From an uncultured Oscillospiraceae bacterium (GTDB lineage Bacteria > Bacillota > Clostridia > Oscillospirales > Oscillospiraceae), in NCBI GenBank assembly GCA_964387095.1, contig CAYLVH010000001.1, positions 1,103 to 65,102 of the forward strand: DNA of 64,000 nt. The letters are read 5' to 3'. The position numbers were made by a program, and so were the translations under genes. The notes beneath the pieces were generated by a model, which saw only the letters and a list, made by a program, of their open reading frames with translations, did not search any database and had not been told where the DNA came from. Numbering within the stretch: position 1 is the stretch's first letter; the number at the start of each line of letters is the position of its first letter. Below are positions 1-64,000 of this stretch, piece after piece.

Positions 1-553
1 TTTCAACCAGCGCATCCTCATCGGGGTTGATCTGGATGGCGCAGTCGCCGAAGACCAGGCGCTCCTCGGTGCCGTCAGCGTTGATTCGGTTGAGAACGAA
101 GGAGGAGGACACATTCTTGTTGCCGGGCTTGCACTTGATCAGCTGCAGGGCGGGACGGACGGTGTCCGCAGTGGAGTAAGTAGCGCCGCCCAGCAGGGCG
201 TCGGCCTTGCCCATCTTCACCAGCATGGTGCCAAAGTAGTTGGACTTCTTCAGGTTGGCAGCGCACTGCTCGGGGGTCATCTTGCCCTTACGCAGGGTGA
301 CCATGGTGTCGATCATCTCCTGAATGCCCTCGTAGTTGTCGGGGTCGATGATGGTTGCCTTGGAGATGTCATAACCGCCCTCCGCAGCAGCAGCCTTAAC
401 AGCCTCAGGCTCACCGCACAGAATGACGTCCATCAGGTCGTCCTTGATCAGGCGGTCAGTCGCATTCAGAATACGAGCATCCGTGCCTTCGGTGAAGACG
501 ATGGTGCGGCGGGTGGCTTTTAGATTAGCAATCAGCTTGTCAAACATGCTCAT
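1..553 (-). CDS. pta: phosphate acetyltransferase, N-terminal ~184 codons (C-terminal part lies beyond the window edge)
   Basis: Reverse translation from ATG at 553 gives MSMFDKLIANLKATRRTIVFTEGTDARILNA...GGATYSTADTVRPALQLIK, a Pta-type sequence. GGAGG lies at 561-566. It is absent from the ORF track because it is open at the window edge. Confidence 0.8.
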   Translation of the reverse strand, partial: MSMFDKLIANLKATRRTIVFTEGTDARILNATDRLIKDDLMDVILCGEPEAVKAAAAEGGYDISKATIIDPDNYEGIQEMIDTMVTLRKGKMTPEQCAANLKKSNYFGTMLVKMGKADALLGGATYSTADTVRPALQLIKCKPGNKNVSSSFVLNRINADGTEERLVFGDCAIQINPDEDALVE

Positions 554-614
554 GGGAATTACCTCCAGTAAAAGATAAAATTCAATAGCAGGCAGATATT
601 CTACTTGCGTTTCC

Positions 615-643
615 ATTATACACCGTTGTTTTCAATGTCTCAA
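615..643 (-). promoter_or_regulatory. candidate sigma-A promoter for pta (TTGAGA-17-TATAAT)
   Basis: On the minus strand TTGAGA is at 643-638 and TATAAT at 620-615, with a 17-nt spacer about 60 nt upstream of the pta start. Confidence 0.5.
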
Positions 644-706
644 TAAATCCGGAAAATTTTTTACGAAAAACCGGAGCACCCAGGGGGATTCTTGGGCGTT
701 TCAAAC

Positions 707-735
707 TTGTGTTTTGGGGGGATTCCTTTTATAAT
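707..735 (+). promoter_or_regulatory. candidate promoter (TTGTGT-17-TATAAT) for the flavin oxidoreductase
   Basis: TATAAT at 730-735 and TTGTGT at 707-712, with a 17-nt spacer 37 nt upstream of ATG 772. Confidence 0.4.
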
Positions 736-771
736 GGACATAAATTCACGCAAAAGAACGGAGGAGTCCAG

Positions 772-2802
772 ATGAAATACCCACGCCTGTTTACGCCCAT
801 AGAAGTCAAACCTGGATTTGTACTGAAAAACCGCCTGGTCATGCCCGCCATGCACCATTTATATACGGATCATGGATATTGCACCCGGCGGTTCAAGGAA
901 TATTATTACAAGCGTGCTCAGGGCGGCGCAGCCATGATCATCGTTGGCTCCTGCCGCTTTGATGACTACGGCGCCAAGGAGAACTCCATGTCCCTGCGCA
1001 CCGACGACACCATCCCCGGCTGGAGGGAGTTCACCGACGGCATGCACCAGCGGGACTGCAAGGTGGCCGTTCAGCTGTATCACGCGGGCCGCTACATGCC
1101 CAAGCGGGATGTGCCCTGCGGCGGGGATGCACTGGCTCCCTCCGCTGTGTACTCCTCCTACACCCGGGAGACGGCCCCTGAGATGACCGTGGCCCAGATA
1201 AAGGAGGTCATCGCCAACTGGGCAGCCGGCGCGGTCCGGGCCAAGAAGGCCGGCTTCGACGCAGTGGAAATCCTGGGTTCCGCCGGTTACCTGATTTCCC
1301 AGTTCCTATCCCCCGTCACCAATCTCCGCACCGATGAGTATGGGGGAAGCTGGGAGAACCGCTGCCGCTTCCCCCTGGAGGTCATCCGGGCCGTCCGGCA
1401 GGCGGTGGGGCCGGAGTATCCCCTGATTTTCCGCCTGGGCGCCAAGGACTTTATCCCCGGCTCCAACGGGACGGTGGAGGCGGGTGCCTTCGCCAAGCTG
1501 GCCCAGGAGACGGGGATTGCCCTGTTCAATGTCACCGGCGGGTGGCACGAAACCAAGGTCCCCCAGCTCCCTGGTGAGGTGCCCAGAGGGGGGCTGAGCT
1601 ATCTGGCCCGGGAGATCAAGAAGCAGGTCACGGTCCCTGTGATCATGTGCAACCGGATCAATGATCCCGCTGTGGCTGAGGAAATTCTGGCCCTAGGCCG
1701 GGCGGATATCATCGGTATGGGCCGTCCCCTGCTGGCGGACCCTGATTTCCCCAACAAGGCCAAGGAGGGCAAGGCGGAGCTGATTCGCCGCTGTGTGGCC
1801 TGCAATCAGGGCTGCCTGGCAAACACCTTCTTTGACCAGCCGGTGAAGTGCCTGGTCAACGGCCTTTGCGGCCGGGAGCATGAGCTGCCCCAGCTGCCGG
1901 CAAAGCAGCCCAAAAATATTCTGGTGGTGGGCGGCGGCCCCGCCGGCTGCGAGTTTGCCATTCGGGCGGCCCAGCGGGGGCATAAAATTACCCTGTGGGA
2001 GAAGTCCTACCAGTTGGGCGGGCAGCTGCGCCTTGCCGCCAAGTGTCCGGCTAAGTATGAGTTTGAATCCCTGCTCTCCTATTATCAGGCCATGCTGGAA
2101 GCGCTCCCGGTGGAGGTGTGCCTGGGCAAGGAAGCCACCCCGGAGAAGATCCAAGCCGCAGACTTTGAGGAGGTTGTCATCGCCATGGGCGGCAACCCCA
2201 ATCACACGGAGCTACCGGTTGCCAGCGGCGGGGATATGACCATTTGCACGGGAACCCAGGTCCTAAACGGCGATGTGATACCCGGCCAGAATGTGGTGGT
2301 CATTGGCGGCTCCTTTGTGGGCTGCGGCGTGGCCCACTACCTGGTCCGCCGGGGGAGCATCTCCCCGGACCAGCTGTTCTATCTGGCCGCCTACAAGGGC
2401 GAGAGTATGGAAACCCTGAACACCATGCTGAACCAGACCGACCGGAAGGTGACCCTGATTGAGCAGGACCCCAAAATCGGCACCGGCTTTGAGCCCGGCA
2501 CCAGCTGGCCCACCCTGATGGACTTGAGCCGTCTGGGGGCGGAGCAGTGGAAGAACAGCAAGGTAACCTCTATTCACAAGGGGGGCGTTACGGTGGAACG
2601 CACCGGCAAAGAGGGCGGCGTTACGGTGGTGGAAGTCCCCTGCGACACCGTGGTGGTGGCCTCCGGCGTCCACCCCGACGATGCGCTGGAGCAGGCCGTC
2701 CGCGCCCTGGGGATTCCGGTGACGGCCATTGGCAACGCTAAGCAGCTGGGCAGGGCCATCTCCGCCATCGGCATGGCCACGGAACTCGGCCTAACCATCT
2801 GA
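772..2802 (+). CDS. NADH:flavin oxidoreductase of the 2,4-dienoyl-CoA reductase / enoate reductase type (OYE barrel + Fe-S + FAD/NAD(P) domains)
   Basis: ORF track 709..2802; I moved the start to ATG 772 (MKYPRLF), 6 nt after GGAGGAG. It has the OYE-type QLYHAGR motif, the Cys motif CVACNQGC, and the dinucleotide folds VVGGGPAGCE and VIGGSFVGCG. Confidence 0.85.
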   Translation: MKYPRLFTPIEVKPGFVLKNRLVMPAMHHLYTDHGYCTRRFKEYYYKRAQGGAAMIIVGSCRFDDYGAKENSMSLRTDDTIPGWREFTDGMHQRDCKVAVQLYHAGRYMPKRDVPCGGDALAPSAVYSSYTRETAPEMTVAQIKEVIANWAAGAVRAKKAGFDAVEILGSAGYLISQFLSPVTNLRTDEYGGSWENRCRFPLEVIRAVRQAVGPEYPLIFRLGAKDFIPGSNGTVEAGAFAKLAQETGIALFNVTGGWHETKVPQLPGEVPRGGLSYLAREIKKQVTVPVIMCNRINDPAVAEEILALGRADIIGMGRPLLADPDFPNKAKEGKAELIRRCVACNQGCLANTFFDQPVKCLVNGLCGREHELPQLPAKQPKNILVVGGGPAGCEFAIRAAQRGHKITLWEKSYQLGGQLRLAAKCPAKYEFESLLSYYQAMLEALPVEVCLGKEATPEKIQAADFEEVVIAMGGNPNHTELPVASGGDMTICTGTQVLNGDVIPGQNVVVIGGSFVGCGVAHYLVRRGSISPDQLFYLAAYKGESMETLNTMLNQTDRKVTLIEQDPKIGTGFEPGTSWPTLMDLSRLGAEQWKNSKVTSIHKGGVTVERTGKEGGVTVVEVPCDTVVVASGVHPDDALEQAVRALGIPVTAIGNAKQLGRAISAIGMATELGLTI

Positions 2803-2850
2803 TGAAGCAGGCGTGCTTGGGGTTATCTCTACTAGAAAGAAGCGGTTCTC

Positions 2851-3591
2851 TTGTTTTCCAATCGTGATTTACGCAATCTGTTGATTCCCCTGATGCTGGA
2901 GCAATTCCTGTCCAGCTTCATGGGAATGGCGGACACCATGATGGTAACCCGGGTGGGGGATACGGCCATCTCCGCCGTGTCCTGCGTGGACTCGGTGAAC
3001 ACCCTGATGCTTTACCTCTTCTCCACCCTGGGCACCACCGCCATCGCGGCCCAGGCCATGGCCTACATGACGGATAATTTCCAGTCGATGCCAAGCCAGG
3101 CCGTGGGCTTGGCAATTCTGACGGTGGTGGGCCAGTGCCTGGGTTCAGGCCGAACAGACGAGGCCAAGGCCAACACGAAAAATGTGTCTGGTGTCAGAGG
3201 CCATGCTGGTGACCATGGGTGTGCTGGTTATGCTGGCGGCGCGGCCTGCCTGTGTGCTCTCCGGCCTGAGCGCCGAGGCCACAGATCTCACCGTCCGGCT
3301 GATGCTCTACATCACCATTGCCAAGGTCTGTATGTGGGTGTTGGCCTTCTCTCTGCCCAACTGCTTGCGGGCCTCAGGGGATGTGGCCTTTACCGCCGCT
3401 GTCTCCGGCATTTCTATGTGGGCCTTCCGGGTGGGCCTGTCTCTGCTCCTGTGCCGGGTTCTGGGTGTGGGCCTGGTGGGGGTCTGGATCGCCTGGTTCA
3501 CCGACTGAGCCGTGCGGCTCTGCTTCTATGTACTCCGTTATCGGTCAGGAAAGTGGTTGACAAAGCATGTGCTGTGTCTGAATACTTATAA
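2851..3591 (+). pseudogene. MATE-family efflux transporter remnant (internal deletion + frameshift + nonsense codon)
   Basis: A MATE N-terminus (FSNRDLRNLLIPLMLEQFLSSFMGMADTMMV) is fused to second-lobe sequence (AIGLAILTVVGQCLGSG). The frame breaks at the A5 run 3178-3182. An in-frame TGA at 3506-3508 sits inside WFTD-stop-AVRLCFYVLRYRSGKW. Total length is ~740 nt against ~1350 nt expected. Confidence 0.8.
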
Positions 3592-3599
3592 ACAGAGGT

Positions 3600-3630
3600 G
3601 CGCAGAACGTAACCCGTTCTGCGCTCTTTT
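3600..3630. terminator. bidirectional intrinsic terminator between the MATE remnant and the MBL gene
   Basis: A perfect 10-bp stem GCGCAGAACG / CGTTCTGCGC (3600-3609 / 3615-3624) is followed by TCTTTT. Confidence 0.75.
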
Positions 3631-4612
3631 ACACCGCGATATAATGCCGGTTCCCAGCTCCGCCCTCCTCCCGCTTCACCAGGTTCCGTGCCATGAGATA
3701 TTCCAAATGGGCCAGGCACTCCCCAACGGCAAACCATCTCTGGGAGGGCGGGAACTCCGCCCAGCTCCGGGCGCGGATCCGCCAGGTCATCTGCCCGGCC
3801 AACTGATAGGCATTCAGCCCGGGCTGCTCCTTCACCAGCCGGTACACCTCCTCCAGGCGGCGTTCATGGTGGAGGAACAGCTGATCTACCCGCCGGCCCA
3901 ATTCTCCCCTGCCCCGGTGCCCCGGCAAGGCCAGGGCCCCTTCATACCGGCGAATCTGGCTCAAGCTGTCCAAGTAGGCCCCCAACGCGTCCTCCATAGT
4001 GGGCCAGGAAGTGATGTTGGGGGTGATGTCAAAGAGCACATGGTCTCCGGTCAGCAGGATCCCCTGCTCCTCCAGCCAGAAGCACATCTGCCCCGGCGTA
4101 TGGCCGGGCATCAGTAGCGGCTGGAGGCGAAATTCCCCCGCCTCCAACAGCATCTCCTGGGTCAGGGGGCGGTAACGGTCCGTGGGGGCAGGAGACAGGG
4201 CTTGGGCAGGATCGCTCTGTGCCCGGTGGTCCAACTCCTCCTGGGAAAAGCCCTCGGCCCCATAGATACGGCTGGTTATGGCGAAGTAATCCTCGGCTGT
4301 GCCCATGCCTTGCAGCTCTTGAAGATCCGGTTCGCTGAGGTAGATCACTCCCCCACCGGTGACTACCTCCGGAGCCAGGCCGGAATGATCCGCATGAAGG
4401 TGGGTCAGCACAACATCCAACTCCTCCCGGGGGACCTGAAGCGCTTCCAGCGCGCCAAGCAGCGTCTGGCGGCAGGCCTCCAGGCGAAAGCCCGTGTCAA
4501 CCAGCAGGCTGTGGCCGCTGCCCCGGAGCAGGTAGCTGTTCAGCTCCTTTAGGGGGTTGTTCGGCAGCGGGATGGGGATCCGATACAGATTCGGGCGGAT
4601 TTCTTCGATCAT
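3629..4612 (-). CDS. MBL-fold metallo-hydrolase
   Basis: 327-aa ORF with the metallo-beta-lactamase motif THLHADHSG and downstream His/Asp ligands (MPGHTPG, TGDHV). Confidence 0.8.
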   Translation of the reverse strand: MIEEIRPNLYRIPIPLPNNPLKELNSYLLRGSGHSLLVDTGFRLEACRQTLLGALEALQVPREELDVVLTHLHADHSGLAPEVVTGGGVIYLSEPDLQELQGMGTAEDYFAITSRIYGAEGFSQEELDHRAQSDPAQALSPAPTDRYRPLTQEMLLEAGEFRLQPLLMPGHTPGQMCFWLEEQGILLTGDHVLFDITPNITSWPTMEDALGAYLDSLSQIRRYEGALALPGHRGRGELGRRVDQLFLHHERRLEEVYRLVKEQPGLNAYQLAGQMTWRIRARSWAEFPPSQRWFAVGECLAHLEYLMARNLVKREEGGAGNRHYIAV

Positions 4613-4734
4613 AGCGGTTACCTCAGTTTCTTTTTTATACCCGCCATATTAGCAAACAGGGGTTTTTGTGTCAAGGGAAGCCCAGATTTCCGGAGGATTG
4701 CGCCGGTTTTTCACATATTTTCCCAATAAACCTT

Positions 4735-4763
4735 TTGACAAGGATGAGAAAATGTATTACAAT
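4735..4763 (+). promoter_or_regulatory. sigma-A promoter TTGACA-17-TACAAT for the hisS-aspS leader
   Basis: TTGACA at 4735-4740 and TACAAT at 4758-4763, with a 17-nt spacer. Confidence 0.7.
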
Positions 4764-4769
4764 GCTTTT

Positions 4770-5020
4770 ACCGTGCAGAAACCGCATGAGTATCCTACAC
4801 ACCCCCGGACAGAGAAGCGGGCCCGTGGCTGAAAGCCTGCGGCGGGAAGGAGCGGGAGAAAGACGGCGGCGGAGCGGGGCCAGAGACGGCCGCGGTTCCC
4901 TTCCCGCAACAGAAGGCCAAAAGGATTTCCGCCCTGCGGAAATTGAATTTGGGTGGCACCACGAAAGCAAACCTGCCTTTCGTCCCAAAGCTGTTTTGGG
5001 AGGACGGCGGGTTTTTATTA
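4770..5020 (+). promoter_or_regulatory. T-box riboswitch leader of hisS-aspS
   Basis: AGAGA at 4811-4815, the T-box sequence AATTTGGGTGGCACCACG at 4946-4963, and an imperfect long terminator stem (about 4970-5013) followed by GTTTTTA. Confidence 0.8.
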
Positions 5021-5066
5021 TCCCAAGCCAGCAACCATTTTCTTCTTTTGAAAGGACTGAATGCTT

Positions 5067-6419
5067 ATGATCAAACCCCGCACGCTATCCGGTTTTATGG
5101 AGAACCTTCCGGCGCCCCAGGTGCAGATGGAGCTGATGATGGAGATTCTCCGCAAGACCTACTCCCTCTACGGCTTCACCCCACTGGACACCCCCATCAT
5201 CGAGGATGCGCAGATCCTCTTGGCCAAGGGCGGAGGAGAGACGGAAAAGCAGATCTATCGCTTCACCAAGGGCGACTCCGATCTGGCCCTGCGCTTTGAC
5301 CTGACGGTGCCCCTGGCCAAATACGTGGCCATGCACTATGGGGAGCTGACCTTCCCCTTCCGCCGCTACCAGATCGGCAAGGTATACCGGGGCGAACGGC
5401 CCCAGAGAGGCCGGTTCCGGGAATTCTATCAGGCAGACATTGACATCATCGGCGATGGCCAGCTGGATATCCTGAATGAGGCCGAAATTCCCTCCATCAT
5501 CTACAAGACCTTCACGAACATGGGCCTGAAAAAGTTCCAAATCCGCGTGAATAACCGCAAAATCCTAAACGGCTTCTACGCCATGCTGGGCCTGAGCCAA
5601 AGCGCCGCCGAGATCATGCGCACCGTGGACAAGCTGGATAAGATCGGTGAGGAAAAGGTCAAAGCCTGCCTGACAGAGGATGTGGCCGTCCCTGAGGAGG
5701 CCGCGGACGAAATTCTGAAGTTCATCGCCATAAAGGGCAGCAATGCCCATGTGCTGGCCGCCTTGGAGGGCTATCGTGGCAAGAACGAGATGTTCGATAC
5801 CGGCCTGGATGAGCTGGCCACCGTGGTAAAGTACCTGGCCGCCTTCGGCGTGCCGGAGGAGAACTTCGCCGTGGATCTGACCATCGCTCGGGGCCTGGAT
5901 TATTACACCGGCACCGTCTACGAGACCACCATGACCGATCATCCCGAAATCGGCTCCATCTGCTCCGGCGGCCGTTACGACAACCTGGCCGAGTATTACA
6001 CCAACAAAAAACTGCCCGGCGTGGGCATCTCCATTGGCCTGACCCGCCTGTTCTACGTCCTGGGTGAGCAGAATTACTTGAACGACGCGCTGCCCACCGC
6101 CCCCGCTGACGCGCTGATTCTCTCCATGACCGACGACCTGACCGTGGCCATCGGCTTTGCCACCGCCCTCCGGGCCAAGGGCGTCCGCGCCCAGCTGCAC
6201 GCTGAGCCAAAGAAGTTCAAGGCCAAGCTGAACTACGCCAACAAGCTGGGCATCCCCTTCGTGGTGATGCTGGGCGAGGATGAGATCAATTCCGGCGTCT
6301 ATACCGTCAAGAACATGGCCACTGGCGAGCAGCAATCCCTGCCCCCGGAGGAGGCCGTCCAGCTGATTGCCGGCGCCATCCAGGCCAGCAGGCAAATCAA
6401 GGTCATTCAGGACCAGTAA
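5067..6419 (+). CDS. hisS: histidine--tRNA ligase
   Basis: ORF track 5061..6419. MIKPRTLSGFMENLP...RYQIGKVYRGERPQRGRFREFYQADID is a class II HisRS. ATG 5067 sits 10 nt after AAAGGA; ATG 5061 is the alternative start. Confidence 0.9.
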   Translation: MIKPRTLSGFMENLPAPQVQMELMMEILRKTYSLYGFTPLDTPIIEDAQILLAKGGGETEKQIYRFTKGDSDLALRFDLTVPLAKYVAMHYGELTFPFRRYQIGKVYRGERPQRGRFREFYQADIDIIGDGQLDILNEAEIPSIIYKTFTNMGLKKFQIRVNNRKILNGFYAMLGLSQSAAEIMRTVDKLDKIGEEKVKACLTEDVAVPEEAADEILKFIAIKGSNAHVLAALEGYRGKNEMFDTGLDELATVVKYLAAFGVPEENFAVDLTIARGLDYYTGTVYETTMTDHPEIGSICSGGRYDNLAEYYTNKKLPGVGISIGLTRLFYVLGEQNYLNDALPTAPADALILSMTDDLTVAIGFATALRAKGVRAQLHAEPKKFKAKLNYANKLGIPFVVMLGEDEINSGVYTVKNMATGEQQSLPPEEAVQLIAGAIQASRQIKVIQDQ

Positions 6420-6467
6420 ACGCCTTTCCCTTGGCTTCCCTAAAATAAAAGTAGAATTGAGGTAACG

Positions 6468-8276
6468 ATGATGTTCCAATCCAGAACCCATACCTGCGGC
6501 GAACTCCGCCTTGCCAACGCAGGTGAAACTGTCACCCTTGCCGGATGGATGGAAAACCTCCGGGAGGTGGGCAGCAACTTTGCCTTCCTGGTGCTCCGTG
6601 ATTTTTACGGCACCACCCAGGTGGTCATTGAAAATGAAGAAATGATGTCCGTGGTAAAACCCCTGAACAAGGAGTCCACCATCTCCGTCACCGGGGTCGT
6701 CCGGGAGCGGGAGAGCAAGAACCCCAAGCAGGCCACCGGCGAGATCGAGGTGGTCCCCTCCCAGATCAAGGTGCTGGGCCGCTGCCGGTACAACGAGCTC
6801 CCCTTCGAGATCAACCGCTCCCGGGAGGCCGATGAAACCCAGCGCCTGAAGCACCGCTATCTGGACCTGCGCAACCCCGCGGTCAAGAACAACATTATCC
6901 TGCGCTGTAATGTGGTCTCTGCCCTGCGCCAGGCCATGACTGAGCACGGCTTCCTGGAGATCACCACCCCCATCCTCACCGCCTCCTCCCCTGAGGGCGC
7001 CCGGGACTATCTGGTTCCCTCCAGAAAGCACCCCGGCAAGTTCTATGCCCTGCCCCAGGCCCCCCAGCAGTTTAAACAGCTGCTGATGGCCGCCGGCTTT
7101 GACCGCTATTTCCAAATCGCCCCCTGCTTCCGGGACGAGGACGCCCGGGGCGACCGCTCCCCCGGCGAATTTTACCAGCTGGATATGGAGATGGCGTTCG
7201 CCTCCCGGGAGGACGTCTTTGCCGTCCTGGAGGACGTGCTTCCTCCCATCTTCGCCAAGTACGGCATCTACAACATGGCCTCCACCGCACCCTTCAAGCG
7301 CATTCCCTATCTCCAGGCCATGGAGGACTACGGCTCTGACAAGCCGGACCTGCGCATTGACCTAAGGGTGAAGGATGTCACCCAGCTGCTGTCCGGCATC
7401 GGGTTTGGCCCCTTCCAGGGGAATGTGGTGAAGGCGGTCCCGGTCTCCAACTGCAAGCTGGCCCGGAAAGCCATTGACAAGCTCTGCACCCAGGTGGAAG
7501 TCCAAGCCGGGTCAAAGCCCTACTGGTTCAAGACGGACGAGAAGGGCGCCATTGCCGGCGGCATTGCCAAGTTTATCAATGCGGACCCCGCAATGGTTGA
7601 GGCAGTCACCAAGGCCTTGAACCTGGAGCCAAACACCCTGGTGTTCCTGTCCTCCGGCAAGCCGGAGGCGGCCCAGAAGACCGCCGGCGTCATGCTTAAA
7701 ATGCTGGGCGCCGCCTGCGAGGGGCACATGGACAAGGAGCGCTATGAATTCTGCTGGATTGTGGATTTCCCCATGTACGAGATCGGTGAGGAGTCTGGCC
7801 AGCTGGAATTCTGCCACAACCCCTTCTCCATGCCCTCCGGCGGCATGGAAACCCTGCTGAAGGCAGAGCGGGGGGAGATTGATCCCCTGTCCATCACGGC
7901 GGACCAGTATGACCTGGTGTGCAACGGTGTGGAGCTGTCCTCCGGCGCCGTCCGGAACCACGATCCAGAGATTATGATCAAGGCCTTTGAGATGGTCCGC
8001 CTGGGGGAGGATGATGTGAAGGCCAAGTTCCCCGCCATGTACAATGCCTTCTGCTACGGCGCACCTCCCCACGCGGGCATCGCCCCTGGCGTGGACCGCA
8101 TGATCATGCTGCTTTCTGGCGAGGAGTCCATCCGGGAGGTCATCACATTCCCCATGAACAAGAACGCCCAGGACCTGATGATGGGCGCACCCTCCACCGT
8201 GGAACAGTCCCAGCTGGACGAGCTGCACATTGCGGTGGTGGAGGAGCCTGAGGAATCCCCGGCAACCGAAAAATAG
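6468..8276 (+). CDS. aspS: aspartate--tRNA ligase (bacterial long type)
   Basis: 602 aa with an OB-fold N-terminus, FYALPQAPQQFKQLLM, CFRDEDARGDRSPGEFYQLDME and GAPPHAGIAPGVDR. It lies 48 nt after hisS. Confidence 0.92.
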   Translation: MMFQSRTHTCGELRLANAGETVTLAGWMENLREVGSNFAFLVLRDFYGTTQVVIENEEMMSVVKPLNKESTISVTGVVRERESKNPKQATGEIEVVPSQIKVLGRCRYNELPFEINRSREADETQRLKHRYLDLRNPAVKNNIILRCNVVSALRQAMTEHGFLEITTPILTASSPEGARDYLVPSRKHPGKFYALPQAPQQFKQLLMAAGFDRYFQIAPCFRDEDARGDRSPGEFYQLDMEMAFASREDVFAVLEDVLPPIFAKYGIYNMASTAPFKRIPYLQAMEDYGSDKPDLRIDLRVKDVTQLLSGIGFGPFQGNVVKAVPVSNCKLARKAIDKLCTQVEVQAGSKPYWFKTDEKGAIAGGIAKFINADPAMVEAVTKALNLEPNTLVFLSSGKPEAAQKTAGVMLKMLGAACEGHMDKERYEFCWIVDFPMYEIGEESGQLEFCHNPFSMPSGGMETLLKAERGEIDPLSITADQYDLVCNGVELSSGAVRNHDPEIMIKAFEMVRLGEDDVKAKFPAMYNAFCYGAPPHAGIAPGVDRMIMLLSGEESIREVITFPMNKNAQDLMMGAPSTVEQSQLDELHIAVVEEPEESPATEK

Positions 8277-8319
8277 CCCGCAAGACCTGGTTTTGGGGCA
8301 TGACCGTATAAAAACAACT

Positions 8320-8349
8320 GCCGCCCATCGGATTTTTCCGATGGGCGGC
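8320..8349. terminator. bidirectional terminator between convergent aspS and asnS
   Basis: 12-bp stem GCCGCCCATCGG / CCGATGGGCGGC with an ATTTTT loop. It is flanked by AAAAAC on the left and TATTATATTTA on the right. Confidence 0.85.
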
Positions 8350-8379
8350 TATTATATTTATCTCCATCTAGCTGTTCCG

Positions 8380-9774
8380 TTAAAACTCCGCGTTACCCAC
8401 AGTTCTGGGATGGGGCAGCACATCCCGGATATTGGAGACACCGGTGAGATACATGACCATGCGCTCAAAGCCCAGTCCATAGCCCGCGTGCTTGCAGCCG
8501 CCGTAACGGCGCAGGTCGCAGTAATACTTGTAGTCCTCCACCTTCATGCCCAGCTCTTCAATGCGGGACTCCAGCAGCTCCAGGCGCTCCTCGCGCTGAG
8601 AGCCTCCGATGATCTCCCCGATGCCAGGCACCAGGCAGTCTGCGGCGGCCGCAGTCTTTCCGTCGTCGTTCAGGCGCATATAGAAGGCCTTGATCTCCTT
8701 GGGATAGTCGGTGACAAACACGGGACGGTGGAAAATCTCCTCGGTGAGATAGCGCTCGTGCTCCGTTTGCAGGTCACAGCCCCACTCCACCGGGAAGTCG
8801 AACTGATGGCCGGATTCTTGGAGCAGCTTGACTGCATCGGTATAGGTGATGCGGCCAAATTCAGAGGCGGCCACATGGCTCAGGCGCTCCTTCAGGCCCT
8901 TATCCACAAAGGAGTTGAAAAAGTTCATCTCATCCGGGCACTGCTCCATGGTGTAGTTGATGATAAACTTGACCATGGCCTCTGCGGTGTCCATATAGTC
9001 GTTCAGATCGGCAAAGGCCATCTCCGGCTCGATCATCCAGAACTCAGCGGCATGGCGCTGGGTGTTGGATTTCTCGGCGCGGAAGGTGGGGCCGAAGGTG
9101 TAAACATTGCCGAAAGCCATGGCGAAGTTCTCGGCGTTCAGCTGGCCAGAAACAGTCAGGCTGGTGGGCTTTCCAAAGAAGTCCTGGAAGTAGTCCACAG
9201 AGCCATCCTCCAGGCGGGGCAGGTTGTCAGGGTCCAGGGTGGTGACCCGGAACATCTCCCCGGCGCCCTCGCAGTCAGAGGCGGTAATGATGGGGGTGTG
9301 GACATAGACGAAGCCCCGCTCCTGGAAGAACTTGTGGATGGCATAGGCTGCCACAGAGCGGACCCGGAAGGTGGCGGAGAACAGGTTGGTTCTGGGGCGC
9401 AGATGCTGGATGGTGCGCAGGAATTCCACAGAGTGCCGCTTCTTCTGCAGGGGGTAATCCGGCGTGGAGGGGCCCTCCACGGCCACGGCGGAGGCCTTTA
9501 GCTCCAGGGGCTGCTTCGCCCCTGGGGTCAGGGCCACAACCCCCTCCACCACCAGGGCGCAGCCTACGTTCTGCTTGACAATCTCCTTGTAGTTTTCCAG
9601 CTTATCAATTTCGATGACCACCTGTAGGTTTTTGAAGCAGGAGCCGTCGTTCAGCTCGATGAAGCCGAACTTCTTCATGTCACGGATGGTTCTGGCCCAG
9701 CCGCAGATGGTGACCGTCCGGCCGCCATAGATCTCCTCGTCCGCGTAAATCTGAGAAATCGTTGTGCGTTTCAA
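8380..9774 (-). CDS. asnS: asparagine--tRNA ligase
   Basis: 464 aa, [45 protein letters not shown]...[13 protein letters not shown]. The start is TTG at 9774 with GAGAGGGA upstream. Confidence 0.9.
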
Positions 9775-9884
9775 AATAAATCCCTCTCAATCATATTAGA
9801 ATGGAACTGCTCAGGGGCCATGGGCAGCAAATAGGGTATCAAGCTTCCTGCGCATAGCAGCACTCCGCTCTGCTATATGCATAG

Positions 9885-10160
9885 AAAAAGACAGCCTTCA
9901 TCCCCCTTTAGGACGAATGCTGTCAGATCCGCGGTACCACCTAAATTACTTACCTTCACTGGTAAGTCCCTCACACTCTCTGCAAGTGCTGACCCTTTAA
10001 CGCAGAGATACGGCGCACCTACTGCCCGCCCAATGGCAGCGGGGTTCAGATTGCGGCTCGCGGGTGTTCGTTCCCATGGCCTCCGCACAGGGCTTCCACC
10101 GTCCCCCGCTCGCTTTGACTTTGTTCCATGGTACTTTTCCCGGTCAATGCCTTTATAGTG
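9885..10160 (-). promoter_or_regulatory. T-box leader (Asn-type) of asnS
   Basis: On the minus strand: AGCGAGC...GACGGTGGAAGCC, GAACGAACACCCGCGAG (AAC at 10068-10066), the T-box AATTTAGGTGGTACCGCG (9947-9930), and a terminator ending in a U-run (9889-9885). Confidence 0.85.
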
Positions 10161-10165
10161 ACTGT

Positions 10166-10194
10166 ATTTTAGCGCAGGCAGTTCAAAAAGTCAA
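10166..10194 (-). promoter_or_regulatory. promoter TTGACT-17-TAAAAT for the asnS leader
   Basis: On the minus strand TTGACT is at 10194-10189 and TAAAAT at 10171-10166. Confidence 0.65.
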
Positions 10195-10275
10195 CCCTGA
10201 ACCCCTGCAAAAACTGATATTTGCATGATTTTGCCCAATCCCGGCTGCAAAAAATCGCATTCTTTTGGAAACCCG

Positions 10276-10304
10276 TTGACAATTCCGGCTATTTTATGTA
10301 AAAT
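10276..10304 (+). promoter_or_regulatory. promoter TTGACA-17-TAAAAT for the ATP-grasp operon
   Basis: TTGACA at 10276-10281 and TAAAAT at 10299-10304, divergent from the asnS promoter. Confidence 0.7.
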
Positions 10305-10315
10305 TCAGAAAAGGG

Positions 10316-10362
10316 GCGATGGGGCCGCAAATGTTTTGCAACACCATCGCTTTGTCTTTTTT
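10316..10362 (+). promoter_or_regulatory. terminator-like hairpin plus U-tract in the 5' UTR of the ATP-grasp operon
   Basis: GCGATGG (10316-10322) pairs with CCATCGC (10344-10350), with an inner GCAAA/TTTGC stem. TTTGTCTTTTTT follows, directly before the AGGAGG at 10363-10368. Confidence 0.45.
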
Positions 10363-10375
10363 AGGAGGAAACGAT

Positions 10376-11686
10376 ATGGACAAACTGGTTCAAGATGCGG
10401 GACGGATCAACCAGCAGCTGGCGCGGTATGGTGTGAAGTTTGGCATCTATAAAAACGGTACGTTCAATGAACGGCTGTTTCCCTTTGATCCCCTGCCTCG
10501 GGTGATTACCAAGGAGGAGTTTGAAGTTCTGGATCGGGGCCTGGTGCAGCGTGTCACCGCTCTGAATTCGTTTTTAAAGGATATTTACGGGGAGAAAAAG
10601 ATCATCTCCGACGGTGTTGTCCCGCCGGACTTCGCCTTTGCGGGCACCGGCTATCTGACCCCCTGCGAAGGGATTACCCCTCCCAAAGGTATTTATAGCC
10701 ACATCTCCGGCATTGACCTGGTGCAGGCCAAGGACGGAAACTGGTTCATCCTGGAGGACAACCTGAGGATCCCCTCAGGCGCCTCCTATCCCCTGATCGC
10801 CCGCAACCTCTGCCGCCGGGCGTCCCCAGACACCTTCCGCCGGCACCACGTTGTGGACAACCGCAATTACGGCAAAATGCTGTGGGACCTGATGAACTAT
10901 GTGAACTGCGGCGGTATCAACGTGATCTTAACCCCCGGTCGCTACAACGCCGCCTATTTTGAGCATTCCTATCTGGCCGAAAAGAGCGGCGTCGCCTTGG
11001 CGGAACCCGGTGACCTGCATGTGGAGGACAACGTGCTCTACTACGATGGCAACGCGGGAAAGCAGCGGGTGGGCACCCTTTACCGCCGCCTCAGTGACGA
11101 ATATCTGGACCCTGTCACCTTCCTGCCTGAGTCCCTGATTGGCGTTCCCAACCTGATGAGTGCTTACCGGGCCGGAAATGTGGCCATCCTCAACGCCCCT
11201 GGCAATGGCGTGGCCGATGACAAGGGCATTTACTACTTCGTCCCCAAGATGATCAAATACTATCTGGGTGAGGATGCCATCCTCAACAACGCCCCTACTT
11301 ACCTCCCCTTCTACGAGGAGGACCGAAATTATGTCCTTGAAAACCTGAGCAATCTGGTCATCAAGGACGTGGCAGAAGCCGGCGGCTACGGCGTGGTCTT
11401 TGGCCGGGATCTGACGAAGGTGCAGCTGGAAGCCTTTGCAGACACCATCCGCAGTGAACCCCGCCGCTTCATCGCCCAGGAGGTCATCGACTTCCAGGAT
11501 CTGCCGGTTATGGACAACGGCAAGGAGTCCCCCCGCAAGGCGGATCTGCGGGCCTTTGTCCTCTCCGGGAAAACCGTCAAGGTCTGGCCCTCCGGCCTGA
11601 CCCGTTTCTCCAGCACCTCTGATTCGTTTGTTGTCAATTCTTCTCAGGGAGGAGGCTTTAAAGATACATGGGTACTCTCACGATAA
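10376..11686 (+). CDS. circularly permuted type-2 ATP-grasp protein (COG2308 / DUF404-DUF407 type)
   Basis: ORF track 10319..11686; I moved the start to ATG 10376 (MDKLVQDAG), 7 nt after AGGAGG. Sequences such as GIDLVQAKDGNWFILEDNLRIPSGASYPL and AILNAPGNGVADDKGIYYFVP are typical of this family. Confidence 0.8.
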   Translation: MDKLVQDAGRINQQLARYGVKFGIYKNGTFNERLFPFDPLPRVITKEEFEVLDRGLVQRVTALNSFLKDIYGEKKIISDGVVPPDFAFAGTGYLTPCEGITPPKGIYSHISGIDLVQAKDGNWFILEDNLRIPSGASYPLIARNLCRRASPDTFRRHHVVDNRNYGKMLWDLMNYVNCGGINVILTPGRYNAAYFEHSYLAEKSGVALAEPGDLHVEDNVLYYDGNAGKQRVGTLYRRLSDEYLDPVTFLPESLIGVPNLMSAYRAGNVAILNAPGNGVADDKGIYYFVPKMIKYYLGEDAILNNAPTYLPFYEEDRNYVLENLSNLVIKDVAEAGGYGVVFGRDLTKVQLEAFADTIRSEPRRFIAQEVIDFQDLPVMDNGKESPRKADLRAFVLSGKTVKVWPSGLTRFSSTSDSFVVNSSQGGGFKDTWVLSR

Positions 11687-12345
11687 TCAAGATCAATCAC
11701 CTGTTTTGGCTGGGCCGCTATACCGAACGGGTCTACACCACCCTGCGCTTTATGCTTGAAGTGGGAGACCAGATGATCGACGGTAAGCCTGTGGACTACA
11801 AGTCCATCTGCCGCCACCTGATTATTCCGGACATTTACACCGACGCAGAGGATTTCTGCACCCGTCTGCTCTTCGACAAGTCCAACCCGGACTCCATCCG
11901 CTCGGCCATGTACCGCGCCTATGACAACGCCATTGTGCTGCGGGAAACCCTGAGCACCGAAGCTCTCTCCTATATCTTCCTGGCCCTGGATGACCTGGAT
12001 CAGTCCGCCATCAGCGATGCCCCCGCCCTGTACATGCAGCAGGCCATTGACCACATTCTGGCCTTCCGGGGCAGCTGGGAGGACTACATTGAGGACGACG
12101 ACACCCGCCGGGTCATCAGCCTGGGCACCAACGTAGAACGGATTGACCTTTATCTCCGTTTGGATTATAATCAACCTATGGTGCGCAAAGAGGTCAGCAA
12201 GCTGGTCAACCGGATGTACAAGACCAAGGTTCCCTGTGATCTTGAGCGAATGAAAAAACTGGCAGATGTGCTGCTGATGCCGGAGCATGAGCTGCCCAGT
12301 ACCAAGGAATTCCTGGACTGGGTGGACAACGTCTTCCAGATATAA
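11668..12345 (+). CDS. alpha-E domain protein (COG2307 / DUF403 type)
   Basis: MGTLTIIKINHLFWLGRYTERVYTTLR is the characteristic alpha-E N-terminus. It overlaps the ATP-grasp gene by 19 nt and follows GGAGGAGG. Confidence 0.75.
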   Translation: MGTLTIIKINHLFWLGRYTERVYTTLRFMLEVGDQMIDGKPVDYKSICRHLIIPDIYTDAEDFCTRLLFDKSNPDSIRSAMYRAYDNAIVLRETLSTEALSYIFLALDDLDQSAISDAPALYMQQAIDHILAFRGSWEDYIEDDDTRRVISLGTNVERIDLYLRLDYNQPMVRKEVSKLVNRMYKTKVPCDLERMKKLADVLLMPEHELPSTKEFLDWVDNVFQI

Positions 12346-12408
12346 CTTTGCCACTTTTAAGCTACAATTAAGCTACAATTGTTAAAGGGCCCAAAGGAGG
12401 ACCAATTT

Positions 12409-13167
12409 GTGAGACGTCTGGACTATACCTACCGCACTCACATCGCATTTGATGTGCCGGTCAAGGATCACTATTTCACCCTGCGCTGTCTGCCCCGGGA
12501 AACCCCCACGCAGCACATCGTAACCCAGCGGCTGAGCCTGGAGCCTGATATGGCCTGGACCATGCAGCAGGATGGCTTCGGCAACCAGCTTCAGGTGGGC
12601 AGCTATCGGGAGGAGCATCTGTGCTTTGGCTATACGGCGGAGGGCGTCTCCATTGTGGATCAGTCCATCCCGGATTTCACCCCATGCAGTCCGGTATTCT
12701 ACTCCACCTCCCCGCTGACAAAGCCCGGTCCGGCGCTGACGGCGCTCTATCAGGACCGGGGGAGGGGCCTGTCCCCGGAAAGGCTGATGCATCTGGTTTA
12801 TCAGTCCATCACCTATACCGCCGGTGCCACCGGCGTAAACACCACGGCGGAGGAAGCGCTGGTCCTGGGCAAGGGGGTCTGTCAGGACGAAGCCCATATC
12901 CTGATCTCCCTGTGCCGGATGGCGGGAATTCCCGCCCGCTATGTCTGCGGCCTCTTCATCGGCGAAGGCGCCACCCATGCCTGGGTGGAGGTCTTCCAGG
13001 ACGGCTGCTGGCGGGGGCTGGATCCCACCCGGGATTGCCCTGTGGACGAGGAATATCTGGTGATCTCCTACGGGCGGGATTACTGCGACTGCCCGGTGGA
13101 GCGGGGCGTTTTTCGGGGAAATGCCGGGCAATCCCAAACAGTATTTATGCAGGTAAAAGGCGAGTAA
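12409..13167 (+). CDS. transglutaminase-like cysteine protease family protein
   Basis: ORF track 12379..13167; the likely start is GTG 12409, 8 nt after AGGAGG. It has a Bact_transglu_N-like start (YRTHIAFDVPVKDHYFTLRCLP) and the catalytic core GKGVCQDEAHILISLCRMAGIPARYVCG...THAWVEV...DPT. Confidence 0.8.
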   Translation: MRRLDYTYRTHIAFDVPVKDHYFTLRCLPRETPTQHIVTQRLSLEPDMAWTMQQDGFGNQLQVGSYREEHLCFGYTAEGVSIVDQSIPDFTPCSPVFYSTSPLTKPGPALTALYQDRGRGLSPERLMHLVYQSITYTAGATGVNTTAEEALVLGKGVCQDEAHILISLCRMAGIPARYVCGLFIGEGATHAWVEVFQDGCWRGLDPTRDCPVDEEYLVISYGRDYCDCPVERGVFRGNAGQSQTVFMQVKGE

Positions 13168-13228
13168 ATGGATCGGACTGGCGAAGGTTGTCATCTGCCA
13201 GCCCGATTTTTATATGGAGGAATCATCT

Positions 13229-14167
13229 ATGGAAATAACAGTTGCCTCTGTGATTTTGCCAGTAGGCGAAACGGAGCGCATTATCAAAAACCGCATTCAA
13301 CCGCAAAAGGACAACGACAAGGGCAAGCGGATCTGCATTGTCACCGGCACCCACGGCGATGAGCTGGAGGGCCAATATGTCTGCTGGAAGCTGAGCCGCA
13401 TTTTGCAGGAGGGGATCGAGCACCTCCACGGCACCGTGGACATTTACCCCGCCCTGAATCCCCTGGGCGTCAACACCATCAACCGGGGCGTCCCCGGCTT
13501 TGACTTGGACATGAACCGGATCTTCCCCGGCGACCCCGATGGCACCACCACCCGGTATCTGGCCCACAAGATTATCCAGGATATCTCCGGCGCGGACCTC
13601 TGCATTGACATCCACGCCTCCAACATCTATCTGAGAGAGTTGCCCCAGGCCCGGGTGAATGTGAATACCGCCAAGCAGCTGCTGCCCATGGCAAGGGAAT
13701 TAAATTTGGACTTCATCTGGATTCACGCCGCCTCCACCGTGCTGGAATCCACCTTGGCCTGCTCTCTGAACTCCATCGGCACTCCCACCATTGTGGTGGA
13801 GATGGGCGTAGGCATGCGCATCACCGAGACCTATGGCCGCCAGCTCATCACTGGCATCCTCAACCTGCTGCAAAAGATGGAAATCTGGGATGCACCTGCC
13901 GGCTCCATCCGGGAACCCATCATCAGCAGCGACGGGCATGTCTCCTTTATCAACGCCAATGTCTCCGGCATCTTCCTCCCCCATGTGCTCCATGATGCCA
14001 AGGTCACCGAGGGCCAGGAACTGGGCGTCATCGCTGATCCTGCCAACGGCGACGTCAAGAAGGTCCTGAACAGCCCGGTGGACGGACTGCTGTTCACCCT
14101 GCGGGAGTACCCGGTGGTGGCTCCCGGTTCCCTGATCGCCCGCATTTTAGGAGGTTTAGACGGATGA
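13229..14167 (+). CDS. succinylglutamate desuccinylase / aspartoacylase (AstE/AspA, COG3608) family deacylase, zinc site intact
   Basis: ORF track 13214..14167; ATG 13229 follows GGAGGAA. The zinc-site motifs TGTHGDELEG, CIDIHAS and VVEMG are present. Confidence 0.75.
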   Translation: MEITVASVILPVGETERIIKNRIQPQKDNDKGKRICIVTGTHGDELEGQYVCWKLSRILQEGIEHLHGTVDIYPALNPLGVNTINRGVPGFDLDMNRIFPGDPDGTTTRYLAHKIIQDISGADLCIDIHASNIYLRELPQARVNVNTAKQLLPMARELNLDFIWIHAASTVLESTLACSLNSIGTPTIVVEMGVGMRITETYGRQLITGILNLLQKMEIWDAPAGSIREPIISSDGHVSFINANVSGIFLPHVLHDAKVTEGQELGVIADPANGDVKKVLNSPVDGLLFTLREYPVVAPGSLIARILGGLDG

Positions 14168-15099
14168 AAGAAGACGTTTTATTCACGGTAGACACCCTCT
14201 ACCGCCCTGATTTGGAAATCACGGGCTTCCGCTTCGGGGCAGGGAAAAAGGCCCTGTGTGTGCTGGGCTCCACCCGAGGCAATGAAATTCAGCAGACCTA
14301 CACCTGCGCCAAGCTGGTCAAGACCCTGAAGGGGCTGGAAGCCCAAGGAGCGCTCCGCCCAGGCTTTGAAATTCTGGTGATTCCCACCGTCAACCAGGCC
14401 TCCATAAATGTGGAACGCCGATTCTGGCCCCTGGATAACTCGGACATCAACCGCATGTTCCCCGGCTACGACCAGGGCGAGACCACCCAGCGGATCGCCG
14501 CAAGCCTGTTCAATCTGGTCAAGGACTTTGAGAGCGGCGTCCAGCTGGCCTCCTTCCACATGACCGGCGATTTCCTGCCCCATATCCGCGTGATGCACAC
14601 CGGTTACCAACGGCTGGATCTGGCGGCTCAGTTCGGAATGCCCTACGTGGTGGATCACACCCCCGAACCCTTCGACTCCACCACCCTGAACTACAATTGG
14701 CAGCTCTGGGGCACCAATGCCTTCTCCCTGTACACCAAGGAGACCGGCATCATCGACGAGGATAGCGCCCAAATGGCCGTCCTGGCCATCCTGCGCTTTA
14801 TGAACCGTCAGGGTTGGCTGAAATACCCCGTCCACGGGGGATATGTGTCCTCCAATGTGGAGGACAAGGACATGGTTGCCGTCTTGTCCCCCACCGGGGG
14901 CATCTTCCGCCGCTGCAAACAGCCCGGGGATATGGTCCGCGCCAGCGATGTGCTGGCGGAGATCCTCTCCCCCTACGATGCCTCCATTCAGGGGCAGGTT
15001 CTGGCCACCGTTACCGGTACGGTGTTCTTCGCCCATAAGCGGCCCCTGATCACTGAGCACCAGGTGGCTTTCAATATAATTCGGCAAATGAGATCTTAA
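14164..15099 (+). CDS. AstE/AspA-family paralogue with a substituted zinc ligand (GSTRGNE in place of GTHGxE)
   Basis: Its ATG overlaps the upstream stop (ATGA at 14164-14167) and AGGAGG lies upstream. It has the same length and fold pattern as the preceding gene, but the first zinc His is Arg. Confidence 0.7.
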   Translation: MKEDVLFTVDTLYRPDLEITGFRFGAGKKALCVLGSTRGNEIQQTYTCAKLVKTLKGLEAQGALRPGFEILVIPTVNQASINVERRFWPLDNSDINRMFPGYDQGETTQRIAASLFNLVKDFESGVQLASFHMTGDFLPHIRVMHTGYQRLDLAAQFGMPYVVDHTPEPFDSTTLNYNWQLWGTNAFSLYTKETGIIDEDSAQMAVLAILRFMNRQGWLKYPVHGGYVSSNVEDKDMVAVLSPTGGIFRRCKQPGDMVRASDVLAEILSPYDASIQGQVLATVTGTVFFAHKRPLITEHQVAFNIIRQMRS

Positions 15100-15104
15100 A
15101 ATAT

Positions 15105-15148
15105 GCAAAGACAGGCTGTGGAGCTCCCCTTCCGCAGCCTGTCTTTGC
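15105..15148 (+). terminator. hairpin closing the ATP-grasp operon
   Basis: 14-bp perfect stem GCAAAGACAGGCTG / CAGCCTGTCTTTGC with a 16-nt loop, starting 6 nt after the stop. The U-tail is weak. Confidence 0.6.
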
Positions 15149-15191
15149 AACGCATAGACAAGCCCCCTGCATTTTCCCAAAAAACAGGGGG

Positions 15192-15220
15192 TTGACATTT
15201 CCCCCTTCATGAGCTATAAT
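15192..15220 (+). promoter_or_regulatory. consensus promoter TTGACA-17-TATAAT for the asnB leader
   Basis: TTGACA at 15192-15197 and TATAAT at 15215-15220. Confidence 0.75.
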
Positions 15221-15224
15221 ACAT

Positions 15225-15505
15225 CCTGTCAAAAGCCTTGACCGGGAAAAGTAATGCGGACCGGAGTTTTAGCGAGCAGGGGACGGTGGGAGCCCTGTAC
15301 AATGACCGCACGAACGAACACCCGCGAGCTTCAATCTGAACGCCGCCTCCCGGGTGGTCAGTAGGTGCGACGCATCCCAGCGTTATCAGGGTATGCGCTT
15401 AGTAGAGCGTGAGTGGACTTATCAAGGAGGATAAGTAATTTAGGTGGTACCGCGGAGCTGACAGCATTCGTCCTAAGCAGAAGGATGGGGCTGTCTATTT
15501 TTATA
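15225..15505 (+). promoter_or_regulatory. T-box leader (Asn-type) of asparagine synthase
   Basis: AGCGAGC...GACGGTGGGAGCC, GAACGAACACCCGCGAG (AAC at 15317-15319), the T-box AATTTAGGTGGTACCGCG (15437-15454), and the terminator CTGACAGC...GGCTGTC followed by TATTTTTA. Confidence 0.85.
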
Positions 15506-15518
15506 CCTTATACATAGG

Positions 15519-15567
15519 AAACCGTCCTTTCTTCTGGATATCCAGAAATCTCAAAAAAGGACGGTTT
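15519..15567 (+). promoter_or_regulatory. second hairpin enclosing a 16-nt perfect palindrome; it sequesters the asnB Shine-Dalgarno sequence
   Basis: AAACCGTCCTT (15519-15529) pairs with AAGGACGGTTT (15557-15567). The inner palindrome is TTCTGGATATCCAGAA at 15532-15547. The only SD-like AAGGA lies within the 3' arm, and the ATG is at 15573. Confidence 0.5.
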
Positions 15568-15572
15568 TGATT

Positions 15573-17153
15573 ATGTGTTGTGTTATGGGTTATGCAGGCA
15601 AGGACATCACCCCCGCTGAATTTGAAGGCTATCTCCTTCGCACCCATTCCCGGGGCCCCGATGAGCACCGAGTGCTGGAGACGGAGTTCGGCTATCTGGG
15701 CTTCGGCCGTCTGGCCATTATGGGCCTGACCCTCGAGGGTATGCAGCCCTTTACCCAGGGCAGCGATGCCGTGGTCTGCAACGGCGAGCTATACGGCTTC
15801 CGCAAGCAGAAGCCAGAACTGGAGGCCAAAGGCTATACGTTTAAGTCCGACTCGGACTGCGAGCTGCTCCTCCCCCTGTACTATGAATACGGCCTGGATA
15901 TGTTCCGTCATTTGGATGCGGAATTCGCCATGGTGCTGTACGATTCCAAGAAAAAGCGCCTGATCGCCGCCCGGGACCCCATCGGCATCCGCCCGCTGTT
16001 CTACGGCTACTCGGACTCCGGCAAGATCGCCTTCGCCAGCGAGGCCAAAAACCTGGTGGGCCTCTGCGCGGAAGTAAAGCCCTTCCCCATCGGCTCCTTC
16101 TACTGTGACGGCCTATTTGTCCAGTATGAGGACATCGCCGCCGTTTCCGCATACAACGACGACGATCTGGACACCATCACCACCAAGATTCGGGAAAAGC
16201 TCGTGGCCGGCGTGGAAAAGCGCCTGGATTCCGACACCCCGGTGGGTTTCCTGCTGTCCGGGGGGCTGGATTCCTCCCTGGTCTGCGCCATTGCCGCGAA
16301 GGAGCTGGACACCCCTATCCGCACCTTTGCCATTGGCATGAGCGAGGACGCCATCGACCTGAAATACGCCAGGCAGACGGCGGATTACCTGCACTCCGAC
16401 CACACGGAGGTCATCATCAACAAGGAGCTCGTCCTCCAAAGCCTGGAGGAGGTCATTGCCATGCTGGGTACCTTTGACATTACCACCATACGCGCCTCCA
16501 TTGGTATGTATCTGGTCTGCAAGGCCATTCACGAACAGACGGATATCCGGGTTCTGCTGACCGGCGAAATTTCCGACGAGCTATTTGGCTATAAGTACAC
16601 CGACTTTGCCCCTGACCCGGAGTCCTTCCAATGGGAATCCCAAAAGCGAATCCGGGAGCTGCACATGTATGATGTGCTCCGGGCTGACCGCAGCATCTCC
16701 GTCAACAGCCTGGAGGCCCGGGTTCCCTTCGGTGACCTGGACTTCGTCCGCTATGTCATGAGCATTGACCCCGCAAAGAAGCAGAACACCTACGGCAAGG
16801 GCAAGTATCTGCTGCGCAAGGCCTTTGAGGGGGACTGGCTCCCCAGCGAGATCCTGTGGCGGGAGAAGGCCGCTTTCTCCGACGCTGTGGGCCACTCCAT
16901 GGTGGACTACCTAAAGGAGTATGCGGAAAGCTGCTATACCGACGCGGGATTCGCAGAAAAGCGCATGGCCTATTCCCACGCCCGCCCCTTCACCAAGGAG
17001 AGCCTCCTGTACCGGGAGCTGTTCGAGAAGTATTATCCCCACCAGGCCCAGATGGTTGTGGACTTCTGGATGCCCAACAAGAGCTGGGAGGGCTGCGACG
17101 TCAACGACCCCTCCGCCCGCGTGCTCAGCAACTACGGGGCCTCCGGCCAGTGA
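15573..17153 (+). CDS. asnB: asparagine synthase (glutamine-hydrolysing)
   Basis: ORF track 15567..17153 uses a TTG start. ATG 15573 gives MC..., placing the Ntn nucleophile Cys at position 2. The PP-loop SGGLDSS and a C-terminal AsnB-type domain are present. Confidence 0.88.
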   Translation: MCCVMGYAGKDITPAEFEGYLLRTHSRGPDEHRVLETEFGYLGFGRLAIMGLTLEGMQPFTQGSDAVVCNGELYGFRKQKPELEAKGYTFKSDSDCELLLPLYYEYGLDMFRHLDAEFAMVLYDSKKKRLIAARDPIGIRPLFYGYSDSGKIAFASEAKNLVGLCAEVKPFPIGSFYCDGLFVQYEDIAAVSAYNDDDLDTITTKIREKLVAGVEKRLDSDTPVGFLLSGGLDSSLVCAIAAKELDTPIRTFAIGMSEDAIDLKYARQTADYLHSDHTEVIINKELVLQSLEEVIAMLGTFDITTIRASIGMYLVCKAIHEQTDIRVLLTGEISDELFGYKYTDFAPDPESFQWESQKRIRELHMYDVLRADRSISVNSLEARVPFGDLDFVRYVMSIDPAKKQNTYGKGKYLLRKAFEGDWLPSEILWREKAAFSDAVGHSMVDYLKEYAESCYTDAGFAEKRMAYSHARPFTKESLLYRELFEKYYPHQAQMVVDFWMPNKSWEGCDVNDPSARVLSNYGASGQ

Positions 17154-17194
17154 GGCCCGGAAAGTCTGAAACTCTGATCTGATGAAAAACAACG

Positions 17195-17233
17195 CAAGGC
17201 ACAAACCACCCAGCCGTGATTTGTGCCTTGTTT
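17195..17233 (+). terminator. asnB terminator
   Basis: CAAGGCACAAA / TTTGTGCCTTG stem followed by TTT. A second GC hairpin (17237-17260) abuts the stop of the convergent HxlR gene. Confidence 0.7.
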
Positions 17234-17259
17234 GATGCCCTCCCCCGCTTCCGGGAGGG

Positions 17260-17715
17260 CTATTCCTTTTTGTTCCGTTCCTTAATCAGCTGGAGGTACT
17301 GTTCTATGGGCATATTCATGATCTCCGGATCCGGCTCCAAATATCCGTGGTACATTTGTCCCCGGTGGTCAATGGGGATCCCCCGCCGCTTCATCTCTGT
17401 CCACCCCCACTTGTATATCTCAAACAGCAGCGGGATGGTGGATTCCCCCACCGGGGTCAGGTGATACTCCACTCTTGGGGGAATTTCAGAAAACATCTCA
17501 CGGACAATCAGGCCGTCGGCCTCCAGCTCCCGCAGGTTTTCAGTCAACACCTTGTTGGAGATGGGAAAGGTCGCGGCAAATTTGCTGAACCGGGTTGCGC
17601 CGTTGTCAAAGTAGATTGCAGTCAAAATAAAGGGCTTCCACTTTGACATGAAAATCCGCATGACAAACCGGTAAGGATCCTCCCCATCCGGGAAATTAAG
17701 CAGGACCTTCGCCAC
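17260..17715 (-). CDS. HxlR-family (winged-helix) transcriptional regulator with C-terminal extension
   Basis: ORF track 17260..17778; the likely start is GTG 17715, 7 nt after GGAGG. SKWKPFILTAIYFDNGATRFSKF...LTENLRELEADGLIVREMFSEIPPRVEYHLTPVG is the HxlR signature. Confidence 0.75.
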   Translation of the reverse strand: MAKVLLNFPDGEDPYRFVMRIFMSKWKPFILTAIYFDNGATRFSKFAATFPISNKVLTENLRELEADGLIVREMFSEIPPRVEYHLTPVGESTIPLLFEIYKWGWTEMKRRGIPIDHRGQMYHGYLEPDPEIMNMPIEQYLQLIKERNKKE

Positions 17716-17784
17716 GAAAAAACCTCCTCTCCAATCTTTTGTAAATATTATTTTAACAGAGGTTGGTTTTGAAATCAATGCGGG

Positions 17785-17808
17785 GTTACTGGAAAGTTCC
17801 TAAGTAAC
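17785..17808. promoter_or_regulatory. inverted repeat GTTACT-N12-AGTAAC (inner GGAA-AG-TTCC) in the HxlR / oxidoreductase divergent region
   Basis: Read directly from the sequence at 17785-17808, between the divergent starts at 17715 (-) and 17922 (+). It is a candidate HxlR operator. Confidence 0.35.
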
Positions 17809-17921
17809 GTTGAGGTGTTTTAGGCACCTTATTGTGCGTCCTTTACAAAAACACCAGGGTGTGGTAGGATAATTCCGTCGAAAAATGCCACAAAACCAGT
17901 GTAGTTTGGAGGTTCATTGCC

Positions 17922-19898
17922 ATGTCTTGTACAAAATATCCCCATATGTTCGCCCCCATGACCATCAAGGGCATCACCTTTAAAAACCGGGTCTTCGCGT
18001 CCCCCATCACCACCAACCGCATTGTGGATCACGGCTATCCCACCCCCGAGGGCATTGACGTTTACGAGATCAAGGCCCGGGGCGGCTTTGCGGAGGTGAC
18101 TGTCACCGAGTCCTTCATCGACCACGACCGGGCTTGGCGGCATGAGCATGGCCTGGACGTGTGGAGCAACCCCATGTCCACCTTCCACATGGAAAGCATC
18201 ATGACCCTCACAGAGGCCATCAAGGGCCACGGCGCTGTTGCCTCCATCCAACTGAACCACGTTGGCGCCATGAATCACCCTGACACCATTTCCTCCGGCC
18301 GGAATCCCATTGGCCCCTCCTCCTATGTCCGGGAGGACGGCGTCCAGGTGGAGGAGATGACCGTGGAATTGATGGAGGAAACTGCGGAGCGCTGGGCGGA
18401 ATCCGCCTGGAACTGCAAGGCCCTGGGGTTCCAGATGATAAACCTCCACGGGGCACATGGCTGGCTGCTGAACCAATTTATCTCCCCAAAGTTCAACCAC
18501 CGCACCGATGAGTATGGTGGCAGCATGGCCAATCGGGCCAAGTTCCCCATCATGGTGTGCAAAAAGATTCGGGAGGTTTGCGGGGAGGACTTCCTGATCG
18601 AATACCGCATGTCCGGCTCTGAGCGCATGGAGGGGGGCATGACCTTGGAGGACGGCATTGAGTTTGCCGAGATCATCCAGGATTATGTGGATCTGATCCA
18701 CGTTACCTCCGGCTCCTATCAGGATCACGTCAACACCAAGGCCTTCTCCTCCATGTTTGATAAGCACGGCTGCAACCTGGATTTGGCCGCAGCCATTAAG
18801 GCGCACGTCCACGTTCCTGTGGTGGCTGTGGGGGGCTTTAACGCCCCTGAGCAGATTGAGGAGGCCATCGCCTCCGGCAAATGCGACTTCGTGGCCATGG
18901 GCCGCCAGCAGTTTGCCGACCCCGATTTCGTCAACAAGACCCTGAAGGGCCTGGAGGATCAGATCGCCCCCTGTCTGCGCTGCTCCTGCTTCAATCCCCT
19001 GGCCTCCGACCCTGGGCAGCGTCCCATTCCCGCCCTGTGGCACTGCGCCGTCAATCCCTGGAGCCAACGGGAACTGCGCTGGCGCAACGCCCCCCAACCC
19101 AAGGGCAGCCGCAAGGTTCTGGTCATCGGCGGCGGCGTCTCCGGCATGTACGCGGCCATGACCGCCGCAGAGCGGGGCCACGAAGTCACCTTGGTGGAAA
19201 AGGAGAGCAAGCTGGGGGGACTGCTGTGGTTCACCGAGGTGGACACAGACAAGGAATCCCTCCTGCGCTTCCGGGATTCCCTGGTGGCCCGCTGCAAGTA
19301 CAACGGCGTCAAAATCCTGCTGAACACCCAGGCCACCAAGGAAATGATCCAATCCATGGCCCCTGACGCCGTTATCTGCGCCGTAGGCTCTCATCCCTTT
19401 GTGCCCCCCATCAAGGGGGTGGAGCTCGCCGCCCACGCCGTGGAGGCCTACAAGGACATCCAACAGCTGAAGGGCAAGAAGGTGGTCATCATTGGCGGGG
19501 GCGCAATCGGCTGTGAGTCCGGCTACTTCTTCGCCAGCCAGTGCGGCGCCAAGGTGCAGATTCTAGAGATGCGGGACGAGATGTGCAAGGACTCCTTCCC
19601 CTCCCAGCGGGCCGCCCTGCTGCCCCGGATGGAGAAGGCCGGCATGCTCCTTAACTGCTCCGTCACCACCCGGGAGATCACCCCAGAGGGCGTCAAATTC
19701 CTGGACAAGGACGGTTCCGAGCAATTCGCCCAGGCGGATCTGGTCTATTACTGCTGCGGCAACCGCTCCAATGACGAGATCGTCAAGAGCCTGGAGGGCG
19801 CGGCGCCCTGGTTCGTGGTCACCGGCGACGCCAAGCGGGCCAGGACCGTCAAGGAGGCCACTTACGAGGGCTTTGTCGCAGCCATGGACATTTTATAA
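17922..19898 (+). CDS. second OYE-type NADH:flavin oxidoreductase with FAD/NAD(P) domain (enoate / 2,4-dienoyl-CoA reductase-like)
   Basis: 658 aa with QLNHVGA, NLHGAHGWLLNQFISP, the Cys cluster CLRCSC, VIGGGVSGMYAA and IIGGGAIGCE. It is a paralogue of 772..2802. Confidence 0.85.
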   Translation: MSCTKYPHMFAPMTIKGITFKNRVFASPITTNRIVDHGYPTPEGIDVYEIKARGGFAEVTVTESFIDHDRAWRHEHGLDVWSNPMSTFHMESIMTLTEAIKGHGAVASIQLNHVGAMNHPDTISSGRNPIGPSSYVREDGVQVEEMTVELMEETAERWAESAWNCKALGFQMINLHGAHGWLLNQFISPKFNHRTDEYGGSMANRAKFPIMVCKKIREVCGEDFLIEYRMSGSERMEGGMTLEDGIEFAEIIQDYVDLIHVTSGSYQDHVNTKAFSSMFDKHGCNLDLAAAIKAHVHVPVVAVGGFNAPEQIEEAIASGKCDFVAMGRQQFADPDFVNKTLKGLEDQIAPCLRCSCFNPLASDPGQRPIPALWHCAVNPWSQRELRWRNAPQPKGSRKVLVIGGGVSGMYAAMTAAERGHEVTLVEKESKLGGLLWFTEVDTDKESLLRFRDSLVARCKYNGVKILLNTQATKEMIQSMAPDAVICAVGSHPFVPPIKGVELAAHAVEAYKDIQQLKGKKVVIIGGGAIGCESGYFFASQCGAKVQILEMRDEMCKDSFPSQRAALLPRMEKAGMLLNCSVTTREITPEGVKFLDKDGSEQFAQADLVYYCCGNRSNDEIVKSLEGAAPWFVVTGDAKRARTVKEATYEGFVAAMDIL

Positions 19899-19923
19899 GG
19901 CCATATTTCACATAAGTGCAGCC

Positions 19924-20370
19924 TTACTCCACACTCTGGGCATAGTCCAGATACTCCTGAAGTTCTTCCTTCAGGAAGAAGGTATATGTGCCGGAGGCGA
20001 TGACCTGACCCTGGTGGTCAGTCAGGACAGAATTGTAGACGGCGATGGTCTTGCCAGACTTGACCTTGCTGGTCTGGCACAGCACCTTGGTGGTGTTGAC
20101 CGCCGCCCGGATATAATTCATGGTGGAGTTCAGGGTCACGCAGGACCGTCCGCCGGTACAGGCGGCGATGCCTGCCACAGTATCCATCAGGGTACACAGG
20201 CAGCCCCCGTGGACAATCCCCCGGGGGTTCATACTGCTGGGCTGAACAGTCAACTCGCCCTCCGCGTAGTCCTCCCAACAACGGGTCACCCGGATGCCGT
20301 TCTTGGCAGAAAACAGCTGGGGCTGGTTGATTCGGGCCATCAGGGCCTCATAAAATGCAGGGTTCTTCAC
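19924..20370 (-). CDS. PaaI-family hotdog-fold thioesterase
   Basis: Only the C-terminal 148 aa of the 329-aa track ORF are plausible. The start is GTG 20370, 7 nt after AGGAGG. NPRGIVHGGCLCTLMDTVAG is the PaaI/4HBT-II motif. Confidence 0.75.
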   Translation of the reverse strand: MKNPAFYEALMARINQPQLFSAKNGIRVTRCWEDYAEGELTVQPSSMNPRGIVHGGCLCTLMDTVAGIAACTGGRSCVTLNSTMNYIRAAVNTTKVLCQTSKVKSGKTIAVYNSVLTDHQGQVIASGTYTFFLKEELQEYLDYAQSVE

Positions 20371-20505
20371 GGGATTTCCTCCTATAATATTTATTTGTTC
20401 GGCCCTGTCTCCTCTCAAATTAGATTGGCCGCACGCAAAAACCAGTTCTATTTTTATTTCCTCCCGCATATAATGGGCTAAGAAATTCTGCAAGGAGGAA
20501 CCAAT

Positions 20506-21027
20506 ATGGATTATCAACAGAGGCAGGGCACAGATTCCGCCAGCTTCGCCCGGATTTGGAACCGGGTCTCCACAGCCAACGGCGGGAGCCAGATCGAAGT
20601 GCAGAAGCCAGAGGCGCATTCGGAGAGCACCTCTCAGCGCCAAGATGACTTCATTCCCCAGCGAATTCGGGCCGAACTGGTGGATCATCACACCTGCGCC
20701 CGGCTGGTCAACAACAGTTTCAGCGGGCAAATGATGCGGGCCATCACTGAGGACGAGCTTTTCCAGGCCCGCCGGTTGTCCACCGCCAACGTTCTTATCA
20801 CTGGGAAGTGGTTTTTCCCCATCCGGGAGGCCACTCCCCTGTCCTTCCGCAACTGGCATGACGGAATGCGCACCGCGTTTCTCCGGGCCCGCAAAGCGGC
20901 GGAGGAATACCATTGTGCCGCGGAAAAATCAGACGACCCCAGCCCTCAGGAGCTGTTCAACCACCTGGCGGAGGATGAAAACCTCCACGCCCTGCGCATC
21001 CGAACCGCCCTGGAACACTGGGGCTAA
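20506..21027 (+). CDS. hypothetical protein (173 aa)
   Basis: There is a strong RBS (AAGGAGGAA, 6 nt before the ATG) and genome-typical codon usage. I do not recognise a domain. Confidence 0.55.
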   Translation: MDYQQRQGTDSASFARIWNRVSTANGGSQIEVQKPEAHSESTSQRQDDFIPQRIRAELVDHHTCARLVNNSFSGQMMRAITEDELFQARRLSTANVLITGKWFFPIREATPLSFRNWHDGMRTAFLRARKAAEEYHCAAEKSDDPSPQELFNHLAEDENLHALRIRTALEHWG

Positions 21028-21028
21028 G

Positions 21029-21613
21029 TCAGGAAGGCCGGAGCTTGCTGTCTTCTCGCTCACCAGCCTGGGGGAACGCCCTTCGCAGCATGGCAAGCTC
21101 CTCCGGAAAGATGCAATAGTTTGAATCCCCGGCGGTGACCTCAGCCAGGCAGGTCTCATAGTCCATCCAGCGAACGGACTCCACCTCAGACTCCTGGAGG
21201 GTCATTTCCTCCGGCTCCACGTCCCGCAGCATATCATAGACACGGCTCACCTGATTGTCATGGAAGGATTTCCCATGGAATACCTGCGCCACCTGAAAGC
21301 GGCGAACGCCGCATAAAATCAAATCCTGGGGCCGGGCCGTCAGGCCCAGCTCCACCTTTAGCTCCCGAAGGGCCGAGGGCTCCCAATCCACGCCGGCGGG
21401 AATATGCCCAGCAGAGGAGATATCATAGCAGCCAGGATAGCCGTCCTTGTTTCGGCTGCGCTTTTGCAGCAGCACCTGAACCCGCCCCTCCCCCTGGCGC
21501 AAAAGCCAGACATAGCAGGTCAGGTGGCGCAGCCCCCGGGCATGGGCCACCGTGCGCTCTGCGGTTTCCCCGGTGGGGTTGCCGTTCTCATCCACGATAT
21601 CTAAATATTCCAT
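21029..21613 (-). CDS. NUDIX hydrolase
   Basis: It has an intact Nudix box, GHIPAGVDWEPSALRELKVELGL, and the N-terminus MEYLDIVDENGNPTG is typical of Nudix/IDI-like proteins. Confidence 0.8.
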   Translation of the reverse strand: MEYLDIVDENGNPTGETAERTVAHARGLRHLTCYVWLLRQGEGRVQVLLQKRSRNKDGYPGCYDISSAGHIPAGVDWEPSALRELKVELGLTARPQDLILCGVRRFQVAQVFHGKSFHDNQVSRVYDMLRDVEPEEMTLQESEVESVRWMDYETCLAEVTAGDSNYCIFPEELAMLRRAFPQAGEREDSKLRPS

Positions 21614-21697
21614 ACCCGTTCACCTCTGGCACTGACTCACTGTCATTTTACCATCTCCCCACCCTGTTTTCAAGAAACAGAACCCCTTTGCGCCGCA

Positions 21698-21726
21698 TTT
21701 ACAAAACCCGCTTTTTGTCGTACAAT
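21698..21726 (+). promoter_or_regulatory. promoter TTTACA-17-TACAAT
   Basis: TTTACA at 21698-21703 and TACAAT at 21721-21726, upstream of ORF 21762. Confidence 0.55.
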
Positions 21727-21761
21727 GGGGGAAAGACATGCTCTTACAGGAGGACACTGCC

Positions 21762-22052
21762 ATGATTCAAGAGCCAGTGGGGGATTTTTTCACCCAGGAT
21801 GAGCTGATTGCAATTTACCAAAAGGCGGGCAGCGCCCAGGAGACCGCCCTCCAAGCCGCCGCCCGGGAGCTTTTTCCAGAACGCATGGCGGCCCCTGAGC
21901 CGCCCATGCTTCTGGTGGAGGAGGGTCCCCATGGCCGCAGCTTCTGCCGGACGCCGGACCGTCAGGTGGCCGAAGCCCCCAAGTACACCATCAAGAGCGG
22001 CCGCTGCAACTGGGTGGCTATTATGGAGGACGGGGAAGCGCTGAAGTATTGA
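21762..22052 (+). CDS. hypothetical protein (96 aa)
   Basis: ORF track 21738..22052; ATG 21762 follows AGGAGG. No domain recognised. Confidence 0.5.
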   Translation: MIQEPVGDFFTQDELIAIYQKAGSAQETALQAAARELFPERMAAPEPPMLLVEEGPHGRSFCRTPDRQVAEAPKYTIKSGRCNWVAIMEDGEALKY

Positions 22053-22053
22053 C

Positions 22054-22080
22054 GAGCTTGTCGACCAAGTCGACAAGCTC
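22054..22080. terminator. perfect 27-nt palindrome (12-bp stem, 3-nt loop) between convergent genes
   Basis: GAGCTTGTCGAC-CAA-GTCGACAAGCTC starts 2 nt after the stop of 21762..22052. There is no U-tract on either side. Confidence 0.5.
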
Positions 22081-22142
22081 TGAAAATGCAAGCATTTTCT
22101 CGAATTTGTGGCGCCCTGCGAACGCAGGGTGCTTAGCTTGTC

Positions 22143-23162
22143 TTATTTCAACGTCATTTTCACCGTCAAGGCGTTTCCATCCGCCTCCACGGCCGCATAG
22201 CTGCCGCAGATCAGGGGCATGGAAGGGGGAAGATGCCCCAAATCCGCATCCAGAACAATGGGCACCTGATATTTCCCCAGGTTCTCCATCACCGCCCGGT
22301 ACTGATCCAATCCATTATCCACCTGGCCGTTACACAGGGGCCGTCCAATCACGAAGCCCTTGACATACTTAAACCACCCGGCATGCTCCAGCTGCCACAG
22401 GGCGCGGCAAATGCTCCAAACACCCAGGTCGCAACTCTCCAGGAACCAGACGATCCCGTCCTCCCGGTACTTCTCCACAAACTGCGGCACCTGGTCAAAG
22501 CTGGTGCCCACCAGGTTCGCCAACACATCCAGGCACCCGCCAATCAGCCTGCCGGAAAACTCCAGCTTTTCCTCCGGAATCAGCTTCAGGCTCAGCGGCT
22601 CTGTGATCAGGTAGGGGTCTCCCGGCGCCGCGCCCTCTATGAACATGGACTTCTGATAGCCGGAATAGCCGGAGACCCGGGCGGTCTTTCCCGTCAGAAT
22701 GTCATAGGCGTCCTGGATGGCGGGATGCCAGGGCTCCATACCAAAGGAGGAGGCGCAGGGGCCGTAAACCGAGGCCACGTCACAGAGGGTGGTCAACAGG
22801 AAGGAGAAGTTCGTATTATCGGACAGGCCCATAAACCACTTGGGTTTGGCCGCCCGGACGCGGTCAAAGTCCACATAGTCCAAATCCCGGCACATCAGTT
22901 CGCCCCCGCCGCAGGAGATGAGAACATCGCTGTCCTCTGAACAGTAGCATTCCGTCAGCTCCCGGCCGCAGGCTTCCGGGGTGGCGCTGATACCCAGGCC
23001 GCAGCCGGAGCGGCAGTTGGGGCCTTCGGTCAATCCATGGCCCAGGGCGGCCAGCTTTTGCTCCGCCAGGTTGAAGCTATCACCAAAGGGACCAGCGCAG
23101 CCAAAGGAAGGGGCCACAAAGCCAATGGTCCCATTTGGCTTTAAAAAGTCAGGATACCGCAT
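22143..23162 (-). CDS. S66-family LD-carboxypeptidase (LdcA/MccF-like)
   Basis: 339 aa with MRYPDFLKPNGTIGFVAPSFG and the nucleophile motif GLSDNT. The length and C-terminal His/Glu region fit peptidase S66. Confidence 0.8.
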   Translation of the reverse strand: MRYPDFLKPNGTIGFVAPSFGCAGPFGDSFNLAEQKLAALGHGLTEGPNCRSGCGLGISATPEACGRELTECYCSEDSDVLISCGGGELMCRDLDYVDFDRVRAAKPKWFMGLSDNTNFSFLLTTLCDVASVYGPCASSFGMEPWHPAIQDAYDILTGKTARVSGYSGYQKSMFIEGAAPGDPYLITEPLSLKLIPEEKLEFSGRLIGGCLDVLANLVGTSFDQVPQFVEKYREDGIVWFLESCDLGVWSICRALWQLEHAGWFKYVKGFVIGRPLCNGQVDNGLDQYRAVMENLGKYQVPIVLDADLGHLPPSMPLICGSYAAVEADGNALTVKMTLK

Positions 23163-23276
23163 AAAACTGCTCCTTTCTTCCCAACTATCACCTTATTTTC
23201 CATTTGAATATCATTCCCTATTTATGATACTATCTTCCCCAGTAGATTTCAAGAATCACTCCACAACATGCAAAAT

Positions 23277-23302
23277 CCCGCCGCAGAGAACTCTGCGGCG
23301 GG
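23277..23302 (-). terminator. rny terminator
   Basis: 12-bp stem CCCGCCGCAGAG / CTCTGCGGCGGG, followed on the minus strand by ATTTTG, 18 nt after the rny stop. Confidence 0.75.
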
Positions 23303-23320
23303 ATCTGATTTTTATGGGGA

Positions 23321-24877
23321 TTACTTTGCGTACTCGACTGCCTTCGTCTCCCGCAGCACGTTGACTTTGATCTGGCCGGGGTATTCCAGTTCATCCTCAA
23401 TGCGCTTTGCGATATCACGGGCCAGAAGCACCATCTGGTCCTCGCTGATCTCCTCGGGCTTGACCATAACGCGGATCTCACGGCCGGCCTGAATGGCATA
23501 GGCCTTCTCAACGCCCTTGAAGGAGGAGGAAATTTCCTCCAGACGCTCCAGGCGCTTGATATAGTTCTCCACATTCTCACGGCGGGCGCCGGGACGGGCA
23601 GCAGAAATGGCGTCGGCGGCCTGAACCAAACAGGCAACCACGGTCTGCGGCTCGATATCGTTGTGGTGCGCGGCGATGGCGTGAACCACCTCGTCGCTCT
23701 CCTTGTACTTCTTGGCCAGCTCCACGCCAATTTGGACGTGAGAGCCTTCCACCTCGTGGTCAACAGCCTTGCCCAGGTCATGCAGCAGGCCCGCGCGCTT
23801 GGCTACGGCCACATTGGCTCCGATCTCGGCGGCCAGCAGTCCAGCAATATGGGCCACTTCCATGGAGTGATTCAGGACATTCTGGCCATAGCTGGTGCGG
23901 TAATGCTGGCGGCCCAGCAGCTTGATCAGCTCAGGATGCAGGCCCCTGACATTGGTTTCCAGAACAGCGCGTTCGCCTTCGGCCTTAATGATGGCCTCCA
24001 CCTCCCGCTTGGCCTTCTCCACCATCTCCTCGATACGGGCAGGATGGATGCGGCCATCGTTAATCAGACGTTCCAGGGCAATCCGGGTGATCTCCCGGCG
24101 AACTGGGTCAAAGCAGGAAACCGTAATGGCCTCCGGCGTATCGTCGATAATCAGTTCTGCGCCAGTCAGAGTTTCCAGGGTGCGGATATTTCGGCCCTCA
24201 CGGCCAATGATCCGGCCCTTCATCTCATCATTGGGCAGGGGAACTACAGAAACGGTAACTTCAGCGACATGATCTGCAGCACAGCGCTGGATTGCCAGGG
24301 CAATCAGCTCTCTTGCGCGGGTATCGGCCTCCTCCTTGAACTTTGCCTCGATCTCCTTGATCTTCATGGCAGACTCATGGGTGACCTCAGACTCCAGCTG
24401 CGCAATCAAATAGGCCTTGGCCTCCTCGCTGGAATAGCCGGAAATGCGCTCCAGAACCTCCACCTGGCTGTGCTTCAGCCGGGCGATCTCCTGACGCTCT
24501 GCCTCGGCGGCCGCCAGCTTGCTTGCCAACTGCGAGTCCTTTCTCTCGATGGCATCCGTCTTGCGGTCCAGATTTTCCTCCTTCTGCTGCAAGCGGCGTT
24601 CCTGCTTGCTCAGCTCGCTGCGGCGCTCCTTGATCTCGCGCTCGCTCTCGCTGCGGACTCTCTGGATCTCTTCCTTTGCCTCAACCATTGCCTCGCGCTT
24701 TTTCGCTTCGGCACTCTTGATTGCATCGTTGAGAATATGGGTGGCCTGTTCCTCGGCAGAGCCAATCTCGTTGGCATCCGCCTTCCTACGGCGGTTGTCA
24801 CCCACCACGAAACCGATGACCAGCATAATCAGGCCTACAATCACGCCAGTGAAAATATAACCTAACACATGCGGCAT
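23321..24877 (-). CDS. rny: ribonuclease Y
   Basis: 518 aa with an N-terminal TM helix, a long coiled coil, a KH domain ([12 protein letters not shown]) and an HD domain ([13 protein letters not shown]...LLHDLGK). Confidence 0.93.
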
Positions 24878-25001
24878 TTTTTGAATGATACACCTCCTAT
24901 ACTCAAAATTTTATTGATATTGATAAGGTATCTACGGATACAAAGCGCAGATACTGAAATTGAAAAACGTCCCCTATTGTTCTTCAAATCAATCCTTTTC
25001 T

Positions 25002-25030
25002 ATTTTAATGTCCTAGCCTTCAACTGTCAA
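25002..25030 (-). promoter_or_regulatory. promoter TTGACA-17-TAAAAT for rny
   Basis: On the minus strand TTGACA is at 25030-25025 and TAAAAT at 25007-25002, implying a ~120-nt AT-rich 5' UTR. Confidence 0.55.
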
Positions 25031-25199
25031 GAAAATTTGTATGCGATAGTCCTTTTTCCCTCCTGGGATGGCTCTGATCCCCGCCACTTGTGAGATTTCC
25101 CATGATTTTCTTCTTTTTGTGGTTGAATTTTTTGGCACGATTGTATAAACTGTGATTGTACCTATCCACCCTGCGTTCTTAAACTGGAGGGCTAATGCC

Positions 25200-25424
25200 A
25201 TGAACGAAAAACTGACATCCCTGATGCTGAAACTGATTGCCGCAGCTGCTGCCCTGGCCGCCTGCATCTGCGCGGTCGCCTATTACTGGGATGCAATTGT
25301 CAAATGCTACGAAACCAGCCGCAAGATATACTGCCACGAGCGTATGGTGCGGGGGCACCGCTTCGGAAAGTCCAGCGAGTATAATGATTATGCTGATATG
25401 GACCTGGATGACGGCATTATGTAA
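25200..25424 (+). CDS. small membrane protein (74 aa), hypothetical
   Basis: ORF track 25152..25424; ATG 25200 follows GGAGGG. It has one hydrophobic helix (LMLKLIAAAAALAACICAVAYYW). Confidence 0.5.
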   Translation: MNEKLTSLMLKLIAAAAALAACICAVAYYWDAIVKCYETSRKIYCHERMVRGHRFGKSSEYNDYADMDLDDGIM

Positions 25425-25495
25425 TTTTGCCCCGCGCAACGGAATCCCGCTCTGAATGCCAGCGGGGATCCCTTTACAAAAGGAGGTATTCCTCT

Positions 25496-26622
25496 ATGGA
25501 AAAATCCAAGGTTTATTATACGGACTTCCGGGCCACCAACGGCACGCCTATGCCCCAGAAGCTGCAAAAGCTGATCCGCCGGGCGGGCATCGGCCAGATC
25601 GACTTTGACGGAAAGTTCGTAGCCATTAAAATCCACTTCGGTGAACTGGGCAATGTCGCCTATCTCCGCCCCAACTACGCCAAGGCCGTAGTTGACGTGG
25701 TAAAGGAACTGGGGGCAAGCCCTTCCTGACCGACTGCAACACCCTATATCCCGGCTCCCGGAAGAATGCCCTGGAGCACCTGGACTGCGCTTACATCAAC
25801 GGCTTCTCCCCCTTCTCCACCGGCTGCCACGTTATCATCGCAGACGGCTTAAAAGGCACGGATGAAGTCCTGGTACCCGTTCCCAATGGAGAATTCATCC
25901 GGGAGGCTAAAATCGGCCACGCCATTATGGACGCCGACATCTTCATCAGCCTAAACCACTTTAAAGGGCACGAGTGTACCGGTTTCGGCGGCGCCATTAA
26001 AAATATCGGCATGGGCTGCGGCAGCCGGGCCGGCAAGATGGAGCAGCACAACTCCGGCAAACCGGAGGTCAATCAAGAGAAGTGCCGGGGCTGCAAGCTC
26101 TGTCAGCGGGAGTGCGCCCAGGGCGCCATCTCCTATGACGAGAACCGCAAGGCCTCCATTGACTGGGCCAAGTGCGTGGGCTGCGGCCGCTGCATTGGCG
26201 GCTGTAATTTCGACGCCATCCACAACGTGAACGCCAGCGCAAACGCCGACCTGAACCGCAAGATGGCTGAGTATGCCCTGGCAGTCACCCATGGCCGCCC
26301 CTGCTTCCACATCAACCTGGTGCAGGATATTTCCCCCAATTGCGACTGTCACTCCGAGAACGATGCACCCATTCTGCCCGATATCGGCATGTTTGCCTCC
26401 TTTGATCCCGTGGCCCTGGATCAGGCCTGCGCCGACGCCTGCATCAAAGCCAAGCCTCTGCCCAATTCTCAGCTGATGGACGCCCTTTTGCGGGAATCTT
26501 TCCAGGATGAAGGCGACAACTTTGTCAACACCACCCCTGGCACCACCTGGAAGGAACAGCTGGAACACGCTGAAAAGATCGGCATGGGTTCCAGGGAGTA
26601 TGAACTGATCTTTATAAAATAA
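25496..26622 (+). pseudogene. DUF362 protein with 4Fe-4S ferredoxin insert, frameshifted at a G5 run
   Basis: MEKSKVYYTDF...VVKELG (frame of 25496) continues as GKPFLTDCNTLYPGSRKNALEH...FKGHECTGFGGAIKNIGMGC in the 25927 frame. The break is at GGGGG 25711-25715. Two CxxCxxCxxxC motifs follow. Confidence 0.8.
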
Positions 26623-26634
26623 GCTATAAGCTCA

Positions 26635-26668
26635 GCCCCAGAAATTTTGCGATTTCCGGGGCCTTTTT
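26635..26668 (+). terminator. terminator after the DUF362 gene
   Basis: GCCCCAGAAAT / ATTTCCGGGGC stem followed by CTTTTT. Confidence 0.8.
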
Positions 26669-26690
26669 CTGCCTTATTTTGCCGCTTGCA

Positions 26691-29474
26691 TCATTCTTCT
26701 ATTTTCTGCACCAGGCGGCTGCCGGTGCGGGTTCTTGTGACCTGGATTTGATTGGGAATGTTCTCCCGCAGCTCGGCCACATGGGAAATAATCCCCACCA
26801 TCCGGCTGTCCCCCGCCAACTGCATCAGCACCTGAATGGCCTGGCCCAAGGTGACCTCGTCCAGGGAACCGAACCCCTCATCCACGAACATGGCCTCCAG
26901 CCAGATGCCGCCGCTCTCCCGCCGGATCACATCGGATAGGCCCAGGGCCAGGGAGAGGGAGGCCAAAAAGCTCTCGCCGCCGGACAGGGTTTTGACACTG
27001 CGCTCCCGGCCGGTATAATAGTCCAGCACATTCAGATCCAAGCCGGTCTGGCTGCGCTGGTTGGCCGCCTCCCGACTGCGCACCAGCTTGAACTGGCCGG
27101 AGGATAGCTTGAAAAACCGCTGATTTGCCGCCCACAAAATCCGATCGAAATAGGCGGCCTGTAAATACTGCTCGAACGCCAGCTTGGTTGTCCCCTTCAG
27201 GGTGCCATTGGCCGTATCTGCCAGCAGGGTCAGCCTGCTACACCGGGCCTGCCTGGCCTGAAAATCGCCGGTCCGCTTGTTCAGGGCTTGGACACATTCC
27301 CGGTTGCGATCCCGCCGGGCGGTCAGTTGGAGCCTCTCATTGGAAGTTCGATTCCGCCGGGCCTCCACCTCCCTGCGGGACTGTTCCAGCTCTTCCAGCG
27401 CAGCCCCCTGGCCAGGGCTTTGCCGGCTTTCCAGGCCGGCCAGGGTGCCCTCTGCCAGCTTCAGCTCCTGGGTGCAGTTCTGCAGGGCTATCTTCCTGCT
27501 CTCTATCAGCTGTTCCAGCTCTTGAACCCTGCATCTCAGCCCCTCCACCTGCCGGCTCGCCGTCACGGCATCGGCACAGGAAAGGCCTTGGCGCAGGGTT
27601 TTCAACGTTTCGGTCACCACTTTCACCTGAGTCTCCGCCTGATTCCGCGCCGTCTGGCAATTCTCCTGCTCCTCTTCCAGCGCCCTGATCCCTTGCTCAC
27701 TCTCGGCAAGCTCATGGGTCAGCGTCTGCTTCTCCCGCACCCGGCGCAGGGCCTCCGCGCTCTCCTGCCTTGCCTTCTGCTCCGCCCGGTTGCTGGCCTC
27801 CCAGGCCGGGAAGAGCAAAACCGGCCAATCGTCCCGCCGGGCCTCCGGGATCAGCTCCAACGCTTGCCGGAACAGGTTATTGGCCAGGGTTTCCACCCGG
27901 GATTTCTGCTGCCCCGCCGCCACGGACCGGTCCGCCGCCGCCTGCTCCGCCTTGCGCAGCTCCGCCTTCATGCGGTTCAAGGCCTCCTGGGTGGGGGCGC
28001 CCTCCTCCCGCCCGGCGGGAGTGGGATGGTGAGTAGACCCGCAGACGGGACAGGGCTTCCCCTCCGCCAGCGTCTCTGCCAGCAGGCCCGCTTGGCTGGC
28101 TAAAAACAAATGCTCACCATGCTGGGTTAGCTGGCTCTGCTTGTCCTTGGCCCGCAAGGCAGCCCGGAACTCCTCCTGCAGCTGGGACAGCTTCCTCCGC
28201 TCCTCTTTCAGCTTGTCCAGACCGTCGCCCAGTTTCCCCATCCGACGGCTGCGGTCCCCAGCCCGTTCCAGCTCATGGCTCCATTGGGCGGCCTGCACCT
28301 CGGCGCCCTCGTAGGCCGTCAGCCGTTCCGCAAGAGCTGACTGGCTGGCCTTCTTTTCCTCCAGGGCCTTCTTTGCCTGGGCCAGCTTGGTCTCAGCCCT
28401 CTGCTGGTCGGCCTGTGTCTGGCGCAGCTGCTCCTCTGCCTGGGTCAGCCTTTCATAGCGGGGCAGTTCCGCCTCCGCCTGGGCCAGCTTTCGGCGGCTC
28501 TCCTCCAGCTCCGGCTGGCGCCGGGCGGCTTCCTCCGCTTCTTGGGTCAGCTCCCCACGCCGTTGGGTCAGGAGGGCAATCTCCTTCTGACTTTGCAGGA
28601 TTCTTTTCTGACGCTCCGCCGCCTCCCGGGCCAGGGCCAACTCGCCGTCCAGCTTCTCCAGCTGCTGTGCCAACTCCGCTTCTACCCCCTCTGTTGCCAA
28701 GACAGCGGCTTCATCCATCCGCGCCTGCTCCTCCACCAGGGGAATCAGCTGCCTCACCAAATAGGCCCCCGTGTCATCCCGCTGTATCTCCGCCTGAAGG
28801 GTCGCGGCAGCGCTGCCCTCCGGGACCTGAACCCGGGCTGCCTCCTGAAGAATCTGCTGCCGGGCGCTCTCGTACCCCCGCTTCTCCTCCTCCGCCAGCT
28901 CCCGGAGTCGCTTCTGAAGGCGTTGGATATTCCCGGTATTGAACAGCTTCCGCAGGATTTCCGCCCGCTCCCGGCTGTCCGCCTGGAGCAGTCTGCGAAA
29001 GTCCCCCTGGGCGATCATGACGATCTGGCGAAACTGGTTCACATCGATGCCCAGCAGCTGGGTGATTTGATTTGTGGCTTCCCCGGTTTTGGTGGCCAGC
29101 ACAGCCCCGCTATCCACTTCGGTCAAAATTGCTCTGCCCCTCTGGGTTACGAAGCCGTCACCCCGCTTCTTGGGCCTTTGGTAATCCGGATTCCGGGTGA
29201 TGGAGTAGGTCACCCCCCGGTGGGTAAAAATGAGGGTGACGAAGGTCTCCGTCCCCGGCTGGGCATAGTCGCTGCGCAGCATGCTGCCCTGACGGTCGGT
29301 GCCGCTGGAGGCGCCGTACAGGGCAAAGGTAATGGCGTCAAAGATTGTGGTTTTGCCGGCCCCGGTGTCGCCGGTGATTAAGTACAATTTCCCCTGGGAA
29401 AACCGGGTAAAATCCACCACCGTCTCCCCAGCAAATGGGCCAAAGGCGCTCATCGTCAATTTCATGGGCCGCAC
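26691..29474 (-). CDS. sbcC: SbcC / Rad50-like exonuclease ATPase subunit
   Basis: 927 aa with the Walker A motif GDTGAGKTT, a very long coiled coil, the zinc hook CPVCGS, the signature LSGGESF and the Walker B motif FVDEGFGSLD. Confidence 0.9.
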   Translation of the reverse strand: MRPMKLTMSAFGPFAGETVVDFTRFSQGKLYLITGDTGAGKTTIFDAITFALYGASSGTDRQGSMLRSDYAQPGTETFVTLIFTHRGVTYSITRNPDYQRPKKRGDGFVTQRGRAILTEVDSGAVLATKTGEATNQITQLLGIDVNQFRQIVMIAQGDFRRLLQADSRERAEILRKLFNTGNIQRLQKRLRELAEEEKRGYESARQQILQEAARVQVPEGSAAATLQAEIQRDDTGAYLVRQLIPLVEEQARMDEAAVLATEGVEAELAQQLEKLDGELALAREAAERQKRILQSQKEIALLTQRRGELTQEAEEAARRQPELEESRRKLAQAEAELPRYERLTQAEEQLRQTQADQQRAETKLAQAKKALEEKKASQSALAERLTAYEGAEVQAAQWSHELERAGDRSRRMGKLGDGLDKLKEERRKLSQLQEEFRAALRAKDKQSQLTQHGEHLFLASQAGLLAETLAEGKPCPVCGSTHHPTPAGREEGAPTQEALNRMKAELRKAEQAAADRSVAAGQQKSRVETLANNLFRQALELIPEARRDDWPVLLFPAWEASNRAEQKARQESAEALRRVREKQTLTHELAESEQGIRALEEEQENCQTARNQAETQVKVVTETLKTLRQGLSCADAVTASRQVEGLRCRVQELEQLIESRKIALQNCTQELKLAEGTLAGLESRQSPGQGAALEELEQSRREVEARRNRTSNERLQLTARRDRNRECVQALNKRTGDFQARQARCSRLTLLADTANGTLKGTTKLAFEQYLQAAYFDRILWAANQRFFKLSSGQFKLVRSREAANQRSQTGLDLNVLDYYTGRERSVKTLSGGESFLASLSLALGLSDVIRRESGGIWLEAMFVDEGFGSLDEVTLGQAIQVLMQLAGDSRMVGIISHVAELRENIPNQIQVTRTRTGSRLVQKIEE

Positions 29475-29477
29475 AGG

Positions 29478-30605
29478 TCACACCTCCTCGCTGAGCAGCC
29501 GGGCAATCAGCCGGCTGTCTTCCTCGTCCAAAGTCCTTCCCGTCTGCTGCTCAAAAAATGCGGCAAACAGCTGAACCGGATCCCGCTGCTCCAGCGGCTC
29601 TGCCTCCGGCAGGCCCGCCGTCTCCCCTGTCCCCGCAAGGTCCAGCTTCAGCACGTTGGGATAGACTGTGTTCAGCCGCTGCATGGGATCCATGGGGCTG
29701 GAATCAGTGAGGATCACATGGAGATAGTCCTCCCGATTGGCCTGGGAGGATACCTCCGGGGAGATCAGCCTTTCCAATGGCCCCTGGATGCGCCGCAGCT
29801 CCCGCAGGGGCGCCAGGGGCAGCAGCTTCATATCCACCACCCCCCGCCGCTCCAGGGTCACCAGCACCACAGATTTCTGCTGATCCAGCTCGGAGATGGA
29901 ATATTTCAGCGGGGAACCGGAATAGCGCACGGTCTCCCGGCCAATGCTCTGGGGCCTGTGAATATGGCCCAGGGCCACATAGTCAAAGCCGGCAAAGGCG
30001 GCCGCATCCACCTGATCCAGCCCACCCACGGACAGGGTTTCGGAGTCGCTCTGGCCCGGCACCTTCCCGCCGCTGACCACAAATTGATGGGCCACCAACA
30101 CCGTCCGGCGGCTGTGGTCAATCTCGGAACGGTTCAGAACCGCCTTCACCGCCTGGGTATAGTCCTGGACCTGCTCCTCCGGCCAGATGGCCCGGGCATG
30201 GGCCGGCTTCAGGAAGGGCAACAGATAGACATCCACCGGTCCGAATTTATCCTCCAAAGTCACCGGCTCCAACGGGCCAGATAGCACCGGGGACACATAA
30301 ACACCCCGGGATTTCATCAGCTGACCGCCGTAAGCCACTCGCTGGGGTGAATCGTGATTCCCTGCGGTCAACAGGCAGGGGATCCCCTGGTCCGCCGCCC
30401 GGGTCAAGAACTGATCCAGCAGCCTTACCGCCTCAGCGGAGGGGTCGTTTCGGTCATAAATGTCCCCGGCAATTAGCAGGGCATCCACACGCTCTGCCTG
30501 AGCCAGCTGTAAAATTTGATCCAAGATATGGGCCTGATCCTCCAGCAGGGAATAGCTGTGCAGCCGGCGTCCCAGGTGCAGATCAGAGCAGTGCAGGAAT
30601 TTCAT
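29478..30605 (-). CDS. sbcD: SbcD / Mre11-like nuclease subunit
   Basis: MKFLHCSDLHLGRRL, GDIYDR, GNHDS and GHIH are the calcineurin-like phosphoesterase motifs. Its stop lies 3 nt before the sbcC start. Confidence 0.9.
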   Translation of the reverse strand: MKFLHCSDLHLGRRLHSYSLLEDQAHILDQILQLAQAERVDALLIAGDIYDRNDPSAEAVRLLDQFLTRAADQGIPCLLTAGNHDSPQRVAYGGQLMKSRGVYVSPVLSGPLEPVTLEDKFGPVDVYLLPFLKPAHARAIWPEEQVQDYTQAVKAVLNRSEIDHSRRTVLVAHQFVVSGGKVPGQSDSETLSVGGLDQVDAAAFAGFDYVALGHIHRPQSIGRETVRYSGSPLKYSISELDQQKSVVLVTLERRGVVDMKLLPLAPLRELRRIQGPLERLISPEVSSQANREDYLHVILTDSSPMDPMQRLNTVYPNVLKLDLAGTGETAGLPEAEPLEQRDPVQLFAAFFEQQTGRTLDEEDSRLIARLLSEEV

Positions 30606-30740
30606 ATCCAGTCCCTCCAGATTGGTTTCCTTCCCTTGATGCTAACACAGGTTTTTTCAGAACTCAAGGGCGCAGCTTGCAAATTCTTGCTAAATCTTTT
30701 CCCTTTTCCCTGGGACACCCCACGAAATCCAGATTTATTC

Positions 30741-30769
30741 TTGTATTTTCCTGCAAAATGGAATACAAT
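30741..30769 (+). promoter_or_regulatory. promoter TTGTAT-17-TACAAT upstream of asp23-like gene
   Basis: TTGTAT at 30741-30746 and TACAAT at 30764-30769. Confidence 0.5.
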
Positions 30770-30844
30770 ACATACCATGAAACCGAATATCTGCGGCACC
30801 CTCCTCCCCGGAGGGCGGCTGCTGTGTGGAAAGGAAGATATCGC

Positions 30845-31195
30845 ATGAAATTCGAAACCCGGAACGGTCAGATCTCCATCAGCAACGACGTGTTCACCAA
30901 CGTGGCCGGTGCTGCCGCGATCAACTGCTTTGGCGTAAAAGGCATGGCGGTGCGCTCAAAGACCGATGGCCTGGTCCACCTGCTGCGGCGGGAATCCATG
31001 TCCAAGGGTGTGAAGATCATCTACAATGAGGATAACACTGTCTCCATTGAGCTCCACATCATCGTGGACAATGGCGTGAATTTGACCGCCCTTTGCCGCT
31101 CCATTATGAACGAAGTGAAATACAAGGTCAGCCAGGCCACCGGCGCCACGGTTCACAGCGTGGACGTCTGCGTGGATTCTATGTTGTTGGGTTAA
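30845..31195 (+). CDS. Asp23/Gls24-family envelope stress protein
   Basis: Only the last 116 aa of track ORF 30347..31195 are plausible: MKFETRNGQISISNDVFTNVAGAAAINCFGVKGM... is the family signature. Confidence 0.8.
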   Translation: MKFETRNGQISISNDVFTNVAGAAAINCFGVKGMAVRSKTDGLVHLLRRESMSKGVKIIYNEDNTVSIELHIIVDNGVNLTALCRSIMNEVKYKVSQATGATVHSVDVCVDSMLLG

Positions 31196-31225
31196 TCGAC
31201 CGCTTTGGAAGGAAGAAGAAATACA

Positions 31226-32935
31226 ATGAAAAAAACAATTGACGGCTCCATTTTCTGCCAGATGGTGATCCATGCCTCCGCCTCCCTGAATCTGCAAAAA
31301 CAAGTCATCAATGATTTAAACGTTTTCCCTGTGCCCGACGGAGACACCGGCACCAACATGAGCCTGACCATCGGCACCGCCGCCGCGGAGCTGGCCAAAA
31401 AGCAGCCTACCGGGATCGGCAAGGCTGCCTTCCTCAACGCCAGCGCCCTGCTGCGGGGGGCAAGAGGCAATTCCGGCGTGATTCTGTCCCTGCTCTTCCG
31501 GGGCTTTGCCAAGGCCCTGAAGGAGAAGGAGGAGATCGACGGCGTCGAGTTTGCGGAGGCCCTGAATGAAGGCGTCACCGCCGCCTATTCCGCCGTTATG
31601 AAGCCCGCCGAGGGCACCATTTTGACTGTCTCCCGCCTGTCCGCCGCCCGGGCAACCAACGCGTCGGAGAAAAACCCCGCCGTGGAGTATGTCCTGGCTG
31701 AGACAATCAAGGCCGGCGAGGCGGCGCTGGAAAACACCATCAACCAGAATCCGGTCCTGAAAAAGGCTGGTGTCGTGGATGCAGGGGGTAAGGGCTATTT
31801 AGTCATCCTGCAGGGCATGCTGGATGAATTGAAGGGCAAGAAAATGCCCAAGGCCCCCAAGGCGGAGGCCGCCCCTGAGGAAAAGGCTGATTTTTCAGCC
31901 CTGTCCTATGAGGAGATCACCTTTACCTATGACACCGTGTTCATCGTGCGCAAATCCTCGGGTTGTTCCCTGAAGGCCTTCCGGGACTATCTGAACCGCA
32001 TCGGTGACAGCCTGGTCATCGGCGAGGACGACGACTTCTTCAAGGTCCATGTCCACACCGACATTCCCGGCGCCGCGCTCACCGAAGCCCAGAAATACGG
32101 CACCCTGGAGCTTGCTAAGATTGAAAATATGCGCACCCAATACGAGGACCTGGCGGCCGGACGGAAGGCAATCAGCACCGACGATCTTGACGCGGTAGAG
32201 GCTGACCTGGAGGGATCCGCCCAGGAAACGCCCTCCCAGGAATCCGAGGAGGAGCGTTGGATTGCGGAACCTGAAAAAAAATACGGCTTTGTCACAGTCT
32301 GTGCCGGCTCCGGTTTAGAAGCGGTATTCCAGGATCTGGGCGCCGACGGTGTGATCTCCGGCGGCCAGACCATGAATCCCTCCACCGCCGACATCCTAAA
32401 AGTCATCGACCACACCCCTGCCGAGGTGGTGTTTGTTCTGCCCAATAACAAGAACATCATTATGGCCGCACAGCAGTGCATCAAAATCTCCAAGGAAAAA
32501 AAGGTCATCGTCATCCCCTCCGCCACCGTTCCCCAGGGCATCGCCGCCATGATGGCGGTGGATCCTGACGCCTCAGAGACGGACAATCAGGCCGCTATGG
32601 AGGCGGCCATTGGCCGGGTGCGCACCGCGCAGATCACTTATGCGGCCCGGGATTCCGATCTGGACGACTTCGATATCCAGGCCGGTGATTACCTGGCCAT
32701 CCAGGACGGTAAACTGTTCGGCTCCCAAAAGGACATCTACCAACTGCTGGACACCCTGGCTCACAACGACGCCCAGCAGAGCGCCGAGTTTATCACCCTG
32801 TTCTATGGCGAGAACGTCACCAAGGAGCAGGCGGAGAAGGCCTTGGAAATTTTCACCGCAGCCTGCCCGGAGGCGGAGGTTTCCGTCCTGCCCGGCGGCC
32901 AGCCCGTCTATTATTATATGATTTCTGCTGAATAA
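31226..32935 (+). CDS. DAK2 domain fusion protein (YloV type)
   Basis: ORF track 31205..32935; the start is ATG 31226 (MKKTIDGS). NDLNVFPVPDGDTGTNM is the DAK2 motif, and the C-terminal half is DegV-like. Confidence 0.85.
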   Translation: MKKTIDGSIFCQMVIHASASLNLQKQVINDLNVFPVPDGDTGTNMSLTIGTAAAELAKKQPTGIGKAAFLNASALLRGARGNSGVILSLLFRGFAKALKEKEEIDGVEFAEALNEGVTAAYSAVMKPAEGTILTVSRLSAARATNASEKNPAVEYVLAETIKAGEAALENTINQNPVLKKAGVVDAGGKGYLVILQGMLDELKGKKMPKAPKAEAAPEEKADFSALSYEEITFTYDTVFIVRKSSGCSLKAFRDYLNRIGDSLVIGEDDDFFKVHVHTDIPGAALTEAQKYGTLELAKIENMRTQYEDLAAGRKAISTDDLDAVEADLEGSAQETPSQESEEERWIAEPEKKYGFVTVCAGSGLEAVFQDLGADGVISGGQTMNPSTADILKVIDHTPAEVVFVLPNNKNIIMAAQQCIKISKEKKVIVIPSATVPQGIAAMMAVDPDASETDNQAAMEAAIGRVRTAQITYAARDSDLDDFDIQAGDYLAIQDGKLFGSQKDIYQLLDTLAHNDAQQSAEFITLFYGENVTKEQAEKALEIFTAACPEAEVSVLPGGQPVYYYMISAE

Positions 32936-33026
32936 CCGAACTGCCAAGCCAAGCGGAGAGCCTTTGGTTCTTCGCTTGCTTCCCCTTCCGTTTTCGCATA
33001 CTAAGTATTAGAGGAGGAATTTTCCC

Positions 33027-34256
33027 ATGACCCAAGCAATGCTAGAAAAGTACGCACACCTGATTGTCAAAAGCGGCCTGAATATCCAACCCGGCCAGCG
33101 GGTGAACATCTCGATTGCCGTTGACCAGTATCCCTTCGCCGCCCTGCTCACCGAAGAGTGCTACAAGGCCGGCGCCAGCTATGTCACCATCGACTGGAGC
33201 TTTTCAGGCAAGTCAGTTTTGGACTATACCTACGCATCCCTGGAGACCCTGACCACCACTTACCCCTGGGAGGAGGCCAAGGCAGAACAGATGGTAAAGG
33301 ATCTGCCCTGCCGCCTGGTGATCCACTCCGAGGACCCAGATGCCCTGGCAGGCGTCTCCTCTGAGAAGGTCACCAAATCCTCTCAGGCCCGCACAGCCAT
33401 GATGAAGCCCTACCGCAACCAGATGGACGGCAAGTTTCAGTGGGTGATCGCCGCCGCTGCCTCCCCCGCCTGGGCCAAGAAGGTCTTCCCTGACCTGCCC
33501 GAGGACAAGGCTGTGGAGGCGCTTTGGGACACTATTATGGCCACCTGCTACGTCACCGAGGACAATGACCCCATCGCCGCCCGGGTGGCTCACGACGAGT
33601 TCACCCAGGCCAAAGCCAGATGGCTGAATGAGCAGAACTTTACCTCCCTGCGCTATCACGCCTCCAACGGCACAGACTTCACTGTGGGACTGATTCCCGG
33701 CGCACGTTGGGGCGCGGCCGGTGAAATTAACGGCGTCAACGGCGCCTTCTATGTGCCCAACATGCCCACCGAGGAGGTCTTCACCTCCCCCATGGCCGGC
33801 GTCTGCGACGGCACCCTGGTGGCCACCAAGCCCCTGTCCTGGAACAGCCAGATCATTGACAAGTTCTCCATCACCTTTGAAAGCGGCCGGGCTGTCTCCT
33901 GCAAAGCACAGGTGGGCCAGGACATCCTGGAAAAGATGATCCACATGGACGATACCGCCTGTATGCTGGGGGAGGTGGCCCTGGTTCCCAAGGAATCTCC
34001 CATCAACCAGAGCGGACTGCTGTTTTACAGCACCCTGTTCGACGAAAACGCCGCCTGCCATGTAGCCCTGGGCCGGGGCTTCAAGGAAGCGCTCCCCGGC
34101 GGCGAGGATATGACCGTGGCCGAGGCACAGGAGCATGGCATCAACGACTCCCTGATTCATGTGGACTTCATGGTGGGCTCTGACGATCTGGAAATTATAG
34201 GCATCCAGCAGGATGGCACCCAGATCCCCATCTTCTTGAACGGCACCTGGGCGTAA
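33027..34256 (+). CDS. M29-family aminopeptidase (AmpS/PepS type)
   Basis: 409 aa, MTQAMLEKYAHLIVKSGLNIQPGQRV...NMPTEEVFTSP...HVALGRGF. Confidence 0.8.
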   Translation: MTQAMLEKYAHLIVKSGLNIQPGQRVNISIAVDQYPFAALLTEECYKAGASYVTIDWSFSGKSVLDYTYASLETLTTTYPWEEAKAEQMVKDLPCRLVIHSEDPDALAGVSSEKVTKSSQARTAMMKPYRNQMDGKFQWVIAAAASPAWAKKVFPDLPEDKAVEALWDTIMATCYVTEDNDPIAARVAHDEFTQAKARWLNEQNFTSLRYHASNGTDFTVGLIPGARWGAAGEINGVNGAFYVPNMPTEEVFTSPMAGVCDGTLVATKPLSWNSQIIDKFSITFESGRAVSCKAQVGQDILEKMIHMDDTACMLGEVALVPKESPINQSGLLFYSTLFDENAACHVALGRGFKEALPGGEDMTVAEAQEHGINDSLIHVDFMVGSDDLEIIGIQQDGTQIPIFLNGTWA

Positions 34257-35779
34257 TGGCGATCCATTCCAGCTCCAAGCTGGAGGTCTTGCGCCAGGTA
34301 TACGGTTATCATTCCTTTCGCCCCGGTCAGGAGGAACTGATCGATGTGCTTCTCTCCGGCCGGGACGCCCTGGGCATCATGCCCACCGGTAGCGGCAAGT
34401 CCATCTGCTATCAGCTGCCTGCCCTCATGCTGCCTGGAATCACCTTGGTGGTCTCCCCCCTGATTTCCCTGATGTGCGATCAGGTGCAGGCTCTGGTGCA
34501 GCTGGGTGTTCGGGGCGCGTATCTGAACAGCGCACTCAGCCCCAGGCAGCTGCAAAGGGCGCTGGACAACGCCTGCCAGGGAATGTACAAGATCATTTAC
34601 CTGGCGCCGGAGCGGCTGAACACCGCCGGTGTCCGCCGCCTGGTGGAAACCCTGCCCATTTCTATGGTCTGCGTGGATGAGGCCCACTGTGTCTCCCAAT
34701 GGGGCCAGGATTTCCGCCCCAGCTATCTGGAAATTCCTAAGTTCATCCGCTCCCTGCCAGAGCGCCCCACCCTGGCTGCTTTTACCGCCACCGCAACCCC
34801 CCGGGTCCGGACGGATATAGAAGCCCTGCTGGAGTTGTCCCACCCCTTGGTTACCGTCACCGGCTTTGACCGGCCCAACCTGTACTTTGAGGTGCAGCGC
34901 CCCCAGGACAAATTCGATGCCCTGGTGGCCTGCTTGGAGCGGCACCAGAAGCAGAGCGGCATTGTCTACTGCCTGACCCGCAAAGAGGTGGAGACGGTCC
35001 ACCAGCGGCTGTGCTCCATCGGCTACCAGGCCGCCCGCTACCACGCGGGCTTGACACCTGAAGATCGGACCGCCAGCCAGGAGGATTTTATTTTCGACCG
35101 CAAGCCCATTATTGTGGCCACCAACGCCTTCGGTATGGGCATAGACAAGTCCAACGTCTCCTTCGTCATCCACTACAACATGCCCAAAGATTTGGAAAGC
35201 TACTATCAGGAGGCCGGCCGCGCCGGGCGGGACGGCTCCCAGGCGGACTGCATCCTTCTCTACTCCAGACGGGACGTAAAGATCAACGAGTTTATGATTG
35301 AGCAGGACGACGGCCAGGACACTGTGGACCCCAAGGTCCGGGAATTTCTTCGATCCCAGGAGCTGCTCTGGCTCCACCGGATGGTCAGTTACTCCACCCA
35401 GTCCGGCTGCCTGCGCAATTACCTGCTGACCTATTTTGGAGAAAAGCCCACCCGCCGCTGCGGCAACTGCTCCTCCTGTCGACGGATGACCGCCAACCAG
35501 GCGAGGGCCGCCGCAGGCCATTCACCCCCAGTTCAAATCTCCTCTGGGACGAAGGCGCGGTTCTCCGCTCTGGATGACGAACGGGCAAGGCTGGCCCGCC
35601 GCAGCGGCGTGGCCCCCTTCAACATTTTCACAGATCTGACCCTTCAGGAGATGGCAAGGGAGCGGCCGGAAAACGAATTCCAACTGATTCAGATTTCCGG
35701 CGTCACCCGTGCAAAGTGCAGCCGCTACGGCAGGGCCTTTCTCCGGGTCATCGCGCGGTTTTCGGAGGACAACCCATGA
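34256..35779 (+). CDS. recQ: ATP-dependent DNA helicase RecQ (short form with HRDC)
   Basis: PTGSGKS, VDEAHCVSQWGQDFRP, TNAFGMGIDK and YYQEAGRAGRDG motifs, with a C-terminal HRDC-like region. Its start overlaps the upstream stop (TAATG). Confidence 0.88.
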   Translation: MAIHSSSKLEVLRQVYGYHSFRPGQEELIDVLLSGRDALGIMPTGSGKSICYQLPALMLPGITLVVSPLISLMCDQVQALVQLGVRGAYLNSALSPRQLQRALDNACQGMYKIIYLAPERLNTAGVRRLVETLPISMVCVDEAHCVSQWGQDFRPSYLEIPKFIRSLPERPTLAAFTATATPRVRTDIEALLELSHPLVTVTGFDRPNLYFEVQRPQDKFDALVACLERHQKQSGIVYCLTRKEVETVHQRLCSIGYQAARYHAGLTPEDRTASQEDFIFDRKPIIVATNAFGMGIDKSNVSFVIHYNMPKDLESYYQEAGRAGRDGSQADCILLYSRRDVKINEFMIEQDDGQDTVDPKVREFLRSQELLWLHRMVSYSTQSGCLRNYLLTYFGEKPTRRCGNCSSCRRMTANQARAAAGHSPPVQISSGTKARFSALDDERARLARRSGVAPFNIFTDLTLQEMARERPENEFQLIQISGVTRAKCSRYGRAFLRVIARFSEDNP

Positions 35780-35998
35780 ATTACATCATCATTCACCGCA
35801 TAGAGGGCAGCTATGCTGTGGCGGAACTGCCTGACGGCCATCTGGAGAACATCCCCCTGGCTGAGTTGCCCCAGGGCGTCCGGGAGGGCTGGCTCCTGAT
35901 CTCTACCCCGAGGGGCGAGGTTGGATACTCAAGGCACTGCCCAGGCTCAGGTAAGCGCCAGAAAGAAGCTGGACAGCCTGTTGAAAAAGCGCGAATAG
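35776..35998 (+). pseudogene. DUF3006-like small protein, apparently frameshifted
   Basis: MNYIIIHRIEGSYAVAELPDGHLENIPLAELPQGVREGWLLI fits DUF3006. The family-like C-terminus LDTQGTAQAQVSARKKLDSLLKKRE-stop (stop 35996-35998) is in the +1 frame. The track ORF instead runs through the terminator into the antisense of the ATPase gene. Confidence 0.55.
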
Positions 35999-36011
35999 AT
36001 TTTATGAGAGG

Positions 36012-36048
36012 AAAAGACCTATGCGGCCGAAGCCGCACAGGTCTTTTT
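36012..36048. terminator. bidirectional terminator between the recQ unit and the metal ATPase
   Basis: 15-bp stem (one mismatch) AAAGACCTATGCGGC / GCCGCACAGGTCTTT, flanked by an A-run and a T-run. Confidence 0.85.
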
Positions 36049-36065
36049 GTGCTTTATCCTTGGAT

Positions 36066-37934
36066 TTATCTGGAGCGGTACATGGCCCGCATGGCGTTCA
36101 GGATGGCGATCACAGCAACCCCCACGTCCGCGAACACCGCCTCCCACATGTTGGCAACTCCCACTGCACCCAGAAGGAGGAACAGCAGCTTGATTCCCAG
36201 GGCGAAGATGATGTTCTCCCAGGCAATGCGAACCGTTCTCTTGGCAATAGAAACGGCCAAGGGAATTTTAGAGAGCTGATCGTCCATCAGTACCACGTCA
36301 GCGGCTTCGATGGCCGCGTCGGAACCCATGGCACCCATGGCGATGCCCACATCGGCCCGGGTCAGCACCGGAGCGTCGTTGATGCCGTCACCCACAAATG
36401 CCAGCTTTTTGTCCCTGGGCTCCTCCACCAGGAGGGACTCCACCCGGGCCACCTTATCCCCAGGCAGCAGCTCCGCATAAACTTGGTCCATCCCCAGGCT
36501 CTTGGCAACCGCCTCACCCACCTCTCTCCGGTCTCCCGTCAGCATGACCGTCTTGGTAATGCCTGCCGCTTTCAGGCCGGAGATGGCCTCCAGGGCGTCC
36601 TCTTTTATCTCATCCGCAATGACGATACAGCCCAGATAGCTCCCGTCTGCCGCCACATAGACACTGGTGCCAATGGCGGAGCAGGGTTCCATCTTCAGAC
36701 CGGCCTCCTCCATCAGGCCCAGGTTCCCGGCCAGCACCGTCCGACCGTCCACAACGGCACGGACCCCCCGTCCTGCTTGCTCCTCCGCCTTGGCCAGGCG
36801 GGAATAGTCCGGCTTTTCCCGGCAAGCCGCCTCAATGGAGCGGGCAATGGGGTGATTGGAATAATGCTCCGCCAAAGCAGCCAGCTCCAGAAGCTCCCCT
36901 TCAGAGATGCCCTGAGCAGGCAAAACCTGAGTCACGGAGAAGCTGCCCCGGGTCAGGGTACCCGTCTTGTCAAAGACCACCGTATCCAGCTTGGACAGCA
37001 GCTCCATATAGGTGCTGCCCTTCACCAGGATGCCGTTTTTGGACGCCGCACCAATGCCGCCAAAGAAGGACAGAGGCACAGAAATCACCAGGGCGCAGGG
37101 GCAGGAGATGACCAGGAAGATACAGGCCCTCTGAATCCAGACCCCCCACAGGGCGCCTCCCCCCAGCACAAGGGGCGGAACAATAGCCAGAATCACGGCG
37201 ACAATGACCACCGCAGGGGTATAGTAACGGGCGAACCGGGTGATGAAATTCTCTACCCTGCCCTTCTTCTCCGCGGAATTCTCCACCAGCTCCAGAATCT
37301 TGGCCACGGTGGAATCGTCAAACTCCTTGGTGGTGCGCACCCGCAGCACCTCACTGCTGTTGACACAGCCGGAAATCAGCTCATCACCAGGACGGACCAC
37401 ACGGGGCATTGATTCGCCGGTCAGTGCGGAGGTGTCCACCTGAGAGGTGCCCTCCACCACAACACCGTCCAGGGGAATGCGTTCCCCGGGCTTCACCAGG
37501 ATGATGGAGCCAACCTCCACATCCTCCGGATCCACCTGCCGGAGCTCTCCCTCCACTTCCATATTAGCATACTCCGGGCAAATATCCATCAAGTCCGAGA
37601 TGGACTTCCTGGACCTTCCTACCGCGTACCTCTGAAACCATTCTCCAACCTGATAGAACAGCATGACCGCCACAGCTTCGCTATACTCCTGGCAGCCGTA
37701 GGCGCCAATGGTGGCCACCACCATCAAAAACTGCTCATCAAAAATCTGTCTGCGGCCAATGCCTCGGGCCGCTTTGTAAACCACATCCCAGCCCACCACA
37801 GCATAGGGCACCAAAGAGCAGATCAGTTCCGCATACCAGGGCGCCGGAACCAGGTGAAATACCACCAGGAACACGGCATACAGCACTCCGCCGCAGAGAA
37901 TCCGAACCAGCGTTTGCTTCTGTCCCTTTGTCAT
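36066..37934 (-). CDS. heavy-metal translocating P1B-type ATPase (Cd/Zn/Co-type CPC motif), no fused metal-binding domain
   Basis: 622 aa with ISCPCALVISVP, DKTGTLT and GDGINDAP motifs. The N-terminus starts directly with TM helices. Confidence 0.88.
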   Translation of the reverse strand: MTKGQKQTLVRILCGGVLYAVFLVVFHLVPAPWYAELICSLVPYAVVGWDVVYKAARGIGRRQIFDEQFLMVVATIGAYGCQEYSEAVAVMLFYQVGEWFQRYAVGRSRKSISDLMDICPEYANMEVEGELRQVDPEDVEVGSIILVKPGERIPLDGVVVEGTSQVDTSALTGESMPRVVRPGDELISGCVNSSEVLRVRTTKEFDDSTVAKILELVENSAEKKGRVENFITRFARYYTPAVVIVAVILAIVPPLVLGGGALWGVWIQRACIFLVISCPCALVISVPLSFFGGIGAASKNGILVKGSTYMELLSKLDTVVFDKTGTLTRGSFSVTQVLPAQGISEGELLELAALAEHYSNHPIARSIEAACREKPDYSRLAKAEEQAGRGVRAVVDGRTVLAGNLGLMEEAGLKMEPCSAIGTSVYVAADGSYLGCIVIADEIKEDALEAISGLKAAGITKTVMLTGDRREVGEAVAKSLGMDQVYAELLPGDKVARVESLLVEEPRDKKLAFVGDGINDAPVLTRADVGIAMGAMGSDAAIEAADVVLMDDQLSKIPLAVSIAKRTVRIAWENIIFALGIKLLFLLLGAVGVANMWEAVFADVGVAVIAILNAMRAMYRSR

Positions 37935-37953
37935 ATTTCTCCCTTCTCTAAAA

Positions 37954-38172
37954 TCAAATCAAAATCCGGCAGTCAGGCTCCACCTTCTTGCAGACCTGCA
38001 TGCAATCCCGCAGGATCTCATCAAACCGGGCATCATCAGCTTCCAGCGTCAGCTTTTGGGTCATAAAGCTGACAGAGGCATCCTTCACGCCCGGGATCTT
38101 CTTAATGGAGGCCTCCATTTTAGCGGCGCAATTCGCGCAGTCCAGATTCATCATCTTAAATTTCTTTTTCAT
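37954..38172 (-). CDS. heavy-metal-associated (HMA) domain metallochaperone
   Basis: 72 aa, MNLDCANCAAKME with a CxxC metal site and a ferredoxin-like fold pattern. AAGGAGG lies upstream. Confidence 0.8.
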   Translation of the reverse strand: MKKKFKMMNLDCANCAAKMEASIKKIPGVKDASVSFMTQKLTLEADDARFDEILRDCMQVCKKVEPDCRILI

Positions 38173-38204
38173 AATAAGCTCCTCCTTAATTTAATTATAT
38201 TTAT

Positions 38205-38226
38205 CATATGAGCATTTGTTCATATG
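38205..38226. promoter_or_regulatory. 10-2-10 inverted repeat CATATGAGCA-TT-TGTTCATATG, an ArsR/SmtB (CzrA-like) type operator
   Basis: The arms match at 9 of 10 positions. It lies immediately downstream of the -10 box of the metallochaperone/ATPase promoter. Confidence 0.55.
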
Positions 38227-38229
38227 TTG

Positions 38230-38257
38230 ATTATAGCAGACTTTTATCGTTTGTCAA
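38230..38257 (-). promoter_or_regulatory. promoter TTGACA-16-TATAAT of the HMA/ATPase operon
   Basis: On the minus strand TTGACA is at 38257-38252 and TATAAT at 38235-38230. Confidence 0.6.
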
Positions 38258-38293
38258 CAGGGAAATCCAGATTTTGAAGAAATAGATTGTCCT

Positions 38294-38321
38294 TTTTCAC
38301 TCATTGACAATTTCGGGCGAA
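38294..38321 (+). promoter_or_regulatory. promoter TTGACA-16-TATAAT of the EIIC-like gene
   Basis: TTGACA at 38294-38299 and TATAAT at 38316-38321. Confidence 0.6.
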
Positions 38322-38340
38322 TTGGTATAATACTACATAG

Positions 38341-38374
38341 TGTCATGACAGTTAGGTTGACAACTAAGTTGACA
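38341..38374 (+). repeat. TGTCATGACA palindrome followed by (T)TGACA repeated three times with exact 12-nt spacing, in the 5' UTR
   Basis: TGACA occurs at 38346-38350, 38358-38362 and 38370-38374. The first copy is part of the 10-nt palindrome 38341-38350. Confidence 0.6.
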
Positions 38375-38407
38375 TCCCCATGTTAATGTGAGAGAAAAGA
38401 GGTACTT

Positions 38408-39466
38408 ATGTCTAAATTCAAAGAATTTTTAAAGCGGAAGGACATTGTCATTTCCGCCCGCCGGTATGGTGTGGACGCCCTGGGTGCAATGGCTCAGGGG
38501 CTGTTCTGCTCCCTGCTCATCGGCACCATTATCAACACCATCGGCCAACAATTTAACATTGAATATTTAGAGACCATCGGCAGTTACGCCACCGCCATGT
38601 CCGGCCCCGCCATGGCGGTCGCCATCGGCTATGCGCTGAACTGCCCGCCCCTGGTCCTGTTCTCCCTGGTGGCTGTGGGCTCTGCCGCCAACGGGTTGGG
38701 CGGGGCAGGCGGCCCGCTGGCCGTTTTGGTCATTGCCATCCTGGCCGCAGAGTTCGGCAAGGCTGTCTCCAAGGAGACAAAAATCGACATTCTGGTGACC
38801 CCTGCTGTCACCATATTCGCGGGCGTGGCCCTCTCCACTCTCATCGCGCCCCCTATTGGGACCGCCGCAAACTATGTCGGCAAGGTGATCATGTGGGCCA
38901 CGGAGCTGCAGCCCTTCTTCATGGGCATTCTGGTCTCCGTCCTGGTGGGCGTCGCCCTGACCCTCCCCATCTCCTCTGCCGCGATCTGTGCGGCCCTGGG
39001 CCTCACCGGCCTGGCTGGCGGCGCCGCAGTGGCCGGCTGCTGCGCCCAGATGGTGGGCTTCGCCATCATGAGCTTCCGGGAGAACCGCTGGGGCGGCCTC
39101 ATTAGCCAGGGCCTGGGCACCTCCATGTTGCAGATGGGCAACATTGTCAAGAACCCCCGCATCTGGATTCCCTCCACCCTGACCTCCGCCATCACCGGCC
39201 CCCTGGCAACTTGCCTGTTCAAGCTAAACATGAATGGTCCACCGGTTTCCTCCGGCATGGGCACCTGCGGCCTGGTGGGCCAGATCGGCGTCTACACCGG
39301 CTGGGTGTCCGACGTCGCCCAGGGAACTAAGGCCGCCATCACCGCCTTCGACTGGATTGGTTTGATCCTGATCTGCTTCATTCTGCCCGGGGTCCTGACC
39401 TGGCTGTTCGGCCTCTTCTTCCGCAAGATCGGCTGGATCAAAGAGGGCGATCTGAAACTGAACTGA
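38408..39466 (+). CDS. PTS EIIC-like polytopic membrane protein (PfoR / COG3641 type)
   Basis: 352 aa, MSKFKEFLKRKDIVISARRYGVDALGAMAQGLFCSLLIGTI..., about 10 hydrophobic helices, with no EIIA/EIIB gene nearby. Confidence 0.65.
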   Translation: MSKFKEFLKRKDIVISARRYGVDALGAMAQGLFCSLLIGTIINTIGQQFNIEYLETIGSYATAMSGPAMAVAIGYALNCPPLVLFSLVAVGSAANGLGGAGGPLAVLVIAILAAEFGKAVSKETKIDILVTPAVTIFAGVALSTLIAPPIGTAANYVGKVIMWATELQPFFMGILVSVLVGVALTLPISSAAICAALGLTGLAGGAAVAGCCAQMVGFAIMSFRENRWGGLISQGLGTSMLQMGNIVKNPRIWIPSTLTSAITGPLATCLFKLNMNGPPVSSGMGTCGLVGQIGVYTGWVSDVAQGTKAAITAFDWIGLILICFILPGVLTWLFGLFFRKIGWIKEGDLKLN

Positions 39467-39486
39467 CTTCTCCATTTAGCCAAAAA

Positions 39487-39517
39487 AGCGCCTGCACAGC
39501 AATCTTGTGCAGGCGCT
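39487..39517. terminator. bidirectional terminator between the EIIC-like gene and tatD
   Basis: 12-bp stem AGCGCCTGCACA / TGTGCAGGCGCT preceded by an A6 run. Confidence 0.8.
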
Positions 39518-39529
39518 CTCCCGTTCTAT

Positions 39530-40300
39530 TTACTCAATTCCAAAGAACCGCTTTCCGTTTTCGGTGGTGATCCGCTCCACCTCTTCCACCGGAATCCCTT
39601 TGATCTCCGCAATCTTTGCCGCAACCAGAGGCAGCATCCGGCTGTCATTGCGTTTTCCGCGATAGGGCACCGGGGCGAGATAGGGGGAATCCGTCTCCAA
39701 CATCAGGCGCTCCAGGGGAATCTCACGGATGACCTCCGGGGCCTTTCGGGCGTTTTTAAAGGTGATGACGCCGTTGAAGGAGAGCATCCAGCCCAGCCGT
39801 AGCAGCAGCTTGGCATCCTCCAGGCTGCCGCCGTAGCAGTGGAACACCCCCCGCACCTGGGGAAACTCCCGGACGATCTGCAAGCTGTCGTGATGGGCGT
39901 CCCGGTCATGGATGATGACGGGAAGGTTCAGCCGCTGAGCCGTAGCCAACTGCTTCCGCAGCATCTCCCGCTGGTGGACTCGGCCCTCCTGGGACTCCTC
40001 CCAGTAATAGTCCAAGCCGATCTCCCCCAGGGCCTTCACCTTGGGGTGGGCAGCCAGGGCCTCGATCTCCGCCAGCGCCCCGTCCCCAAGCCCAGTACAA
40101 TTTTCCGGGTGGATGCCCACGGCGGCATAGACGAAGCTGTACCGCTCCGCCAACCCAATGGCCTCCCGGGAGCTTTCCACATCGCAGCCAGGATTGACAA
40201 TCAGACCTATGCCGTGGCACGCCATGTCCTGTAAAACCTCGTCCCGATCCGCATCAAATTTTTTATCGTCATAATGGGCGTGGGTATCAAAAAGCATCAA
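39530..40300 (-). CDS. tatD: TatD-family metal-dependent hydrolase
   Basis: 256 aa, MLFDTHAHYDD...GEIGLDYYW...HDRDAH...ETDSPYL. It lies 25 nt downstream of metG, as in the Bacillus metS-yabD arrangement. Confidence 0.88.
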   Translation of the reverse strand: MMLFDTHAHYDDKKFDADRDEVLQDMACHGIGLIVNPGCDVESSREAIGLAERYSFVYAAVGIHPENCTGLGDGALAEIEALAAHPKVKALGEIGLDYYWEESQEGRVHQREMLRKQLATAQRLNLPVIIHDRDAHHDSLQIVREFPQVRGVFHCYGGSLEDAKLLLRLGWMLSFNGVITFKNARKAPEVIREIPLERLMLETDSPYLAPVPYRGKRNDSRMLPLVAAKIAEIKGIPVEEVERITTENGKRFFGIE

Positions 40301-40325
40301 AATTTCTCCTTAAAAAGGGCGAAAA

Positions 40326-42284
40326 TCAGCACAGCTTTGCGCCGGCAGGAATCTTGTCATCCACCATAATCAGGTTCAGCTTCTCCTCGCCCTTCTCCTT
40401 GTGAACCGCCGAGATCAACATGCCGTTGGACTCCAGGCCCATCATCTTCCGGGGAGGCAGGTTGACAATGGCCATCAGGGTCTTGCCCACCAGTTCTTCC
40501 GGCTTGTAGTAGGCGGCGATGCCGGATAGGATCTGGCGGTCGGTGCCGGTGCCGTCGTCCAGGATAAAACGCAGCAGCTTCTTACTCTTCTTGACAGGCT
40601 GGCAATCCTTGACCTTCACGGCCCGCAGATCGCTCTTGCAGAAGGTATCAAAGTCCACCTTCTCTTCCAGCTGGGGTTCCAGCTCCAGAGGGGGCATCGC
40701 AGCCTTCTTCTTTGCCTCTTCCAGGGCGTTGATCTCTGCCATCTTCTTTTCCATATCCAGACGGGCGAAAAGGATCTCCGCGGTGCCCAGCTCAGCGCCG
40801 GGAATCATCCCGTCGAAGGAGGTCAGGGACTCCACGCCGCCATTGGCCACGTTCAGCTGAGCCAGCATCTTGTCCGAGGTCTCAGGAAGATAGGGCTTGA
40901 GCATAATGGCGGCGAAGCGAATGGCCTCCAGCAGGTTGTAAAGGACGGTGCCAAGGCGGGCCTTCTGGCTCTCGTCCTTTGCCAACGCCCAGGGAGCAGT
41001 CTCGTCGATATACTTGTTGGCCCGGCGGAGCAGGACAAAAATCTCATCAATGGCGTCCGCCACCTTCAGACCCGCCATCTTCTTCTCCACCTTTCCGGGC
41101 AGAGCCAGGGCAATTTCCTTCAGCTCCTCATCCACTTCCTCCAGCTGGGTGGGCGCCTGCACAATGCCGCCGAAATACTTCTGATCCATGGCGATGGTGC
41201 GGTTTACCAGGTTCCCCAGGATGTTTGCCAGCTCCGCATTGATGCGCTCAATGATCAGCTCATAGGTCATGACGCCGTCGTTGGCAAAGGGGATCTCATG
41301 CAGGACGAAATAGCGGACCGCGTCCACGCCAAATAGCTCCACCAGATCGTCGGCATAGATCACGTTGCCCACAGACTTGGACATTTTGCCGTTCCCCACC
41401 AATAGCCAGGGGTGTCCAAACACCTGCTTGGGCAGGGGCTCGTCCAACGCCATCAGGAAAATGGGCCAGTAAATGGTGTGGAAACGGATAATATCCTTCC
41501 CAATCAGATGCAGGTCGGCGGGCCAGAACTTCTTATAGTGCTCATCATGGTTGCCGTCGGGATCATAGCCGCAGAAGGTGATATAGTTGCTCAGGGCGTC
41601 CAGCCAGACATAGACCACATGCCCCGGATCAAACTCCACCGGAATACCCCAGGTAAAGCTGGTGCGGGACACACACAGGTCCTGCAGGCCGGGCTTCAGG
41701 AAGTTATTGACCATTTCGTTTTTCCGGGACTCGGGCTGAATGAACTCCGGGTGGTCCTGGATGTGCTTCATCAGGCGGTCCGCATATTTGCTCATACGGA
41801 AGAAGTAAGCCTCCTCCTCCGCGTCCTTGACCTCACGGCCACAGTCGGGGCACTTGCCGTCCACCAGCTGGCTCTCCGTCCAGAAGGACTCGCAGGGGGT
41901 GCAGTATTTGCCCACATACTTGCCCTTGTAAATATCCCCTTTGTCATACATCTTCTTGAAGATCTGCCGGACCTTCTTCACATGCATCGGGTCGGTGGTG
42001 CGGACAAACTTATCATAGGTGGTGTTCATCAGGTCCCAAATCCGACGGATCTCGCCGGAGATTTTATCCACATACTCCTGGGGGGTGACGCCGGCAGCCT
42101 CGGCCTTTTCCTGAATCTTCTGGCCGTGCTCATCGGTGCCGGTTTGAAAATATACGTCATAGCCTGTCATTCGCTTATAGCGGGCAATGGCATCTGCCAG
42201 CACAATCTCATAGGTATTGCCGATATGGGGCTTGCCAGAGGTATAGGTGATGGCGGTTGAAATATAATAGGGCTTCTTTTCCAT
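40326..42284 (-). CDS. metG: methionine--tRNA ligase with C-terminal tRNA-binding (EMAP-like) domain
   Basis: ORF track 40326..42392; the start is ATG 42284 (MEKKPYYISTAITYTSGKPHIGN), 7 nt after AGGAGGAG. KMSKS is present, and the zinc knuckle is CTPCESF...CPDCG. Confidence 0.92.
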   Translation of the reverse strand: MEKKPYYISTAITYTSGKPHIGNTYEIVLADAIARYKRMTGYDVYFQTGTDEHGQKIQEKAEAAGVTPQEYVDKISGEIRRIWDLMNTTYDKFVRTTDPMHVKKVRQIFKKMYDKGDIYKGKYVGKYCTPCESFWTESQLVDGKCPDCGREVKDAEEEAYFFRMSKYADRLMKHIQDHPEFIQPESRKNEMVNNFLKPGLQDLCVSRTSFTWGIPVEFDPGHVVYVWLDALSNYITFCGYDPDGNHDEHYKKFWPADLHLIGKDIIRFHTIYWPIFLMALDEPLPKQVFGHPWLLVGNGKMSKSVGNVIYADDLVELFGVDAVRYFVLHEIPFANDGVMTYELIIERINAELANILGNLVNRTIAMDQKYFGGIVQAPTQLEEVDEELKEIALALPGKVEKKMAGLKVADAIDEIFVLLRRANKYIDETAPWALAKDESQKARLGTVLYNLLEAIRFAAIMLKPYLPETSDKMLAQLNVANGGVESLTSFDGMIPGAELGTAEILFARLDMEKKMAEINALEEAKKKAAMPPLELEPQLEEKVDFDTFCKSDLRAVKVKDCQPVKKSKKLLRFILDDGTGTDRQILSGIAAYYKPEELVGKTLMAIVNLPPRKMMGLESNGMLISAVHKEKGEEKLNLIMVDDKIPAGAKLC

Positions 42285-42363
42285 AGTTCTCCTCCTGTTT
42301 CTTGCGCCCCGAATGGAAGGGCACTGGAACTTCTCCTGCATCCAATGGTGATACAGTTCTTTC

Positions 42364-42392
42364 ATTATAGTACACAGGCAAAGGATTTTCAA
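42364..42392 (-). promoter_or_regulatory. promoter TTGAAA-17-TATAAT for metG
   Basis: On the minus strand TTGAAA is at 42392-42387 and TATAAT at 42369-42364. No T-box sequence follows it. Confidence 0.6.
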
Positions 42393-42448
42393 GGCAAGGA
42401 GTCCCTTCCATTGGAAATTTCGCCTGGAATTCCCTGAACCGACAAAAT

Positions 42449-42474
42449 CCCCGGACTGGATTTGCAGTCCGGGG
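42449..42474 (-). terminator. terminator downstream of the small membrane ORF
   Basis: CCCCGGACTG / CAGTCCGGGG stem, followed on the minus strand by ATTTTGT. Confidence 0.7.
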
Positions 42475-42502
42475 GAAACAGATTCTTTACTTATCCCAGG
42501 GA

Positions 42503-42775
42503 TTATTCTGAACTCTGGGGGCGTCTGCGTCCTGGGGAGGCAGATTCCAAGGCTCCCTGCCAGTGGCAGCCCGTGGGAGCTTGGCTGGAGCCACCGTCAG
42601 AGCGTTTCCGAAGCTTCCTGCTGCGCACCAGGATCACAATCAGAAATACAATTGCCACAGGCAACGACAGCAACAGGCCTAAAATGGCGCCGGAGACAGC
42701 GCAGGCGGCAAAACCGATCCAAGCCAGAGCCTTCCGCTTCTTCACCAGGCCCACGATCAGGGGGATCAAACCCAT
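42503..42775 (-). CDS. small two-helix membrane protein, hypothetical
   Basis: 90 aa with two hydrophobic helices (LIPLIVGLV, AILGLLLSLPVAIVFLIVILV) and its own terminator, but a weak RBS. Confidence 0.45.
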   Translation of the reverse strand: MGLIPLIVGLVKKRKALAWIGFAACAVSGAILGLLLSLPVAIVFLIVILVRSRKLRKRSDGGSSQAPTGCHWQGALESASPGRRRPQSSE

Positions 42776-42903
42776 CAGCAGGCCAAACTAATATTCCCTT
42801 TGATCCACCTACGTCATGCAGTCCATATCATAAACAATCTGGCCATTCTGCTCAAACGTATAGTAAAGACAGAAATAGGGGGATTTGGTTGATCGTCTCT
42901 ATA

Positions 42904-43323
42904 TTAGGAATCCTGCATGACCACAGAGTCTGCCTCAGCGATCGACTCCACTGTAAAGTCAAAAACCGCTTCCAATTCGTTTTCACTCAACCCGGCAAAA
43001 TTAAGATAAGGATAATCACCGGAGTAGAATGTCCCCTCAAAGGAGGACAGCAGGATTTGGTAGCTGGCGGCCTCGTCAAGCATCAGAAGACAAGCGGAAT
43101 TTTCATCCATGCACTCCTCCATGTACTCATAATCAAGATCGTAATCATCACATAGCGGATCATCCTGTTCCATGTCCCGGGTAAAAACGGACAGTTCATC
43201 CGGCACTGTACAGCTAAAGCCGTCCTCCTCAAAGGTATAGGTTTCGCCCGCCGCAGCGACGGGTACAACAGCAAATCCAGCCACCATCAGGGCTGTAGCT
43301 GCTGCGGCAATCTGTTTTTTCAC
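42904..43323 (-). CDS. secreted hypothetical protein (139 aa, acidic)
   Basis: It has an N-terminal signal peptide, MKKQIAAAATALMVAGFAVVPVAAAGE. GGAGGGAAG lies upstream. Confidence 0.6.
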   Translation of the reverse strand: MKKQIAAAATALMVAGFAVVPVAAAGETYTFEEDGFSCTVPDELSVFTRDMEQDDPLCDDYDLDYEYMEECMDENSACLLMLDEAASYQILLSSFEGTFYSGDYPYLNFAGLSENELEAVFDFTVESIAEADSVVMQDS

Positions 43324-43419
43324 AGGGGCTTCCCTCCGTTTCTCTTTTGCTATAATTATACAAATACATTTCTCGTTAGTTCAAGTTTGCCGGAAAAATC
43401 CAAAGGATTTCGGAACCAT

Positions 43420-43448
43420 TTGACATCCCTTCAAACTTCCGCTATGAT
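43420..43448 (+). promoter_or_regulatory. promoter TTGACA-17-TATGAT for the topoisomerase B-subunit gene
   Basis: TTGACA at 43420-43425 and TATGAT at 43443-43448. Confidence 0.65.
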
Positions 43449-43501
43449 ATAATTTAAACTGTAATTTGTCCATTTCAAAAAACATTGAGGAACAACAATT
43501 T

Positions 43502-45490
43502 ATGCCAAAAAAAACCAACAAGCAAGAATACGGAAACGAATCCATCACCAGCCTGAAGGGCGCCGACCGGGTCCGGAAGCGCCCGGGCGTCATCTTCGGC
43601 TCGGACGGCCTGGACGGCTGCCAGCATGCGTTCTTTGAGATCCTATCCAACGCCATTGACGAGGCCAAGGAGGGCTACGGCAATCTGATTATTGTCACCC
43701 GCTATGAGGATCACTCCATTGAGGTGGAGGACTTTGGCCGGGGGTGTCCCGTGGACTGGAACGAAAAAGAGGGTCGCTACAACTGGGAGCTGGTGTTCTG
43801 TGAGCTATACGCCGGCGGCAAATACCAGAACGGCGAGGGGGACAACTATGAATACTCCCTGGGCCTGAACGGCCTTGGCTCCTGCGCCACCCAATACGCC
43901 AGCGAATATTTTGACGCCACCATTTACCGGGACGGCCAGAAGTACACCCTGCACTTCGAAAAGGGTGAAAACATCGGCGGCCTCCACAAGGAGCAGGCCG
44001 ATCGAAAAAAAACCGGCTCCTGCTTCCGCTGGAAGCCCGATCTGGACGTATTTACCGACATCAACATCCCGGTGGAATACTATATGGATGTGATGAAACG
44101 TCAGGCCGTGGTCAACTCCGGGGTCACCTTCCGCCTGCGCAACCAGGTAAATGGCCAGTTTCAGGTCACGGATTTTCATTACGACCGGGGCATTATTGAC
44201 TATGTGGCCGAGCTGGCGGGGAAAAATCCCCTGACCCAGCCGGTGTTTTATCAGTCCGAGCGCCGGGGCCGCGACCGTGCGGACAAGCCGGAATACAAGG
44301 TCAAGCTGTCCGTGGCATTCTGCTTCTCCAACCGGGTCAGCGTCGTGGAGCACTACCACAATTCCTCCTGGCTGGAACACGGCGGTTCCCCGGAGAAGGC
44401 CATGAAGTCCGCCTTTGTCTCCGCCATTGACAGCTACCTGCGGCAACAGGGCAAGTATAGCAAATCTGAGGCAAAAATCACCTTTGCGGACATCCAGGAC
44501 GCGCTGGTGCTGGTTTCCAACAACTTCTCCACCCAGACCTCCTATGAAAACCAGACCAAGAAGGCCATCAACAACAAGTTCATCCAGGAGGCCATGACCG
44601 CCTTCCTGAAGGAGAGCCTGGAGGTCTACTTTATCGAAAATCCCTTCGACGCCGCCAAAATCGGCGAGCAGGTCCTGATCAACAAGCGCAGCCGGGAGGC
44701 CTCAGAAAAGGCCCGTCTGAACATCAAGAAGAAGCTCAGCGGCAACCTGGACATCGCCAACCGGGTGCAGAAGTTTGTGGACTGCCGCACCAAGGACGTC
44801 AGCCGCCGGGAACTCTATATTGTGGAGGGTGACTCCGCACTGGGCGCCTGTAAGCTGAGCCGGGACGCGGAATTCCAGGGGATCATGCCCATCCGGGGCA
44901 AGATTTTAAACTGCTTAAAGGCGGACTATGCCCGCATTTTTAAGAGCGAGATCATCACCGACCTGATCCGGGTCATGGGCTGTGGTGTGGAGGTCAACGA
45001 CAAGCGGAACAAGGATTTGGCCGTTTTCGACCTGGAAAACCTGCGCTGGAACAAGATCATCCTCTGCACCGACGCCGATGTGGACGGCTACCAAATCCGC
45101 ACCCTGCTGTTGACCATGCTTTACCGCTTGACCCCCACCTTGATTCGGGAGGGCTATGTCTATATTGCGGAGTCCCCCCTATATGAGATTAACTGCAAGG
45201 AAAAGACCTGGTTTGCCTATAACGAGCAGGAAAAGGCGGACATTCTCTCCCAGCTGGAGGGCAAGAAGTACACCATCCAGCGCTCCAAGGGCCTTGGCGA
45301 GAATGAGCCTGACATGATGTGGCTGACCACCATGAACCCGGAGACCCGCCGCCTAATCAAGGTCATGCCCTCCGACGTGGAGCAAACAACCGCCGTATTT
45401 GACCTCCTCCTGGGCGACAACCTCCAGGGGCGCAAGGATCATATTGCCCAGGACGGATATAAGTATCTGGAGCTGGCGGATTTGTCCTGA
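43502..45490 (+). CDS. type IIA DNA topoisomerase subunit B (ParE/GyrB family)
   Basis: ORF track 43466..45490; ATG 43502 follows GAGGAA, whereas the track start lies only 17 nt downstream of the -10 box. It has a GHKL ATPase domain (LKGADRVRKRPGVIFGS, EILSNAIDE), a Toprim domain (ELYIVEGDSALG) and the PLRGK-like IRGKILN. Confidence 0.85.
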   Translation: MPKKTNKQEYGNESITSLKGADRVRKRPGVIFGSDGLDGCQHAFFEILSNAIDEAKEGYGNLIIVTRYEDHSIEVEDFGRGCPVDWNEKEGRYNWELVFCELYAGGKYQNGEGDNYEYSLGLNGLGSCATQYASEYFDATIYRDGQKYTLHFEKGENIGGLHKEQADRKKTGSCFRWKPDLDVFTDINIPVEYYMDVMKRQAVVNSGVTFRLRNQVNGQFQVTDFHYDRGIIDYVAELAGKNPLTQPVFYQSERRGRDRADKPEYKVKLSVAFCFSNRVSVVEHYHNSSWLEHGGSPEKAMKSAFVSAIDSYLRQQGKYSKSEAKITFADIQDALVLVSNNFSTQTSYENQTKKAINNKFIQEAMTAFLKESLEVYFIENPFDAAKIGEQVLINKRSREASEKARLNIKKKLSGNLDIANRVQKFVDCRTKDVSRRELYIVEGDSALGACKLSRDAEFQGIMPIRGKILNCLKADYARIFKSEIITDLIRVMGCGVEVNDKRNKDLAVFDLENLRWNKIILCTDADVDGYQIRTLLLTMLYRLTPTLIREGYVYIAESPLYEINCKEKTWFAYNEQEKADILSQLEGKKYTIQRSKGLGENEPDMMWLTTMNPETRRLIKVMPSDVEQTTAVFDLLLGDNLQGRKDHIAQDGYKYLELADLS

Positions 45491-45508
45491 AAACCCGGAT
45501 CGCAAGCA

Positions 45509-45536
45509 AAAGGACGTGCCCAGAAGCACGTCCTTT
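45509..45536. terminator. bidirectional terminator between the topoisomerase gene and the Moco operon
   Basis: 11-bp stem AAAGGACGTGC / GCACGTCCTTT with a 6-nt loop. Confidence 0.85.
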
Positions 45537-45547
45537 CTCTATACCTA

Positions 45548-45991
45548 TCAGTCTGATTCTTCCACCAGGGAAACCTCGTCCCCCGCCTTGACAACGCCGG
45601 GTTCCAGCACCTTGACAAAGATGCCCTCCCGGGGCATGACGCAGTCTCCCGCCTTCTGGCGGATGGCGCAGTCGTTGTGGCAGGTCTTTCCGATCTGAGT
45701 CACCTGACACAGGGCCGTGCCCAGCTTTATCTTGCTGCCCACGGGAATTTTGTAAACGCAGATGCCCTGAGTCAGGACATTTTCTGCAAAGTCGCCGGGC
45801 TTCAGCTTGAAATCCAGCTTCCCCTGGAGCTTATCCACGCTCTCCTGGCCCAGCAGGGACACCTGGCGGTGCCAGTTTCCAGCGTGGGCGTCTCCCACGA
45901 TGCCGTGGTCCACTCTCAGCTCCACCTGCTCCACAGGATGCTTTTGAATGCCCTTGATTTCGCTGATACAGACAGCCAACACTTTACCCAT
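45548..45991 (-). CDS. MOSC domain protein
   Basis: ORF track 45548..46060; the start is ATG 45991 (MGKVLAVCISEIKG) after GGAGG. GIVGDAHAG...QVSLL...PGDFAENV is MOSC-like. Confidence 0.8.
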   Translation of the reverse strand: MGKVLAVCISEIKGIQKHPVEQVELRVDHGIVGDAHAGNWHRQVSLLGQESVDKLQGKLDFKLKPGDFAENVLTQGICVYKIPVGSKIKLGTALCQVTQIGKTCHNDCAIRQKAGDCVMPREGIFVKVLEPGVVKAGDEVSLVEESD

Positions 45992-46511
45992 GGTGATGCG
46001 CCTCCTTCTCGTGGATTCTGGCGCAGTCCTGGGAGACCCCCCGCAGGGTTTCAATGCCATGCTTGACAGCCCGGATCACCGCACCGAAGTTCTCGGTAGA
46101 GGCCTTCTTGCTGCCAGGCAGATTGATAATCAACGTCTGGCCCCGGATGCCCGCCGTCTCCCGGGACAGGCAGCCCATGGGGGTGATGCGCAGGCTTTCG
46201 GCCCGCATGGCCTCCGGGATGCCGGGCGCGCGTTTTTCCAGGACTCCCTCGGTGGCCTCGGGGGTCACGTCCCGCCGGGAGAAACCGGTGCCTCCGGTGG
46301 TCAGGGCCAGGCAAACCCCCAATTCGTCGGCGCACTTGATCAGCTCCTGCTGAATCTGGTCAAAATCATCAGGAATGATGGCAGTATACACCACACTGTA
46401 TCCATTGTCACGGAGCATTCCCACCAGAGCGGGGCCAGAGGTATCCTCCCGCAGCCCCTGGCTGCCCTTATCGCTGATGGTAATCACTGCTGCTGTCAAT
46501 TCCATGGTCAT
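45984..46511 (-). CDS. moaB: MogA/MoaB-family molybdenum cofactor biosynthesis protein
   Basis: 175 aa, AAVITISDKGSQGLREDTSGP...LTTGGTGFSRRDVTPEAT. It overlaps both neighbouring genes. Confidence 0.85.
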   Translation of the reverse strand: MTMELTAAVITISDKGSQGLREDTSGPALVGMLRDNGYSVVYTAIIPDDFDQIQQELIKCADELGVCLALTTGGTGFSRRDVTPEATEGVLEKRAPGIPEAMRAESLRITPMGCLSRETAGIRGQTLIINLPGSKKASTENFGAVIRAVKHGIETLRGVSQDCARIHEKEAHHHG

Positions 46512-47002
46512 TTCTCCTCCTGTCTTATGAAATCACCGGACTGCCCGCCGGACTTCTTCAGCAGCCGAATCCGGTCGATGACCATATCCCGCTGCACTGC
46601 TTTGCACATATCATAGACGGTCAGCGCCGCCGCCGAAACCGCTGTCAGCGCCTCCATCTCCACGCCGGTAACGCCATTGCACCGGGTGGTGGCGGTGATC
46701 TCCACAGCCAACTCCGCTTCGTTCAAGGTCAGCTCCAAATCCACCCCCGTCAGCGCAATGGGATGGCACATGGGGATCAGCTCCGGGGTGCGCTTGGCGC
46801 CCATAATCCCCGCCACCTGGGCCACGGTCAGCACATCTCCCTTTCTCACGCCGCCGGAGCAAATCAGATCAAAGGTCTTCTGATTCACCAAGACCCGGCC
46901 GGCTGCAACCGCCTCCCGCTTTGTCTCCGCCTTTTCCCCCACATGCACCATACGAGCATTGCCATGCTGGTCAAAGTGGGTGAAATCTTTCGAAATTGCC
47001 AT
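46508..47002 (-). CDS. moaC: cyclic pyranopterin monophosphate synthase MoaC
   Basis: 164 aa, KGDVLTVAQVAGIMGAKRTPELIPMCHPI...GVEMEALTAVSAAALTVYDMCKA. Confidence 0.92.
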   Translation of the reverse strand: MAISKDFTHFDQHGNARMVHVGEKAETKREAVAAGRVLVNQKTFDLICSGGVRKGDVLTVAQVAGIMGAKRTPELIPMCHPIALTGVDLELTLNEAELAVEITATTRCNGVTGVEMEALTAVSAAALTVYDMCKAVQRDMVIDRIRLLKKSGGQSGDFIRQEEK

Positions 47003-47005
47003 GGG

Positions 47006-47953
47006 TCATCCTCCGATCGTATTCATTGTCCGGCCCGCTTCGCTGAGATGCTTGGCATCCAAAGCCCCGTGCATCTTCGGCTTCTCCAGAATCGCCGTCC
47101 GCAGCGTCTCCAGCAGCGCTTCGCCGTGCTTGCCCCGCACCCGAATCTCCTGGTTGGAATGGAGGCAGGGCTTCAAATTCCCCTCACTGGTCAGGCGCAG
47201 GCGGTTGCAGGTGGCGCAGAAGTGATTGCTCAGGGAGGAAATCAAGCCCACCTTCCCCTGTCCATCCGACAGCCGGTACAGCCGGGCAACGCTGCCCGTC
47301 TCAGCCTCCACCGGCACCAGCTCCGGCACCTGCTTCAACACCTCATCTCCAGGCAGGTAGGCGTCCTTCCCAAACAGTCCCCCCATGGGCATCAGCTCGA
47401 TGAAGCGAAGCTCAATGGGATGCTCCCGGGTCAGCTCCACAAAGGCTCTGATTTCATCGTCATTGAAGCCGCCAATGAGCACGGTGTTCACCTTCACCGG
47501 GGTCAAGCCCGCCCGGAAGGCCGCCCGGATCCCCCGGAGGGCATCCTCCAGATTTCCTCTGCCGGTGATATCATGATATTTGTCCGGGTCCATGGTATCC
47601 AGGCTGATATTGACCCGTTTCACGCCGGCCTCTTTCAGCCCTTCCGCATACTTCTCCAGCAGAATCCCATTGGTGGTCAGCGCCACCTCCTGGATTCCAG
47701 GCACCGCCGCCACCATGCGGCACAGCTCCACCACCCCCCGGCGCACCAGGGGCTCGCCGCCGGTGATGCGCACCTTGCGGATGCCCAGCTGAGCCGCCGC
47801 GGTGACAATCTCTGTAATTTCCTCGAAAGAGAGAATATCCGCATGGGATTTCTGGCAGACGCCATCCGGCATACAGTAACGGCAGCGGAGATTGCATAGG
47901 TCTGTAACCGAAACCCGCAAGTAGCTGATCTCTCTCTGATAATGATCTTTCAT
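47006..47953 (-). CDS. moaA: GTP 3',8-cyclase MoaA (radical SAM)
   Basis: ORF track 47006..47980; the likely start is ATG 47953 (MKDHYQREISYLRVSVTDLCNLRCRYCMP). The C-terminal Fe-S motif CATCNRLRLTSEG is present. Confidence 0.92.
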   Translation of the reverse strand: MKDHYQREISYLRVSVTDLCNLRCRYCMPDGVCQKSHADILSFEEITEIVTAAAQLGIRKVRITGGEPLVRRGVVELCRMVAAVPGIQEVALTTNGILLEKYAEGLKEAGVKRVNISLDTMDPDKYHDITGRGNLEDALRGIRAAFRAGLTPVKVNTVLIGGFNDDEIRAFVELTREHPIELRFIELMPMGGLFGKDAYLPGDEVLKQVPELVPVEAETGSVARLYRLSDGQGKVGLISSLSNHFCATCNRLRLTSEGNLKPCLHSNQEIRVRGKHGEALLETLRTAILEKPKMHGALDAKHLSEAGRTMNTIGG

Positions 47954-47966
47954 GTTGTTTCCTTTA

Positions 47967-48992
47967 TTAATACCGTCCAAAGGTACAGTTGGGCCAGTGG
48001 CAGTCCCGGCAGCCCTGGCACAGGCCGCCTGCCCCCAGGCAACGCAGCTCTGCCCTGGTAAATCTCACCCCGGTAAACACCTGGGGCAACACCACATCCA
48101 GCATCGTGATCTTAGAGTGAATGGCGGCGCCGGGCACCCCCAGGAAGGTAATATTCCCCAGATAAGCCACCATGAACATATTCCCCGGCTGAGCGGGCAC
48201 GCCCTGAGTAATGATTTCCGCGCCGGTGCGCTGAATGGCCGTGGCAGTCAGATCATCGGGGTCCACACTCATGCCCCCGGTCATGATGATGAGCTTGGCC
48301 CCCCGTCTCTTCCACTTCTCAATGGCGCCGGACAGCATATCCAGGTTGTCGTCGCAGAAAATCGTGCCCAGGATGTCCGCATGATAAGCGGAAACCTTCG
48401 CCCGCACCACCGGCTCAAACTTATCCGGGATCCGGCTGGAAAAGACCTCGCTGCCAGTGACAATCAGTCCCACAGGCAGATTCTGGCGATAGGGGATCAG
48501 CTCCATCAGGGGACGCTCCGCCTTCGCGTTCAGCTCCTCCGCCTTTCGTATTTGGCTTTCCAGGCAGACAAGGGGGACAATGCGCTCCCCCGCCAGCTTC
48601 GTCCCCGCCTGGACAGGATAGTGGTCAGGCAGGGTGGTAATGGTGATGTCTCCAATCTGGTTGATGGCGTCCAACAGGGGCTTATTCACCCGAAACATGC
48701 CGTCCTCCCTGGCCGCCAAGGTCATTCTGCCCTCATTGGGGCCGGTATATCCGGCGTTTTCCATGGAACAGAGCGCAGCCAGACGCACAGCCGCATCCTC
48801 CTCATGGATTTCCCCAGCTGTTTCCTCCCAGATATAGATATACTTCTTGCCCAGGTCCAGCAGGTGAGGCACGTCCTCCCTGCTGATCACATGGCCGCGC
48901 TGAAAGGCTCGGCCCTTAAATCCCTCCCGGACCTCTGTAATATCATGGCAAAGGGTCAATCCCACCGCGTCTTCAGTTCTCACCTTTTTCAT
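47967..48992 (-). CDS. molybdopterin-binding (MoCF_biosynth domain) protein with Cys-rich C-terminus
   Basis: 341 aa with a MoeA-domain-III-like segment (IMTGGMSVDPDDLT) and the C-terminal CLGAGGLCQGCRDCHWPNC. Confidence 0.7.
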   Translation of the reverse strand: MKKVRTEDAVGLTLCHDITEVREGFKGRAFQRGHVISREDVPHLLDLGKKYIYIWEETAGEIHEEDAAVRLAALCSMENAGYTGPNEGRMTLAAREDGMFRVNKPLLDAINQIGDITITTLPDHYPVQAGTKLAGERIVPLVCLESQIRKAEELNAKAERPLMELIPYRQNLPVGLIVTGSEVFSSRIPDKFEPVVRAKVSAYHADILGTIFCDDNLDMLSGAIEKWKRRGAKLIIMTGGMSVDPDDLTATAIQRTGAEIITQGVPAQPGNMFMVAYLGNITFLGVPGAAIHSKITMLDVVLPQVFTGVRFTRAELRCLGAGGLCQGCRDCHWPNCTFGRY

Positions 48993-49008
48993 GGAATCTT
49001 CTCCTTAT

Positions 49009-50229
49009 TCAGGGGATCAGATATGCATGCAGCCGGGTGCCAGCGGGCAGACTGGGGCTGCCGCCGGGGATTTCCGCCAGCAGGTTGCAGCCAATCAGGC
49101 TGTGCAGCACGCCATTGCCTTGTCCCTGCTCCACCAGCATCCGGGCGGTGCCATCGGTCAAATCCAGCGTCCCCCGGATCAGCCGGGTTCTGGGGCTTTT
49201 TTTTGGAAAGCCCTCCTTCAGGGTCACTGTCAGCGCCGTCAGCATGGGCTCCTTCAGCCCTTGCAGCTTGCGGACCACCGGCAGGACCACCGCATAAAAA
49301 TTCGTCAGCGCGGAGGCCGGGTTGCCAGAGAGACCACAGATCAGCTTGCCTGCCCGAATCCCATAGGCGCTAGCTCCCCCGGGCTTCAGCTTCAAGGCAC
49401 GGATCAGCAGCTCCGCCCCGGCCCGCGTCATTGCCTCCGGGGTGAAATCGTAATCCCCCACGGAGACCCCTCCAGTGGTCAGCACCAGATCACAGGTGTT
49501 CAGGGCCTCATCCATTGCCGCCGCAATGGCGCCAGGGTCGTCGCCGGGGGCGCCGCATACTACGGGCTTGCAGCCCATATGCCGCAAGGCGGCAAAGAAG
49601 GTATATTGGTTGGTGTTGACAATCTTCCCTCCGGTCAGGGCCTCCCCGGCCTCCACCAGCTCGCTGCCGGTGGTCAGGATTCCCACCGTGGGGACTCCAT
49701 AGCAGAGAGGTTCCACAATCCCCTGGGCCGCCAAGGTGCCCAGCAGGGCGCTGTCAATGACCGTGCCCCTTTCCGCCATCAGCTGGCCCTTCCCCACGTC
49801 CTCCCCCCGGGGGACAATGTTCTCTCCGGGCTTGGACGGCCTGAAAATCGTCACCGTCTCCTGGGTGAAGGCGGTCTCCTCATACTTTGCAATGGCATCC
49901 GCACCCGGAGGAACCGGCGCCCCGGTGAGAATCTTTGTGGCTGTGCCAGAGGAGACCGCCTGCGTCCACATGGACCCTGCCGGTACCTCTTCCAAAATAC
50001 GCAGCGTCACAGGATTCTCCCGGCTGGCGCCCAGGGTGTCCGCCGCCCGGAAGGCATAGCCATCATAGGGGGAGCGGTCGAAGGGCGGCACATCCCCACC
50101 GGCAAACACGTCCTCCGCCAGAATGCGGCCCGCCGCTTGGAGCAGCGGCACCCGCTCCAGCCTTGTAATGGGCGCAACCTGCTCCATCAGGAGCTTTCTC
50201 GCCTCCTTATATTCCAAACCAGTCTGCAT
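49009..50229 (-). CDS. moeA: molybdopterin molybdotransferase MoeA
   Basis: 406 aa, SPYDGYAFRAAD...ILTTGSELV...LTTGGVSVGDYDF. AGGAGGAA lies upstream. Confidence 0.9.
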   Translation of the reverse strand: MQTGLEYKEARKLLMEQVAPITRLERVPLLQAAGRILAEDVFAGGDVPPFDRSPYDGYAFRAADTLGASRENPVTLRILEEVPAGSMWTQAVSSGTATKILTGAPVPPGADAIAKYEETAFTQETVTIFRPSKPGENIVPRGEDVGKGQLMAERGTVIDSALLGTLAAQGIVEPLCYGVPTVGILTTGSELVEAGEALTGGKIVNTNQYTFFAALRHMGCKPVVCGAPGDDPGAIAAAMDEALNTCDLVLTTGGVSVGDYDFTPEAMTRAGAELLIRALKLKPGGASAYGIRAGKLICGLSGNPASALTNFYAVVLPVVRKLQGLKEPMLTALTVTLKEGFPKKSPRTRLIRGTLDLTDGTARMLVEQGQGNGVLHSLIGCNLLAEIPGGSPSLPAGTRLHAYLIP

Positions 50230-50267
50230 GATGGTTCCTCCTGTCGTCCTGTGAGAATTCCCCCCCC

Positions 50268-50312
50268 AAAAAAATCAGGGGCTGCGCTGCCTCAATAAGG
50301 CAGAACAACCCC
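50268..50312 (-). terminator. expression-platform terminator of the Moco riboswitch (followed by a G8 run)
   Basis: On the minus strand GGGGTTGTTCTGCC-TTATTGA-GGCAGCGCAGCCCC is followed by TGATTTTTTT and then GGGGGGGG (C8 on the plus strand at 50260-50267). Confidence 0.7.
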
Positions 50313-50321
50313 TACGGTTAT

Positions 50322-50432
50322 GGCTGCTCTCCTTTTCAAAGCAGGAAGGTCAGAAGGTTTCCCCGCTGGCCCGTGGCATTCGCCAGGCCGCAGCAGCATA
50401 GGCTTCGCCCTTAGCCGCCGCAGCTCGGAGAT
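50322..50432 (-). promoter_or_regulatory. probable Moco (molybdenum cofactor) riboswitch
   Basis: On the minus strand: AUCUCCGAGC...GCGGCCUGGCGAAUGCCACGGGCCAGCGGGGAAACC...CCUGCUUUGAAAAGGAGAGC. UCUCC and GGAGA can form P1. It lies upstream of moeA-moaA-moaC, the usual context for this motif. The match is from memory of the consensus, not a covariance-model score. Confidence 0.6.
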
Positions 50433-50488
50433 ATTTTCTTCTATTTTCTTTCAGTTTACCCGATGTCCTGAAAGCGGGAAGGAACGGA

Positions 50489-51391
50489 TCAATATTCCTT
50501 CTTCAGGCAGTGGCGGGTAATCCCCAGAATTTCACGGGCCTCATCCGGGGTGGCAACCTCCCGGCCAGCCAGCTTGGTCAGCCGGACAGCCCGTTCCACC
50601 AGCCGGACATTGGTTGCGATAATCTTCTTGCCATCGGGGGTCTTGCCGAAGAGGATGTTGTCCTCCAGGCCCACCCGCAGGCCATCGCAGCCCAGGGCCA
50701 AGCCAGTCAGCATCATGGGCATGTGAGCCTTGCCAATGCCGGAAACAGACCAGGTAGCGCCGGCGGGCAGCTTGTCCACCAGGAATGCCAGGTTGCCGGG
50801 AGTGCCGGGCATCGCGCCGCCCACACCCATGATAAACTGGATGTGGGGAGGCTGGGGAATGTTATACTTCTTCACATAGTAGTTGACGGAATCGATATGG
50901 CCGGTGTCAAACACCTCAAATTCCGGCTTCACCCCGGTGCGGACCACCTCTGCCGCCAGCTTGTTCAGGAATCGGGGGGAGTTCTCAAAGATATAGCTGT
51001 TCGCCCAATTGATGGTGCCCGGATCAAAGGAGCACATTTCCGGCTTCAGCGCGTCCAGATGCTGTAGGCGCTTGTAATCCTCATACTCACCGCCGGAGGT
51101 GGTGAGATTGATCACAGGATCCAGGCCAGCCTCGGCGCAATACTTCCGGGCCAGCTCCACCGTCTCGGTGAACTTCTCCAGGGACATGGACTTGTAGTTG
51201 ACCTTCAACTCGCCGTCAACCACCTTGTCCTCACGGACATGGATGTGGACCACCGCAGCCCCCGCCTTGGTGACCGCCACGATGTCCCGGGCGATCTCCT
51301 CCGGGGTCAGGGGCACAGAGGGAGCCTGGACCTTGGTGGTGCCTGCGCCGCAGAGGCAGCATGAGATGATAACTTTATTGGTCTTAGACAT
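50489..51391 (-). CDS. BKACE-family beta-keto acid cleavage enzyme (DUF849; Kce / triacetate-lyase type)
   Basis: 300 aa, MSKTNKVIISCCLCGAGTTK...VVHIHVRED (HxH zinc site)...GLRVGLEDN, the 3-keto-5-aminohexanoate cleavage enzyme fold family. Confidence 0.8.
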   Translation of the reverse strand: MSKTNKVIISCCLCGAGTTKVQAPSVPLTPEEIARDIVAVTKAGAAVVHIHVREDKVVDGELKVNYKSMSLEKFTETVELARKYCAEAGLDPVINLTTSGGEYEDYKRLQHLDALKPEMCSFDPGTINWANSYIFENSPRFLNKLAAEVVRTGVKPEFEVFDTGHIDSVNYYVKKYNIPQPPHIQFIMGVGGAMPGTPGNLAFLVDKLPAGATWSVSGIGKAHMPMMLTGLALGCDGLRVGLEDNILFGKTPDGKKIIATNVRLVERAVRLTKLAGREVATPDEAREILGITRHCLKKEY

Positions 51392-51456
51392 GGCTATTCT
51401 CCTTCGTTCACTTTGTAATTGGCGATCACCCGTCAGCAGACTGACGATTGCTCCCC

Positions 51457-52710
51457 TTATTCACACATTTCAATGACAGTTGCCTGGCCCATGCCGCCTG
51501 CGATGCACAGGGTGGCCAGGCCATATTTCAGCCCCCGGCGGCGCATTTCATACATCAGGGTAACCAGAATCCGGCAACCGGAGGAGCCAACGGGATGACC
51601 CAGGGCCACAGCGCCGCCGTTGACGTTGATGATATCCATCTGGTCCTCCCAGCCCAGCTGCTTGATGCAGCCCAGGGACTGGGCGGCAAAGGCCTCGTTC
51701 AGCTCGATGAGCTGAATATCGTCCATGGTCAGGCCGGCGTTTTTCAGCGCCTTGGGCACCGCGTAAACAGGGCCAAGTCCCATGGTCCGGGGATCGCAGC
51801 CAGCGGTGCCCATGCCGATGATCTTGCAGATGGGCTTCAGGCCCAGCTCCGCGGCCAACTCCTCCGCCATCATCAGGACAGCGGACGCTCCGTCGTTGCG
51901 GCCGGAGGAGGAGGCGGCGGTGACGGTCCCGGTCAGCTCACTGCTGTTCCAGATGCGGCCCTGTTCGTCATGGGTGATGTTGAAGCAGGGCTTCAGCTTT
52001 GCCATCTTCTCAGCGCTGGTATCGCGCTTGGGGAACTCGTCGGTGTCAAACACCAGGGGAGGCTTCTTCTTGCCCTGGGGGACAATCACCGGGACAATCT
52101 CCTCCTTAAAGCGGCCCGCGTCAATGGCGGCAATAGCCTTGCGCTGGGATTCCAGAGAGAAGGCGTCCTGCTCCTCCCGGGTGATGCCCAGGCTTTCCGC
52201 GATGTTCTCCGCAGTGGCCCCCATATTATAGCGGCCGTATATCTCCTGGGGCTGGGAGCGGAACTGACCCTCGGTGACGGCGTCTACGAACTCCGTATTG
52301 CCGGTGCCAACCCCCCAGCGGGCATTGCGGACATAGAACACGGCGTTGGACATGGACTCGGTGCCGCCTGCCAGGACGCAGTCGGACAAGCCGGTCATGA
52401 TCTGCATGGCGCCGTTGTGAACAGCGGTCATGGCGGAAGCGCACTGGCGCATAACGGTATGTGCGGAGGCAGAAGCGGGAATGCCCACCTTCAGAGCGGC
52501 TATCCGGGCGATATTGGGTTCGTCAGAGGTCTGCCGGCACTGGCCCATAATGACCTCATCGATCACAGCGGGGTCCACCTTGCTGCGATCCAGAATCCCC
52601 TGCATGACCGCGCAGGCCAGATCGTAGGCGGACAGGGGCCGCAAAGCGCCGCCGAATTTGCCCACAGCGGTGCGGCAGCCCTCAACAATTACAACATTTC
52701 TGGTTTCCAT
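51457..52710 (-). CDS. acetyl-CoA C-acetyltransferase (thiolase II-like)
   Basis: ORF track 51457..52734; the start is ATG 52710 (METRNVVIVEGCRTAVGKFGG). It has the active-site Cys region MRQCASAM, NVNGGAVALGHPVG and CIAGGMG. Confidence 0.88.
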   Translation of the reverse strand: METRNVVIVEGCRTAVGKFGGALRPLSAYDLACAVMQGILDRSKVDPAVIDEVIMGQCRQTSDEPNIARIAALKVGIPASASAHTVMRQCASAMTAVHNGAMQIMTGLSDCVLAGGTESMSNAVFYVRNARWGVGTGNTEFVDAVTEGQFRSQPQEIYGRYNMGATAENIAESLGITREEQDAFSLESQRKAIAAIDAGRFKEEIVPVIVPQGKKKPPLVFDTDEFPKRDTSAEKMAKLKPCFNITHDEQGRIWNSSELTGTVTAASSSGRNDGASAVLMMAEELAAELGLKPICKIIGMGTAGCDPRTMGLGPVYAVPKALKNAGLTMDDIQLIELNEAFAAQSLGCIKQLGWEDQMDIINVNGGAVALGHPVGSSGCRILVTLMYEMRRRGLKYGLATLCIAGGMGQATVIEMCE

Positions 52711-52803
52711 GTGATGAAATCCATCCTTTCCCATTGAGATTCCGTTTTCATCAATTTCCTTTGCAGGGGCAACTACCCTGTAAAGAGATGTCAGTCATAA
52801 TCT

Positions 52804-52829
52804 CACAGCCCCGCGCAAGCGGGGCTGTG
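52804..52829 (-). terminator. GC-rich hairpin (11-bp stem, GCAA loop) after the beta-1 gene, with no U-tract
   Basis: CACAGCCCCGC-GCAA-GCGGGGCTGTG lies 12 nt after the stop at 52841. It may be a stabiliser or partial terminator rather than a full stop. Confidence 0.4.
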
Positions 52830-52840
52830 TTCATGCGTAC

Positions 52841-53710
52841 TTAGGCCTGTTCCAGGTAGGTGATGCCCACATAATGGTCATGGTCGGTGCGCTCACCAGT
52901 ATAGACCACGGGCTTGAAACCAGGATACGTGATTTCCACCGTCCAGGACTTGCCCTTGGGCAGGTCCTCAAACTCATAATCCCCTGCCCAATTGGTTTCC
53001 GTCTCATACATGGTGCCGCACTCTTCACAGGTAATCTTGACCTTGGCCCCAATGCAGACCTCTTCCAGCTCCTTGGGATAGGCAACGGTGCCGGCCAGGA
53101 ACGTGGAGGGGATGTTCAGATGGACCACGCTGGAGCCTTCGTCGCCCAGACACTCCAGCTGAGTGACCTTATTGGCGGCGATCAGCTTGGAAATCTCACT
53201 GTCGGGATCCGCCAGGTCGCCAAAGACCAGGGCCTGGTTGGGACATGCCTCCACGCAGCGGGGCTCAAAGCCGGGATAGTCAGGATCGTCTAAAAGCTCC
53301 GCGCACATGGTACACTTCTGGGGGATCTGCTCCTCCTCATTCCAGAACACGGCACCAACGGGACATGCATCCACAATCTGCTTCTGACCCTTGGACTTCT
53401 CCGGGTCGATGATGACAATGCCATCCGGGCGCTTATAAACCGCGCCGTCCTTGGCGACCGCCATGCAGGCGGGGTGATCGCAATGGGAGCAGGGCGTGGG
53501 GACGGTGGCCGTCTTGATGCGGCGCTCATTGTCTCCCCGCTCCCACTCAATAATATTCATCCAATACTGGTCCAGTTCGGGCTGAGACTTTGTCAGCGCG
53601 GAATCCCAGCCGCAATGCTCATCCTTGCAGGCCATAAAACATGCATAGCAAGCCATGCACCGCGCGGAATTGATGGCGATGCCGGGCTTCTTCATGGGTT
53701 TTTTCATCAT
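52841..53710 (-). CDS. 4Fe-4S subunit (beta-1) of a pyrogallol-transhydroxylase-like molybdoenzyme, with C-terminal Ig/carboxypeptidase-regulatory-like domain
   Basis: 289 aa with the Cys groups CMACYACFMAC, CSHCDHPAC, CPVGAVFWNEEEQIPQKCTMCAELLDD and CVEACP, and a C-terminal beta-rich domain (GAKVKITCEE...YEFEDLPKGKSWTVE). Confidence 0.8.
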   Translation of the reverse strand: MMKKPMKKPGIAINSARCMACYACFMACKDEHCGWDSALTKSQPELDQYWMNIIEWERGDNERRIKTATVPTPCSHCDHPACMAVAKDGAVYKRPDGIVIIDPEKSKGQKQIVDACPVGAVFWNEEEQIPQKCTMCAELLDDPDYPGFEPRCVEACPNQALVFGDLADPDSEISKLIAANKVTQLECLGDEGSSVVHLNIPSTFLAGTVAYPKELEEVCIGAKVKITCEECGTMYETETNWAGDYEFEDLPKGKSWTVEITYPGFKPVVYTGERTDHDHYVGITYLEQA

Positions 53711-53725
53711 AGTTACATTCCCTCC

Positions 53726-56440
53726 TTAGAGTCCGTTCTCGCCCCAGAGCAGGTCAGCCTGGGCAGAGGTGCGAATCGGGCGTCCGATTTCCAGCTGCTG
53801 CTTGTCAACAGCATCCAGAATGTGCTCGAAGCCTTGGCCATAGTTGGGATCAGGCTCGCACTTTTCTATATCAATATTGCAGCTGTACGGAGCCATAGCG
53901 GGAACATACTCACCAATCAGGCGCCCGGGGGTCAGCAGGTTGATACTGCCGCCCTTATCCCAGCTCTTATACTCACCGTACTGAATGGGATTATAAATGC
54001 CGGAGGAGGTATACGCATGGATGGTTTCAGGGTTCACACGATAGGTTACACGGGCAACCATCAGGCAGCTGCCCCGGTCATTGAATAGGCGGACAACGTC
54101 ACCGTCCTTGATGCCCTTCATCTCCGCGATCTTGTGGTTAATATGACAGACCAGGTAGGGGTTGCCATTGATAATGACACGGTTCTTGGGGATCTCCCAC
54201 AGCCACTTGGCGTGCTGATTATAATGGGTGTGATAATCGAAGCGGGGATGGGGGGAGATCAGGCCGAAGGGATACTTATCTGCGGACAGGGACTTGAAGC
54301 CCTCCCAGGAATCCTGATACTGGGGGATGGGACGGCGGGCTTCGTCATCCGGCGCCCAGTAGGTGATGGACTCAGAGACAAACTCGAACTTGCCCGAGAA
54401 GGTGCCCAGCATGCACTCCTCCTGGAACGGCTTGTGGTTCATGGTGTCGCAGGGGCGGTTCTCAGCAAACCACTGGAAGCCGGGATACCGGTCCCAATTC
54501 TCATACAGGCCGGTCTTAGGATCCTTATTCTCCTCCTTATAGGAGACAGGCGGGATGTAATAACCCTTCTTCTTGAAGTCCTCCCAGGAAATGTGCTTGG
54601 GCAGGTCGGAGAACTGCCAGAAGCGCTTTGCCCACTGCTCCTCATCCCGGCCTTCGGTGAAGCGCTCGCCCCAGCCCAGACGCGCCGCCACCTGGGAGAA
54701 GATCCAGAAGTCAGAGCGGGAATCCCACATTGGCTCAATGGCCTTATCCTGGTAGACAATGATCTGCCAGGAGTTGCCGGTCTGGGAGTGGGAGCAATAA
54801 CCGCCGTTGCCGGAGTTGCCCACTTCACCGATGTCTATGCGCTCCAGGTTGGAGCAGGCAGGCAGGATCACATCCGCGTGACGGGTCTCGGGAGTCATAT
54901 AGATGTCCTGGTTGATGACAAATTCCAGCTCCGGGCTCTTATACATCTTCACCCACTTATTGGTGTCCAGCATGGTGCCCAAGAAGGAACCGCCGTAACG
55001 CCAGAAGCAGTGAACCTTGTTATAGCCGGGCGCGGGATAGACATGGCGGGTAAACTCCAGGTCCACACCGCCGCCGCAGAAGCCCTCGCCGTACCACTCA
55101 TAGTGGCCGTCGAGAATCGCGTCAGGCAAATTGGGACGATAGAGGACCTGCTCAACCGGGTTCACCGGCACATCGTCACAGATGGGAGCGCCAGCGATGG
55201 AGCTAAGGGGATCGGAATAGCCGCCGAACCAGAAGTTATAGTTCATGGGGCCACCGCAGGCGGGGGACCAGAAGGCGCGGCCGGGCTTGCCCATGCCCTG
55301 CATGGCAAAGAGCAGGGTCATCAGGCGGGCATACTCAGTGCCGTTGGAATGACGGCAGGCGCCGCCGAAGCCGCCGCGCATGCCGGAACCGCCGGTGGTG
55401 ACGGTTTTCGCCCAGCGGCGGGCGATGGCCTTGATATCCATGGCGGGAACCAGGGACAGTTCTTCTGCCCACTTGGGCGTCTTTGGCGTGCCGTCCGGGC
55501 CCAGGCCCAGGATGTGGTTCTTAAACTCCTCAAAGCGGTGGCCATGCTGTGCCACATACTCTTTATCGTACAGATCCTCGGTGATCCACACATAGGCAAT
55601 GGCTTCCAGGATGGCAGCGTCGGTGCCCATCCGGGGGCCGATCCACTTGTCGGCATGCTTCACAGAGGTATAGTTGTTGAAGGGGTCGATATAGATGAAT
55701 TCAATGCCCATCTCCTTCATCCACCAGCGCCACAGGGCAGACTCCTGGGCGGAGTAGCCGCCCCGGGTGGTATCCGGGTCCGTGGACCAGCAGATGATGG
55801 TTTCCGTATTCTGCATGGCCATTTCCAGCATATCATAGGGCTCCGGACCGCCCAGGCGCCAATAGTAGCCGTAGGAGTGGGGGGTGCCCCAGTGGAAACC
55901 CTCCCAGGAGTCCGGGTTATCCGCGACGCGGGTATACCCCATCATGGAGAAGAAGCGCTTAAACAGGGAGATCTTGTAGCCCACCAGGCCCCAGGAATGG
56001 TGGGAGGAGGTACAGGCGGTAATGGTCTCCTTGCCATAGGTCTTATGCAGGCGCTTGATCTCACGGGCCACCAGGCTCAGCGCCTCGTCCCAGGTAGCCC
56101 GGCGATAGCCGGACTTGCCCCGGTTTTCCGTGTTGCGGTTCTTACCGTCGGGGGTCTCCACGAAGTCCTCCCGAATCATGGGGTACTTCAGGCGGTCATA
56201 TGCGTAGGTCTTATCCCGCTCGCAGTAGCCCAACAGGGACATGGTGGTCTTGCGCTGGGGGGTGTACTCCTTGCCCCGGGCCTTGATGACCCAGCCGGCA
56301 GGATCGTCGTCCGTCAGGACAATGGGGCGAACGCGGCGAATGACACCGTCAATGGTATGTAGGGTCATGGGGCCGCCGACGCACACACTGTGGGTGATAC
56401 GTTCTCTCTTGCTATCGGAACGCCTGGCTATTTTATCCAT
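53726..56440 (-). CDS. molybdopterin (bis-MGD) oxidoreductase large subunit alpha-1, pyrogallol hydroxytransferase-like, cytoplasmic
   Basis: 904 aa with no twin-arginine signal and no N-terminal Fe-S Cys motif. The blocks CTSSHHSWG, DSWEGFHWG, WSTDPDTT, GTPKTPKWAEE, GGACRHSNG and GMGKPG match my recollection of the Pelobacter transhydroxylase family. Confidence 0.8.
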   Translation of the reverse strand: MDKIARRSDSKRERITHSVCVGGPMTLHTIDGVIRRVRPIVLTDDDPAGWVIKARGKEYTPQRKTTMSLLGYCERDKTYAYDRLKYPMIREDFVETPDGKNRNTENRGKSGYRRATWDEALSLVAREIKRLHKTYGKETITACTSSHHSWGLVGYKISLFKRFFSMMGYTRVADNPDSWEGFHWGTPHSYGYYWRLGGPEPYDMLEMAMQNTETIICWSTDPDTTRGGYSAQESALWRWWMKEMGIEFIYIDPFNNYTSVKHADKWIGPRMGTDAAILEAIAYVWITEDLYDKEYVAQHGHRFEEFKNHILGLGPDGTPKTPKWAEELSLVPAMDIKAIARRWAKTVTTGGSGMRGGFGGACRHSNGTEYARLMTLLFAMQGMGKPGRAFWSPACGGPMNYNFWFGGYSDPLSSIAGAPICDDVPVNPVEQVLYRPNLPDAILDGHYEWYGEGFCGGGVDLEFTRHVYPAPGYNKVHCFWRYGGSFLGTMLDTNKWVKMYKSPELEFVINQDIYMTPETRHADVILPACSNLERIDIGEVGNSGNGGYCSHSQTGNSWQIIVYQDKAIEPMWDSRSDFWIFSQVAARLGWGERFTEGRDEEQWAKRFWQFSDLPKHISWEDFKKKGYYIPPVSYKEENKDPKTGLYENWDRYPGFQWFAENRPCDTMNHKPFQEECMLGTFSGKFEFVSESITYWAPDDEARRPIPQYQDSWEGFKSLSADKYPFGLISPHPRFDYHTHYNQHAKWLWEIPKNRVIINGNPYLVCHINHKIAEMKGIKDGDVVRLFNDRGSCLMVARVTYRVNPETIHAYTSSGIYNPIQYGEYKSWDKGGSINLLTPGRLIGEYVPAMAPYSCNIDIEKCEPDPNYGQGFEHILDAVDKQQLEIGRPIRTSAQADLLWGENGL

Positions 56441-56455
56441 ATTGCGTGTTCCTCC

Positions 56456-56977
56456 TTAATCCACTTCAATCATCTGACGGGCATACTCGGACCGGGGATC
56501 AATCTCCACCATATTGCCCACATATTTGCCGTCCTTGCGCTCAAAGCAGCGCATATCAAAGTCCTCAATGACGGGAATCCAGAACACACGGCCGTCAGGT
56601 CCCTGATAGTGCTTGCCCAGGTGGTACTGATGCAGCAGCAGATCCTGGGTGCCGCCAGGGACATCGAAGGTCTTCCGGGCCTCGGCATAGTGCAAATTCA
56701 GGAAGCTAGGATCCACAACCCCATAGCGCTCAAACCGCATAGGTCCGATGTTCTTCCAGTCATCCTTCAGGGAGTTAAAGGTCTCCACAATGACATCATA
56801 TACATCGGTGCCGGGCATGCCGCAGCCCTCAAAGCCCTCGTACCAGACACGGAAGGCGCACATATGCTCGCTGGGATGGTCCTTCAGGATGTCCTTCACA
56901 CGCTGAACCAGCTCGTCCTTCTCCATGGTGACAAGTCCCTCCGGAAGATGGAGCACATATTTTTTAACCAGATCCAT
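56456..56977 (-). CDS. hypothetical protein (173 aa), co-operonic with alpha-1
   Basis: GGAGGAAGA lies 5 nt before the ATG, and its stop is 15 nt before the alpha-1 start. No domain recognised. Confidence 0.65.
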   Translation of the reverse strand: MDLVKKYVLHLPEGLVTMEKDELVQRVKDILKDHPSEHMCAFRVWYEGFEGCGMPGTDVYDVIVETFNSLKDDWKNIGPMRFERYGVVDPSFLNLHYAEARKTFDVPGGTQDLLLHQYHLGKHYQGPDGRVFWIPVIEDFDMRCFERKDGKYVGNMVEIDPRSEYARQMIEVD

Positions 56978-56989
56978 CGTTCTTCCTCC

Positions 56990-57289
56990 TTATCGAATCA
57001 CATGGTTGCCCACCAGGTCGCCCAGTTCCTCGGTGCGACCGCTCTTGCGGGCATCGCCATAGCCATAGCTCCAGTCCCCCGGCAGGTCGTAAATGGCGAC
57101 GCACTTGGCCTCGCCAAGCGCAACGCCGGTGCCGTAATATTCCTTCTGCAGCTGCTCCTGAGCCAAGACCTTGGCCTCGTTCTCGTCTTCCGCACAAACA
57201 GTAGCTTTAGCGGTGGCGCAGAACACATATTTCGGCTCCGTGGGCTTTTCCAGCTGCTTTTTGGCAGCTTCAAAAACATACTTCTTCAT
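56990..57289 (-). CDS. hypothetical protein (99 aa)
   Basis: AGGAGG lies 10 nt before the ATG, with 12-nt and 15-nt gaps to its neighbours. Two other overlapping minus-strand frames in the track lack an RBS. Confidence 0.6.
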   Translation of the reverse strand: MKKYVFEAAKKQLEKPTEPKYVFCATAKATVCAEDENEAKVLAQEQLQKEYYGTGVALGEAKCVAIYDLPGDWSYGYGDARKSGRTEELGDLVGNHVIR

Positions 57290-57304
57290 TTGGACCCCGC
57301 CTCC

Positions 57305-57769
57305 TTAGTACATTCTGCTGTCCGGGATCTCACGGCCGTTGATCCAGGGATCATACTTGGCCATGAAGCTCTGATCGTCGCCCTCAAAGCCATACTGGCC
57401 CAGCTCAGAGGGATGGACCCACTTGAACTCGGAATAGATCTCACTCTTGGGTTCCGCCTGCCACTTGCGCACCGCCTCATAGTAACAGTGGTAATCGCAC
57501 TTGGTATGGGTATTGTGGGTGATATTGCCACACATGATATGTTCAACATAGCCGTCTTCCGGCTTCTTATGCCCAATGGTAATCAGCTTGCCGGCGGTCA
57601 CCTTCAGGCCCAGCTGCTCCCAGGCAAGGCGCTCCACCGCTTCCTGCTCCGTCTCACTGGTGTGGACGTGGTCATGGGGAAACTCCCAAACGCCGTTCTG
57701 GTTTTTTCCAATCAGCACATCCCCCGTGGGGCCCGCGTGGTGCTGGATCAAGGCAGAAATATAAATCAT
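57305..57769 (-). CDS. Nudix-fold protein with degenerate Nudix box (154 aa)
   Basis: GVWEFPHDHVHTSETEQEAVERLAWEQLGL aligns with the MutT box Gx5Ex7REUxEExGU, but REL.EE has become RLAWEQ and the leading Gly is Asp. The sequence is rich in His and Cys. Confidence 0.6.
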   Translation of the reverse strand: MIYISALIQHHAGPTGDVLIGKNQNGVWEFPHDHVHTSETEQEAVERLAWEQLGLKVTAGKLITIGHKKPEDGYVEHIMCGNITHNTHTKCDYHCYYEAVRKWQAEPKSEIYSEFKWVHPSELGQYGFEGDDQSFMAKYDPWINGREIPDSRMY

Positions 57770-57796
57770 ACAGGATACACCTTCTTCCCCATCCGA

Positions 57797-57994
57797 TTAC
57801 AGTGTGTATTGATGCTCTTCAAGCTGGTAGCCCTCCGCTTCCAGCTGAGCGCCAACCCGTTCACGGAACTGCCGGACAGTCTCCTGCCGCACGTCCCGGT
57901 CAATTCTCTTCACCTCTACGCCGTCTTCGCAGACGCTGGCCCACTCGGTAAAACCGCCGCGGGTACTCCGACATACAAATTTATAGGTTTTCAA
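57797..57994 (-). CDS. hypothetical protein (65 aa), TTG start
   Basis: AAGGAGGA lies 6 nt before TTG 57994, and the start is 3 nt from the upstream stop. No domain recognised. Confidence 0.55.
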   Translation of the reverse strand: MKTYKFVCRSTRGGFTEWASVCEDGVEVKRIDRDVRQETVRQFRERVGAQLEAEGYQLEEHQYTL

Positions 57995-57997
57995 GGT

Positions 57998-58462
57998 TTA
58001 TCCTCCTTCACTTTCACGATCTTTGGGTGCGTCCTTCCAGCTCATAAAGTCAGTATCCTCCGCAGGAAGCTGTCCCGTGGCGTCCAGATACGCGATAATG
58101 CCCTTTTCCGCCGCAACCATGACCCCCATGGGATTCATGTTCTGCTTCGGCGTGATCTCAAACAGCTGATCCGCCTGCTTCGCCAGGTTCTTCAGCATGG
58201 CGGTATGCTTTTCATTGATGGGCCAGGCCTTATATCTCCCCTCTTCCGCATCCAGGGGATGGATAAAGCACTGATACGCGTTCTGGGCAATGAACATATA
58301 CATAATCTCCATTTCCGACAGCACACCCACCATTTTCGCGCTATTTAGAGCAAGCATAATCTTGTCTCCATCCTTCGCCATAAGCCGGAGGCGAACATCC
58401 CGGTCGTGGTTGGCCCGGTCCGTCCGCTTGCGGCTGTCTCCTGGTTTTCTCTTTTCACTCAT
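57998..58462 (-). CDS. hypothetical protein (up to 154 aa; start uncertain)
   Basis: It is the first ORF of the unit. ATG 58462 has a poor RBS, whereas the internal ATG 58357 (MLALNSAK...) follows AAGGATGGAG with 8-nt spacing. If the long form is used, the N-terminus is basic. Confidence 0.5.
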   Translation of the reverse strand: MSEKRKPGDSRKRTDRANHDRDVRLRLMAKDGDKIMLALNSAKMVGVLSEMEIMYMFIAQNAYQCFIHPLDAEEGRYKAWPINEKHTAMLKNLAKQADQLFEITPKQNMNPMGVMVAAEKGIIAYLDATGQLPAEDTDFMSWKDAPKDRESEGG

Positions 58463-58656
58463 CTCTCGATCTTAACACCTCGTCTCCAGCTTCCGAACTG
58501 CTAAATGGGCACACTACACCCCATTAACACCATTTTATTTTAAACCATAGAACGATTCCAATGTCAATTGGATTTTCCTGTAAAAAAGCGTAACCATTCC
58601 GACACGAAAAAACCGAAAATTTAAAAATTCGTCTATTTTCAAGGGCTTCTCCTTTT

Positions 58657-58682
58657 TTGTCACAACCAATGGGTTGTGACAA
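58657..58682. promoter_or_regulatory. palindrome TTGTCACAACC-AATG-GGTTGTGACAA upstream of the first molybdoenzyme unit (copy A)
   Basis: It has perfect 11-bp arms preceded by T6. A 20-nt core, TGTCACAACCAATGGGTTGT, is identical to copy B at 63264-63283. Confidence 0.6.
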
Positions 58683-58835
58683 GGTGACATTTCTCTGTTT
58701 CCAGGCCGCGCTTAACCAGGGGAGGTTCAGGTCAAAAAAGATTCCATATTTTTGACCTTAGGGACAAAACCGGATTTTCCCTGGAAGCCAATCAGCACAC
58801 CCCTGCGGAGAACCTTGGCAGGGGACTTTTGCCGG

Positions 58836-59495
58836 TTATTGCTTTGCTTCCTCCAGCGCGCTGAACAGGGGGGCCATCTTAATTTTCGGGAACAGCCGCT
58901 GGGACAGACCCACAAAGCGGCCGGTAAGCAGCACCGCCGCAACGGAGCTGATGCCCACGCTGGCCAGGGAATGCGTGGAAATCAAATTGATGACAATTGC
59001 CAGCACCACATAGACCGCATCCATAATCATCTTCACATTGGACAGCTTCTTGTGGTAGACTTGGCTGATCACGTTGTTCAGCTCGTCCGGCGCCGGGAGC
59101 ATCAGGTCGCAGCCGCTGATCAGCGCCACGCCAAGGCCCTGGATGGCAATCCCGAGAATTAATACAATACACTTTTGCCAGATCGCCAGCTGGGGATTCC
59201 AAAGCCACATGAAGAAATCCACCAGATAGCCAAAGGGGACTCCCACACATAAGGTGAGCACGCTTTTCAGCGCCACCCTGCGCTGCACCAGGATCTGCGC
59301 CACCGCGCAGATGACATGCAGCAAAATGGTGGCGTTCCCCAGCGTCAGCGGGGTGATATTCGCCACAGCATCCGGCACAGCGGTGATGGGCGACACGCCC
59401 CAGGCCGTTCGCTTGAGCATAACCAGCCCAATGGCCATGCAGACAATTCCCGCCACATATTGTGTAATTCTTCTTACCACCTGTTTTGATTTCAT
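58836..59495 (-). CDS. YczE/YitT-like polytopic membrane protein (candidate transporter)
   Basis: ORF track 58836..59513; the start is ATG 59495 (MKSKQVV) after AAGAGG. It has 5-6 helices and a GVSPITAVPD motif reminiscent of COG2364 proteins. Confidence 0.55.
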   Translation of the reverse strand: MKSKQVVRRITQYVAGIVCMAIGLVMLKRTAWGVSPITAVPDAVANITPLTLGNATILLHVICAVAQILVQRRVALKSVLTLCVGVPFGYLVDFFMWLWNPQLAIWQKCIVLILGIAIQGLGVALISGCDLMLPAPDELNNVISQVYHKKLSNVKMIMDAVYVVLAIVINLISTHSLASVGISSVAAVLLTGRFVGLSQRLFPKIKMAPLFSALEEAKQ

Positions 59496-59547
59496 GTTCT
59501 GACCTCTTTTCAAGCCGTCTCCCGGCGGCCAGGATTCTTATATACCA

Positions 59548-60360
59548 TTATTTTTCCAGGGGAATGTCCCCCAGGTTGGGACAGCTCTTGGTCTCCAGCT
59601 CCTCAAAGCTCCGGGGCTGAAAGCCCGAGGCCTGGATGGTGACTTTTGCCCTGGTCTCCAGCAGATCCTTGAACCAAAAATCACCGAAGTCATCCGTGGT
59701 GGTCTCCCTTGTGGTCCCATCAACCAGGGTGAGCGTGACCTTGGCCCCGATGATGACTTCCTCCTCCTCCGGATCATAGACCAGCCCCCCCAGGAAGCAG
59801 CCGGGAATATTCCGGTAATAGACCCGGGGCCTGGCGCCGTACTCCGGATGGAGCACCACCGCATCCTTGAGTAGGTCGGCCAGCTCCTCCTCATCGCCAA
59901 ATTTCATGGCGTCGGTGGGGCAGGCCTCCACACAGCGGGGCACCTTGGCGCCATGATCCAACAGGTGGGCACAGCCAGTGCACTTCTGTGGCAGGTTCAG
60001 CTCCTCATTCCAGAAGATCTTGCCATAGGAGCAGGCCTCCACCAGGCCTTTCTGCCCCAGGGCCTTCTCCGGGTCAATGACCACCAGGCCATCCGGGCGG
60101 CGATAGACGGCGCCATTCTCTGCGGCGGCCATGCAGGGCGCATCCTCGCAGTGGTTGCACAGGGTGAGGATGTAATGGATCTTCACCTTGGGGATGGTGC
60201 CCCTGGGGTGATCGGTGACCTTGCACCAGAACTGACCCGTGGCGGGTTGGGGCGCCGCATAGGGCCGCCAATCGTTTTCACAATGCTCATCCTTGCAGGA
60301 GAGCTGACAGTTGTAGCAGCCGGAACACCGGGCCACATCAATGACAAACACCTTAGACAT
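59548..60360 (-). CDS. 4Fe-4S subunit (beta-2) of a second pyrogallol-transhydroxylase-like enzyme
   Basis: 270 aa, MSKVFVIDVARCSGCYNCQLSCKDEH, CNHCEDAPC, CSYGKIFWNEELNLPQKCTGCAHLLD, CVEACP, PRVYYRNIP, then an Ig-like tail (GAKVTLTLVDG...FGDFWFKDL). Confidence 0.85.
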   Translation of the reverse strand: MSKVFVIDVARCSGCYNCQLSCKDEHCENDWRPYAAPQPATGQFWCKVTDHPRGTIPKVKIHYILTLCNHCEDAPCMAAAENGAVYRRPDGLVVIDPEKALGQKGLVEACSYGKIFWNEELNLPQKCTGCAHLLDHGAKVPRCVEACPTDAMKFGDEEELADLLKDAVVLHPEYGARPRVYYRNIPGCFLGGLVYDPEEEEVIIGAKVTLTLVDGTTRETTTDDFGDFWFKDLLETRAKVTIQASGFQPRSFEELETKSCPNLGDIPLEK

Positions 60361-60363
60361 TGC

Positions 60364-63186
60364 TCAGATCTCCTTTCCAGGCACATGGGGCTGTCTGGAG
60401 CCCAACCAGACCCCTGCCTTTTCCTTCTGGCAGCGGACGCCGTCGGTGGGATCCTCATCCTGCTCCTCATCCACCAGCCAGCCGGCCAGGCAGACCCCGG
60501 CGTTGGGATCCGTCTTCCGGTTCCAGGCCTGGGCATACTTGGTGGACCATTCCTGATACTCTTCCTCCGTCACCTTCTGGCACTCCACCAGGAAGCCGGA
60601 AACCGCCATGCCGGTGGAGTTTTTGGAGGTCATAGAGGTGGGGGTGATGCAGTTGATGCAGCCGCCCCGGTCCAGCCAGCCGGGAATAATGGGGTCCAGG
60701 CGGGCACCGTGATCCACATAGACCACACCAGGGATCAGCCGCTCCGTGACATAGGCCGCGCAGAGTACAATGCCCCGCTCGTTGAAAATTTTGACGATAT
60801 CGTGGTGCTGAATCCCCCGCTCCTTCGCGGTGATGGGGTTGATCCACATGGGTTCGTACTGATAGCCGTCCCAGGCCCGGATCTTCATGGTTTCAACCTC
60901 CCGGTTCCAGATGATATCATCGCACTGGGCGTGCATTCTCCAGCGACCGTGGTTGGACATGCAAAGCAGGGGATATTTCTTGGCCCGCTCTGAGGAGAGC
61001 CGCTCGTCATGGCTCTCGCTCTTCTCGATCCAGTGGGGCACAGGGGGGCGTTCCGGGTCGTCGGGCATGTACTTCTCAATATCCGTGGAGGAATACTCCA
61101 GCAGACCGGTGGGGGTGGTCAGGGGGTGGTTTTGGGGATCCACATAGAAGTTATACAGGCCGGCAGGAATCTCCCGGGCATTCTCCTTGCAGGGCACCAC
61201 AAAGATCTTCCGCCGCTGGAACTCCTCCCAGCTCATATAATCCTCACAGCCAGAGGCGGCGTAGAAGAACCGCACCCGGTCCTCCTCGGTCAGCCCGTTG
61301 CCGGTGTAAGCCCGGACATACTCCGGACCCAGCTTCTCCGCCACCTTGACGCAGACGTCAAAGTCGGTCATGGACTCCCCGATGGGCGGGCAGCAGGGGC
61401 CGGTCAGATACACGGACTGGAACACACCAGAGCTCAGGTCGTTGCACAGGTCGCTCATCTCATGCTTGGTGGAAACGGGTAGGATCAGGTCAGCAAAATA
61501 GCAGTCGTTTTCCATCCAGGGATGCTGGGCGATGACGGTTTCAATGGAGGGATCCCGGTAGGCCTCAGTGAACAGGTTTCCGTTGTTCCAGCAGGTCACG
61601 TTGCAGGGGGAGTCCGTCCAGATCATATGGACCCGACTCAAGCCCGGCCTGGGGTAAACAATCTTGTTAAACTGATAGATGTTGGTGGGCTGGCGGTAGT
61701 TGTTCTTGTCCGGCTGCTGAGAGGAGGAGAAGCAGTGGAGGCCGTACCACTCCGCATGGCCCTCCACAATGGCGCGATGTACCATGCAGCGGGGAATAAA
61801 CTGCTTGGGGGCAGGCAGCTTCTTAAACAGCTCTACCAGCTCCGGGGCCTTCTCCTTCTGGTAATCGTTCAGGTCATAGCGGCGCATGTCAAGGGTGTCC
61901 GGCAGGTCCCCGTCCACCGCCCGGAGGCAGTCGCAGATCTGAGGCACCTTGGGAGCGAAGTCCCCCTGATAGGGTACCGGGAAATCCTTTGCCCACATAT
62001 TCCACTCAATCATCTTCCCCTGGTGGACGCCGGGACGGCCCAGGCCCTGCATCCCCAGCAGCATGACCTCCAAACGGGCAGGCTCCGTGGCATATGGCCC
62101 CCGGATATAGCATCCGCCGTTGCCGTGGAGGATGGAGGTGGTCTTCTTCGCCCAGCGGCGGGCCAGGGCCTTGATGGTCCAGGGCTTTACGCCGCACTTC
62201 TCACTGGCCCACTTGGGGGTCTTGGGGACGCCGTCCTCCTCCCCCATGACGTAGGCCACAAACTTGTCAAAGCCATAGGTGTGGGAGGCGATATACTCCT
62301 TGTCGTAGGTCTCCTCCGTCAGCCAGATGTAAGCAATGGCCAGCTGCAAGGCCGCGTCCGTATTGGGCAGAATGGGAATCCACTTGTCCGCATGGACCGC
62401 CGCGCCATAGTTCAGGTCGGGACAGATATAGATGCTATCAATCCCCAGGTCAGTAAACCAGTAGCACAGACGGGAGGGCATGTGGGAAACCACCCCCAGG
62501 GGGGTGGTCTCCGGATCGCAGCCCCAGAAAAGGAGCATATCCGTGTTCTTTGCGATGTCCGGGTACAGGTTGGCCGTGGGGGCCATCTCCCCCACAGGCT
62601 CCATGCCCCAGACGTGCTTGGCCCCCCAATACCAGCCCTCCCAGGAGTCCATGTTCCTCATCTGGAGGGTATAGCCCCCCATCAGGGCCAGCAGGCGGTT
62701 GGGGCAGCCGTGGCTGGGGGCCACCCGCTTGCCTTCGCCGTGCATATCGCTTTCGCAGAGCACCGCCTCGGGGCCGTAGGTCTCCTTCATCCTCCGCAGC
62801 TCGTCCGCGCAGATCCGGGCCGCCTCATCCCAGGAGATCCGGACATATTTGCTCTTCCCCCGGTTCTGGGGATTGCGCTCCCCCTTGGGGTCCCAGTCCA
62901 CCCGCTTTAAGGGATATTTCACCCGGTTTGGGGAATAGACCCGGCTCTTATAGCCCAGGCCCAGGGGGGTGATCGTCACCCGGTCCGGGGGCACAAAGGT
63001 CTGCCCCCTGGCCTCGATCTTCCAGGGGTGGCAGTTGGCGTCTGTATACTCTTTATCGTAGAAGTAGGGGCGAATGCGGGTGATCCTCCCCTCATTGGAA
63101 TCCACCATGCAAGGGCCACCGCTCTCCGGGCCCATGAGACTAAAGGACACTACGTTTTGCTGATCTGGTGTAAACTTGTCAGACAT
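60364..63186 (-). CDS. molybdopterin oxidoreductase large subunit alpha-2, pyrogallol hydroxytransferase-like, cytoplasmic
   Basis: Only 940 aa of the 1157-aa track ORF are plausible: ATG 63186 (MSDKFTPDQQ) follows AGGGGGA. The blocks HPWKIEARGQTFVPP, DSWEGWYWG, FWGCDPETT, GVPKTPKWASE and GMQGLGRPG are present. There is no Tat signal, and it is about 45% identical to alpha-1 by eye. Confidence 0.85.
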   Translation of the reverse strand: MSDKFTPDQQNVVSFSLMGPESGGPCMVDSNEGRITRIRPYFYDKEYTDANCHPWKIEARGQTFVPPDRVTITPLGLGYKSRVYSPNRVKYPLKRVDWDPKGERNPQNRGKSKYVRISWDEAARICADELRRMKETYGPEAVLCESDMHGEGKRVAPSHGCPNRLLALMGGYTLQMRNMDSWEGWYWGAKHVWGMEPVGEMAPTANLYPDIAKNTDMLLFWGCDPETTPLGVVSHMPSRLCYWFTDLGIDSIYICPDLNYGAAVHADKWIPILPNTDAALQLAIAYIWLTEETYDKEYIASHTYGFDKFVAYVMGEEDGVPKTPKWASEKCGVKPWTIKALARRWAKKTTSILHGNGGCYIRGPYATEPARLEVMLLGMQGLGRPGVHQGKMIEWNMWAKDFPVPYQGDFAPKVPQICDCLRAVDGDLPDTLDMRRYDLNDYQKEKAPELVELFKKLPAPKQFIPRCMVHRAIVEGHAEWYGLHCFSSSQQPDKNNYRQPTNIYQFNKIVYPRPGLSRVHMIWTDSPCNVTCWNNGNLFTEAYRDPSIETVIAQHPWMENDCYFADLILPVSTKHEMSDLCNDLSSGVFQSVYLTGPCCPPIGESMTDFDVCVKVAEKLGPEYVRAYTGNGLTEEDRVRFFYAASGCEDYMSWEEFQRRKIFVVPCKENAREIPAGLYNFYVDPQNHPLTTPTGLLEYSSTDIEKYMPDDPERPPVPHWIEKSESHDERLSSERAKKYPLLCMSNHGRWRMHAQCDDIIWNREVETMKIRAWDGYQYEPMWINPITAKERGIQHHDIVKIFNERGIVLCAAYVTERLIPGVVYVDHGARLDPIIPGWLDRGGCINCITPTSMTSKNSTGMAVSGFLVECQKVTEEEYQEWSTKYAQAWNRKTDPNAGVCLAGWLVDEEQDEDPTDGVRCQKEKAGVWLGSRQPHVPGKEI

Positions 63187-63217
63187 CACGTTTCCCCCTT
63201 TCATTTCTTTGTCTATA

Positions 63218-63246
63218 ATTATATCAAAACGAGCCAAAACTTTGAA
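63218..63246 (-). promoter_or_regulatory. promoter TTCAAA-17-TATAAT for the alpha-2 unit
   Basis: On the minus strand TTCAAA is at 63246-63241 and TATAAT at 63223-63218. Palindrome copy B starts 17 nt upstream of the -35 box. Confidence 0.55.
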
Positions 63247-63263
63247 ACAGGAATCGTTTTTTC

Positions 63264-63286
63264 TGTCACAACCAATGGGTTGTAAC
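63264..63286. promoter_or_regulatory. palindrome copy B: TGTCACAACC-AATG-GGTTGTAAC
   Basis: It has the same T-run prefix (TTTTTTC) and the same 20-nt core as copy A, with one arm position changed (G to A). It lies in the divergent region between alpha-2 and the thioesterase-mobB pair. Confidence 0.6.
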
Positions 63287-63407
63287 CCGACAATTATTCC
63301 TGCAAACCTTTTTTCAATCTTTTTAGTAACAAAACTCTTGATCTCCAAGGCCCGGAAAAAATCCGACCGGCGCTTGGCGCCCCCTGATTTCTGCGCCCGC
63401 ATTTTGG

Positions 63408-63435
63408 TTGCTTTTTTCCCGGAACCTGATATACT
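63408..63435 (+). promoter_or_regulatory. candidate promoter TTGCTT-16-TATACT for thioesterase-mobB
   Basis: TTGCTT at 63408-63413 and TATACT at 63430-63435. Confidence 0.4.
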
Positions 63436-63468
63436 GATTTTAGATTGCAACAAAGGAGGCCGCCACTT

Positions 63469-63888
63469 ATGATTTCCGAAACCCTCATTGACGTCCGTTA
63501 CCCCGACTGTGACCGGATGGGCATTGTCCACCACGCCGTTTACCCCATCTGGTATGAGGCCGCCCGCATGGACTTCTTCCAGAAGATGGGCTTCTCCTAC
63601 TCCGATATGAACAACCTTGGCATTAACCCGCCCCTGGTGGCCCTGGATTTGCGGTACAACACCCCCGCCACCTACCCCGGTCAGGTCTCTATCAAAACCA
63701 AAATAAAGTCCTACGCCCCCAAGAAGCTGGAGCTGGTCTATGAAGCCTGGTATCAGGGAAAGCTTTGCGGCACAGCCCGTTCCTTCCACATCTGGACCGG
63801 CCCGGACATGAAGAGCCTGGACATGCAGGCCACACACCCGGAGGTCTATGAGAAGATCCGGGCCGCCTGGGAAGGGGAAGAAGCATGA
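63469..63888 (+). CDS. YbgC/4HBT-type acyl-CoA thioesterase
   Basis: ORF track 63445..63888; ATG 63469 follows AAAGGAGG. VRYPDCDRMGIVHHAVYPIWYEAARMDFF is the 4HBT-I signature, including the catalytic Asp. Confidence 0.8.
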   Translation: MISETLIDVRYPDCDRMGIVHHAVYPIWYEAARMDFFQKMGFSYSDMNNLGINPPLVALDLRYNTPATYPGQVSIKTKIKSYAPKKLELVYEAWYQGKLCGTARSFHIWTGPDMKSLDMQATHPEVYEKIRAAWEGEEA

Positions 63889-64000
63889 GGGGCATTCATG
63901 AACACACCCCCATGATTACCTTCGTGGGCAAGTCCGGCACTGGAAAGACCACCTATTTGGAGCGTCTGATTCCAGTGCTAAAAGGCCGTGGGCTGCGCCT
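63885..64000 (+). CDS. mobB: molybdopterin-guanine dinucleotide biosynthesis protein MobB, N-terminal fragment (runs off the window)
   Basis: Its ATG overlaps the thioesterase stop (ATGA at 63885-63888). MRGIHEHTPMITFVGKSGTGKTTYLERLIPVLKGRGLR has the P-loop and spacing typical of MobB. Confidence 0.7.
   Translation, partial: MRGIHEHTPMITFVGKSGTGKTTYLERLIPVLKGRGLR

Follow-up and report, generated by a model that had tools for sequence, protein, structure and literature searches.

The five genes on the plus strand at positions 10276-15149 of the window, by which we mean the whole 64,000-nt stretch from an uncultured Oscillospiraceae bacterium analysed here (GCA_964387095.1, CAYLVH010000001.1:1103-65102), form one co-inherited module that runs as a single unit from a promoter to a hairpin. 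In operon order, they encode an ATP-grasp ligase (g1), a short alpha-E protein (g2), a transglutaminase-like peptidase (g3), and two AstE/AspA-like proteins (g4 and g5). We tentatively propose that the module makes and breaks a non-ribosomal, amide-linked oligomer or conjugate of amino acids in a cycle like that of cyanophycin, in which g4 and g5 would be partners and expression would be gated by a leader.

The five-gene operon is present in hundreds of species of gut and rumen anaerobes. Our survey sample comprised 80 species-level genomes that carry the g1 ligase subtype, with 76 evaluable loci, and all five genes were found in 70 of these 76; among the 80 genome loci, 66 were colinear and four had a divergent pair. 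The carriers belong to the Oscillospiraceae, Lachnospiraceae, Negativicutes, Treponema, and Bulleidia, the flanking genes are unrelated, and no conserved sixth gene was found in the surveyed loci. Reverse look-ups that started from g4 or g5 homologues ended inside the cluster in five of five cases, with different flanks each time, and the two AstE/AspA-like genes are thus conserved together with the triad of g1, g2, and g3. Where g5 is present, g4 is present as well (72 of 73 loci, the exception being L057), and in L051 and L074 g4 sits at a contig end. The triad alone occurs in three loci (L014, L015, and L048), and two further loci (L044 and L045) retain g1-g2-g4-g5 and lack g3. This arrangement is far beyond chance. 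Pfam profile searches confirmed the family assignments made for all five genes in the first-pass annotation, and none of the five proteins matched a family among the PADLOC models at E <= 0.01. The combination had been thought to be undescribed, and we found no paper on it, although Iyer et al. (2009) may mention an AstE association.

All five reading frames are real, and the starts of g1, g3, and g4 were corrected by their ribosome-binding sites. The gene g1 (10376..11686, 436 aa) starts with the ATG at 10376, 3' of an AGGAGG (10363-10368), and not at 10319, and it overlaps g2 (11668..12345, 225 aa) by 19 nt (11668-11686). For g3 (12409..13167), the mechanical ORF begins at 12379, and the likely start is the GTG at 12409, which is preceded by AAAGGAGG and is consistent with the ortholog alignment. 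The start of g4 (13229..14167) is the ATG at 13229, resulting in the 312-aa form that is also found in the protein database, and its end forms an ATGA overlap (14164-14167) with g5 (14164..15099, 311 aa). Both overlaps had been pointed out in the first-pass annotation as coupling the triad to the deacylase pair; the overlaps are confirmed, but in the window they occur only at g1/g2 and g4/g5, and the gaps of 63 nt between g2 and g3 and of 61 nt between g3 and g4 leave the triad without direct overlap-coupling to the AstE pair. Two related loci, L088 and L089, have 4-nt overlaps at both g3/g4 and g4/g5. The g3-g4 gap of the window contains a plus-strand hairpin with a T-run (13170..13214; dG -20.5 kcal/mol, z -1.1) that is not distinguishable from shuffles, 25 of 200 of which fold as well or better. 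It could be a weak attenuator, it is probably not significant, and it is no conserved feature, because g3 and g4 overlap in L088 and L089; no conserved internal terminator thus splits the operon. At the 3' end, a plus-strand hairpin with a 20-bp stem and no U-tail (15104..15149; dG -36.5 kcal/mol, z -8.5) was not equalled by any of 200 shuffles, and the operon end originally assigned, 15148, lies within 1 nt of its 3' end. The asnB gene has a separate promoter and T-box leader (15192-15478) 3' of this hairpin.

The unit begins with a plus-strand sigma-70-type promoter (TTGACA-17-TAAAAT, 10276..10304) that agrees with the consensus at 11 of 12 positions. Its -35 hexamer coincides with position 10276, where the operon had previously been taken to start, and near-consensus promoters are found 5' of g1 in most related loci. 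A feature newly seen here, and absent from the first-pass annotation, is a promoter-proximal hairpin leader on the plus strand between this promoter and the AGGAGG of g1 (10315..10362), consisting of a hairpin (10315-10351) and a subsequent U-rich run (10352-10362). The terminator-like hairpin lies within ~15 nt of the promoter, the centroid fold has about -17 kcal/mol, and the z value of the whole leader is -2.0. The cassette of promoter, hairpin, and T-run was detected in 54 of 81 g1 leaders versus 7 of 478 upstream regions of control ORFs. A comparison of the g1 leader with the Rfam covariance models gave no family, the sole match being a chance-level one to sau-63 (11.4 bits, with a gathering score of 100). 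Judging from its sequence, the promoter-proximal terminator hairpin may gate the expression of the operon, or it could stabilise the 5' end of the mRNA and not terminate transcription.

The ligase g1 covers the full PF14403 and PF04174 profiles (E 1.5e-138 and 5.4e-122) and aligns over its full length with PDB 3N6X (E 5.7e-118). Its median identity over the 80 loci is 72%, across phyla, and that to proteobacterial, Deinococcus, and Paenibacillus homologues is 40-46%, which fits a universal small substrate. According to an April 2026 preprint, in which Rv2411c was tested, the triad ligase is still uncharacterised. The alpha-E protein g2 matches PF04168 (E 6e-22, above the 20.8-bit cut-off) only at positions 7-164 of 294, the N-terminal half, and represents a short form that is 220-230 aa long in all 120 homologues listed. 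Its motifs WLGRYxER and ER are invariant, and the AlphaFold2 model is all-helical (pLDDT 93) and had no significant neighbour in the PDB. In g3, both PF08379 (E 4e-13) and PF01841 (E 1.3e-17) are matched above their cut-offs, PDB 3ISR is matched with E 3.9e-13, and an alignment of 61 orthologs shows conservation of 90% or more at Cys168, His200, and Asp215 (counted in the 262-aa ORF).

The last two proteins share a fold and differ in their catalytic residues. Both match PF24827 (AstE_AspA_cat; E 2.5e-25 for g4 and 2.9e-13 for g5), and HHalign aligned the two families over their full length with a probability of 99.8% and 19% identity. In g4, the zinc triad (H-E-H) and catalytic Glu are intact and align with the residues of 2QJ8, 3CDX, and DoeB; neither a set of 26 nor one of 53 orthologs shows any variation at H42, E45, N96-R97, H129, or E191. 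The g4 family profile gave full-length matches to 2QJ8, 3CDX, 3NA6, and 6TWL/6TWM. As g4 is remote from characterised enzymes (E 1e-10 to 1e-19 with the family profile) and falls far below every curated NCBIfam cut-off, its specificity is not transferable from them: it reaches 47.9 bits with TIGR02994 (DoeB; cut-off 402.7), and is thus no DoeB ortholog, and 17.6 (cut-off 180) in the comparison with the AstE (NF003706) and aspartoacylase (NF002601) models. The corresponding values for g5 are 35.6 (cut-off 402.7) and 17 (cut-off 170). In g5, R38 and A129 stand in place of the first and second zinc His, and Y190 in place of the catalytic Glu; 59 orthologs, like the full-length representatives at 50% clustering, show these losses without exception or almost so. 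Despite the lost catalytic positions, g5 is 50% identical across phyla, retains N96-R97 and many invariant motifs of its own, and its model (pLDDT 86) superimposes on 3CDX, DoeB, and CphZ with a TM of ~0.7. DoeB and CphZ are the nearest folds to g4 and g5, with carboxypeptidase B and TAFI also among the structure matches. By these residues, g5 is a conserved pseudoenzyme, a paralog of g4 that kept the AstE/AspA fold but is no catalytic member, and since both zinc His and the catalytic Glu are lost, the operon contains two potential hydrolases and not the three potential amidohydrolases that had been counted before. CphZ is a homodimer whose H-H-E triad binds zinc and whose Glu is essential (PMC9974463). 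From this precedent, the co-occurrence, and the gene overlap, we infer a g4-g5 heteromer.

How the five proteins could cooperate is suggested by the chemistry of their families. With ATP, g1 would link a carboxylate to an amino acid through the amino group of the latter, and the product would end in a residue with a free alpha-carboxylate; g1 and g2 probably form a 1:1 complex, because their genes overlap in most loci. The Cys-His-Asp peptidase g3 would cut the product internally or free it from a carrier, and g4, as the only zinc-competent AstE-fold subunit, would hydrolyse the resulting small N-acyl-amino acid or dipeptide. The non-catalytic g5, with its Asn-Arg carboxylate-binding motif kept, may be an obligate partner of g4, either as a heterodimer subunit or as a substrate-binding subunit. 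The pathway logic would be that of cyanophycin, where a synthetase with an ATP-grasp domain is followed by an endopeptidase and finally by CphZ, a dipeptidase with the AstE fold. An AstE-type hydrolase narrows what the product of the operon can be: the substrates of AstE, aspartoacylase, aminoacylase 3, DoeB, and CphZ are small N-acyl amino acids or dipeptides with a free alpha-carboxylate, and to our knowledge no characterised enzyme of the AstE/AspA fold acts on a protein, the substrates being small molecules throughout. We therefore lean towards a small-molecule product rather than a protein tag, as did the first-pass annotation, albeit on other grounds.

Against the proposed cycle stand the published prediction for the triad, which is peptide tagging of proteins in the passage of PMC3495828 that deals with it, the frequent and proteasome-like partner Anbu, the fact that transglutaminase-like domains mostly act on proteins, the only remote relationship of g4 to characterised enzymes, and the lack of any transporter or precursor-supply gene in the cluster. 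Reversible protein or peptide tagging, the Iyer-Aravind model with TTLL/CCP on tubulin and RimK on ribosomal protein S6 as parallels, is possible, if doubtful. In that scheme, a cellular protein would be extended by g1 and g2 with at least one amino acid, at its C-terminus or on an acidic side chain; g3 would strip the whole tag, g4/g5 would trim the tag from its C-terminal end like an M14 carboxypeptidase, and g5 would serve as a protein-binding receptor. Besides the prediction itself (as worded in the relevant passages of PMC3495828 and PMC5666114), tagging is supported by the proteasome homologue Anbu in the same slot of the classical operon, by the structural clan that AstE-fold proteins share with the M14 carboxypeptidases among our matches, by the conserved dead paralog, which is suited to a binding or adaptor role, and by RimK/RimB as a bacterial precedent. 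However, neither the cluster nor its flanks contain a conserved gene for a candidate target, although the cassette is common to several phyla, and the small-molecule record of the AstE/AspA fold argues against it. Circumstantially, the classical triad is also linked to nitrogen limitation, under which it is NtrC/sigma-54-activated in Burkholderia cenocepacia (PMC5491218), and in marine metagenomes the domains of the triad co-vary with those of urea metabolism (PMC3597751).

A purely degradative or salvage role is unlikely. It would have g3 and g4/g5 break down unusual peptides that are imported or derived from turnover, such as gamma-glutamyl or beta-aspartyl peptides or N-acyl amino acids, with the ATP-grasp protein as a separate or accessory component. 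The carriers do live on peptides in gut and rumen, CphZ homologues exist in bacteria without cyanophycin synthesis (PMC9974463), and g4 and g5 persist in L044 and L045 with g3 gone; but pure catabolism gives an ATP-dependent ligase no role, g1 is the most conserved of the five and present in every locus, while hydrolase genes are missing from a few, and salvage would again have to do without a transporter in the cluster. Quite improbable is the earlier proposal of an N-acyl or isopeptidyl Asp/Glu cycle tied to aspS, asnS, and asnB, with three active amidohydrolases. The operon does lie between the T-box-controlled asnS and asnB, beside aspS, and textbook AstE-fold enzymes cleave N-acyl Asp/Glu-type substrates. 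However, only one relative, L005 with 92% identity, also has asnB 3' of the cluster, and aspS, asnS, or asnB adjoin the cluster in none of the other surveyed loci (of 80), so the Asn/Asp neighbours do not serve as a functional clue, and the neighbourhood survey largely refutes the version tied to the asn genes. Moreover, separate control elements serve the operon (a promoter and leader) and the asn genes (T-boxes), zinc-hydrolase activity is out of the question for g5, and no result favours Asp or Glu over other residues. That an ordinary triad merely lies beside an unrelated pair of deacylase genes could be read from the gaps of 61-63 nt, the weak g3-g4 hairpin, and the three loci with the triad alone, but is extremely improbable and is refuted by the survey: the five genes stay together despite unrelated flanks, g3 and g4 overlap by 4 nt in L088 and L089, and all reverse look-ups adjoined the triad.

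Among known systems, glutathionylspermidine synthetase/amidase (GspS) combines a ligase and, for the reverse reaction, a papain-fold amidase, and "putative glutathionylspermidine synthase" is the label that the depositors of 3N6X gave to the ligase family, as a structural-genomics annotation only; here, there is no CHAP domain, no fusion, and no pointer to glutathione or polyamines. TTLL/CCP (M14) and RimK/RimB resemble the module in that amino acids are attached by an ATP-grasp "writer" and taken off again by dedicated peptidase "erasers", with the metallocarboxypeptidase clan trimming residues that have a free carboxylate, but their ATP-grasp families are others and action on proteins is not known for any member of the AstE branch. 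In sequence and fold, DoeB/EutE (6TWL, 6TWM), the N-alpha-acetyl-L-2,4-diaminobutyrate deacetylase of ectoine catabolism, is the nearest group to g4 and g5; 3CDX, 2QJ8, and 3NA6 are uncharacterised relatives of DoeB, matched over their full length with zinc ligands and catalytic Glu aligned, and g4 falls into this DoeB-like (COG3608) group, but there are no ectoine genes near the cluster.

The cyanophycin pathway, on which the make-and-break reading is modelled, likewise combines an ATP-dependent amide ligase (CphA1 has an ATP-grasp domain), an endopeptidase (cyanophycinase), and an AstE-fold zinc hydrolase (CphZ), and the CphZ genes cluster with those of cyanophycin synthetase and cyanophycinase (PMC9974463). 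CphZ cleaves a small isopeptide with a free alpha-carboxylate (PMC9974463), as the logic proposed here would require, and belongs to the solved structures nearest in fold to g5 (TM 0.65-0.73). The likeness is limited to fold and pathway logic: the g4 profile matches CphZ (8EIN/8EIP; AbCphZ, PaAotO type) with E 3e-6 at residues 19-88 only, no cphA or cphB gene was found in the 80 loci, and there is no sign of an Asp/Arg-based product. The ligase here is of the circularly permuted COG2308 type without a Mur-like domain, the endopeptidase is a cysteine transglutaminase-like protein and not an S51 serine peptidase, and a dead paralog is present where CphZ is a homodimer.

The closest relative of the cluster as a whole is the circularly permuted ATP-grasp/alpha-E/transglutaminase system, often with Anbu (Valas and Bourne, 2008, PMC3235984; Iyer et al., 2009, as cited in passages of PMC5666114 and PMC3495828), of which it is a variant. 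It shares with the classical triad the same first three genes in the same order, the coupling of g1 and g2, the alpha-E ER motifs, the Cys-His-Asp triad of the peptidase, and the match of g1 to 3N6X. It differs in its alpha-E protein, which has ~225 aa compared with 319-327 aa in Paracoccus and Paenibacillus, in its carriers, which are gut and rumen anaerobes, and in its conserved promoter-proximal hairpin leader. Anbu is present in the Paracoccus locus L085, whereas the cluster of the window has no PF00227 gene, and in comparison with this one Anbu-type example, the slot of Anbu 3' of the transglutaminase gene is filled here by the pair of active and dead AstE-type proteins.

The gene cluster in the window is a variant of a known system, not previously described in the literature that we found, and it is widespread in gut commensals. 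Its five genes lie on the plus strand, bracketed by a near-consensus promoter upstream of g1 (TTGACA-17-TAAAAT, 10276–10304, + strand) and a hairpin with a 20-bp stem after g5 (15104–15149; dG −36.5 kcal/mol, z −8.5). With three gene starts (g1, g3, and g4) reset according to ribosome-binding sites, g1 (10376–11686) encodes a circularly permuted ATP-grasp ligase (PF14403, E 1.5e-138; PF04174, E 5.4e-122), g2 (11668–12345) an alpha-E protein (PF04168, E 6e-22), g3 (12409–13167) a transglutaminase-like peptidase with the Pfam domains Bact_transglu_N and Transglut_core, and g4 (13229–14167) and g5 (14164–15099) two AstE_AspA_cat proteins (PF24827, E 2.5e-25 and 2.9e-13, respectively). Every family name in the first-pass annotation was thus borne out by the Pfam search, and the 19-nt overlap of g1 and g2 and the ATGA overlap of g4 and g5 that it had described are both real; gaps of 63 and 61 nt separate g2 from g3 and g3 from g4. 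An internal terminator that divides the operon, raised there as a possible objection, is not supported. The g3–g4 intergenic region contains a hairpin followed by a TTTTTAT run (13170–13214; dG −20.5 kcal/mol), but this hairpin does not stand out statistically (z −1.1), nor is it conserved across loci, and we rejected it as an operon-splitting terminator. In the source organism, it could reduce the expression of g4 and g5 relative to g1–g3.

The ligase alignment was scanned against one genome per GTDB species, and this ligase subtype was found at no fewer than 571 loci in species-level genomes of gut and rumen anaerobes, with Faecalibacterium, Subdoligranulum, Gemmiger, Ruminococcus, Lachnospiraceae, Negativicutes, and gut Treponema among the carriers. 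Gene content was counted in the best 80 of these at least 571 loci, classified by tblastn with the window proteins; they belong to Oscillospiraceae, Lachnospiraceae, Ruminococcus, Negativicutes (Succiniclasticum, Anaerovibrio), gut Treponema, and Bulleidia. The colinear order g1-g2-g3-g4-g5 is seen in 66 of the 80, a g5-g4 pair divergent from g1-g2-g3 in four, and another four are cut by a contig end; all five genes are present in 70 of the 76 evaluable loci. Cultured strains with a complete cluster include Faecalicatena contorta ET55 (L064), Succiniclasticum ruminis DSM 9236 (L050), and Anaerovibrio slackiae WCA-693-APC-5D-A (L049). Neighbourhoods inspected from the other side, around g4 or g5 homologues, led to the same cluster in five of five cases, with unrelated flanks in each, and in two of them both g3/g4 and g4/g5 overlap by 4 nt. 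The first-pass annotation had left it to such a survey whether the AstE-type genes are conserved with the triad of g1–g3, and they are; the five-gene arrangement is more than chance. The triad alone is found at three of the best 80 loci, and three more are without g3: the AstE pair is absent from L014, L015, and L048, the transglutaminase gene is missing from an otherwise complete g1-g2-g4-g5 set in L044 and L045, and L057 has only g1-g2-g5 and is degenerate in appearance. These variant loci are natural "knockouts" that will be of use in comparative metabolomics. No conserved sixth gene was found among the best 80 loci. The commonest additional gene, present at 11 loci, encodes an FUSC_2/ArAE membrane domain fused to a Cof-type HAD hydrolase (PF13515/PF06081 + PF08282), and it adjoins the cluster in loci from Treponema and in some of those from Ruminococcus and Huintestinicola (L017:12899-14179; also L019, L022, L026, L028, L032, L036, L043, L046, L080, and L081). 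Its product could be a lineage-specific sixth component, for example an exporter or a phosphatase.

The two AstE-fold proteins differ in their active sites. g4 retains the zinc ligands His-Glu-His (H42, E45, H129), the Asn-Arg pair for carboxylate binding (N96-R97), and the catalytic Glu (E191), and its family profile aligns over the full length to the DoeB-like group (2QJ8, 3CDX, 3NA6, 6TWL/6TWM). g5 is a paralog of g4 along its entire length (19% identity; HHalign probability 99.8%), but Arg, Ala, and Tyr stand where g4 has two histidines and its catalytic glutamate, and these replacements hold in 59 orthologs and in the g5-type cluster representatives. The equivalent residues serve as zinc ligands in the characterised relative CphZ, where the Glu is indispensable (PMC9974463). 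With a median identity of 50%, invariant motifs of its own, a retained Asn-Arg pair, and an accompanying g4 in all but one of the loci that have g5 among the best 80, g5 is, as judged from sequence, a maintained pseudoenzyme rather than a decaying gene. The three hydrolases originally counted in the operon must therefore be revised to two potential hydrolases and a pseudoenzyme. With 92 representatives at E < 1e-30 among 1.8 billion, the g5 family is compact, and the solved folds nearest to g5 are CphZ and DoeB. Residues 81–103 of g5 (window ~14404–14472; RFW..DNTDINRMFPGY) are its most invariant stretch and at the same time the part of the AlphaFold2 model with the lowest confidence (pLDDT ~50); a loop that is ordered only upon partner or ligand binding would fit this prediction. 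Two long g5 homologues, P0127 (515 aa) and P0128 (477 aa), were considered as Rosetta-stone fusions and rejected: each exactly repeats parts of its own sequence, and they are assembly or gene-calling artefacts, not domain fusions.

Among the five genes, g1 is the best conserved, with a median identity of 72% across the best 80 loci; homologues from proteobacterial, Deinococcus, and Paenibacillus replicons are mostly 40–46% identical, and a few 28–31%. g2 has 220–230 aa in all homologues among the matches listed, compared with 319–327 aa in classical triads. Its predicted model is confident (pLDDT 93) and had no solved structural neighbour in the PDB, where the best match (E 0.9, TM <=0.38) gave no functional lead. 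g3 retains the Cys-His-Asp triad. A PADLOC search for anti-phage defence components gave no matches, and a role in such defence was rejected on this basis.

In the window, the operon is flanked by aspS, a divergent T-box-controlled asnS, and a T-box-controlled asnB, and a functional tie to these Asn/Asp genes had been suspected. The neighbourhood survey revealed no conserved link: among the best 80 loci, L005, a 92%-identical relative, is the sole one with asnB after the cluster, and the Asn/Asp context is therefore incidental. The T-box leaders of asnS (9908–10154, − strand) and asnB (15231–15476, + strand) are inverted copies with 78–90% identity, so that the operon lies between two paralogous Asn-type leaders, a context that recurs in L005 alone. 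The window also contains a molybdenum cofactor riboswitch (RF01055; 50313–50442, − strand; 70.2 bits, E 6.7e-15) that has no relation to the operon.

The leader of g1 itself has a recurrent architecture. Most g1 leaders have a near-consensus promoter (mostly 10–12 of 12 positions matched), followed ~7–30 nt downstream, typically 12–17 nt past the −10 hexamer, by a strong hairpin and T-run, the stem often being 13–14 bp or longer, and in most loci the g1 start codon lies 22–60 nt beyond. In the window, the hairpin (10315–10351, + strand) and its U-run (10352–10362) directly precede the g1 ribosome-binding site, and folding energies of −40 and −32 kcal/mol (z −8.7 and −4.3) were obtained for the leaders of the related loci L003 and L008. 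When 50 leader hairpins were aligned with MAFFT for RNAalifold, hairpins of differing length were misaligned, and we therefore searched for the cassette locus by locus, with other ORFs as a control: it is present in full in 54 of 81 g1 leaders, compared with 7 of 478 control regions upstream of other ORFs at the same loci. As the sequence 5′ of the stem is insufficient for an aptamer or an alternative antiterminator, and as an Rfam search of the g1 leader gave no family matches, the leader is probably a promoter-proximal attenuator; alternatively, the hairpin may act as a 5′-end stabiliser. A CodY box at the g1 promoter was considered but set aside, as sites with four mismatches are only weakly enriched (21 observed, ~10 expected). 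No second promoter–hairpin cassette, which would be a sign of a regulon, was found within the window; the search brought up just one terminator, near 3600, between two convergent genes.

The five genes thus form one co-inherited unit that combines a ligase, a cysteine peptidase, a zinc amidohydrolase with a competent active site, and a dead paralog of the latter. g1 together with g2 would join an amino acid to a carboxylate. The product, with a free alpha-carboxylate at its end, would be cut or detached by g3, and g4, with g5 as partner, would hydrolyse the resulting small N-acyl-amino acid or dipeptide. To our knowledge, the characterised members of the g4 family all cleave defined N-acyl-amino acids or dipeptides, which limits the product to compounds whose last residue has a free alpha-carboxylate and offers a simple in vitro handle. 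We tentatively favour a metabolite or an oligomer as the product of the module. The other reading, in which the product is a tag on a specific protein, is in keeping with a published prediction that has the peptidase reverse peptide tags added by the ligase, with TTL enzymes as the analogy (PMC3495828). We consider such a protein tag somewhat less likely, because characterised AstE-fold enzymes have small substrates, no target is encoded in the cassette, conservation of the ligase across phyla is high, and the triad is tied to nitrogen limitation, although none of these points is decisive. A more far-reaching proposal, which we regard as improbable, is that the self-contained cross-phylum cassette represents a so far unrecognised cycle of reversible amino-acid ligation in gut anaerobes, with g5 as the dedicated substrate receptor of the hydrolase and the operon switched by a new kind of promoter-proximal attenuator without room for an aptamer. 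If true, solving the variant would also disclose the product of the widespread ATP-grasp/alpha-E/transglutaminase(/Anbu) systems.

The triad is present in many bacterial phyla, including Mycobacterium tuberculosis (Rv2411c–Rv2409c), and was reportedly described in 2008–2009. We found no experimental assignment of its substrate in the literature; a 2026 preprint tested Rv2411c and excluded it as the GABA-trehalose synthetase. The only physiological hints that we found are the NtrC/sigma-54 activation of the Burkholderia cenocepacia triad cluster under nitrogen limitation (PMC5491218) and the co-variation of triad domains with urea-metabolism domains in marine metagenomes (PMC3597751). Full-text literature searches, in which Iyer et al. 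(2009) was represented by citing papers, gave no relevant report of the five-gene combination. The classical operon consists of the ligase, alpha-E, and transglutaminase-like peptidase genes, often with the proteasome homologue Anbu (PMC3235984; PMC5666114), and of two replicons that we checked, the one from Paracoccus has this operon with a proteasome-family protein as the fourth gene and the one from Paenibacillus has the triad only. The window cluster shares the core of the classical system, but its alpha-E protein is truncated and its active/dead AstE-fold pair sits in the place of Anbu. A large particle that is hard to assay is thus absent, with a small zinc amidohydrolase in its position, and the variant is easier to approach by experiment than the classical form; the dead paralog, which is conserved, and the hairpin leader close to the promoter each merit study by themselves. 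The closest working precedent is cyanophycin metabolism, in which the AstE-fold enzyme CphZ completes the breakdown of a polymer made by an ATP-grasp-containing synthetase.

Follow-up and report, generated by a model that had tools for sequence, protein, structure and literature searches.

Described hydroxyl-transfer systems

The nearest described enzyme is the pyrogallol-phloroglucinol transhydroxylase (TH) of Pelobacter acidigallici (AthL/BthL; EC 1.97.1.2; PDB 4V4C/4V4D/4V4E; UniProt P80563), a two-subunit molybdoenzyme whose AhtL-like first domain is common to both enzyme pairs reported here. Outside TH, the nearest solved relatives are the type III DMSO/TMAO reductases (DorA, TorA, BisC). 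These share a Ser-ligated bis-MGD and the lack of an N-terminal Fe-S motif but, unlike the alpha/beta pairs here, are monomeric, have no Fe-S small subunit and are mostly periplasmic; they gave ~230 bits against 450-700 for TH, and all such matches were far below NCBIfam cut-offs. Two fermentative anaerobes, Eubacterium oxidoreducens and Pelobacter massiliensis, form phloroglucinol from trihydroxybenzene isomers by moving hydroxyl groups. P. massiliensis does so through sequential transhydroxylations, i.e., by more than one regiospecific transfer, as established by biochemistry only. To our knowledge, no genes have been assigned to the activities of either organism. That of E. oxidoreducens, a pyrogallol-phloroglucinol isomerase, is likewise biochemical only (PMC10470551 ref. 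21).

Resorcinol hydroxylase, RhLS, of Azoarcus (Aromatoleum) anaerobius (UniProt A0N0U2) belongs to the same superfamily, is cytoplasmic and carries the loop HH.WG...Y; it is a water-dependent hydroxylase that feeds an oxidative hydroxyhydroquinone pathway in a nitrate reducer (PMC10100899). The first 400 residues of RhL are 58% identical to TH, 45% to alpha-1 and 40% to alpha-2 (the two large subunits described below), and its residue 153 is Tyr. Downstream of the transhydroxylation, phloroglucinol is degraded in Clostridium scatologenes by a PGR-DPGC-TfD-TAL cluster, whose products belong to the SDR, cyclase, 3HCDH and BKACE families, respectively; the available portion of the report describes no transhydroxylase genes in that cluster (Zhou et al. 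2023, PMC10470551). Homologues of one of our two clades (clade A) have already been annotated as pgthAB in metagenome studies (PMC12203004). The original prediction had regarded such a system as genetically uncharacterised in this lineage; with the downstream pathway characterised genetically since 2023 and clade A already annotated, novelty is restricted to the alpha-2 lineage and the small accessory genes.

Organization of the locus

The window, by which we mean the whole 64-kb stretch of DNA analysed, comes from an uncultured rumen/gut Oscillospiraceae bacterium with 58% GC, not from the Clostridium-type organism that had been supposed. Both predicted alpha/beta pairs are present at the positions listed below, with all of their genes on the minus strand, and each is a full-length match to the P. 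acidigallici TH (PDB 4V4C), as had been proposed from their architecture; for large and small subunits alike, TH is well ahead of every other solved molybdoenzyme. Among the expected neighbours, the moeA-to-MOSC genes, the riboswitch and the membrane protein were recovered, but mobB was not detected in the window, and rather than several beta-keto-acid cleavage genes there is a single BKACE gene plus one thiolase gene. The locus probably forms two transcription units, both on the minus strand. Unit 1 would comprise hyp154, a 65-aa ORF, NUDIX, hyp99, hyp173, alpha-1, beta-1, thiolase and BKACE, and unit 2 alpha-2, beta-2 and a DUF6198 membrane protein. The features are as follows (L numbers denote related loci).

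57998..58462, minus strand: hyp154, conserved small protein, first gene of the alpha-1 module; homologues upstream of clade A genes
57797..57994, minus strand: 65-aa ORF between hyp154 and the NUDIX gene; equal-length ORF in the same position in L001-L004
57305..57769, minus strand: NUDIX hydrolase-like protein, 154 aa; Pfam NUDIX at 6e-8, kept in 11 related loci
56990..57289, minus strand: hyp99, conserved small protein; present in 11 related loci
56456..56977, minus strand: hyp173, conserved protein directly upstream of alpha-1; 20 invariant columns among 14 homologues
53726..56440, minus strand: alpha-1, clade A AhtL-like bis-MGD large subunit, 904 aa; 4v4c_A match
52841..53710, minus strand: beta-1, Fe-S small subunit, 289 aa; 150 bits against 4v4c_B, Pfam Fer4_11 and PF13620
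51457..52734, minus strand: acetyl-CoA C-acetyltransferase (thiolase); TIGR01930 at 454 bits
50489..51391, minus strand: BKACE-family enzyme; Pfam BKACE at 279 bits
50313..50442, minus strand: Moco riboswitch aptamer; Rfam RF01055, 70.2 bits against a gathering score of 36, full model length
45548..50229, minus strand: Moco operon of moeA, a MoCF-domain gene, moaA, moaC, mog/moaB and MOSC; Pfam and NCBIfam
60364..63186, minus strand: alpha-2, clade B AhtL-like bis-MGD large subunit, 940 aa; 4v4c_A match
59548..60360, minus strand: beta-2, Fe-S small subunit, 270 aa; 185 bits against 4v4c_B, Pfam Fer4_11 and PF13620
58836..59513, minus strand: DUF6198/YczE-like polytopic membrane protein, 225 aa; Pfam DUF6198 at 2.8e-12
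63218..63246, minus strand: promoter-like site TTCAAA-17-TG-TATAAT upstream of alpha-2; 10/12 matches, extended -10
63445..63888, plus strand: 4HBT-fold acyl-CoA thioesterase, divergent from alpha-2; Pfam 4HBT_2

The promoter-like site is weak evidence, as such sites are no commoner in this region than expected by chance. A homologue of the thioesterase (60% identical) adjoins a clade A small subunit in L090, and the gene may be a cluster member. The same Moco operon follows the BKACE gene in L001, L002, L007 and L010. The Pelobacter-type locus, by comparison, has one pair with a gallate decarboxylase nearby, whereas the window has two pairs and no decarboxylase.

The alpha-1/beta-1 pair

Alpha-1 matched the TH large subunit (4v4c_A) over residues 14-864 (E 3e-209, 700 bits), the second-best match being DMSO reductase at 231 bits, and is 42% identical to TH. 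All TH pocket residues checked are conserved in alpha-1: the two agree at H144, H145, W147, Y152, D174, S175, W176, Y404 and Y560, with K153 in alpha-1 for R153 in TH. Four of these, H144, D174, S175 (the Mo ligand) and W176, are invariant among 352 relatives of alpha-1, alpha-2 and TH. Consistent with the original prediction, neither alpha subunit contains a Tat signal or a CxxCxxxC motif, and nor did any of the 352 relatives searched; the ‘RR’ of alpha-1 precedes polar residues, with no hydrophobic stretch. A cytoplasmic location is predicted for both pairs, as had been suggested. The expected features of the small subunits were also found, in that beta-1 and beta-2 each have 12 cluster cysteines (4+4+4) and a CarboxypepD_reg-like C-terminal beta domain, with PRVYYRNIP, GAKVTL and FGDFWFKDL present in beta-2. 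Three [4Fe-4S] sites and the C-terminal beta domain are features of TH as well. The conserved Fe-S clusters are compatible with redox and non-redox roles alike.

A better match to a different subfamily had been named in advance as a point that would count against a TH-like enzyme. Over its first ~365 residues, alpha-1 is closer to TH (47% identical) than to RhL (45%), if only narrowly, so homology alone leaves its function undecided, and pocket residues and context must decide; since both enzymes lie this close, clade A already spans at least two different reactions. The near-equal distances, along with the absence from the Pelobacter locus of the alpha-1 subclade's partners hyp154 and hyp173, would fit a resorcinol-hydroxylase-like or other clade A enzyme that is not a transhydroxylase. 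We give this alternative very little credence: position 153 is Tyr in RhL but Arg in TH and Lys in all 118 alpha-1 relatives, the host lineage is fermentative, the window holds no oxidative hydroxyhydroquinone pathway, and phloroglucinol-pathway genes repeatedly flank the alpha-1 subclade. Alpha-1 is probably a pyrogallol-to-phloroglucinol isomerase, i.e., the catalytic subunit of a transhydroxylase, and we infer that its hydroxyl transfer would be non-redox.

Within clade A, alpha-1 falls in a different subclade from TH, one with four or five conserved small upstream genes. Homologues of hyp154 precede clade A genes in 17 loci, among them Sporomusa silvacetica and L090; hyp154 itself has no Pfam or NCBIfam family. 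No family match was found for hyp99, and no Pfam or PDB sequence match for hyp173, which may serve as an additional subunit or in assembly.

Phloroglucinol-pathway context

The alpha-1 pair lies directly upstream of the thiolase and BKACE genes. The window BKACE scored below the lysine Kce equivalog cut-off. It shares 77% identity with the BKACE of L062 and 74% with that of L012, each of which comes after SDR, cyclase and 3HCDH genes in a complete cluster for the phloroglucinol pathway; the window thiolase shares 80% identity with its L062 counterpart. Genes in L062 and L012 run B-alpha, B-beta, A-alpha, A-beta, thiolase, SDR, regulator, cyclase, 3HCDH and BKACE, with PTA and AckA next in L062. 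In L090, genes for BKACE, thiolase, cyclase, 3HCDH, CoA transferase and transporters lie around both pairs. Both molybdoenzyme pairs are thereby joined in L012, L062 and L090 to all four pathway families (PGR-, DPGC-, TfD- and TAL-like) of C. scatologenes (PMC10470551), and at least 10 further loci, Dehalococcoidales and Sporomusa among them, have homologues of the pathway next to their clade A genes. Homologues of PGR, DPGC and TfD are absent from the 64-kb window; its BKACE is the counterpart of the terminal lyase step of C. scatologenes and its thiolase that of the thiolysis step, both being orthologous to these, and the BKACE is probably a triacetate acetoacetate-lyase (TAL). The adjacent genes and the related loci together bear out the proposed link to trihydroxybenzene catabolism.

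The alpha-2/beta-2 pair

Alpha-2 matched 4v4c_A over residues 18-878 (E 5e-134, 451 bits; runner-up, 239 bits) and is 34% identical to TH. Its start is the ATG at 63186, preceded by the ribosome-binding site GGGGGA, and the beta-2 start overlaps the alpha-2 stop. Orthologues at 60-91% identity occur in Oscillospiraceae, Family XIII and Peptococcaceae. The block 58874-63186 has 82% nucleotide identity to L009, where a 79% identical copy of the DUF6198 protein likewise lies downstream of beta-2; this protein, which travels with alpha-2/beta-2, is a candidate substrate transporter.

The two alphas are 31% identical, not the ~45% estimated originally, and the betas 44%; this distance and the different substrate loops agree with the view that they are old paralogues. 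Alpha-2 keeps the Mo-Ser/Asp/His core, but it belongs to a clade separate from TH, in which loop 145-154 is rebuilt, residue 249 is Cys and the tail at the C terminus is conserved. Alpha-1 and its 118 relatives keep H145, W147, G148, Y152, K153, Y404 and Y560, as does TH except for R153, whereas alpha-2 and its 114 relatives have G145, G147, K148, P152, S153, H154 and C249. The 144-154 loop, HH.WG...Y[R/K] in TH and alpha-1, reads HG.GK...PSH in 114/114 relatives of alpha-2; the clade B counterparts of Y404 and Y560 vary with the alignment used, two alignments disagreeing. Alpha-2 does not belong to the resorcinol hydroxylase type.

Alpha-2/beta-2 might instead be a redox enzyme that acts on polyhydroxybenzenes, either as a reductive dehydroxylase or as a water-dependent hydroxylase (e.g., forming resorcinol from pyrogallol or hydroxyhydroquinone, or phloroglucinol from tetrahydroxybenzene), with the [4Fe-4S] clusters of beta-2 as a link to ferredoxin or flavodoxin. 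Resorcinol has been reported to form from gallate and pyrogallol in the rumen, which favours such a role, and we know of no enzyme assigned to this step. Beta-2 keeps all 12 cluster cysteines, and clade B differs in the loop that includes R153 and in the Y560 region, which, according to the 2004 crystal structure paper, help hold substrate or co-substrate. Further, clade B nests among Tat-bearing, respiratory-looking relatives in a wider tree (this and the other trees were neighbour-joining, without bootstrap support), and redox chemistry is within reach of the fold, since RhL, itself of clade A, is a genuine hydroxylase (PMC10100899). We nevertheless consider a redox role unlikely: neither an electron-transfer partner nor a membrane anchor is encoded next to the pair in the window, L003-L005, L089 or L090; TH, whose reaction is net non-redox, has equally conserved Fe-S clusters; and the recurrent neighbourhood of phloroglucinol genes suggests that the product enters that pathway, which resorcinol does not. 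We propose that alpha-2 may catalyze hydroxyl transfer on another polyhydroxybenzene, one that also leads into the phloroglucinol pathway.

Recurrence of the two clades

Of 80 species-representative loci, 17 have clade B next to clade A; among the 32 loci that span 18 kb or more, the figure is 11. When loci were seeded with clade B, clade A was adjacent in four of six. The combined loci come from Oscillospiraceae, Lachnospiraceae, Dehalococcoidia, Actinomycetes and Desulfospira, so that at least four phyla are represented (Bacillota, Chloroflexota, Actinomycetota and Desulfobacterota), with B usually directly upstream of A. This adjacency would suit an alpha-2/beta-2 that makes or regenerates 1,2,3,5-tetrahydroxybenzene for alpha-1/beta-1, both pairs forming one isomerase system, and we know of no settled in vivo source of the TH co-substrate, which also counts in its favor. 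Such a supplier seems improbable, however, given that most clade A loci have no clade B neighbour. This applies to 17 of the 32 long loci, to the closest relative (L001, L002; alpha-1 95% identical), which is without the alpha-2 module, and to a genome whose TH is 96% identical to that of Pelobacter, where the surrounding 10 kb hold no second pair. TH function thus does not depend on clade B. Conversely, clade B occurs alone in L005 and L089, and its three tandem copies in L091 look like substrate diversification rather than a helper role.

The shared architecture, Mo ligand, acid/base residues and genomic neighbourhood could also indicate redundant isozymes of a single pyrogallol-phloroglucinol transhydroxylase. 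We think this very improbable in view of the low identity of the alphas and the loop signature strictly conserved within each clade (>110 sequences each), and retention of the pairs side by side across phyla argues for non-overlapping roles.

Proposed roles of the two pairs

The reading that we favour, and consider somewhat more likely than not, is that unit 1 encodes a clade A transhydroxylase and unit 2 a clade B hydroxyl transferase, together feeding the phloroglucinol route. In the cytoplasm, alpha-1/beta-1 would bind a trihydroxybenzene, most likely pyrogallol, at its Ser-ligated Mo-bis-MGD centre and, like the Pelobacter enzyme, shift one hydroxyl by way of a tetrahydroxybenzene co-substrate to give phloroglucinol. 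Reduction and ring opening would then depend on PGR, DPGC and TfD encoded outside the window, after which BKACE would act as triacetate acetoacetate-lyase and the thiolase would cleave acetoacetyl-CoA to acetyl-CoA. The Moco-riboswitch-controlled operon directly downstream would supply the cofactor. Alpha-2/beta-2, a second cytoplasmic enzyme of a separate ancient lineage in which the metal ligand and acid/base residues are kept and the substrate loop is rebuilt, would most likely differ in substrate or regiochemistry. Candidate substrates are hydroxyhydroquinone, a tetrahydroxybenzene isomer or a substituted pyrogallol, possibly imported by the DUF6198 protein, and the product would enter the phloroglucinol route.

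The original prediction thus holds for TH architecture, paralogy and the link to trihydroxybenzenes, but not for the organism or the genetic novelty. Judged from sequence, this Oscillospiraceae bacterium looks to carry two anciently diverged TH copies, one like the known enzyme and the other an uncharacterised sister lineage. A second enzyme of this sort would suit an organism such as P. massiliensis, which needs more than one regiospecific transfer.

Locus organization

Both molybdoenzyme pairs lie in a run of minus-strand genes that occupies 45.5-63.9 kb of the window (genome GC 58%). Features of the locus, and others considered here, are listed by window position.

Features of the locus and its surroundings

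63445-63888, plus strand: 4HBT thioesterase gene, divergent from alpha-2
60364-63186, minus strand: alpha-2 large subunit, the most upstream gene of the minus-strand run
59548-60360, minus strand: beta-2 small subunit, after alpha-2
58836-59513, minus strand: DUF6198/YczE-like membrane protein gene, after beta-2
53726-56440, minus strand: alpha-1 large subunit, after hyp173
52841-53710, minus strand: beta-1 small subunit, after alpha-1, with a thiolase gene and then a BKACE gene downstream
50313-50442, minus strand: Moco riboswitch (RF01055), covariance model 70.2 bits (gathering score 36), model positions 1-135
downstream of the riboswitch, minus strand: Moco genes moeA, a MoCF-domain gene, moaA, moaC, mog/moaB and MOSC
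709-2802 and 17922-19898, plus strand: genes for Oxidored_FMN plus Pyr_redox_2 proteins with the architecture of a 2,4-dienoyl-CoA/enoate reductase
9906-10156 (minus strand) and 15229-15478 (plus strand): a pair of T-box leaders, about 104 bits each

The alpha-2 and alpha-1 modules are separated by a non-coding gap of 373 nt (58463-58835) containing two weak promoter-like sites; in the promoter and terminator scans, sites occurred at chance level. Downstream of the gap follow, in order, hyp154, a 65-aa open reading frame, a NUDIX protein, hyp99, hyp173, alpha-1, beta-1, the thiolase and BKACE. The riboswitch, a full-length match above the gathering score, lies upstream of the Moco genes, 83 nt from moeA. 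The original prediction had placed the pairs among Moco synthesis genes that included mobB; the riboswitch and the genes from moeA to MOSC are indeed present, but no mobB was found there.

The remainder of the window carries housekeeping genes and the two enoate-reductase-like flavoenzymes. As gut Clostridia use enzymes of this type to reduce cinnamates and flavonoids, these two may be further genes of polyphenol metabolism. The T-box leaders precede, in one case, a gene for an Asp/Asn-type class II tRNA synthetase and, in the other, one for an asparagine synthase.

Both pairs are most similar to pyrogallol-phloroglucinol transhydroxylase

The closest solved relative of both large subunits is AthL, the large subunit of the Pelobacter acidigallici transhydroxylase (TH; PDB 4V4C, chain A), to which alpha-1 (700 bits) and alpha-2 (451 bits) align end to end, with BLASTP identities of 42% and 34%, respectively. 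The predicted kinship thus held against other members of the DMSO reductase family, the next solved relative of both being DMSO reductase itself, at about 230-240 bits. Assignment to acetylene hydratase, catechol dehydroxylase, DmsA or TorA was rejected on score, as none exceeded 240 bits where TH reaches 450-700, and every NCBIfam hit fell far short of its cut-off. The AhtL-like first domain (PF21423) is annotated on all close homologues of alpha-1 and of alpha-2. The two alphas are more diverged than had been estimated by eye, at 31% rather than about 45% identity; the two betas are 44% identical.

The small subunits gave the same best match (4v4c_B; 150 bits for beta-1 and 185 bits for beta-2). 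In TH the small subunit binds three [4Fe-4S] clusters through 12 Cys and ends in a beta domain of seven strands; both window betas likewise have the Cys groups and the terminal domain, as predicted, with 12 of 12 cluster Cys aligned and matches to Fer4_11 and CarboxypepD_reg. Direct reading of the N-termini likewise bore out the expectation that the alphas have neither a Tat signal nor a CxxCxxxC motif, and none of the 352 relatives in the active-site set (described later) has a Tat signal or an N-terminal [4Fe-4S] motif.

The start of alpha-2 is the ATG at 63186, which is preceded by a GGGGGA ribosome-binding site. A 1157-aa open reading frame was considered as an N-terminally extended alpha-2 and rejected, because its additional stretch runs antisense to the thioesterase gene and the shorter start has the ribosome-binding site just mentioned. 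At the other end, alpha-2 and clade B proteins generally (defined below) run about 40-60 residues past the end of TH (window 60364-60540), and a GVCL.GWL motif is conserved in this tail among alpha-2 relatives. In alpha-2 the tail continues as an acidic and then a basic stretch, an extra piece that most orthologues do not have.

Two anciently separated clades with different substrate loops

A neighbour-joining tree of 107 large subunits from related loci plus TH (residues 6-870, rebuilt from the alignment) was split deeply into clade A, which contains TH, the Holophaga foetida copies and alpha-1, and clade B, which contains alpha-2 and sequences 49-91% identical to it but only 30-38% identical to clade A.

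We compared active-site residues, with numbering verified against 4v4c_A, among (i) 118 alpha-1 relatives, (ii) 114 alpha-2 relatives and (iii) 120 TH relatives. Both alphas and essentially all members of the three groups have H144, D174, W176 and the Mo ligand S175. The TH and alpha-1 relatives also have in common H145, W147, G148, Y152, R/K153, Y404 and Y560, position 153 being R in TH and K in alpha-1 and all 118 of its relatives. We take H145, W147, Y152, R153, Y404 and Y560 to be the substrate and co-substrate pocket of TH, their roles reportedly having been described in the 2004 paper on its structure. Alpha-1 has this whole set, with K for R153, and alpha-2 differs from it at 145, 147, 152 and 153. 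The alpha-2 relatives instead share G145, G147, K148, P152, S153 and C249, together with an H154 that is invariant; which clade B residues correspond to Y404 and Y560 depends on the alignment used, and these two positions were not relied on. With the core invariant and the loop signature uniform, it appears that clade B kept the catalytic core while the adjoining loop was rebuilt and then frozen. Beside such a difference in the loop, the proposal that the two pairs are plainly redundant, for which their common architecture and catalytic core might speak, is very improbable.

The large subunit of the Azoarcus anaerobius resorcinol hydroxylase (RhL) was compared over its first 400 residues, as taken from a published data set (PMC7327174). 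RhL identities in this fragment are 63% for P0282 and for the related locus L033, 58% for TH, 45% for alpha-1 and 40% for alpha-2. It has the clade A loop and Y153, where alpha-1 has K153 and alpha-2 S153. Had resorcinol hydroxylase been the best relative of either alpha, this would have spoken against the original prediction; it is not, as over these 400 residues RhL is nearer TH than either alpha, and neither alpha has Y153. Given the clade A loop of RhL and its 40% identity to alpha-2 over this fragment, clade B is not of the RhL type. Clade A thus holds two different reactions, and homology alone therefore cannot name alpha-1. In L033, whose second alpha is RhL-like, the gene context contains no recognisable hydroxyhydroquinone pathway.

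In a wider tree of 50%-identity representatives, clade B falls among many uncharacterised relatives with twin-arginine signals and Thr/Val-rich linkers, neither of which was present in any clade B gene adjoining a clade A gene. Dozens of these alpha-2 relatives (P0243-P0277 and others) have such a signal (SRRDFL...), in many cases with a long linker of this kind behind it, which points to a large, uncharacterised, exported branch of the AhtL-like superfamily.

Recurrent pairing of clades A and B

The transhydroxylase-like family is evidently very widespread, as the scan of species-representative genomes returned at least 593 loci. The best protein matches to alpha-1 (95% identity) and alpha-2 (91%) are both metagenomic, and the named matches are Oscillospiraceae MAGs; among the matches listed in the scan, the closest loci are from uncultured Oscillospiraceae of the rumen and gut, among them a cattle RUG genome and samples from roe deer and red deer.

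Among 80 species-representative loci, 17 contained both clades (A+B), seven a doubled clade A (A+A) and 55 clade A alone, with one having no countable alpha gene; for the 32 loci of at least 18 kb, the counts were 11, four and 17, respectively. The A+B hosts include Oscillospiraceae, Lachnospiraceae/Parasporobacterium, Dehalococcoidia, Actinomycetes and Desulfospira. When loci were seeded from clade B, clade A was adjacent in four of six, and for one of the other two it was found elsewhere on the same chromosome (L005/L019). Tandem A+A pairs occur in L079 (Holophaga foetida), L033, L076 and L082, so transhydroxylase-like loci are commonly doubled where clade B is absent, too. In one 3 Mb genome (L091, 4073-17212), four AhtL-like large-subunit genes, one of clade A and three B-type, stand in a row with three small subunits, an array that suggests substrate diversification.

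The alpha-2 module is missing at the corresponding spot in two relatives with a 95% identical alpha-1 (L001 and L002). The block of alpha-2, beta-2 and DUF6198 has 82% nucleotide identity to locus L009, where it is divergent to the alpha-1 module. From such presence, absence and rearrangement across loci, the two modules are separable units that have repeatedly been brought together.

TH converts pyrogallol to phloroglucinol with 1,2,3,5-tetrahydroxybenzene as co-substrate, and recurrent pairing might be read to mean that alpha-2/beta-2 supplies that co-substrate, an explanation that we regard as quite improbable. One pair alone is present in a genome encoding a 96% identical TH, where a gallate decarboxylase gene lies at a distance of 8 kb.

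A cassette of family-less small proteins plus the NUDIX protein (window 56456-58462, minus strand) always precedes the alpha-1 subclade, as in L001 (7982-9985), L090 (5894-6764) and L021 (8933-9700); unlike this subclade, the Pelobacter TH locus has none of the cassette proteins. Homologues of hyp154 and hyp173 extend to Sporomusa and Peptococcaceae, and the UniRef entry for the Sporomusa hyp154 homologue is named 'DNA-binding protein'. Cluster look-ups of hyp154, hyp99 and hyp173 homologues gave no informative names, and hyp173 had no match in Pfam scans of 14 homologues or in a PDB profile search; its single-sequence AF2 model was unusable (pLDDT 41.6). Possible roles for the cassette proteins are those of additional subunits, regulators or chaperones for Moco insertion.

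Association with the phloroglucinol pathway

Phloroglucinol degradation in Clostridium scatologenes involves four families, SDR, cyclase, 3HCDH and BKACE (PMC10470551), the first three corresponding to PGR, DPGC and TfD. L062 (a Lachnospiraceae MAG) and L012 share one gene order: the B pair (alpha, beta), the A pair (alpha, beta), thiolase, SDR, regulator, genes for a cyclase-family and then a 3-hydroxyacyl-CoA-dehydrogenase-like protein, and BKACE, followed in L062 by phosphotransacetylase and acetate kinase. In L090, both pairs are bracketed by BKACE and thiolase at one end and by cyclase, 3HCDH, CoA transferase and transporters at the opposite end. PGR, DPGC and TfD homologues are co-located in L006, L012, L016, L062 and L090, and clade A genes are flanked by pathway homologues in at least 10 more loci, including those of Sporomusa and Dehalococcoidales.

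The window BKACE (279 bits, Pfam) is 77% and 74% identical to those of L062 and L012, respectively, and the window thiolase is 80% identical to that of L062. Through the BKACEs inside complete phloroglucinol clusters, the window enzyme can be likened to TAL, triacetate acetoacetate-lyase, as a putative assignment. Searches of the 64-kb window with the L062 and L012 copies of PGR, DPGC and TfD (tblastn, E 1e-5) found none of the three; in L006, the closest GTDB genome, cyclase and 3HCDH genes occupy the slot held in the window by the alpha-2 module. A 4HBT thioesterase with 60% identity also adjoins the transhydroxylase genes of L090, an independent cluster (1676-2152), and the window enzyme may belong to the pathway, e.g., by releasing acetoacetate from acetoacetyl-CoA.

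Functional readings and significance

Because the pocket is retained, residue 153 is basic (Tyr in RhL) and terminal pathway genes are adjacent, alpha-1/beta-1 is probably a pyrogallol-type transhydroxylase yielding phloroglucinol. For alpha-2/beta-2, hydroxyl transfer of a related kind, with another isomer or a substituted compound as the substrate that feeds the same route, has a chance just short of even. A redox dehydroxylase or hydroxylase, a possibility that the rebuilt loop would accommodate, is unlikely. Sequential transhydroxylations were reportedly described biochemically in Pelobacter massiliensis in the early 1990s, and the idea of hydroxyhydroquinone as a clade B substrate derives from them.

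More broadly, and rather tentatively, clade B may be an undescribed type of molybdoenzyme with its own substrate or regiochemistry, and the cytoplasmic tip of a large, wholly uncharacterised Tat-exported radiation. With the clade A enzyme it would shuffle hydroxyl groups ahead of the phloroglucinol pathway, the two forming a front end conserved in lineages that range from rumen Clostridia to Dehalococcoidia, Actinomycetes and Desulfobacterota. Within such a front end, clade B might be either a polyphenol dehydroxylase of the reductive type or the hydroxyhydroquinone/tetrahydroxybenzene transhydroxylase that has never been identified.

Full-text literature searches found no paper in which clade B was distinguished or characterised: a 2023 survey handled the whole group as a single 'RhL/PgtL' family, and a 2025 metagenome study annotated such genes simply as pgthAB (PMC12203004). 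What is new here lies in the alpha-2 lineage, in its recurrence beside clade A and in the set of small conserved accessory genes; alpha-1 adds a new member to a known kind of enzyme.

Phloroglucinol is the compound through which tannins and flavonoids are broken down anaerobically in rumen, gut, peat and sediments, and for the upstream hydroxyl-shifting step we know of a single studied enzyme, that from Pelobacter. Genes for the phloroglucinol steps themselves were assigned only in 2023 (PMC10470551). Beside the first enzyme, many anaerobes carry another of that fold, long since diverged from it and with a different substrate loop. The substrate of this other enzyme, once found, would tell from which polyphenol isomers short-chain fatty acids can be made, would improve the annotation of metagenomes, where both types are now labelled 'molybdopterin oxidoreductase', 'TMAO reductase' or pgthA, and would give a genetic handle on sequential transhydroxylations; it would also be relevant to work on rumen methane mitigation with phloroglucinol and tannins.

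Follow-up and report, generated by a model that had tools for sequence, protein, structure and literature searches.

Five small proteins, designated ORF1 to ORF5, are encoded directly ahead of the alpha-1 and beta-1 subunits of a pyrogallol-phloroglucinol transhydroxylase-like enzyme in a 64,000-nt stretch of DNA from an uncultured Oscillospiraceae bacterium, the whole of which is here called the window. All five are real genes and not chance reading frames, and at least four uncharacterised protein families are defined by them. Their role can be read, tentatively, as that of a private assembly and maturation module standing in for the absent TorD-type chaperone; a close rival, in itself somewhat unlikely, is that they are stable extra subunits of the enzyme.

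The five genes and the transhydroxylase operon

The ORFs lie head-to-tail on the minus strand and run into alpha-1, starting with ORF1 (57998..58462, 154 aa, 17.5 kDa, ATG start), the first gene of the operon, which is followed by ORF2 (57797..57994, 65 aa, TTG start), ORF3 (57305..57769, 154 aa), ORF4 (56990..57289, 99 aa), and ORF5 (56456..56977, 173 aa, 20.3 kDa); this layout was described in the first-pass annotation, whose gaps of 3, 27, 15, 12, and 15 nt from ORF1 to alpha-1 proved exact. The AGGAGG-type ribosome-binding site that it assigned to all but ORF1 holds for ORF2, ORF4, and ORF5 and fails for ORF3, which has only GAAGGTG. The sequence AAGGAGG is located directly at or after the preceding TAA in ORF2, where it lies over the ORF1 stop, and likewise in ORF4, ORF5, alpha-1, and beta-1; the site of ORF1 is weak. 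ORF1 had been given as 154 or ~119 aa long, and since R13, H19, and D22 precede the alternative start and do not vary among 62 homologues, the 154-aa form is retained and the shorter one discarded.

In every ORF the substitutions among 43–62 orthologous loci peak at codon position 3 (0.47–0.57 versus 0.14–0.32 at positions 1 and 2); the five genes are under purifying selection, and independent gene callers predict them too. A 652-aa ORF on the plus strand (56390–58348) was rejected as an antisense artefact. In this window the genes from ORF1 to beta-1, seven in all, are in the same frame, with a single TAA between each pair; read-through into a polyprotein was rejected, as the gaps are not multiples of three in the loci L083, L085, and L089. 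The five proteins are soluble and acidic, have no transmembrane segment and one to three Cys each, and a search for cofactor or metal-cluster motifs in them found none; paralogy among them was rejected by BLASTP and hhalign (probabilities < 1%). A literature search returned no paper on these ORFs or on the Sporobacter transhydroxylase. The second transhydroxylase-like unit, alpha-2/beta-2, is without such leader genes, as had been noticed earlier.

Pyrogallol-phloroglucinol transhydroxylase is the gateway for the anaerobic breakdown of gallate and of phenols derived from tannins in gut, rumen, and peat. Alpha-1 (53726..56440, minus strand, 904 aa) is an orthologue of its large subunit and has no Tat signal, and beta-1 (52841..53710, minus strand, 289 aa) is the Fe-S subunit with a CarboxypepD_reg-like barrel; the domains detected are PF21423 (AhtL-like first domain), PF00384, and PF01568 in alpha-1 and Fer4_11 and CarboxypepD_reg in beta-1. 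Residues 14–864 of alpha-1 align with the Pelobacter enzyme (4v4c_A) at 700 bits, the motifs SSHH, NPDSWEG, and FGGY being conserved, while R153 is replaced by K and W354 by F. Alpha-1 also keeps what we take to be the equivalents of Ser175 (the Mo ligand), Asp174, His144, and Tyr404, in a numbering that follows our alignment and the structure paper, and appears to be a genuine pyrogallol-phloroglucinol transhydroxylase. Beta-1 agrees in its Fe-S plus barrel architecture with the transhydroxylase of Pelobacter acidigallici (AthL/BthL, 4v4c), which in contrast consists of alpha and beta only and is devoid of the C-terminal tail present in alpha-1. We know of no accessory proteins described for the Pelobacter enzyme, which reportedly crystallised as alpha-beta only and which, as reported by Messerschmidt and co-workers in 2004, is active as a plain alpha-beta dimer. 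Since that plain enzyme is active and the alpha homologues of L050 and L051 occur without any small ORFs, the five proteins are not universally required.

The same operon continues on the minus strand with a thiolase (51457..52734) and ends with a BKACE-family enzyme, triacetate acetoacetate-lyase-like (50489..51391), assigned on a basis that includes PMC10470551. Downstream of the BKACE gene a Moco riboswitch (50313..50442, minus strand; RF01055, 70.2 bits) separates the transhydroxylase operon from the Moco-biosynthesis genes (MoeA...MOSC, 45548–50229). In L057 the alpha homologue adjoins phloroglucinol-pathway genes for cyclase, SDR, and 3HCDH (PMC10470551), and this genomic context, together with the thiolase and BKACE genes, supports the predicted conversion of pyrogallol to phloroglucinol with tetrahydroxybenzene as co-substrate.

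The 373-nt gap upstream of ORF1 contains a palindromic operator-like site, CACAACCCATTGGTTGTG (58661..58678, minus strand), which overlaps a promoter-like GTGACA-17-GAAAAT (58663–58635). The palindrome occurs twice in the window, versus 0.06 sites expected, once upstream of ORF1 and once upstream of alpha-2, and ACAACC-N4-GGTTGT recurs ahead of ORF1 in at least 14 related loci, Sporobacter among them; this shared operator and the promoter-like site indicate that ORF1 heads the regulated operon. No riboswitch was found in the ORF1 leader. It is very unlikely that ORF1, possibly with ORF5, itself controls the operon, as regulator or sensor, through the ACAACC-N4-GGTTGT site: its place as first gene, its conserved basic N-terminal arm, the conservation of the palindrome upstream of both ORF1 and alpha-2, and the fact that the surroundings of the operon within the window showed no further regulator gene would agree with such a function, but searches for DNA-binding domains, HTH and RHH among them, were negative, the structural comparison matched no regulator, the operator is also present in L051, which has neither ORF1 nor ORF5, and regulators are not typically coupled so tightly in translation to a highly expressed enzyme operon.

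Conservation of the genes beside alpha-1

The earlier proposal that these genes belong to alpha-1 is borne out by their distribution, as they are conserved next to alpha-1 orthologues and never next to alpha-2, whether the search starts from alpha-1 or from ORF5 and ORF1. ORF1 and ORF5 lie directly ahead of alpha-1 orthologues whose alpha identity falls to ~66%, among them that of the isolate Sporobacter termitidis; neither was found away from alpha-1, which lies immediately downstream in every contig examined. All five ORFs are present where alpha-1 identity is at least 82%, whereas ORF1 and ORF5 remain at 77–81% and at 66–69% in Sporobacter-type loci. ORF5 always stands immediately before alpha-1; ORF1 is upstream of alpha-1 in most loci and is absent from L055 and L056, where ORF5 is present. 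The gene sets observed are ORF1-ORF5, ORF1-ORF2-ORF5 (L081), ORF1-ORF3-ORF5 (L031), and the full five, and ORF2–ORF4 are a later, clade-restricted, modular insertion between ORF1 and ORF5, confined to the gut and rumen Oscillospiraceae clade. Such varied sets fit dispensable helpers better than obligate structural subunits. In many loci ORF1–ORF5, alpha, and beta are kept and the thiolase and BKACE genes are missing, which argues that the link is to the enzyme and not to the pathway.

In L057 an FmdE protein (132 bits) is encoded just ahead of the alpha homologue. FmdE, which is small and accessory to the Mo/W formylmethanofuran dehydrogenases in whose operons it is encoded, takes the same position but is not homologous to the five ORFs, in which its treble-clef zinc finger is absent and which gave no match to the FmdE profile (PF02663).

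ORF1, ORF5, and the tail of alpha-1

Four of the five ORFs had been considered unassignable to any family; the four are ORF1, ORF2, ORF4, and ORF5, for which no match was found in Pfam, NCBIfam, PHROGs, or PDB sequences, and ORF3 by contrast has a Nudix fold. Apart from the latter, the Pfam, NCBIfam, and PHROGs scans of the five gave only sub-threshold noise (PAH, MipZ, XRN_N), as did Pfam scans of 65 ORF5 and 62 ORF1 homologues taken singly, and PDB profile searches with the alignments of the four orphans returned nothing below E = 0.2. The remark that none of the five looks like TorD or DmsD also stands, as no TorD/DmsD/NarJ or NapD match was obtained in any of them (Pfam, NCBIfam, E ≤ 1), no TorD/NarJ or NapD match was found among the window ORFs scanned, and no match to the TorD profile (PF02613) was found among the 65 ORF5 and 62 ORF1 homologues.

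ORF1 belongs to an orphan family of ~170 proteins and has in its AF2 model, which is weaker than that of ORF5, a mixed alpha/beta core (residues 23–130). Its N- and C-terminal tails (R13/H19/D22 and GQLPAEDxDFMxW, respectively) are conserved in sequence and predicted to be disordered, as expected for segments that may fold on a partner. Foldseek comparison of the model with the PDB gave no whole-fold match, only weak sliding-clamp-domain noise (TM ≤ 0.33), and among viral structures it showed weak similarity to uncharacterised phage proteins only.

ORF5 has 182 homologues among 5.8 billion proteins; a HMMER profile found only 32 matches among 1.84 billion representatives, consisting of fragments, split-gene halves, and one spurious PAS kinase. 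In its confident model (pLDDT 93.4) the protein has two domains, of which the N-terminal one is alpha/beta and bears a WYEGxxGxG loop, while the C-terminal one is a putative SH3/KOW-like barrel; in Sporobacter-type genomes they are encoded by two separate genes, both halves being kept. Foldseek gave no whole-fold match in the PDB (whole-protein TM-scores ≤ 0.25) and left the N-terminal domain unmatched, while the C-terminal barrel superposes on KOW and NdhS with a probability of 0.85–0.97 and an rmsd of 2.2–3.5 Å over 57–61 residues, at E-values of at least 0.17 and with no sequence similarity. ORF1 and ORF5 can be described as predicted folds without a solved relative.

A metal or active site formed by H116, H119, H123, and C52 of ORF5 was rejected, as only H116 survives in Sporobacter-type homologues, and homologues that are split or distant do not keep H119, H123, and C52. 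This loss, the separability of ORF5 into two small genes, the lack of cofactor or metal-cluster motifs with so few Cys per protein, the lack of an enzyme fold match for the ORF1 and ORF5 models, and the tracking of alpha-1 rather than of pathway genes make it quite improbable that the proteins are auxiliary pathway enzymes, for instance making or recycling the co-substrate 1,2,3,5-tetrahydroxybenzene or decarboxylating gallate, although the conserved polar clusters (His/Glu/Asp in ORF5; His77, His85, and His94 in ORF3) and the absence of an established physiological source of the co-substrate speak in its favour. Among the options of subunits, maturation factors, and auxiliary enzymes raised by the first-pass annotation, this last is the least likely.

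The C-terminal tail of alpha-1 (53729..53797, minus strand; residues ~882–904), ending in RTSAQADLLWGENGL, is found in 14/14 sampled alphas with an ORF5 neighbour and in 0/5 without, a correlation that may reflect just one or two evolutionary events. The same co-occurrence can be used to argue that the ORFs (at least ORF5 and ORF2, perhaps also ORF1) are small subunits, stably bound in stoichiometric amounts, of a holoenzyme that is larger in this lineage, with a structural, docking, or regulatory role; an example would be a peripheral SH3-like subunit through which a partner for electrons or substrate docks onto the beta Fe-S chain, which otherwise has no function. ORF5 and ORF2 evolve slowly (~80–90% identity where ORF1 has ~60%), at a level of conservation close to that of the operon enzymes; the AAGGAGG sites and the 12–15-nt coupling equal those of alpha-1 and beta-1, the compact ORF5 fold carries a barrel resembling small peripheral subunits and KOW modules, including NdhS, and both of its halves are retained when the gene is split. 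Slow evolution and perfect alpha-1-coupled Shine-Dalgarno sites would be at least as compatible with stoichiometric subunits as with chaperones. This possibility is nevertheless doubtful, considering that the Pelobacter enzyme is reported to have crystallised as alpha-beta only, that the ORF2–ORF4 content between ORF1 and ORF5 varies, that a Nudix-fold protein is unusual as a structural subunit, and that ORF1 is missing in L055 and L056 despite the presence of ORF5.

Among the chaperones of molybdoenzymes, NarJ binds the N-terminus of NarG, and NapD is encoded upstream of napA. The five proteins resemble TorD/DmsD/NarJ and NapD in being small cytoplasmic products of the operon of one Mo-bisMGD enzyme, and the correlation of the alpha tail with ORF5 recalls the binding of TorD and NarJ to a terminal peptide of the catalytic subunit. 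In contrast, TorD is all-helical (~200 aa) and NapD has a ferredoxin fold, whereas the ORF1 and ORF5 models are mixed alpha/beta, ORF5 having also the putative SH3-like barrel, and neither gave a structural match to TorD-like PDB chains; moreover, a set of five takes the place of a single protein, the peptide that would be targeted lies at the C-terminus, and the enzyme carries no Tat leader.

For the maturation module we infer physical binding to the enzyme and a chaperone-like role. Five small, soluble, cofactor-free proteins would be co-produced with the enzyme by a single regulated operon that extends from ORF1 to BKACE, and would act on alpha-1/beta-1 itself, most likely in folding and Moco loading, replacing the TorD/NarJ-type chaperone that is missing for the cytoplasmic, Tat-less alpha-1. 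ORF5, the oldest and most constant member, would bind the C-terminal tail of alpha as NarJ binds the terminal peptide of NarG; ORF1 may attach by means of its conserved disordered N- and C-terminal tails, and ORF2–ORF4 would be later add-ons. Enzymes of the transhydroxylase family are notoriously hard to produce heterologously, and one paper describes the same difficulty for the related catechol dehydroxylases (PMC11887054). If the orphans are needed for assembly or are parts of the holoenzyme, co-expression could unlock recombinant production; their involvement, if true, could also explain what the Fe-S chain does and how the co-substrate primes the enzyme.

The inserted genes and a degenerate Nudix protein

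ORF3 is a MutT/NUDIX_4-like protein that scores 33.2 bits against PF00293, above the cut-off of 21.1, and 34.6 bits against NUDIX_4, below the cut-off of 35; its matches to MutT-type NCBIfam models are also below their cut-offs. A complete catalytic Nudix box is GX5EX7REUXEEXGU, to which ORF3 does not conform, as its box is degenerate, with R-x-a-W-E-Q in place of R-E-U-x-E-E. The equivalents of E44 and R52 are kept in 44/44 orthologues and that of E56 in 43/44; the position of E53 is never Glu (0/44; I, V, A, L, or T instead) and that of E57 is Glu in one of 44 (Q or T instead). ORF3 thus shares with the Nudix superfamily the invariant E-x7-R and the first Glu of the EE pair as counted above, and differs from it by the two replaced Glu residues, by the His-rich insertion EHIxCGNITHNTHTKCDYH, which is specific to the ORF3 subfamily, and by its setting in a molybdoenzyme operon. 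The MutT/NUDIX_4 branch includes the non-catalytic C-terminal domain of MutY.

The ligand that we infer for ORF3 is a "nucleoside diphosphate linked to X", which would be bound and not hydrolysed, the most plausible candidate being the guanine-dinucleotide end of the molybdenum cofactor; a literature search gave no precedent for a Nudix protein with MGD, and in ORF3 the Nudix fold may have been put to a new use. A wider reading holds that ORF1 and ORF5, joined by ORF2–ORF4 in gut and rumen Oscillospiraceae, form a new, TorD-unrelated maturation or holoenzyme system for cytoplasmic Mo-bisMGD enzymes, with new folds, a disabled Nudix protein handling the guanine-dinucleotide cofactor, and ORF5 clamping the alpha tail; all these parts together are unlikely to be right.

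ORF2, an orphan found only in the clade with alpha-1 identity of at least 82%, shows the strongest conservation among the five (79% mean column identity), and ORF4 represents an orphan, fast-evolving family of ~55 proteins with the conserved motifs EKPTEP and DWSYGYG. One metagenomic copy of ORF4 is fused to, or interrupted by, an HNH/RRXRR element, which, along with the modular content between ORF1 and ORF5 that comes and goes and the weak structural likeness of ORF1 to uncharacterised phage proteins, could suggest an unrelated hitch-hiking cassette (mobile, phage-derived, or toxin-antitoxin-like) co-transcribed by chance. The probability of such an origin is slight, since the ORFs have no PHROG matches, neither an integrase nor repeats were observed, purifying selection acts on the genes, and the slot directly before alpha-1 is strictly kept across distant genomes. 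A concatenated ORF2 and ORF4 search returned almost only ORF4 relatives, and genes of the size of ORF2 seem to be under-called in public data.

Coding status of the five genes

The five minus-strand genes leading the operon of alpha-1 and beta-1, the large and Fe-S subunits of a transhydroxylase-like enzyme, are ORF1 (57998-58462, 154 aa), ORF2 (57797-57994, 65 aa, TTG start), ORF3 (57305-57769, 154 aa), ORF4 (56990-57289, 99 aa), and ORF5 (56456-56977, 173 aa), followed directly by alpha-1 (53726-56440, -). This arrangement is exactly as described in the first-pass annotation, including the gaps of 3, 27, 15, 12, and 15 nt from ORF1 to alpha-1, and identical genes were called by independent gene callers. 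A strong ribosome-binding site had been attributed to all but ORF1, whose site is weak; this holds for ORF2, ORF4, and ORF5, where AAGGAGG lies on or just past the preceding TAA, as it does for alpha-1 and beta-1, but not for ORF3, which has GAAGGTG only. Between the two lengths proposed for ORF1, 154 or ~119 aa, the long form is the correct one, since 62 homologues share without exception R13, H19, and D22, residues encoded 5' of the alternative start. All five ORFs are coding; against 43-62 orthologous loci they show 0.47-0.57 substitutions per site at third codon positions, compared with 0.14-0.32 at the first and second.

The seven genes from ORF1 to beta-1 (53710-58462, -) have one reading frame in common, with a single TAA between neighbours, which accounts for a 652-aa plus-strand ORF (56390-58348, +) that was rejected as a gene and attributed to an antisense artefact. 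The shared frame is not kept in the related loci L083, L085, and L089 and is thus probably coincidental; a read-through meaning was dropped because the arrangement is not conserved.

The enzyme and the distribution of the genes beside it

Judged by sequence, alpha-1 is a close relative of the crystallised large subunit of Pelobacter acidigallici pyrogallol-phloroglucinol transhydroxylase, matched over its full length with 700 bits; alpha-2, from the second such unit in the window, is more distant (451 bits). The motifs SSHH, NPDSWEG, and FGGY, which we take to carry the Mo-ligand Ser and the active-site Asp, His, and Tyr, are kept in alpha-1, and beta-1 has an Fe-S plus barrel architecture.

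When 185,579 species genomes were searched with alpha-1, 80 loci came up, nearly all of them in Oscillospiraceae and Clostridiales MAGs from gut or rumen; an isolate, Sporobacter termitidis DSM 10068, was among the sources as well. The presence of the ORFs, scored per locus by tblastn and HMM, follows a nested pattern tracking alpha-1 identity: all five are present at identities of at least 82%, ORF1 and ORF5 only at 77-81%, and these two are still found at 66-69% in Sporobacter (L053), L054, and L058. ORF5 alone of the five occurs in L055 and L056, intermediate layouts are ORF1-ORF2-ORF5 (L081) and ORF1-ORF3-ORF5 (L031), and none of the five was found by tblastn and HMM in L050, L051, L057, L072, and L073. 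Co-occurrence with transhydroxylase genes, raised as a check on the ORFs, is widespread for ORF1 and ORF5 beside alpha-1 orthologues and breaks down for ORF2-ORF4 in part of the loci. Starting in reverse from ORF5 or ORF1 homologues, alpha-1 is immediately downstream on every contig examined, and many loci keep ORF1-ORF5, alpha, and beta with thiolase and BKACE missing; the association of the ORFs is with the enzyme itself.

Four Oscillospiraceae-type loci with 83-94% alpha-1 identity (L003, L030, L044, and L049) come from contigs assigned to MAGs named as Bacteroidota (Barnesiella, Bacteroidaceae, Alloprevotella), probably due to binning contamination rather than transfer. In L057 an FmdE protein (4004-4579; PF02663 plus a treble-clef zinc finger) is encoded directly upstream of the alpha-1 homologue, preceded by cyclase, SDR, cupin, and 3-hydroxyacyl-CoA dehydrogenase (3HCDH) genes in a full phloroglucinol-pathway cluster.

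Protein families, folds, and a proposed accessory module

Four ORFs had been left without a family, and ORF1, ORF2, ORF4, and ORF5 indeed have no match in Pfam, NCBIfam, PHROGs, or PDB sequences, as single sequences or profiles; paralogy among them was rejected. The families are tiny: a set of 5.8 billion proteins contains 182 members of the ORF5 family, to which 32 of 1.84 billion representatives also belong, and the counts for ORF1 and ORF4 are 170 and ~55. The metagenomic protein P0329 joins the first ~45 residues of an ORF4 homologue to HNH/RRXRR nuclease sequence, either by mobile-element insertion into ORF4 or as an assembly chimera. All five proteins are predicted to be soluble, mildly acidic, Cys-poor, and without TM segments. 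ORF3 is a Nudix-fold protein (PF00293, 33 bits, above cut-off) with a His-rich insertion, in which E-x7-R and one Glu of the Nudix box are kept and other residues stand in for two catalytic Glu, in 44/44 and 43/44 orthologues.

The AF2 model of ORF1 has an ordered alpha/beta core, with no meaningful fold match in structure searches, and tails that are conserved in sequence yet disordered. The ORF5 model is confident (pLDDT 93.4) and comprises an N-terminal alpha/beta domain, whose WYEGxxGxG loop is conserved, and a small barrel at the C-terminus, the only part that resembles solved structures, namely KOW and NdhS SH3-like barrels (probability <=0.97, but E >= 0.17). ORF5 is fused in L056, as in the window, and in Sporobacter-type genomes (L053, L054, L055, and L058) it is split into N-domain and C-domain genes of ~80 and ~65 aa, with a separate SD for each (9481-9735 and 9765-9965 in L053). 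Alphas beside ORF5 extend 20-39 residues past the end point of ORF5-less alphas, a tail present in 14/14 sampled alphas with ORF5 and in 0/5 without it; the alignment of the solved Pelobacter chain (875 residues) stops only a few residues short of that chain's C-terminus, which suggests that this chain likewise has no tail.

The evidence points to ORF1-ORF5 as enzyme-specific accessory proteins. Tentatively, they would constitute a private assembly/maturation module replacing the TorD-type chaperone that alpha-1/beta-1 lacks. This reading is favoured by the modular gain and loss of members, by the disordered yet conserved ORF1 tails, by a proposed tail-peptide logic of the ORF5-associated alphas parallel to NarJ/NarG, by FmdE, the positional analogue that takes the slot upstream of alpha in L057, and by a Nudix protein predicted to be non-hydrolytic, which would suit a cofactor that is a nucleoside diphosphate linked to X. 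Nearly as likely, and doubtful in its own right, is that the ORFs are stable extra subunits of the enzyme, a reading backed by strong SD coupling and by the fact that ORF5 and ORF2 evolve slowly; auxiliary enzymes, regulators, or a hitch-hiking cassette are less likely than either. Molybdenum-enzyme accessory proteins as a kind are already known; the literature searched contains no description of these ORF families, their predicted folds, or the five-gene layout, nor of the alpha tail or the degenerate Nudix member. Sporobacter termitidis offers a cultivable organism for testing the accessory-module reading.

Operon context and a shared palindrome

Downstream of beta-1 are a thiolase and then a BKACE enzyme, consistent with the phloroglucinol pathway at its triacetate end (PMC10470551). 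Between BKACE and MoeA there is a riboswitch for Moco, the molybdenum/tungsten cofactor (50313-50442, -; RF01055, 70 bits), so that the Moco-biosynthesis genes (45548-50229; MoeA, MoCF-domain protein, MoaA, MoaC, MoaB/Mog, and MOSC) make up a cofactor-sensing unit of their own just beyond the transhydroxylase operon; MobA was not seen among the window ORFs scanned.

The palindrome ACAACCCATTGGTTGT occurs at 58661-58678, within the 373-nt gap that precedes ORF1, and at 63267-63284, upstream of alpha-2, each time next to a promoter-like site (two sites in the window versus 0.06 expected). At least 14 related loci, Sporobacter among them, carry variants of ACAACC-N4-GGTTGT ahead of ORF1, and this recurrence points to ORF1-to-BKACE as an operator-controlled operon. 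It is probably co-regulated with alpha-2/beta-2/DUF6198, and the common palindrome suggests a single regulator for both transhydroxylase-like units.

The alpha-2/beta-2 genes (59548-63186, -), often accompanied by a DUF6198/YczE-like membrane protein, are neighbours of alpha-1/beta-1 in many genomes, in the same or the opposite orientation, which suggests two transhydroxylase-type enzymes serving one pathway. A 4HBT-family thioesterase (63445-63888, +) adjoins the region; another is near a transhydroxylase in the unrelated metagenomic contig L087 (3713-4126), with MFS transporter, cupin, and SDR genes as neighbours. Two OYE-type flavin plus pyridine-nucleotide-disulphide oxidoreductases (709-2802, + and 17922-19898, +) resemble enoate/2,4-dienoyl-CoA reductases, and a copy is near the operon in L083 too; with such enzymes gut bacteria act on flavonoids and phenylpropanoids. 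Two T-box leaders (9906-10156, - and 15229-15478, +; 104-105 bits) are also present, the second of them preceding an asparagine synthase gene (15567-17153).
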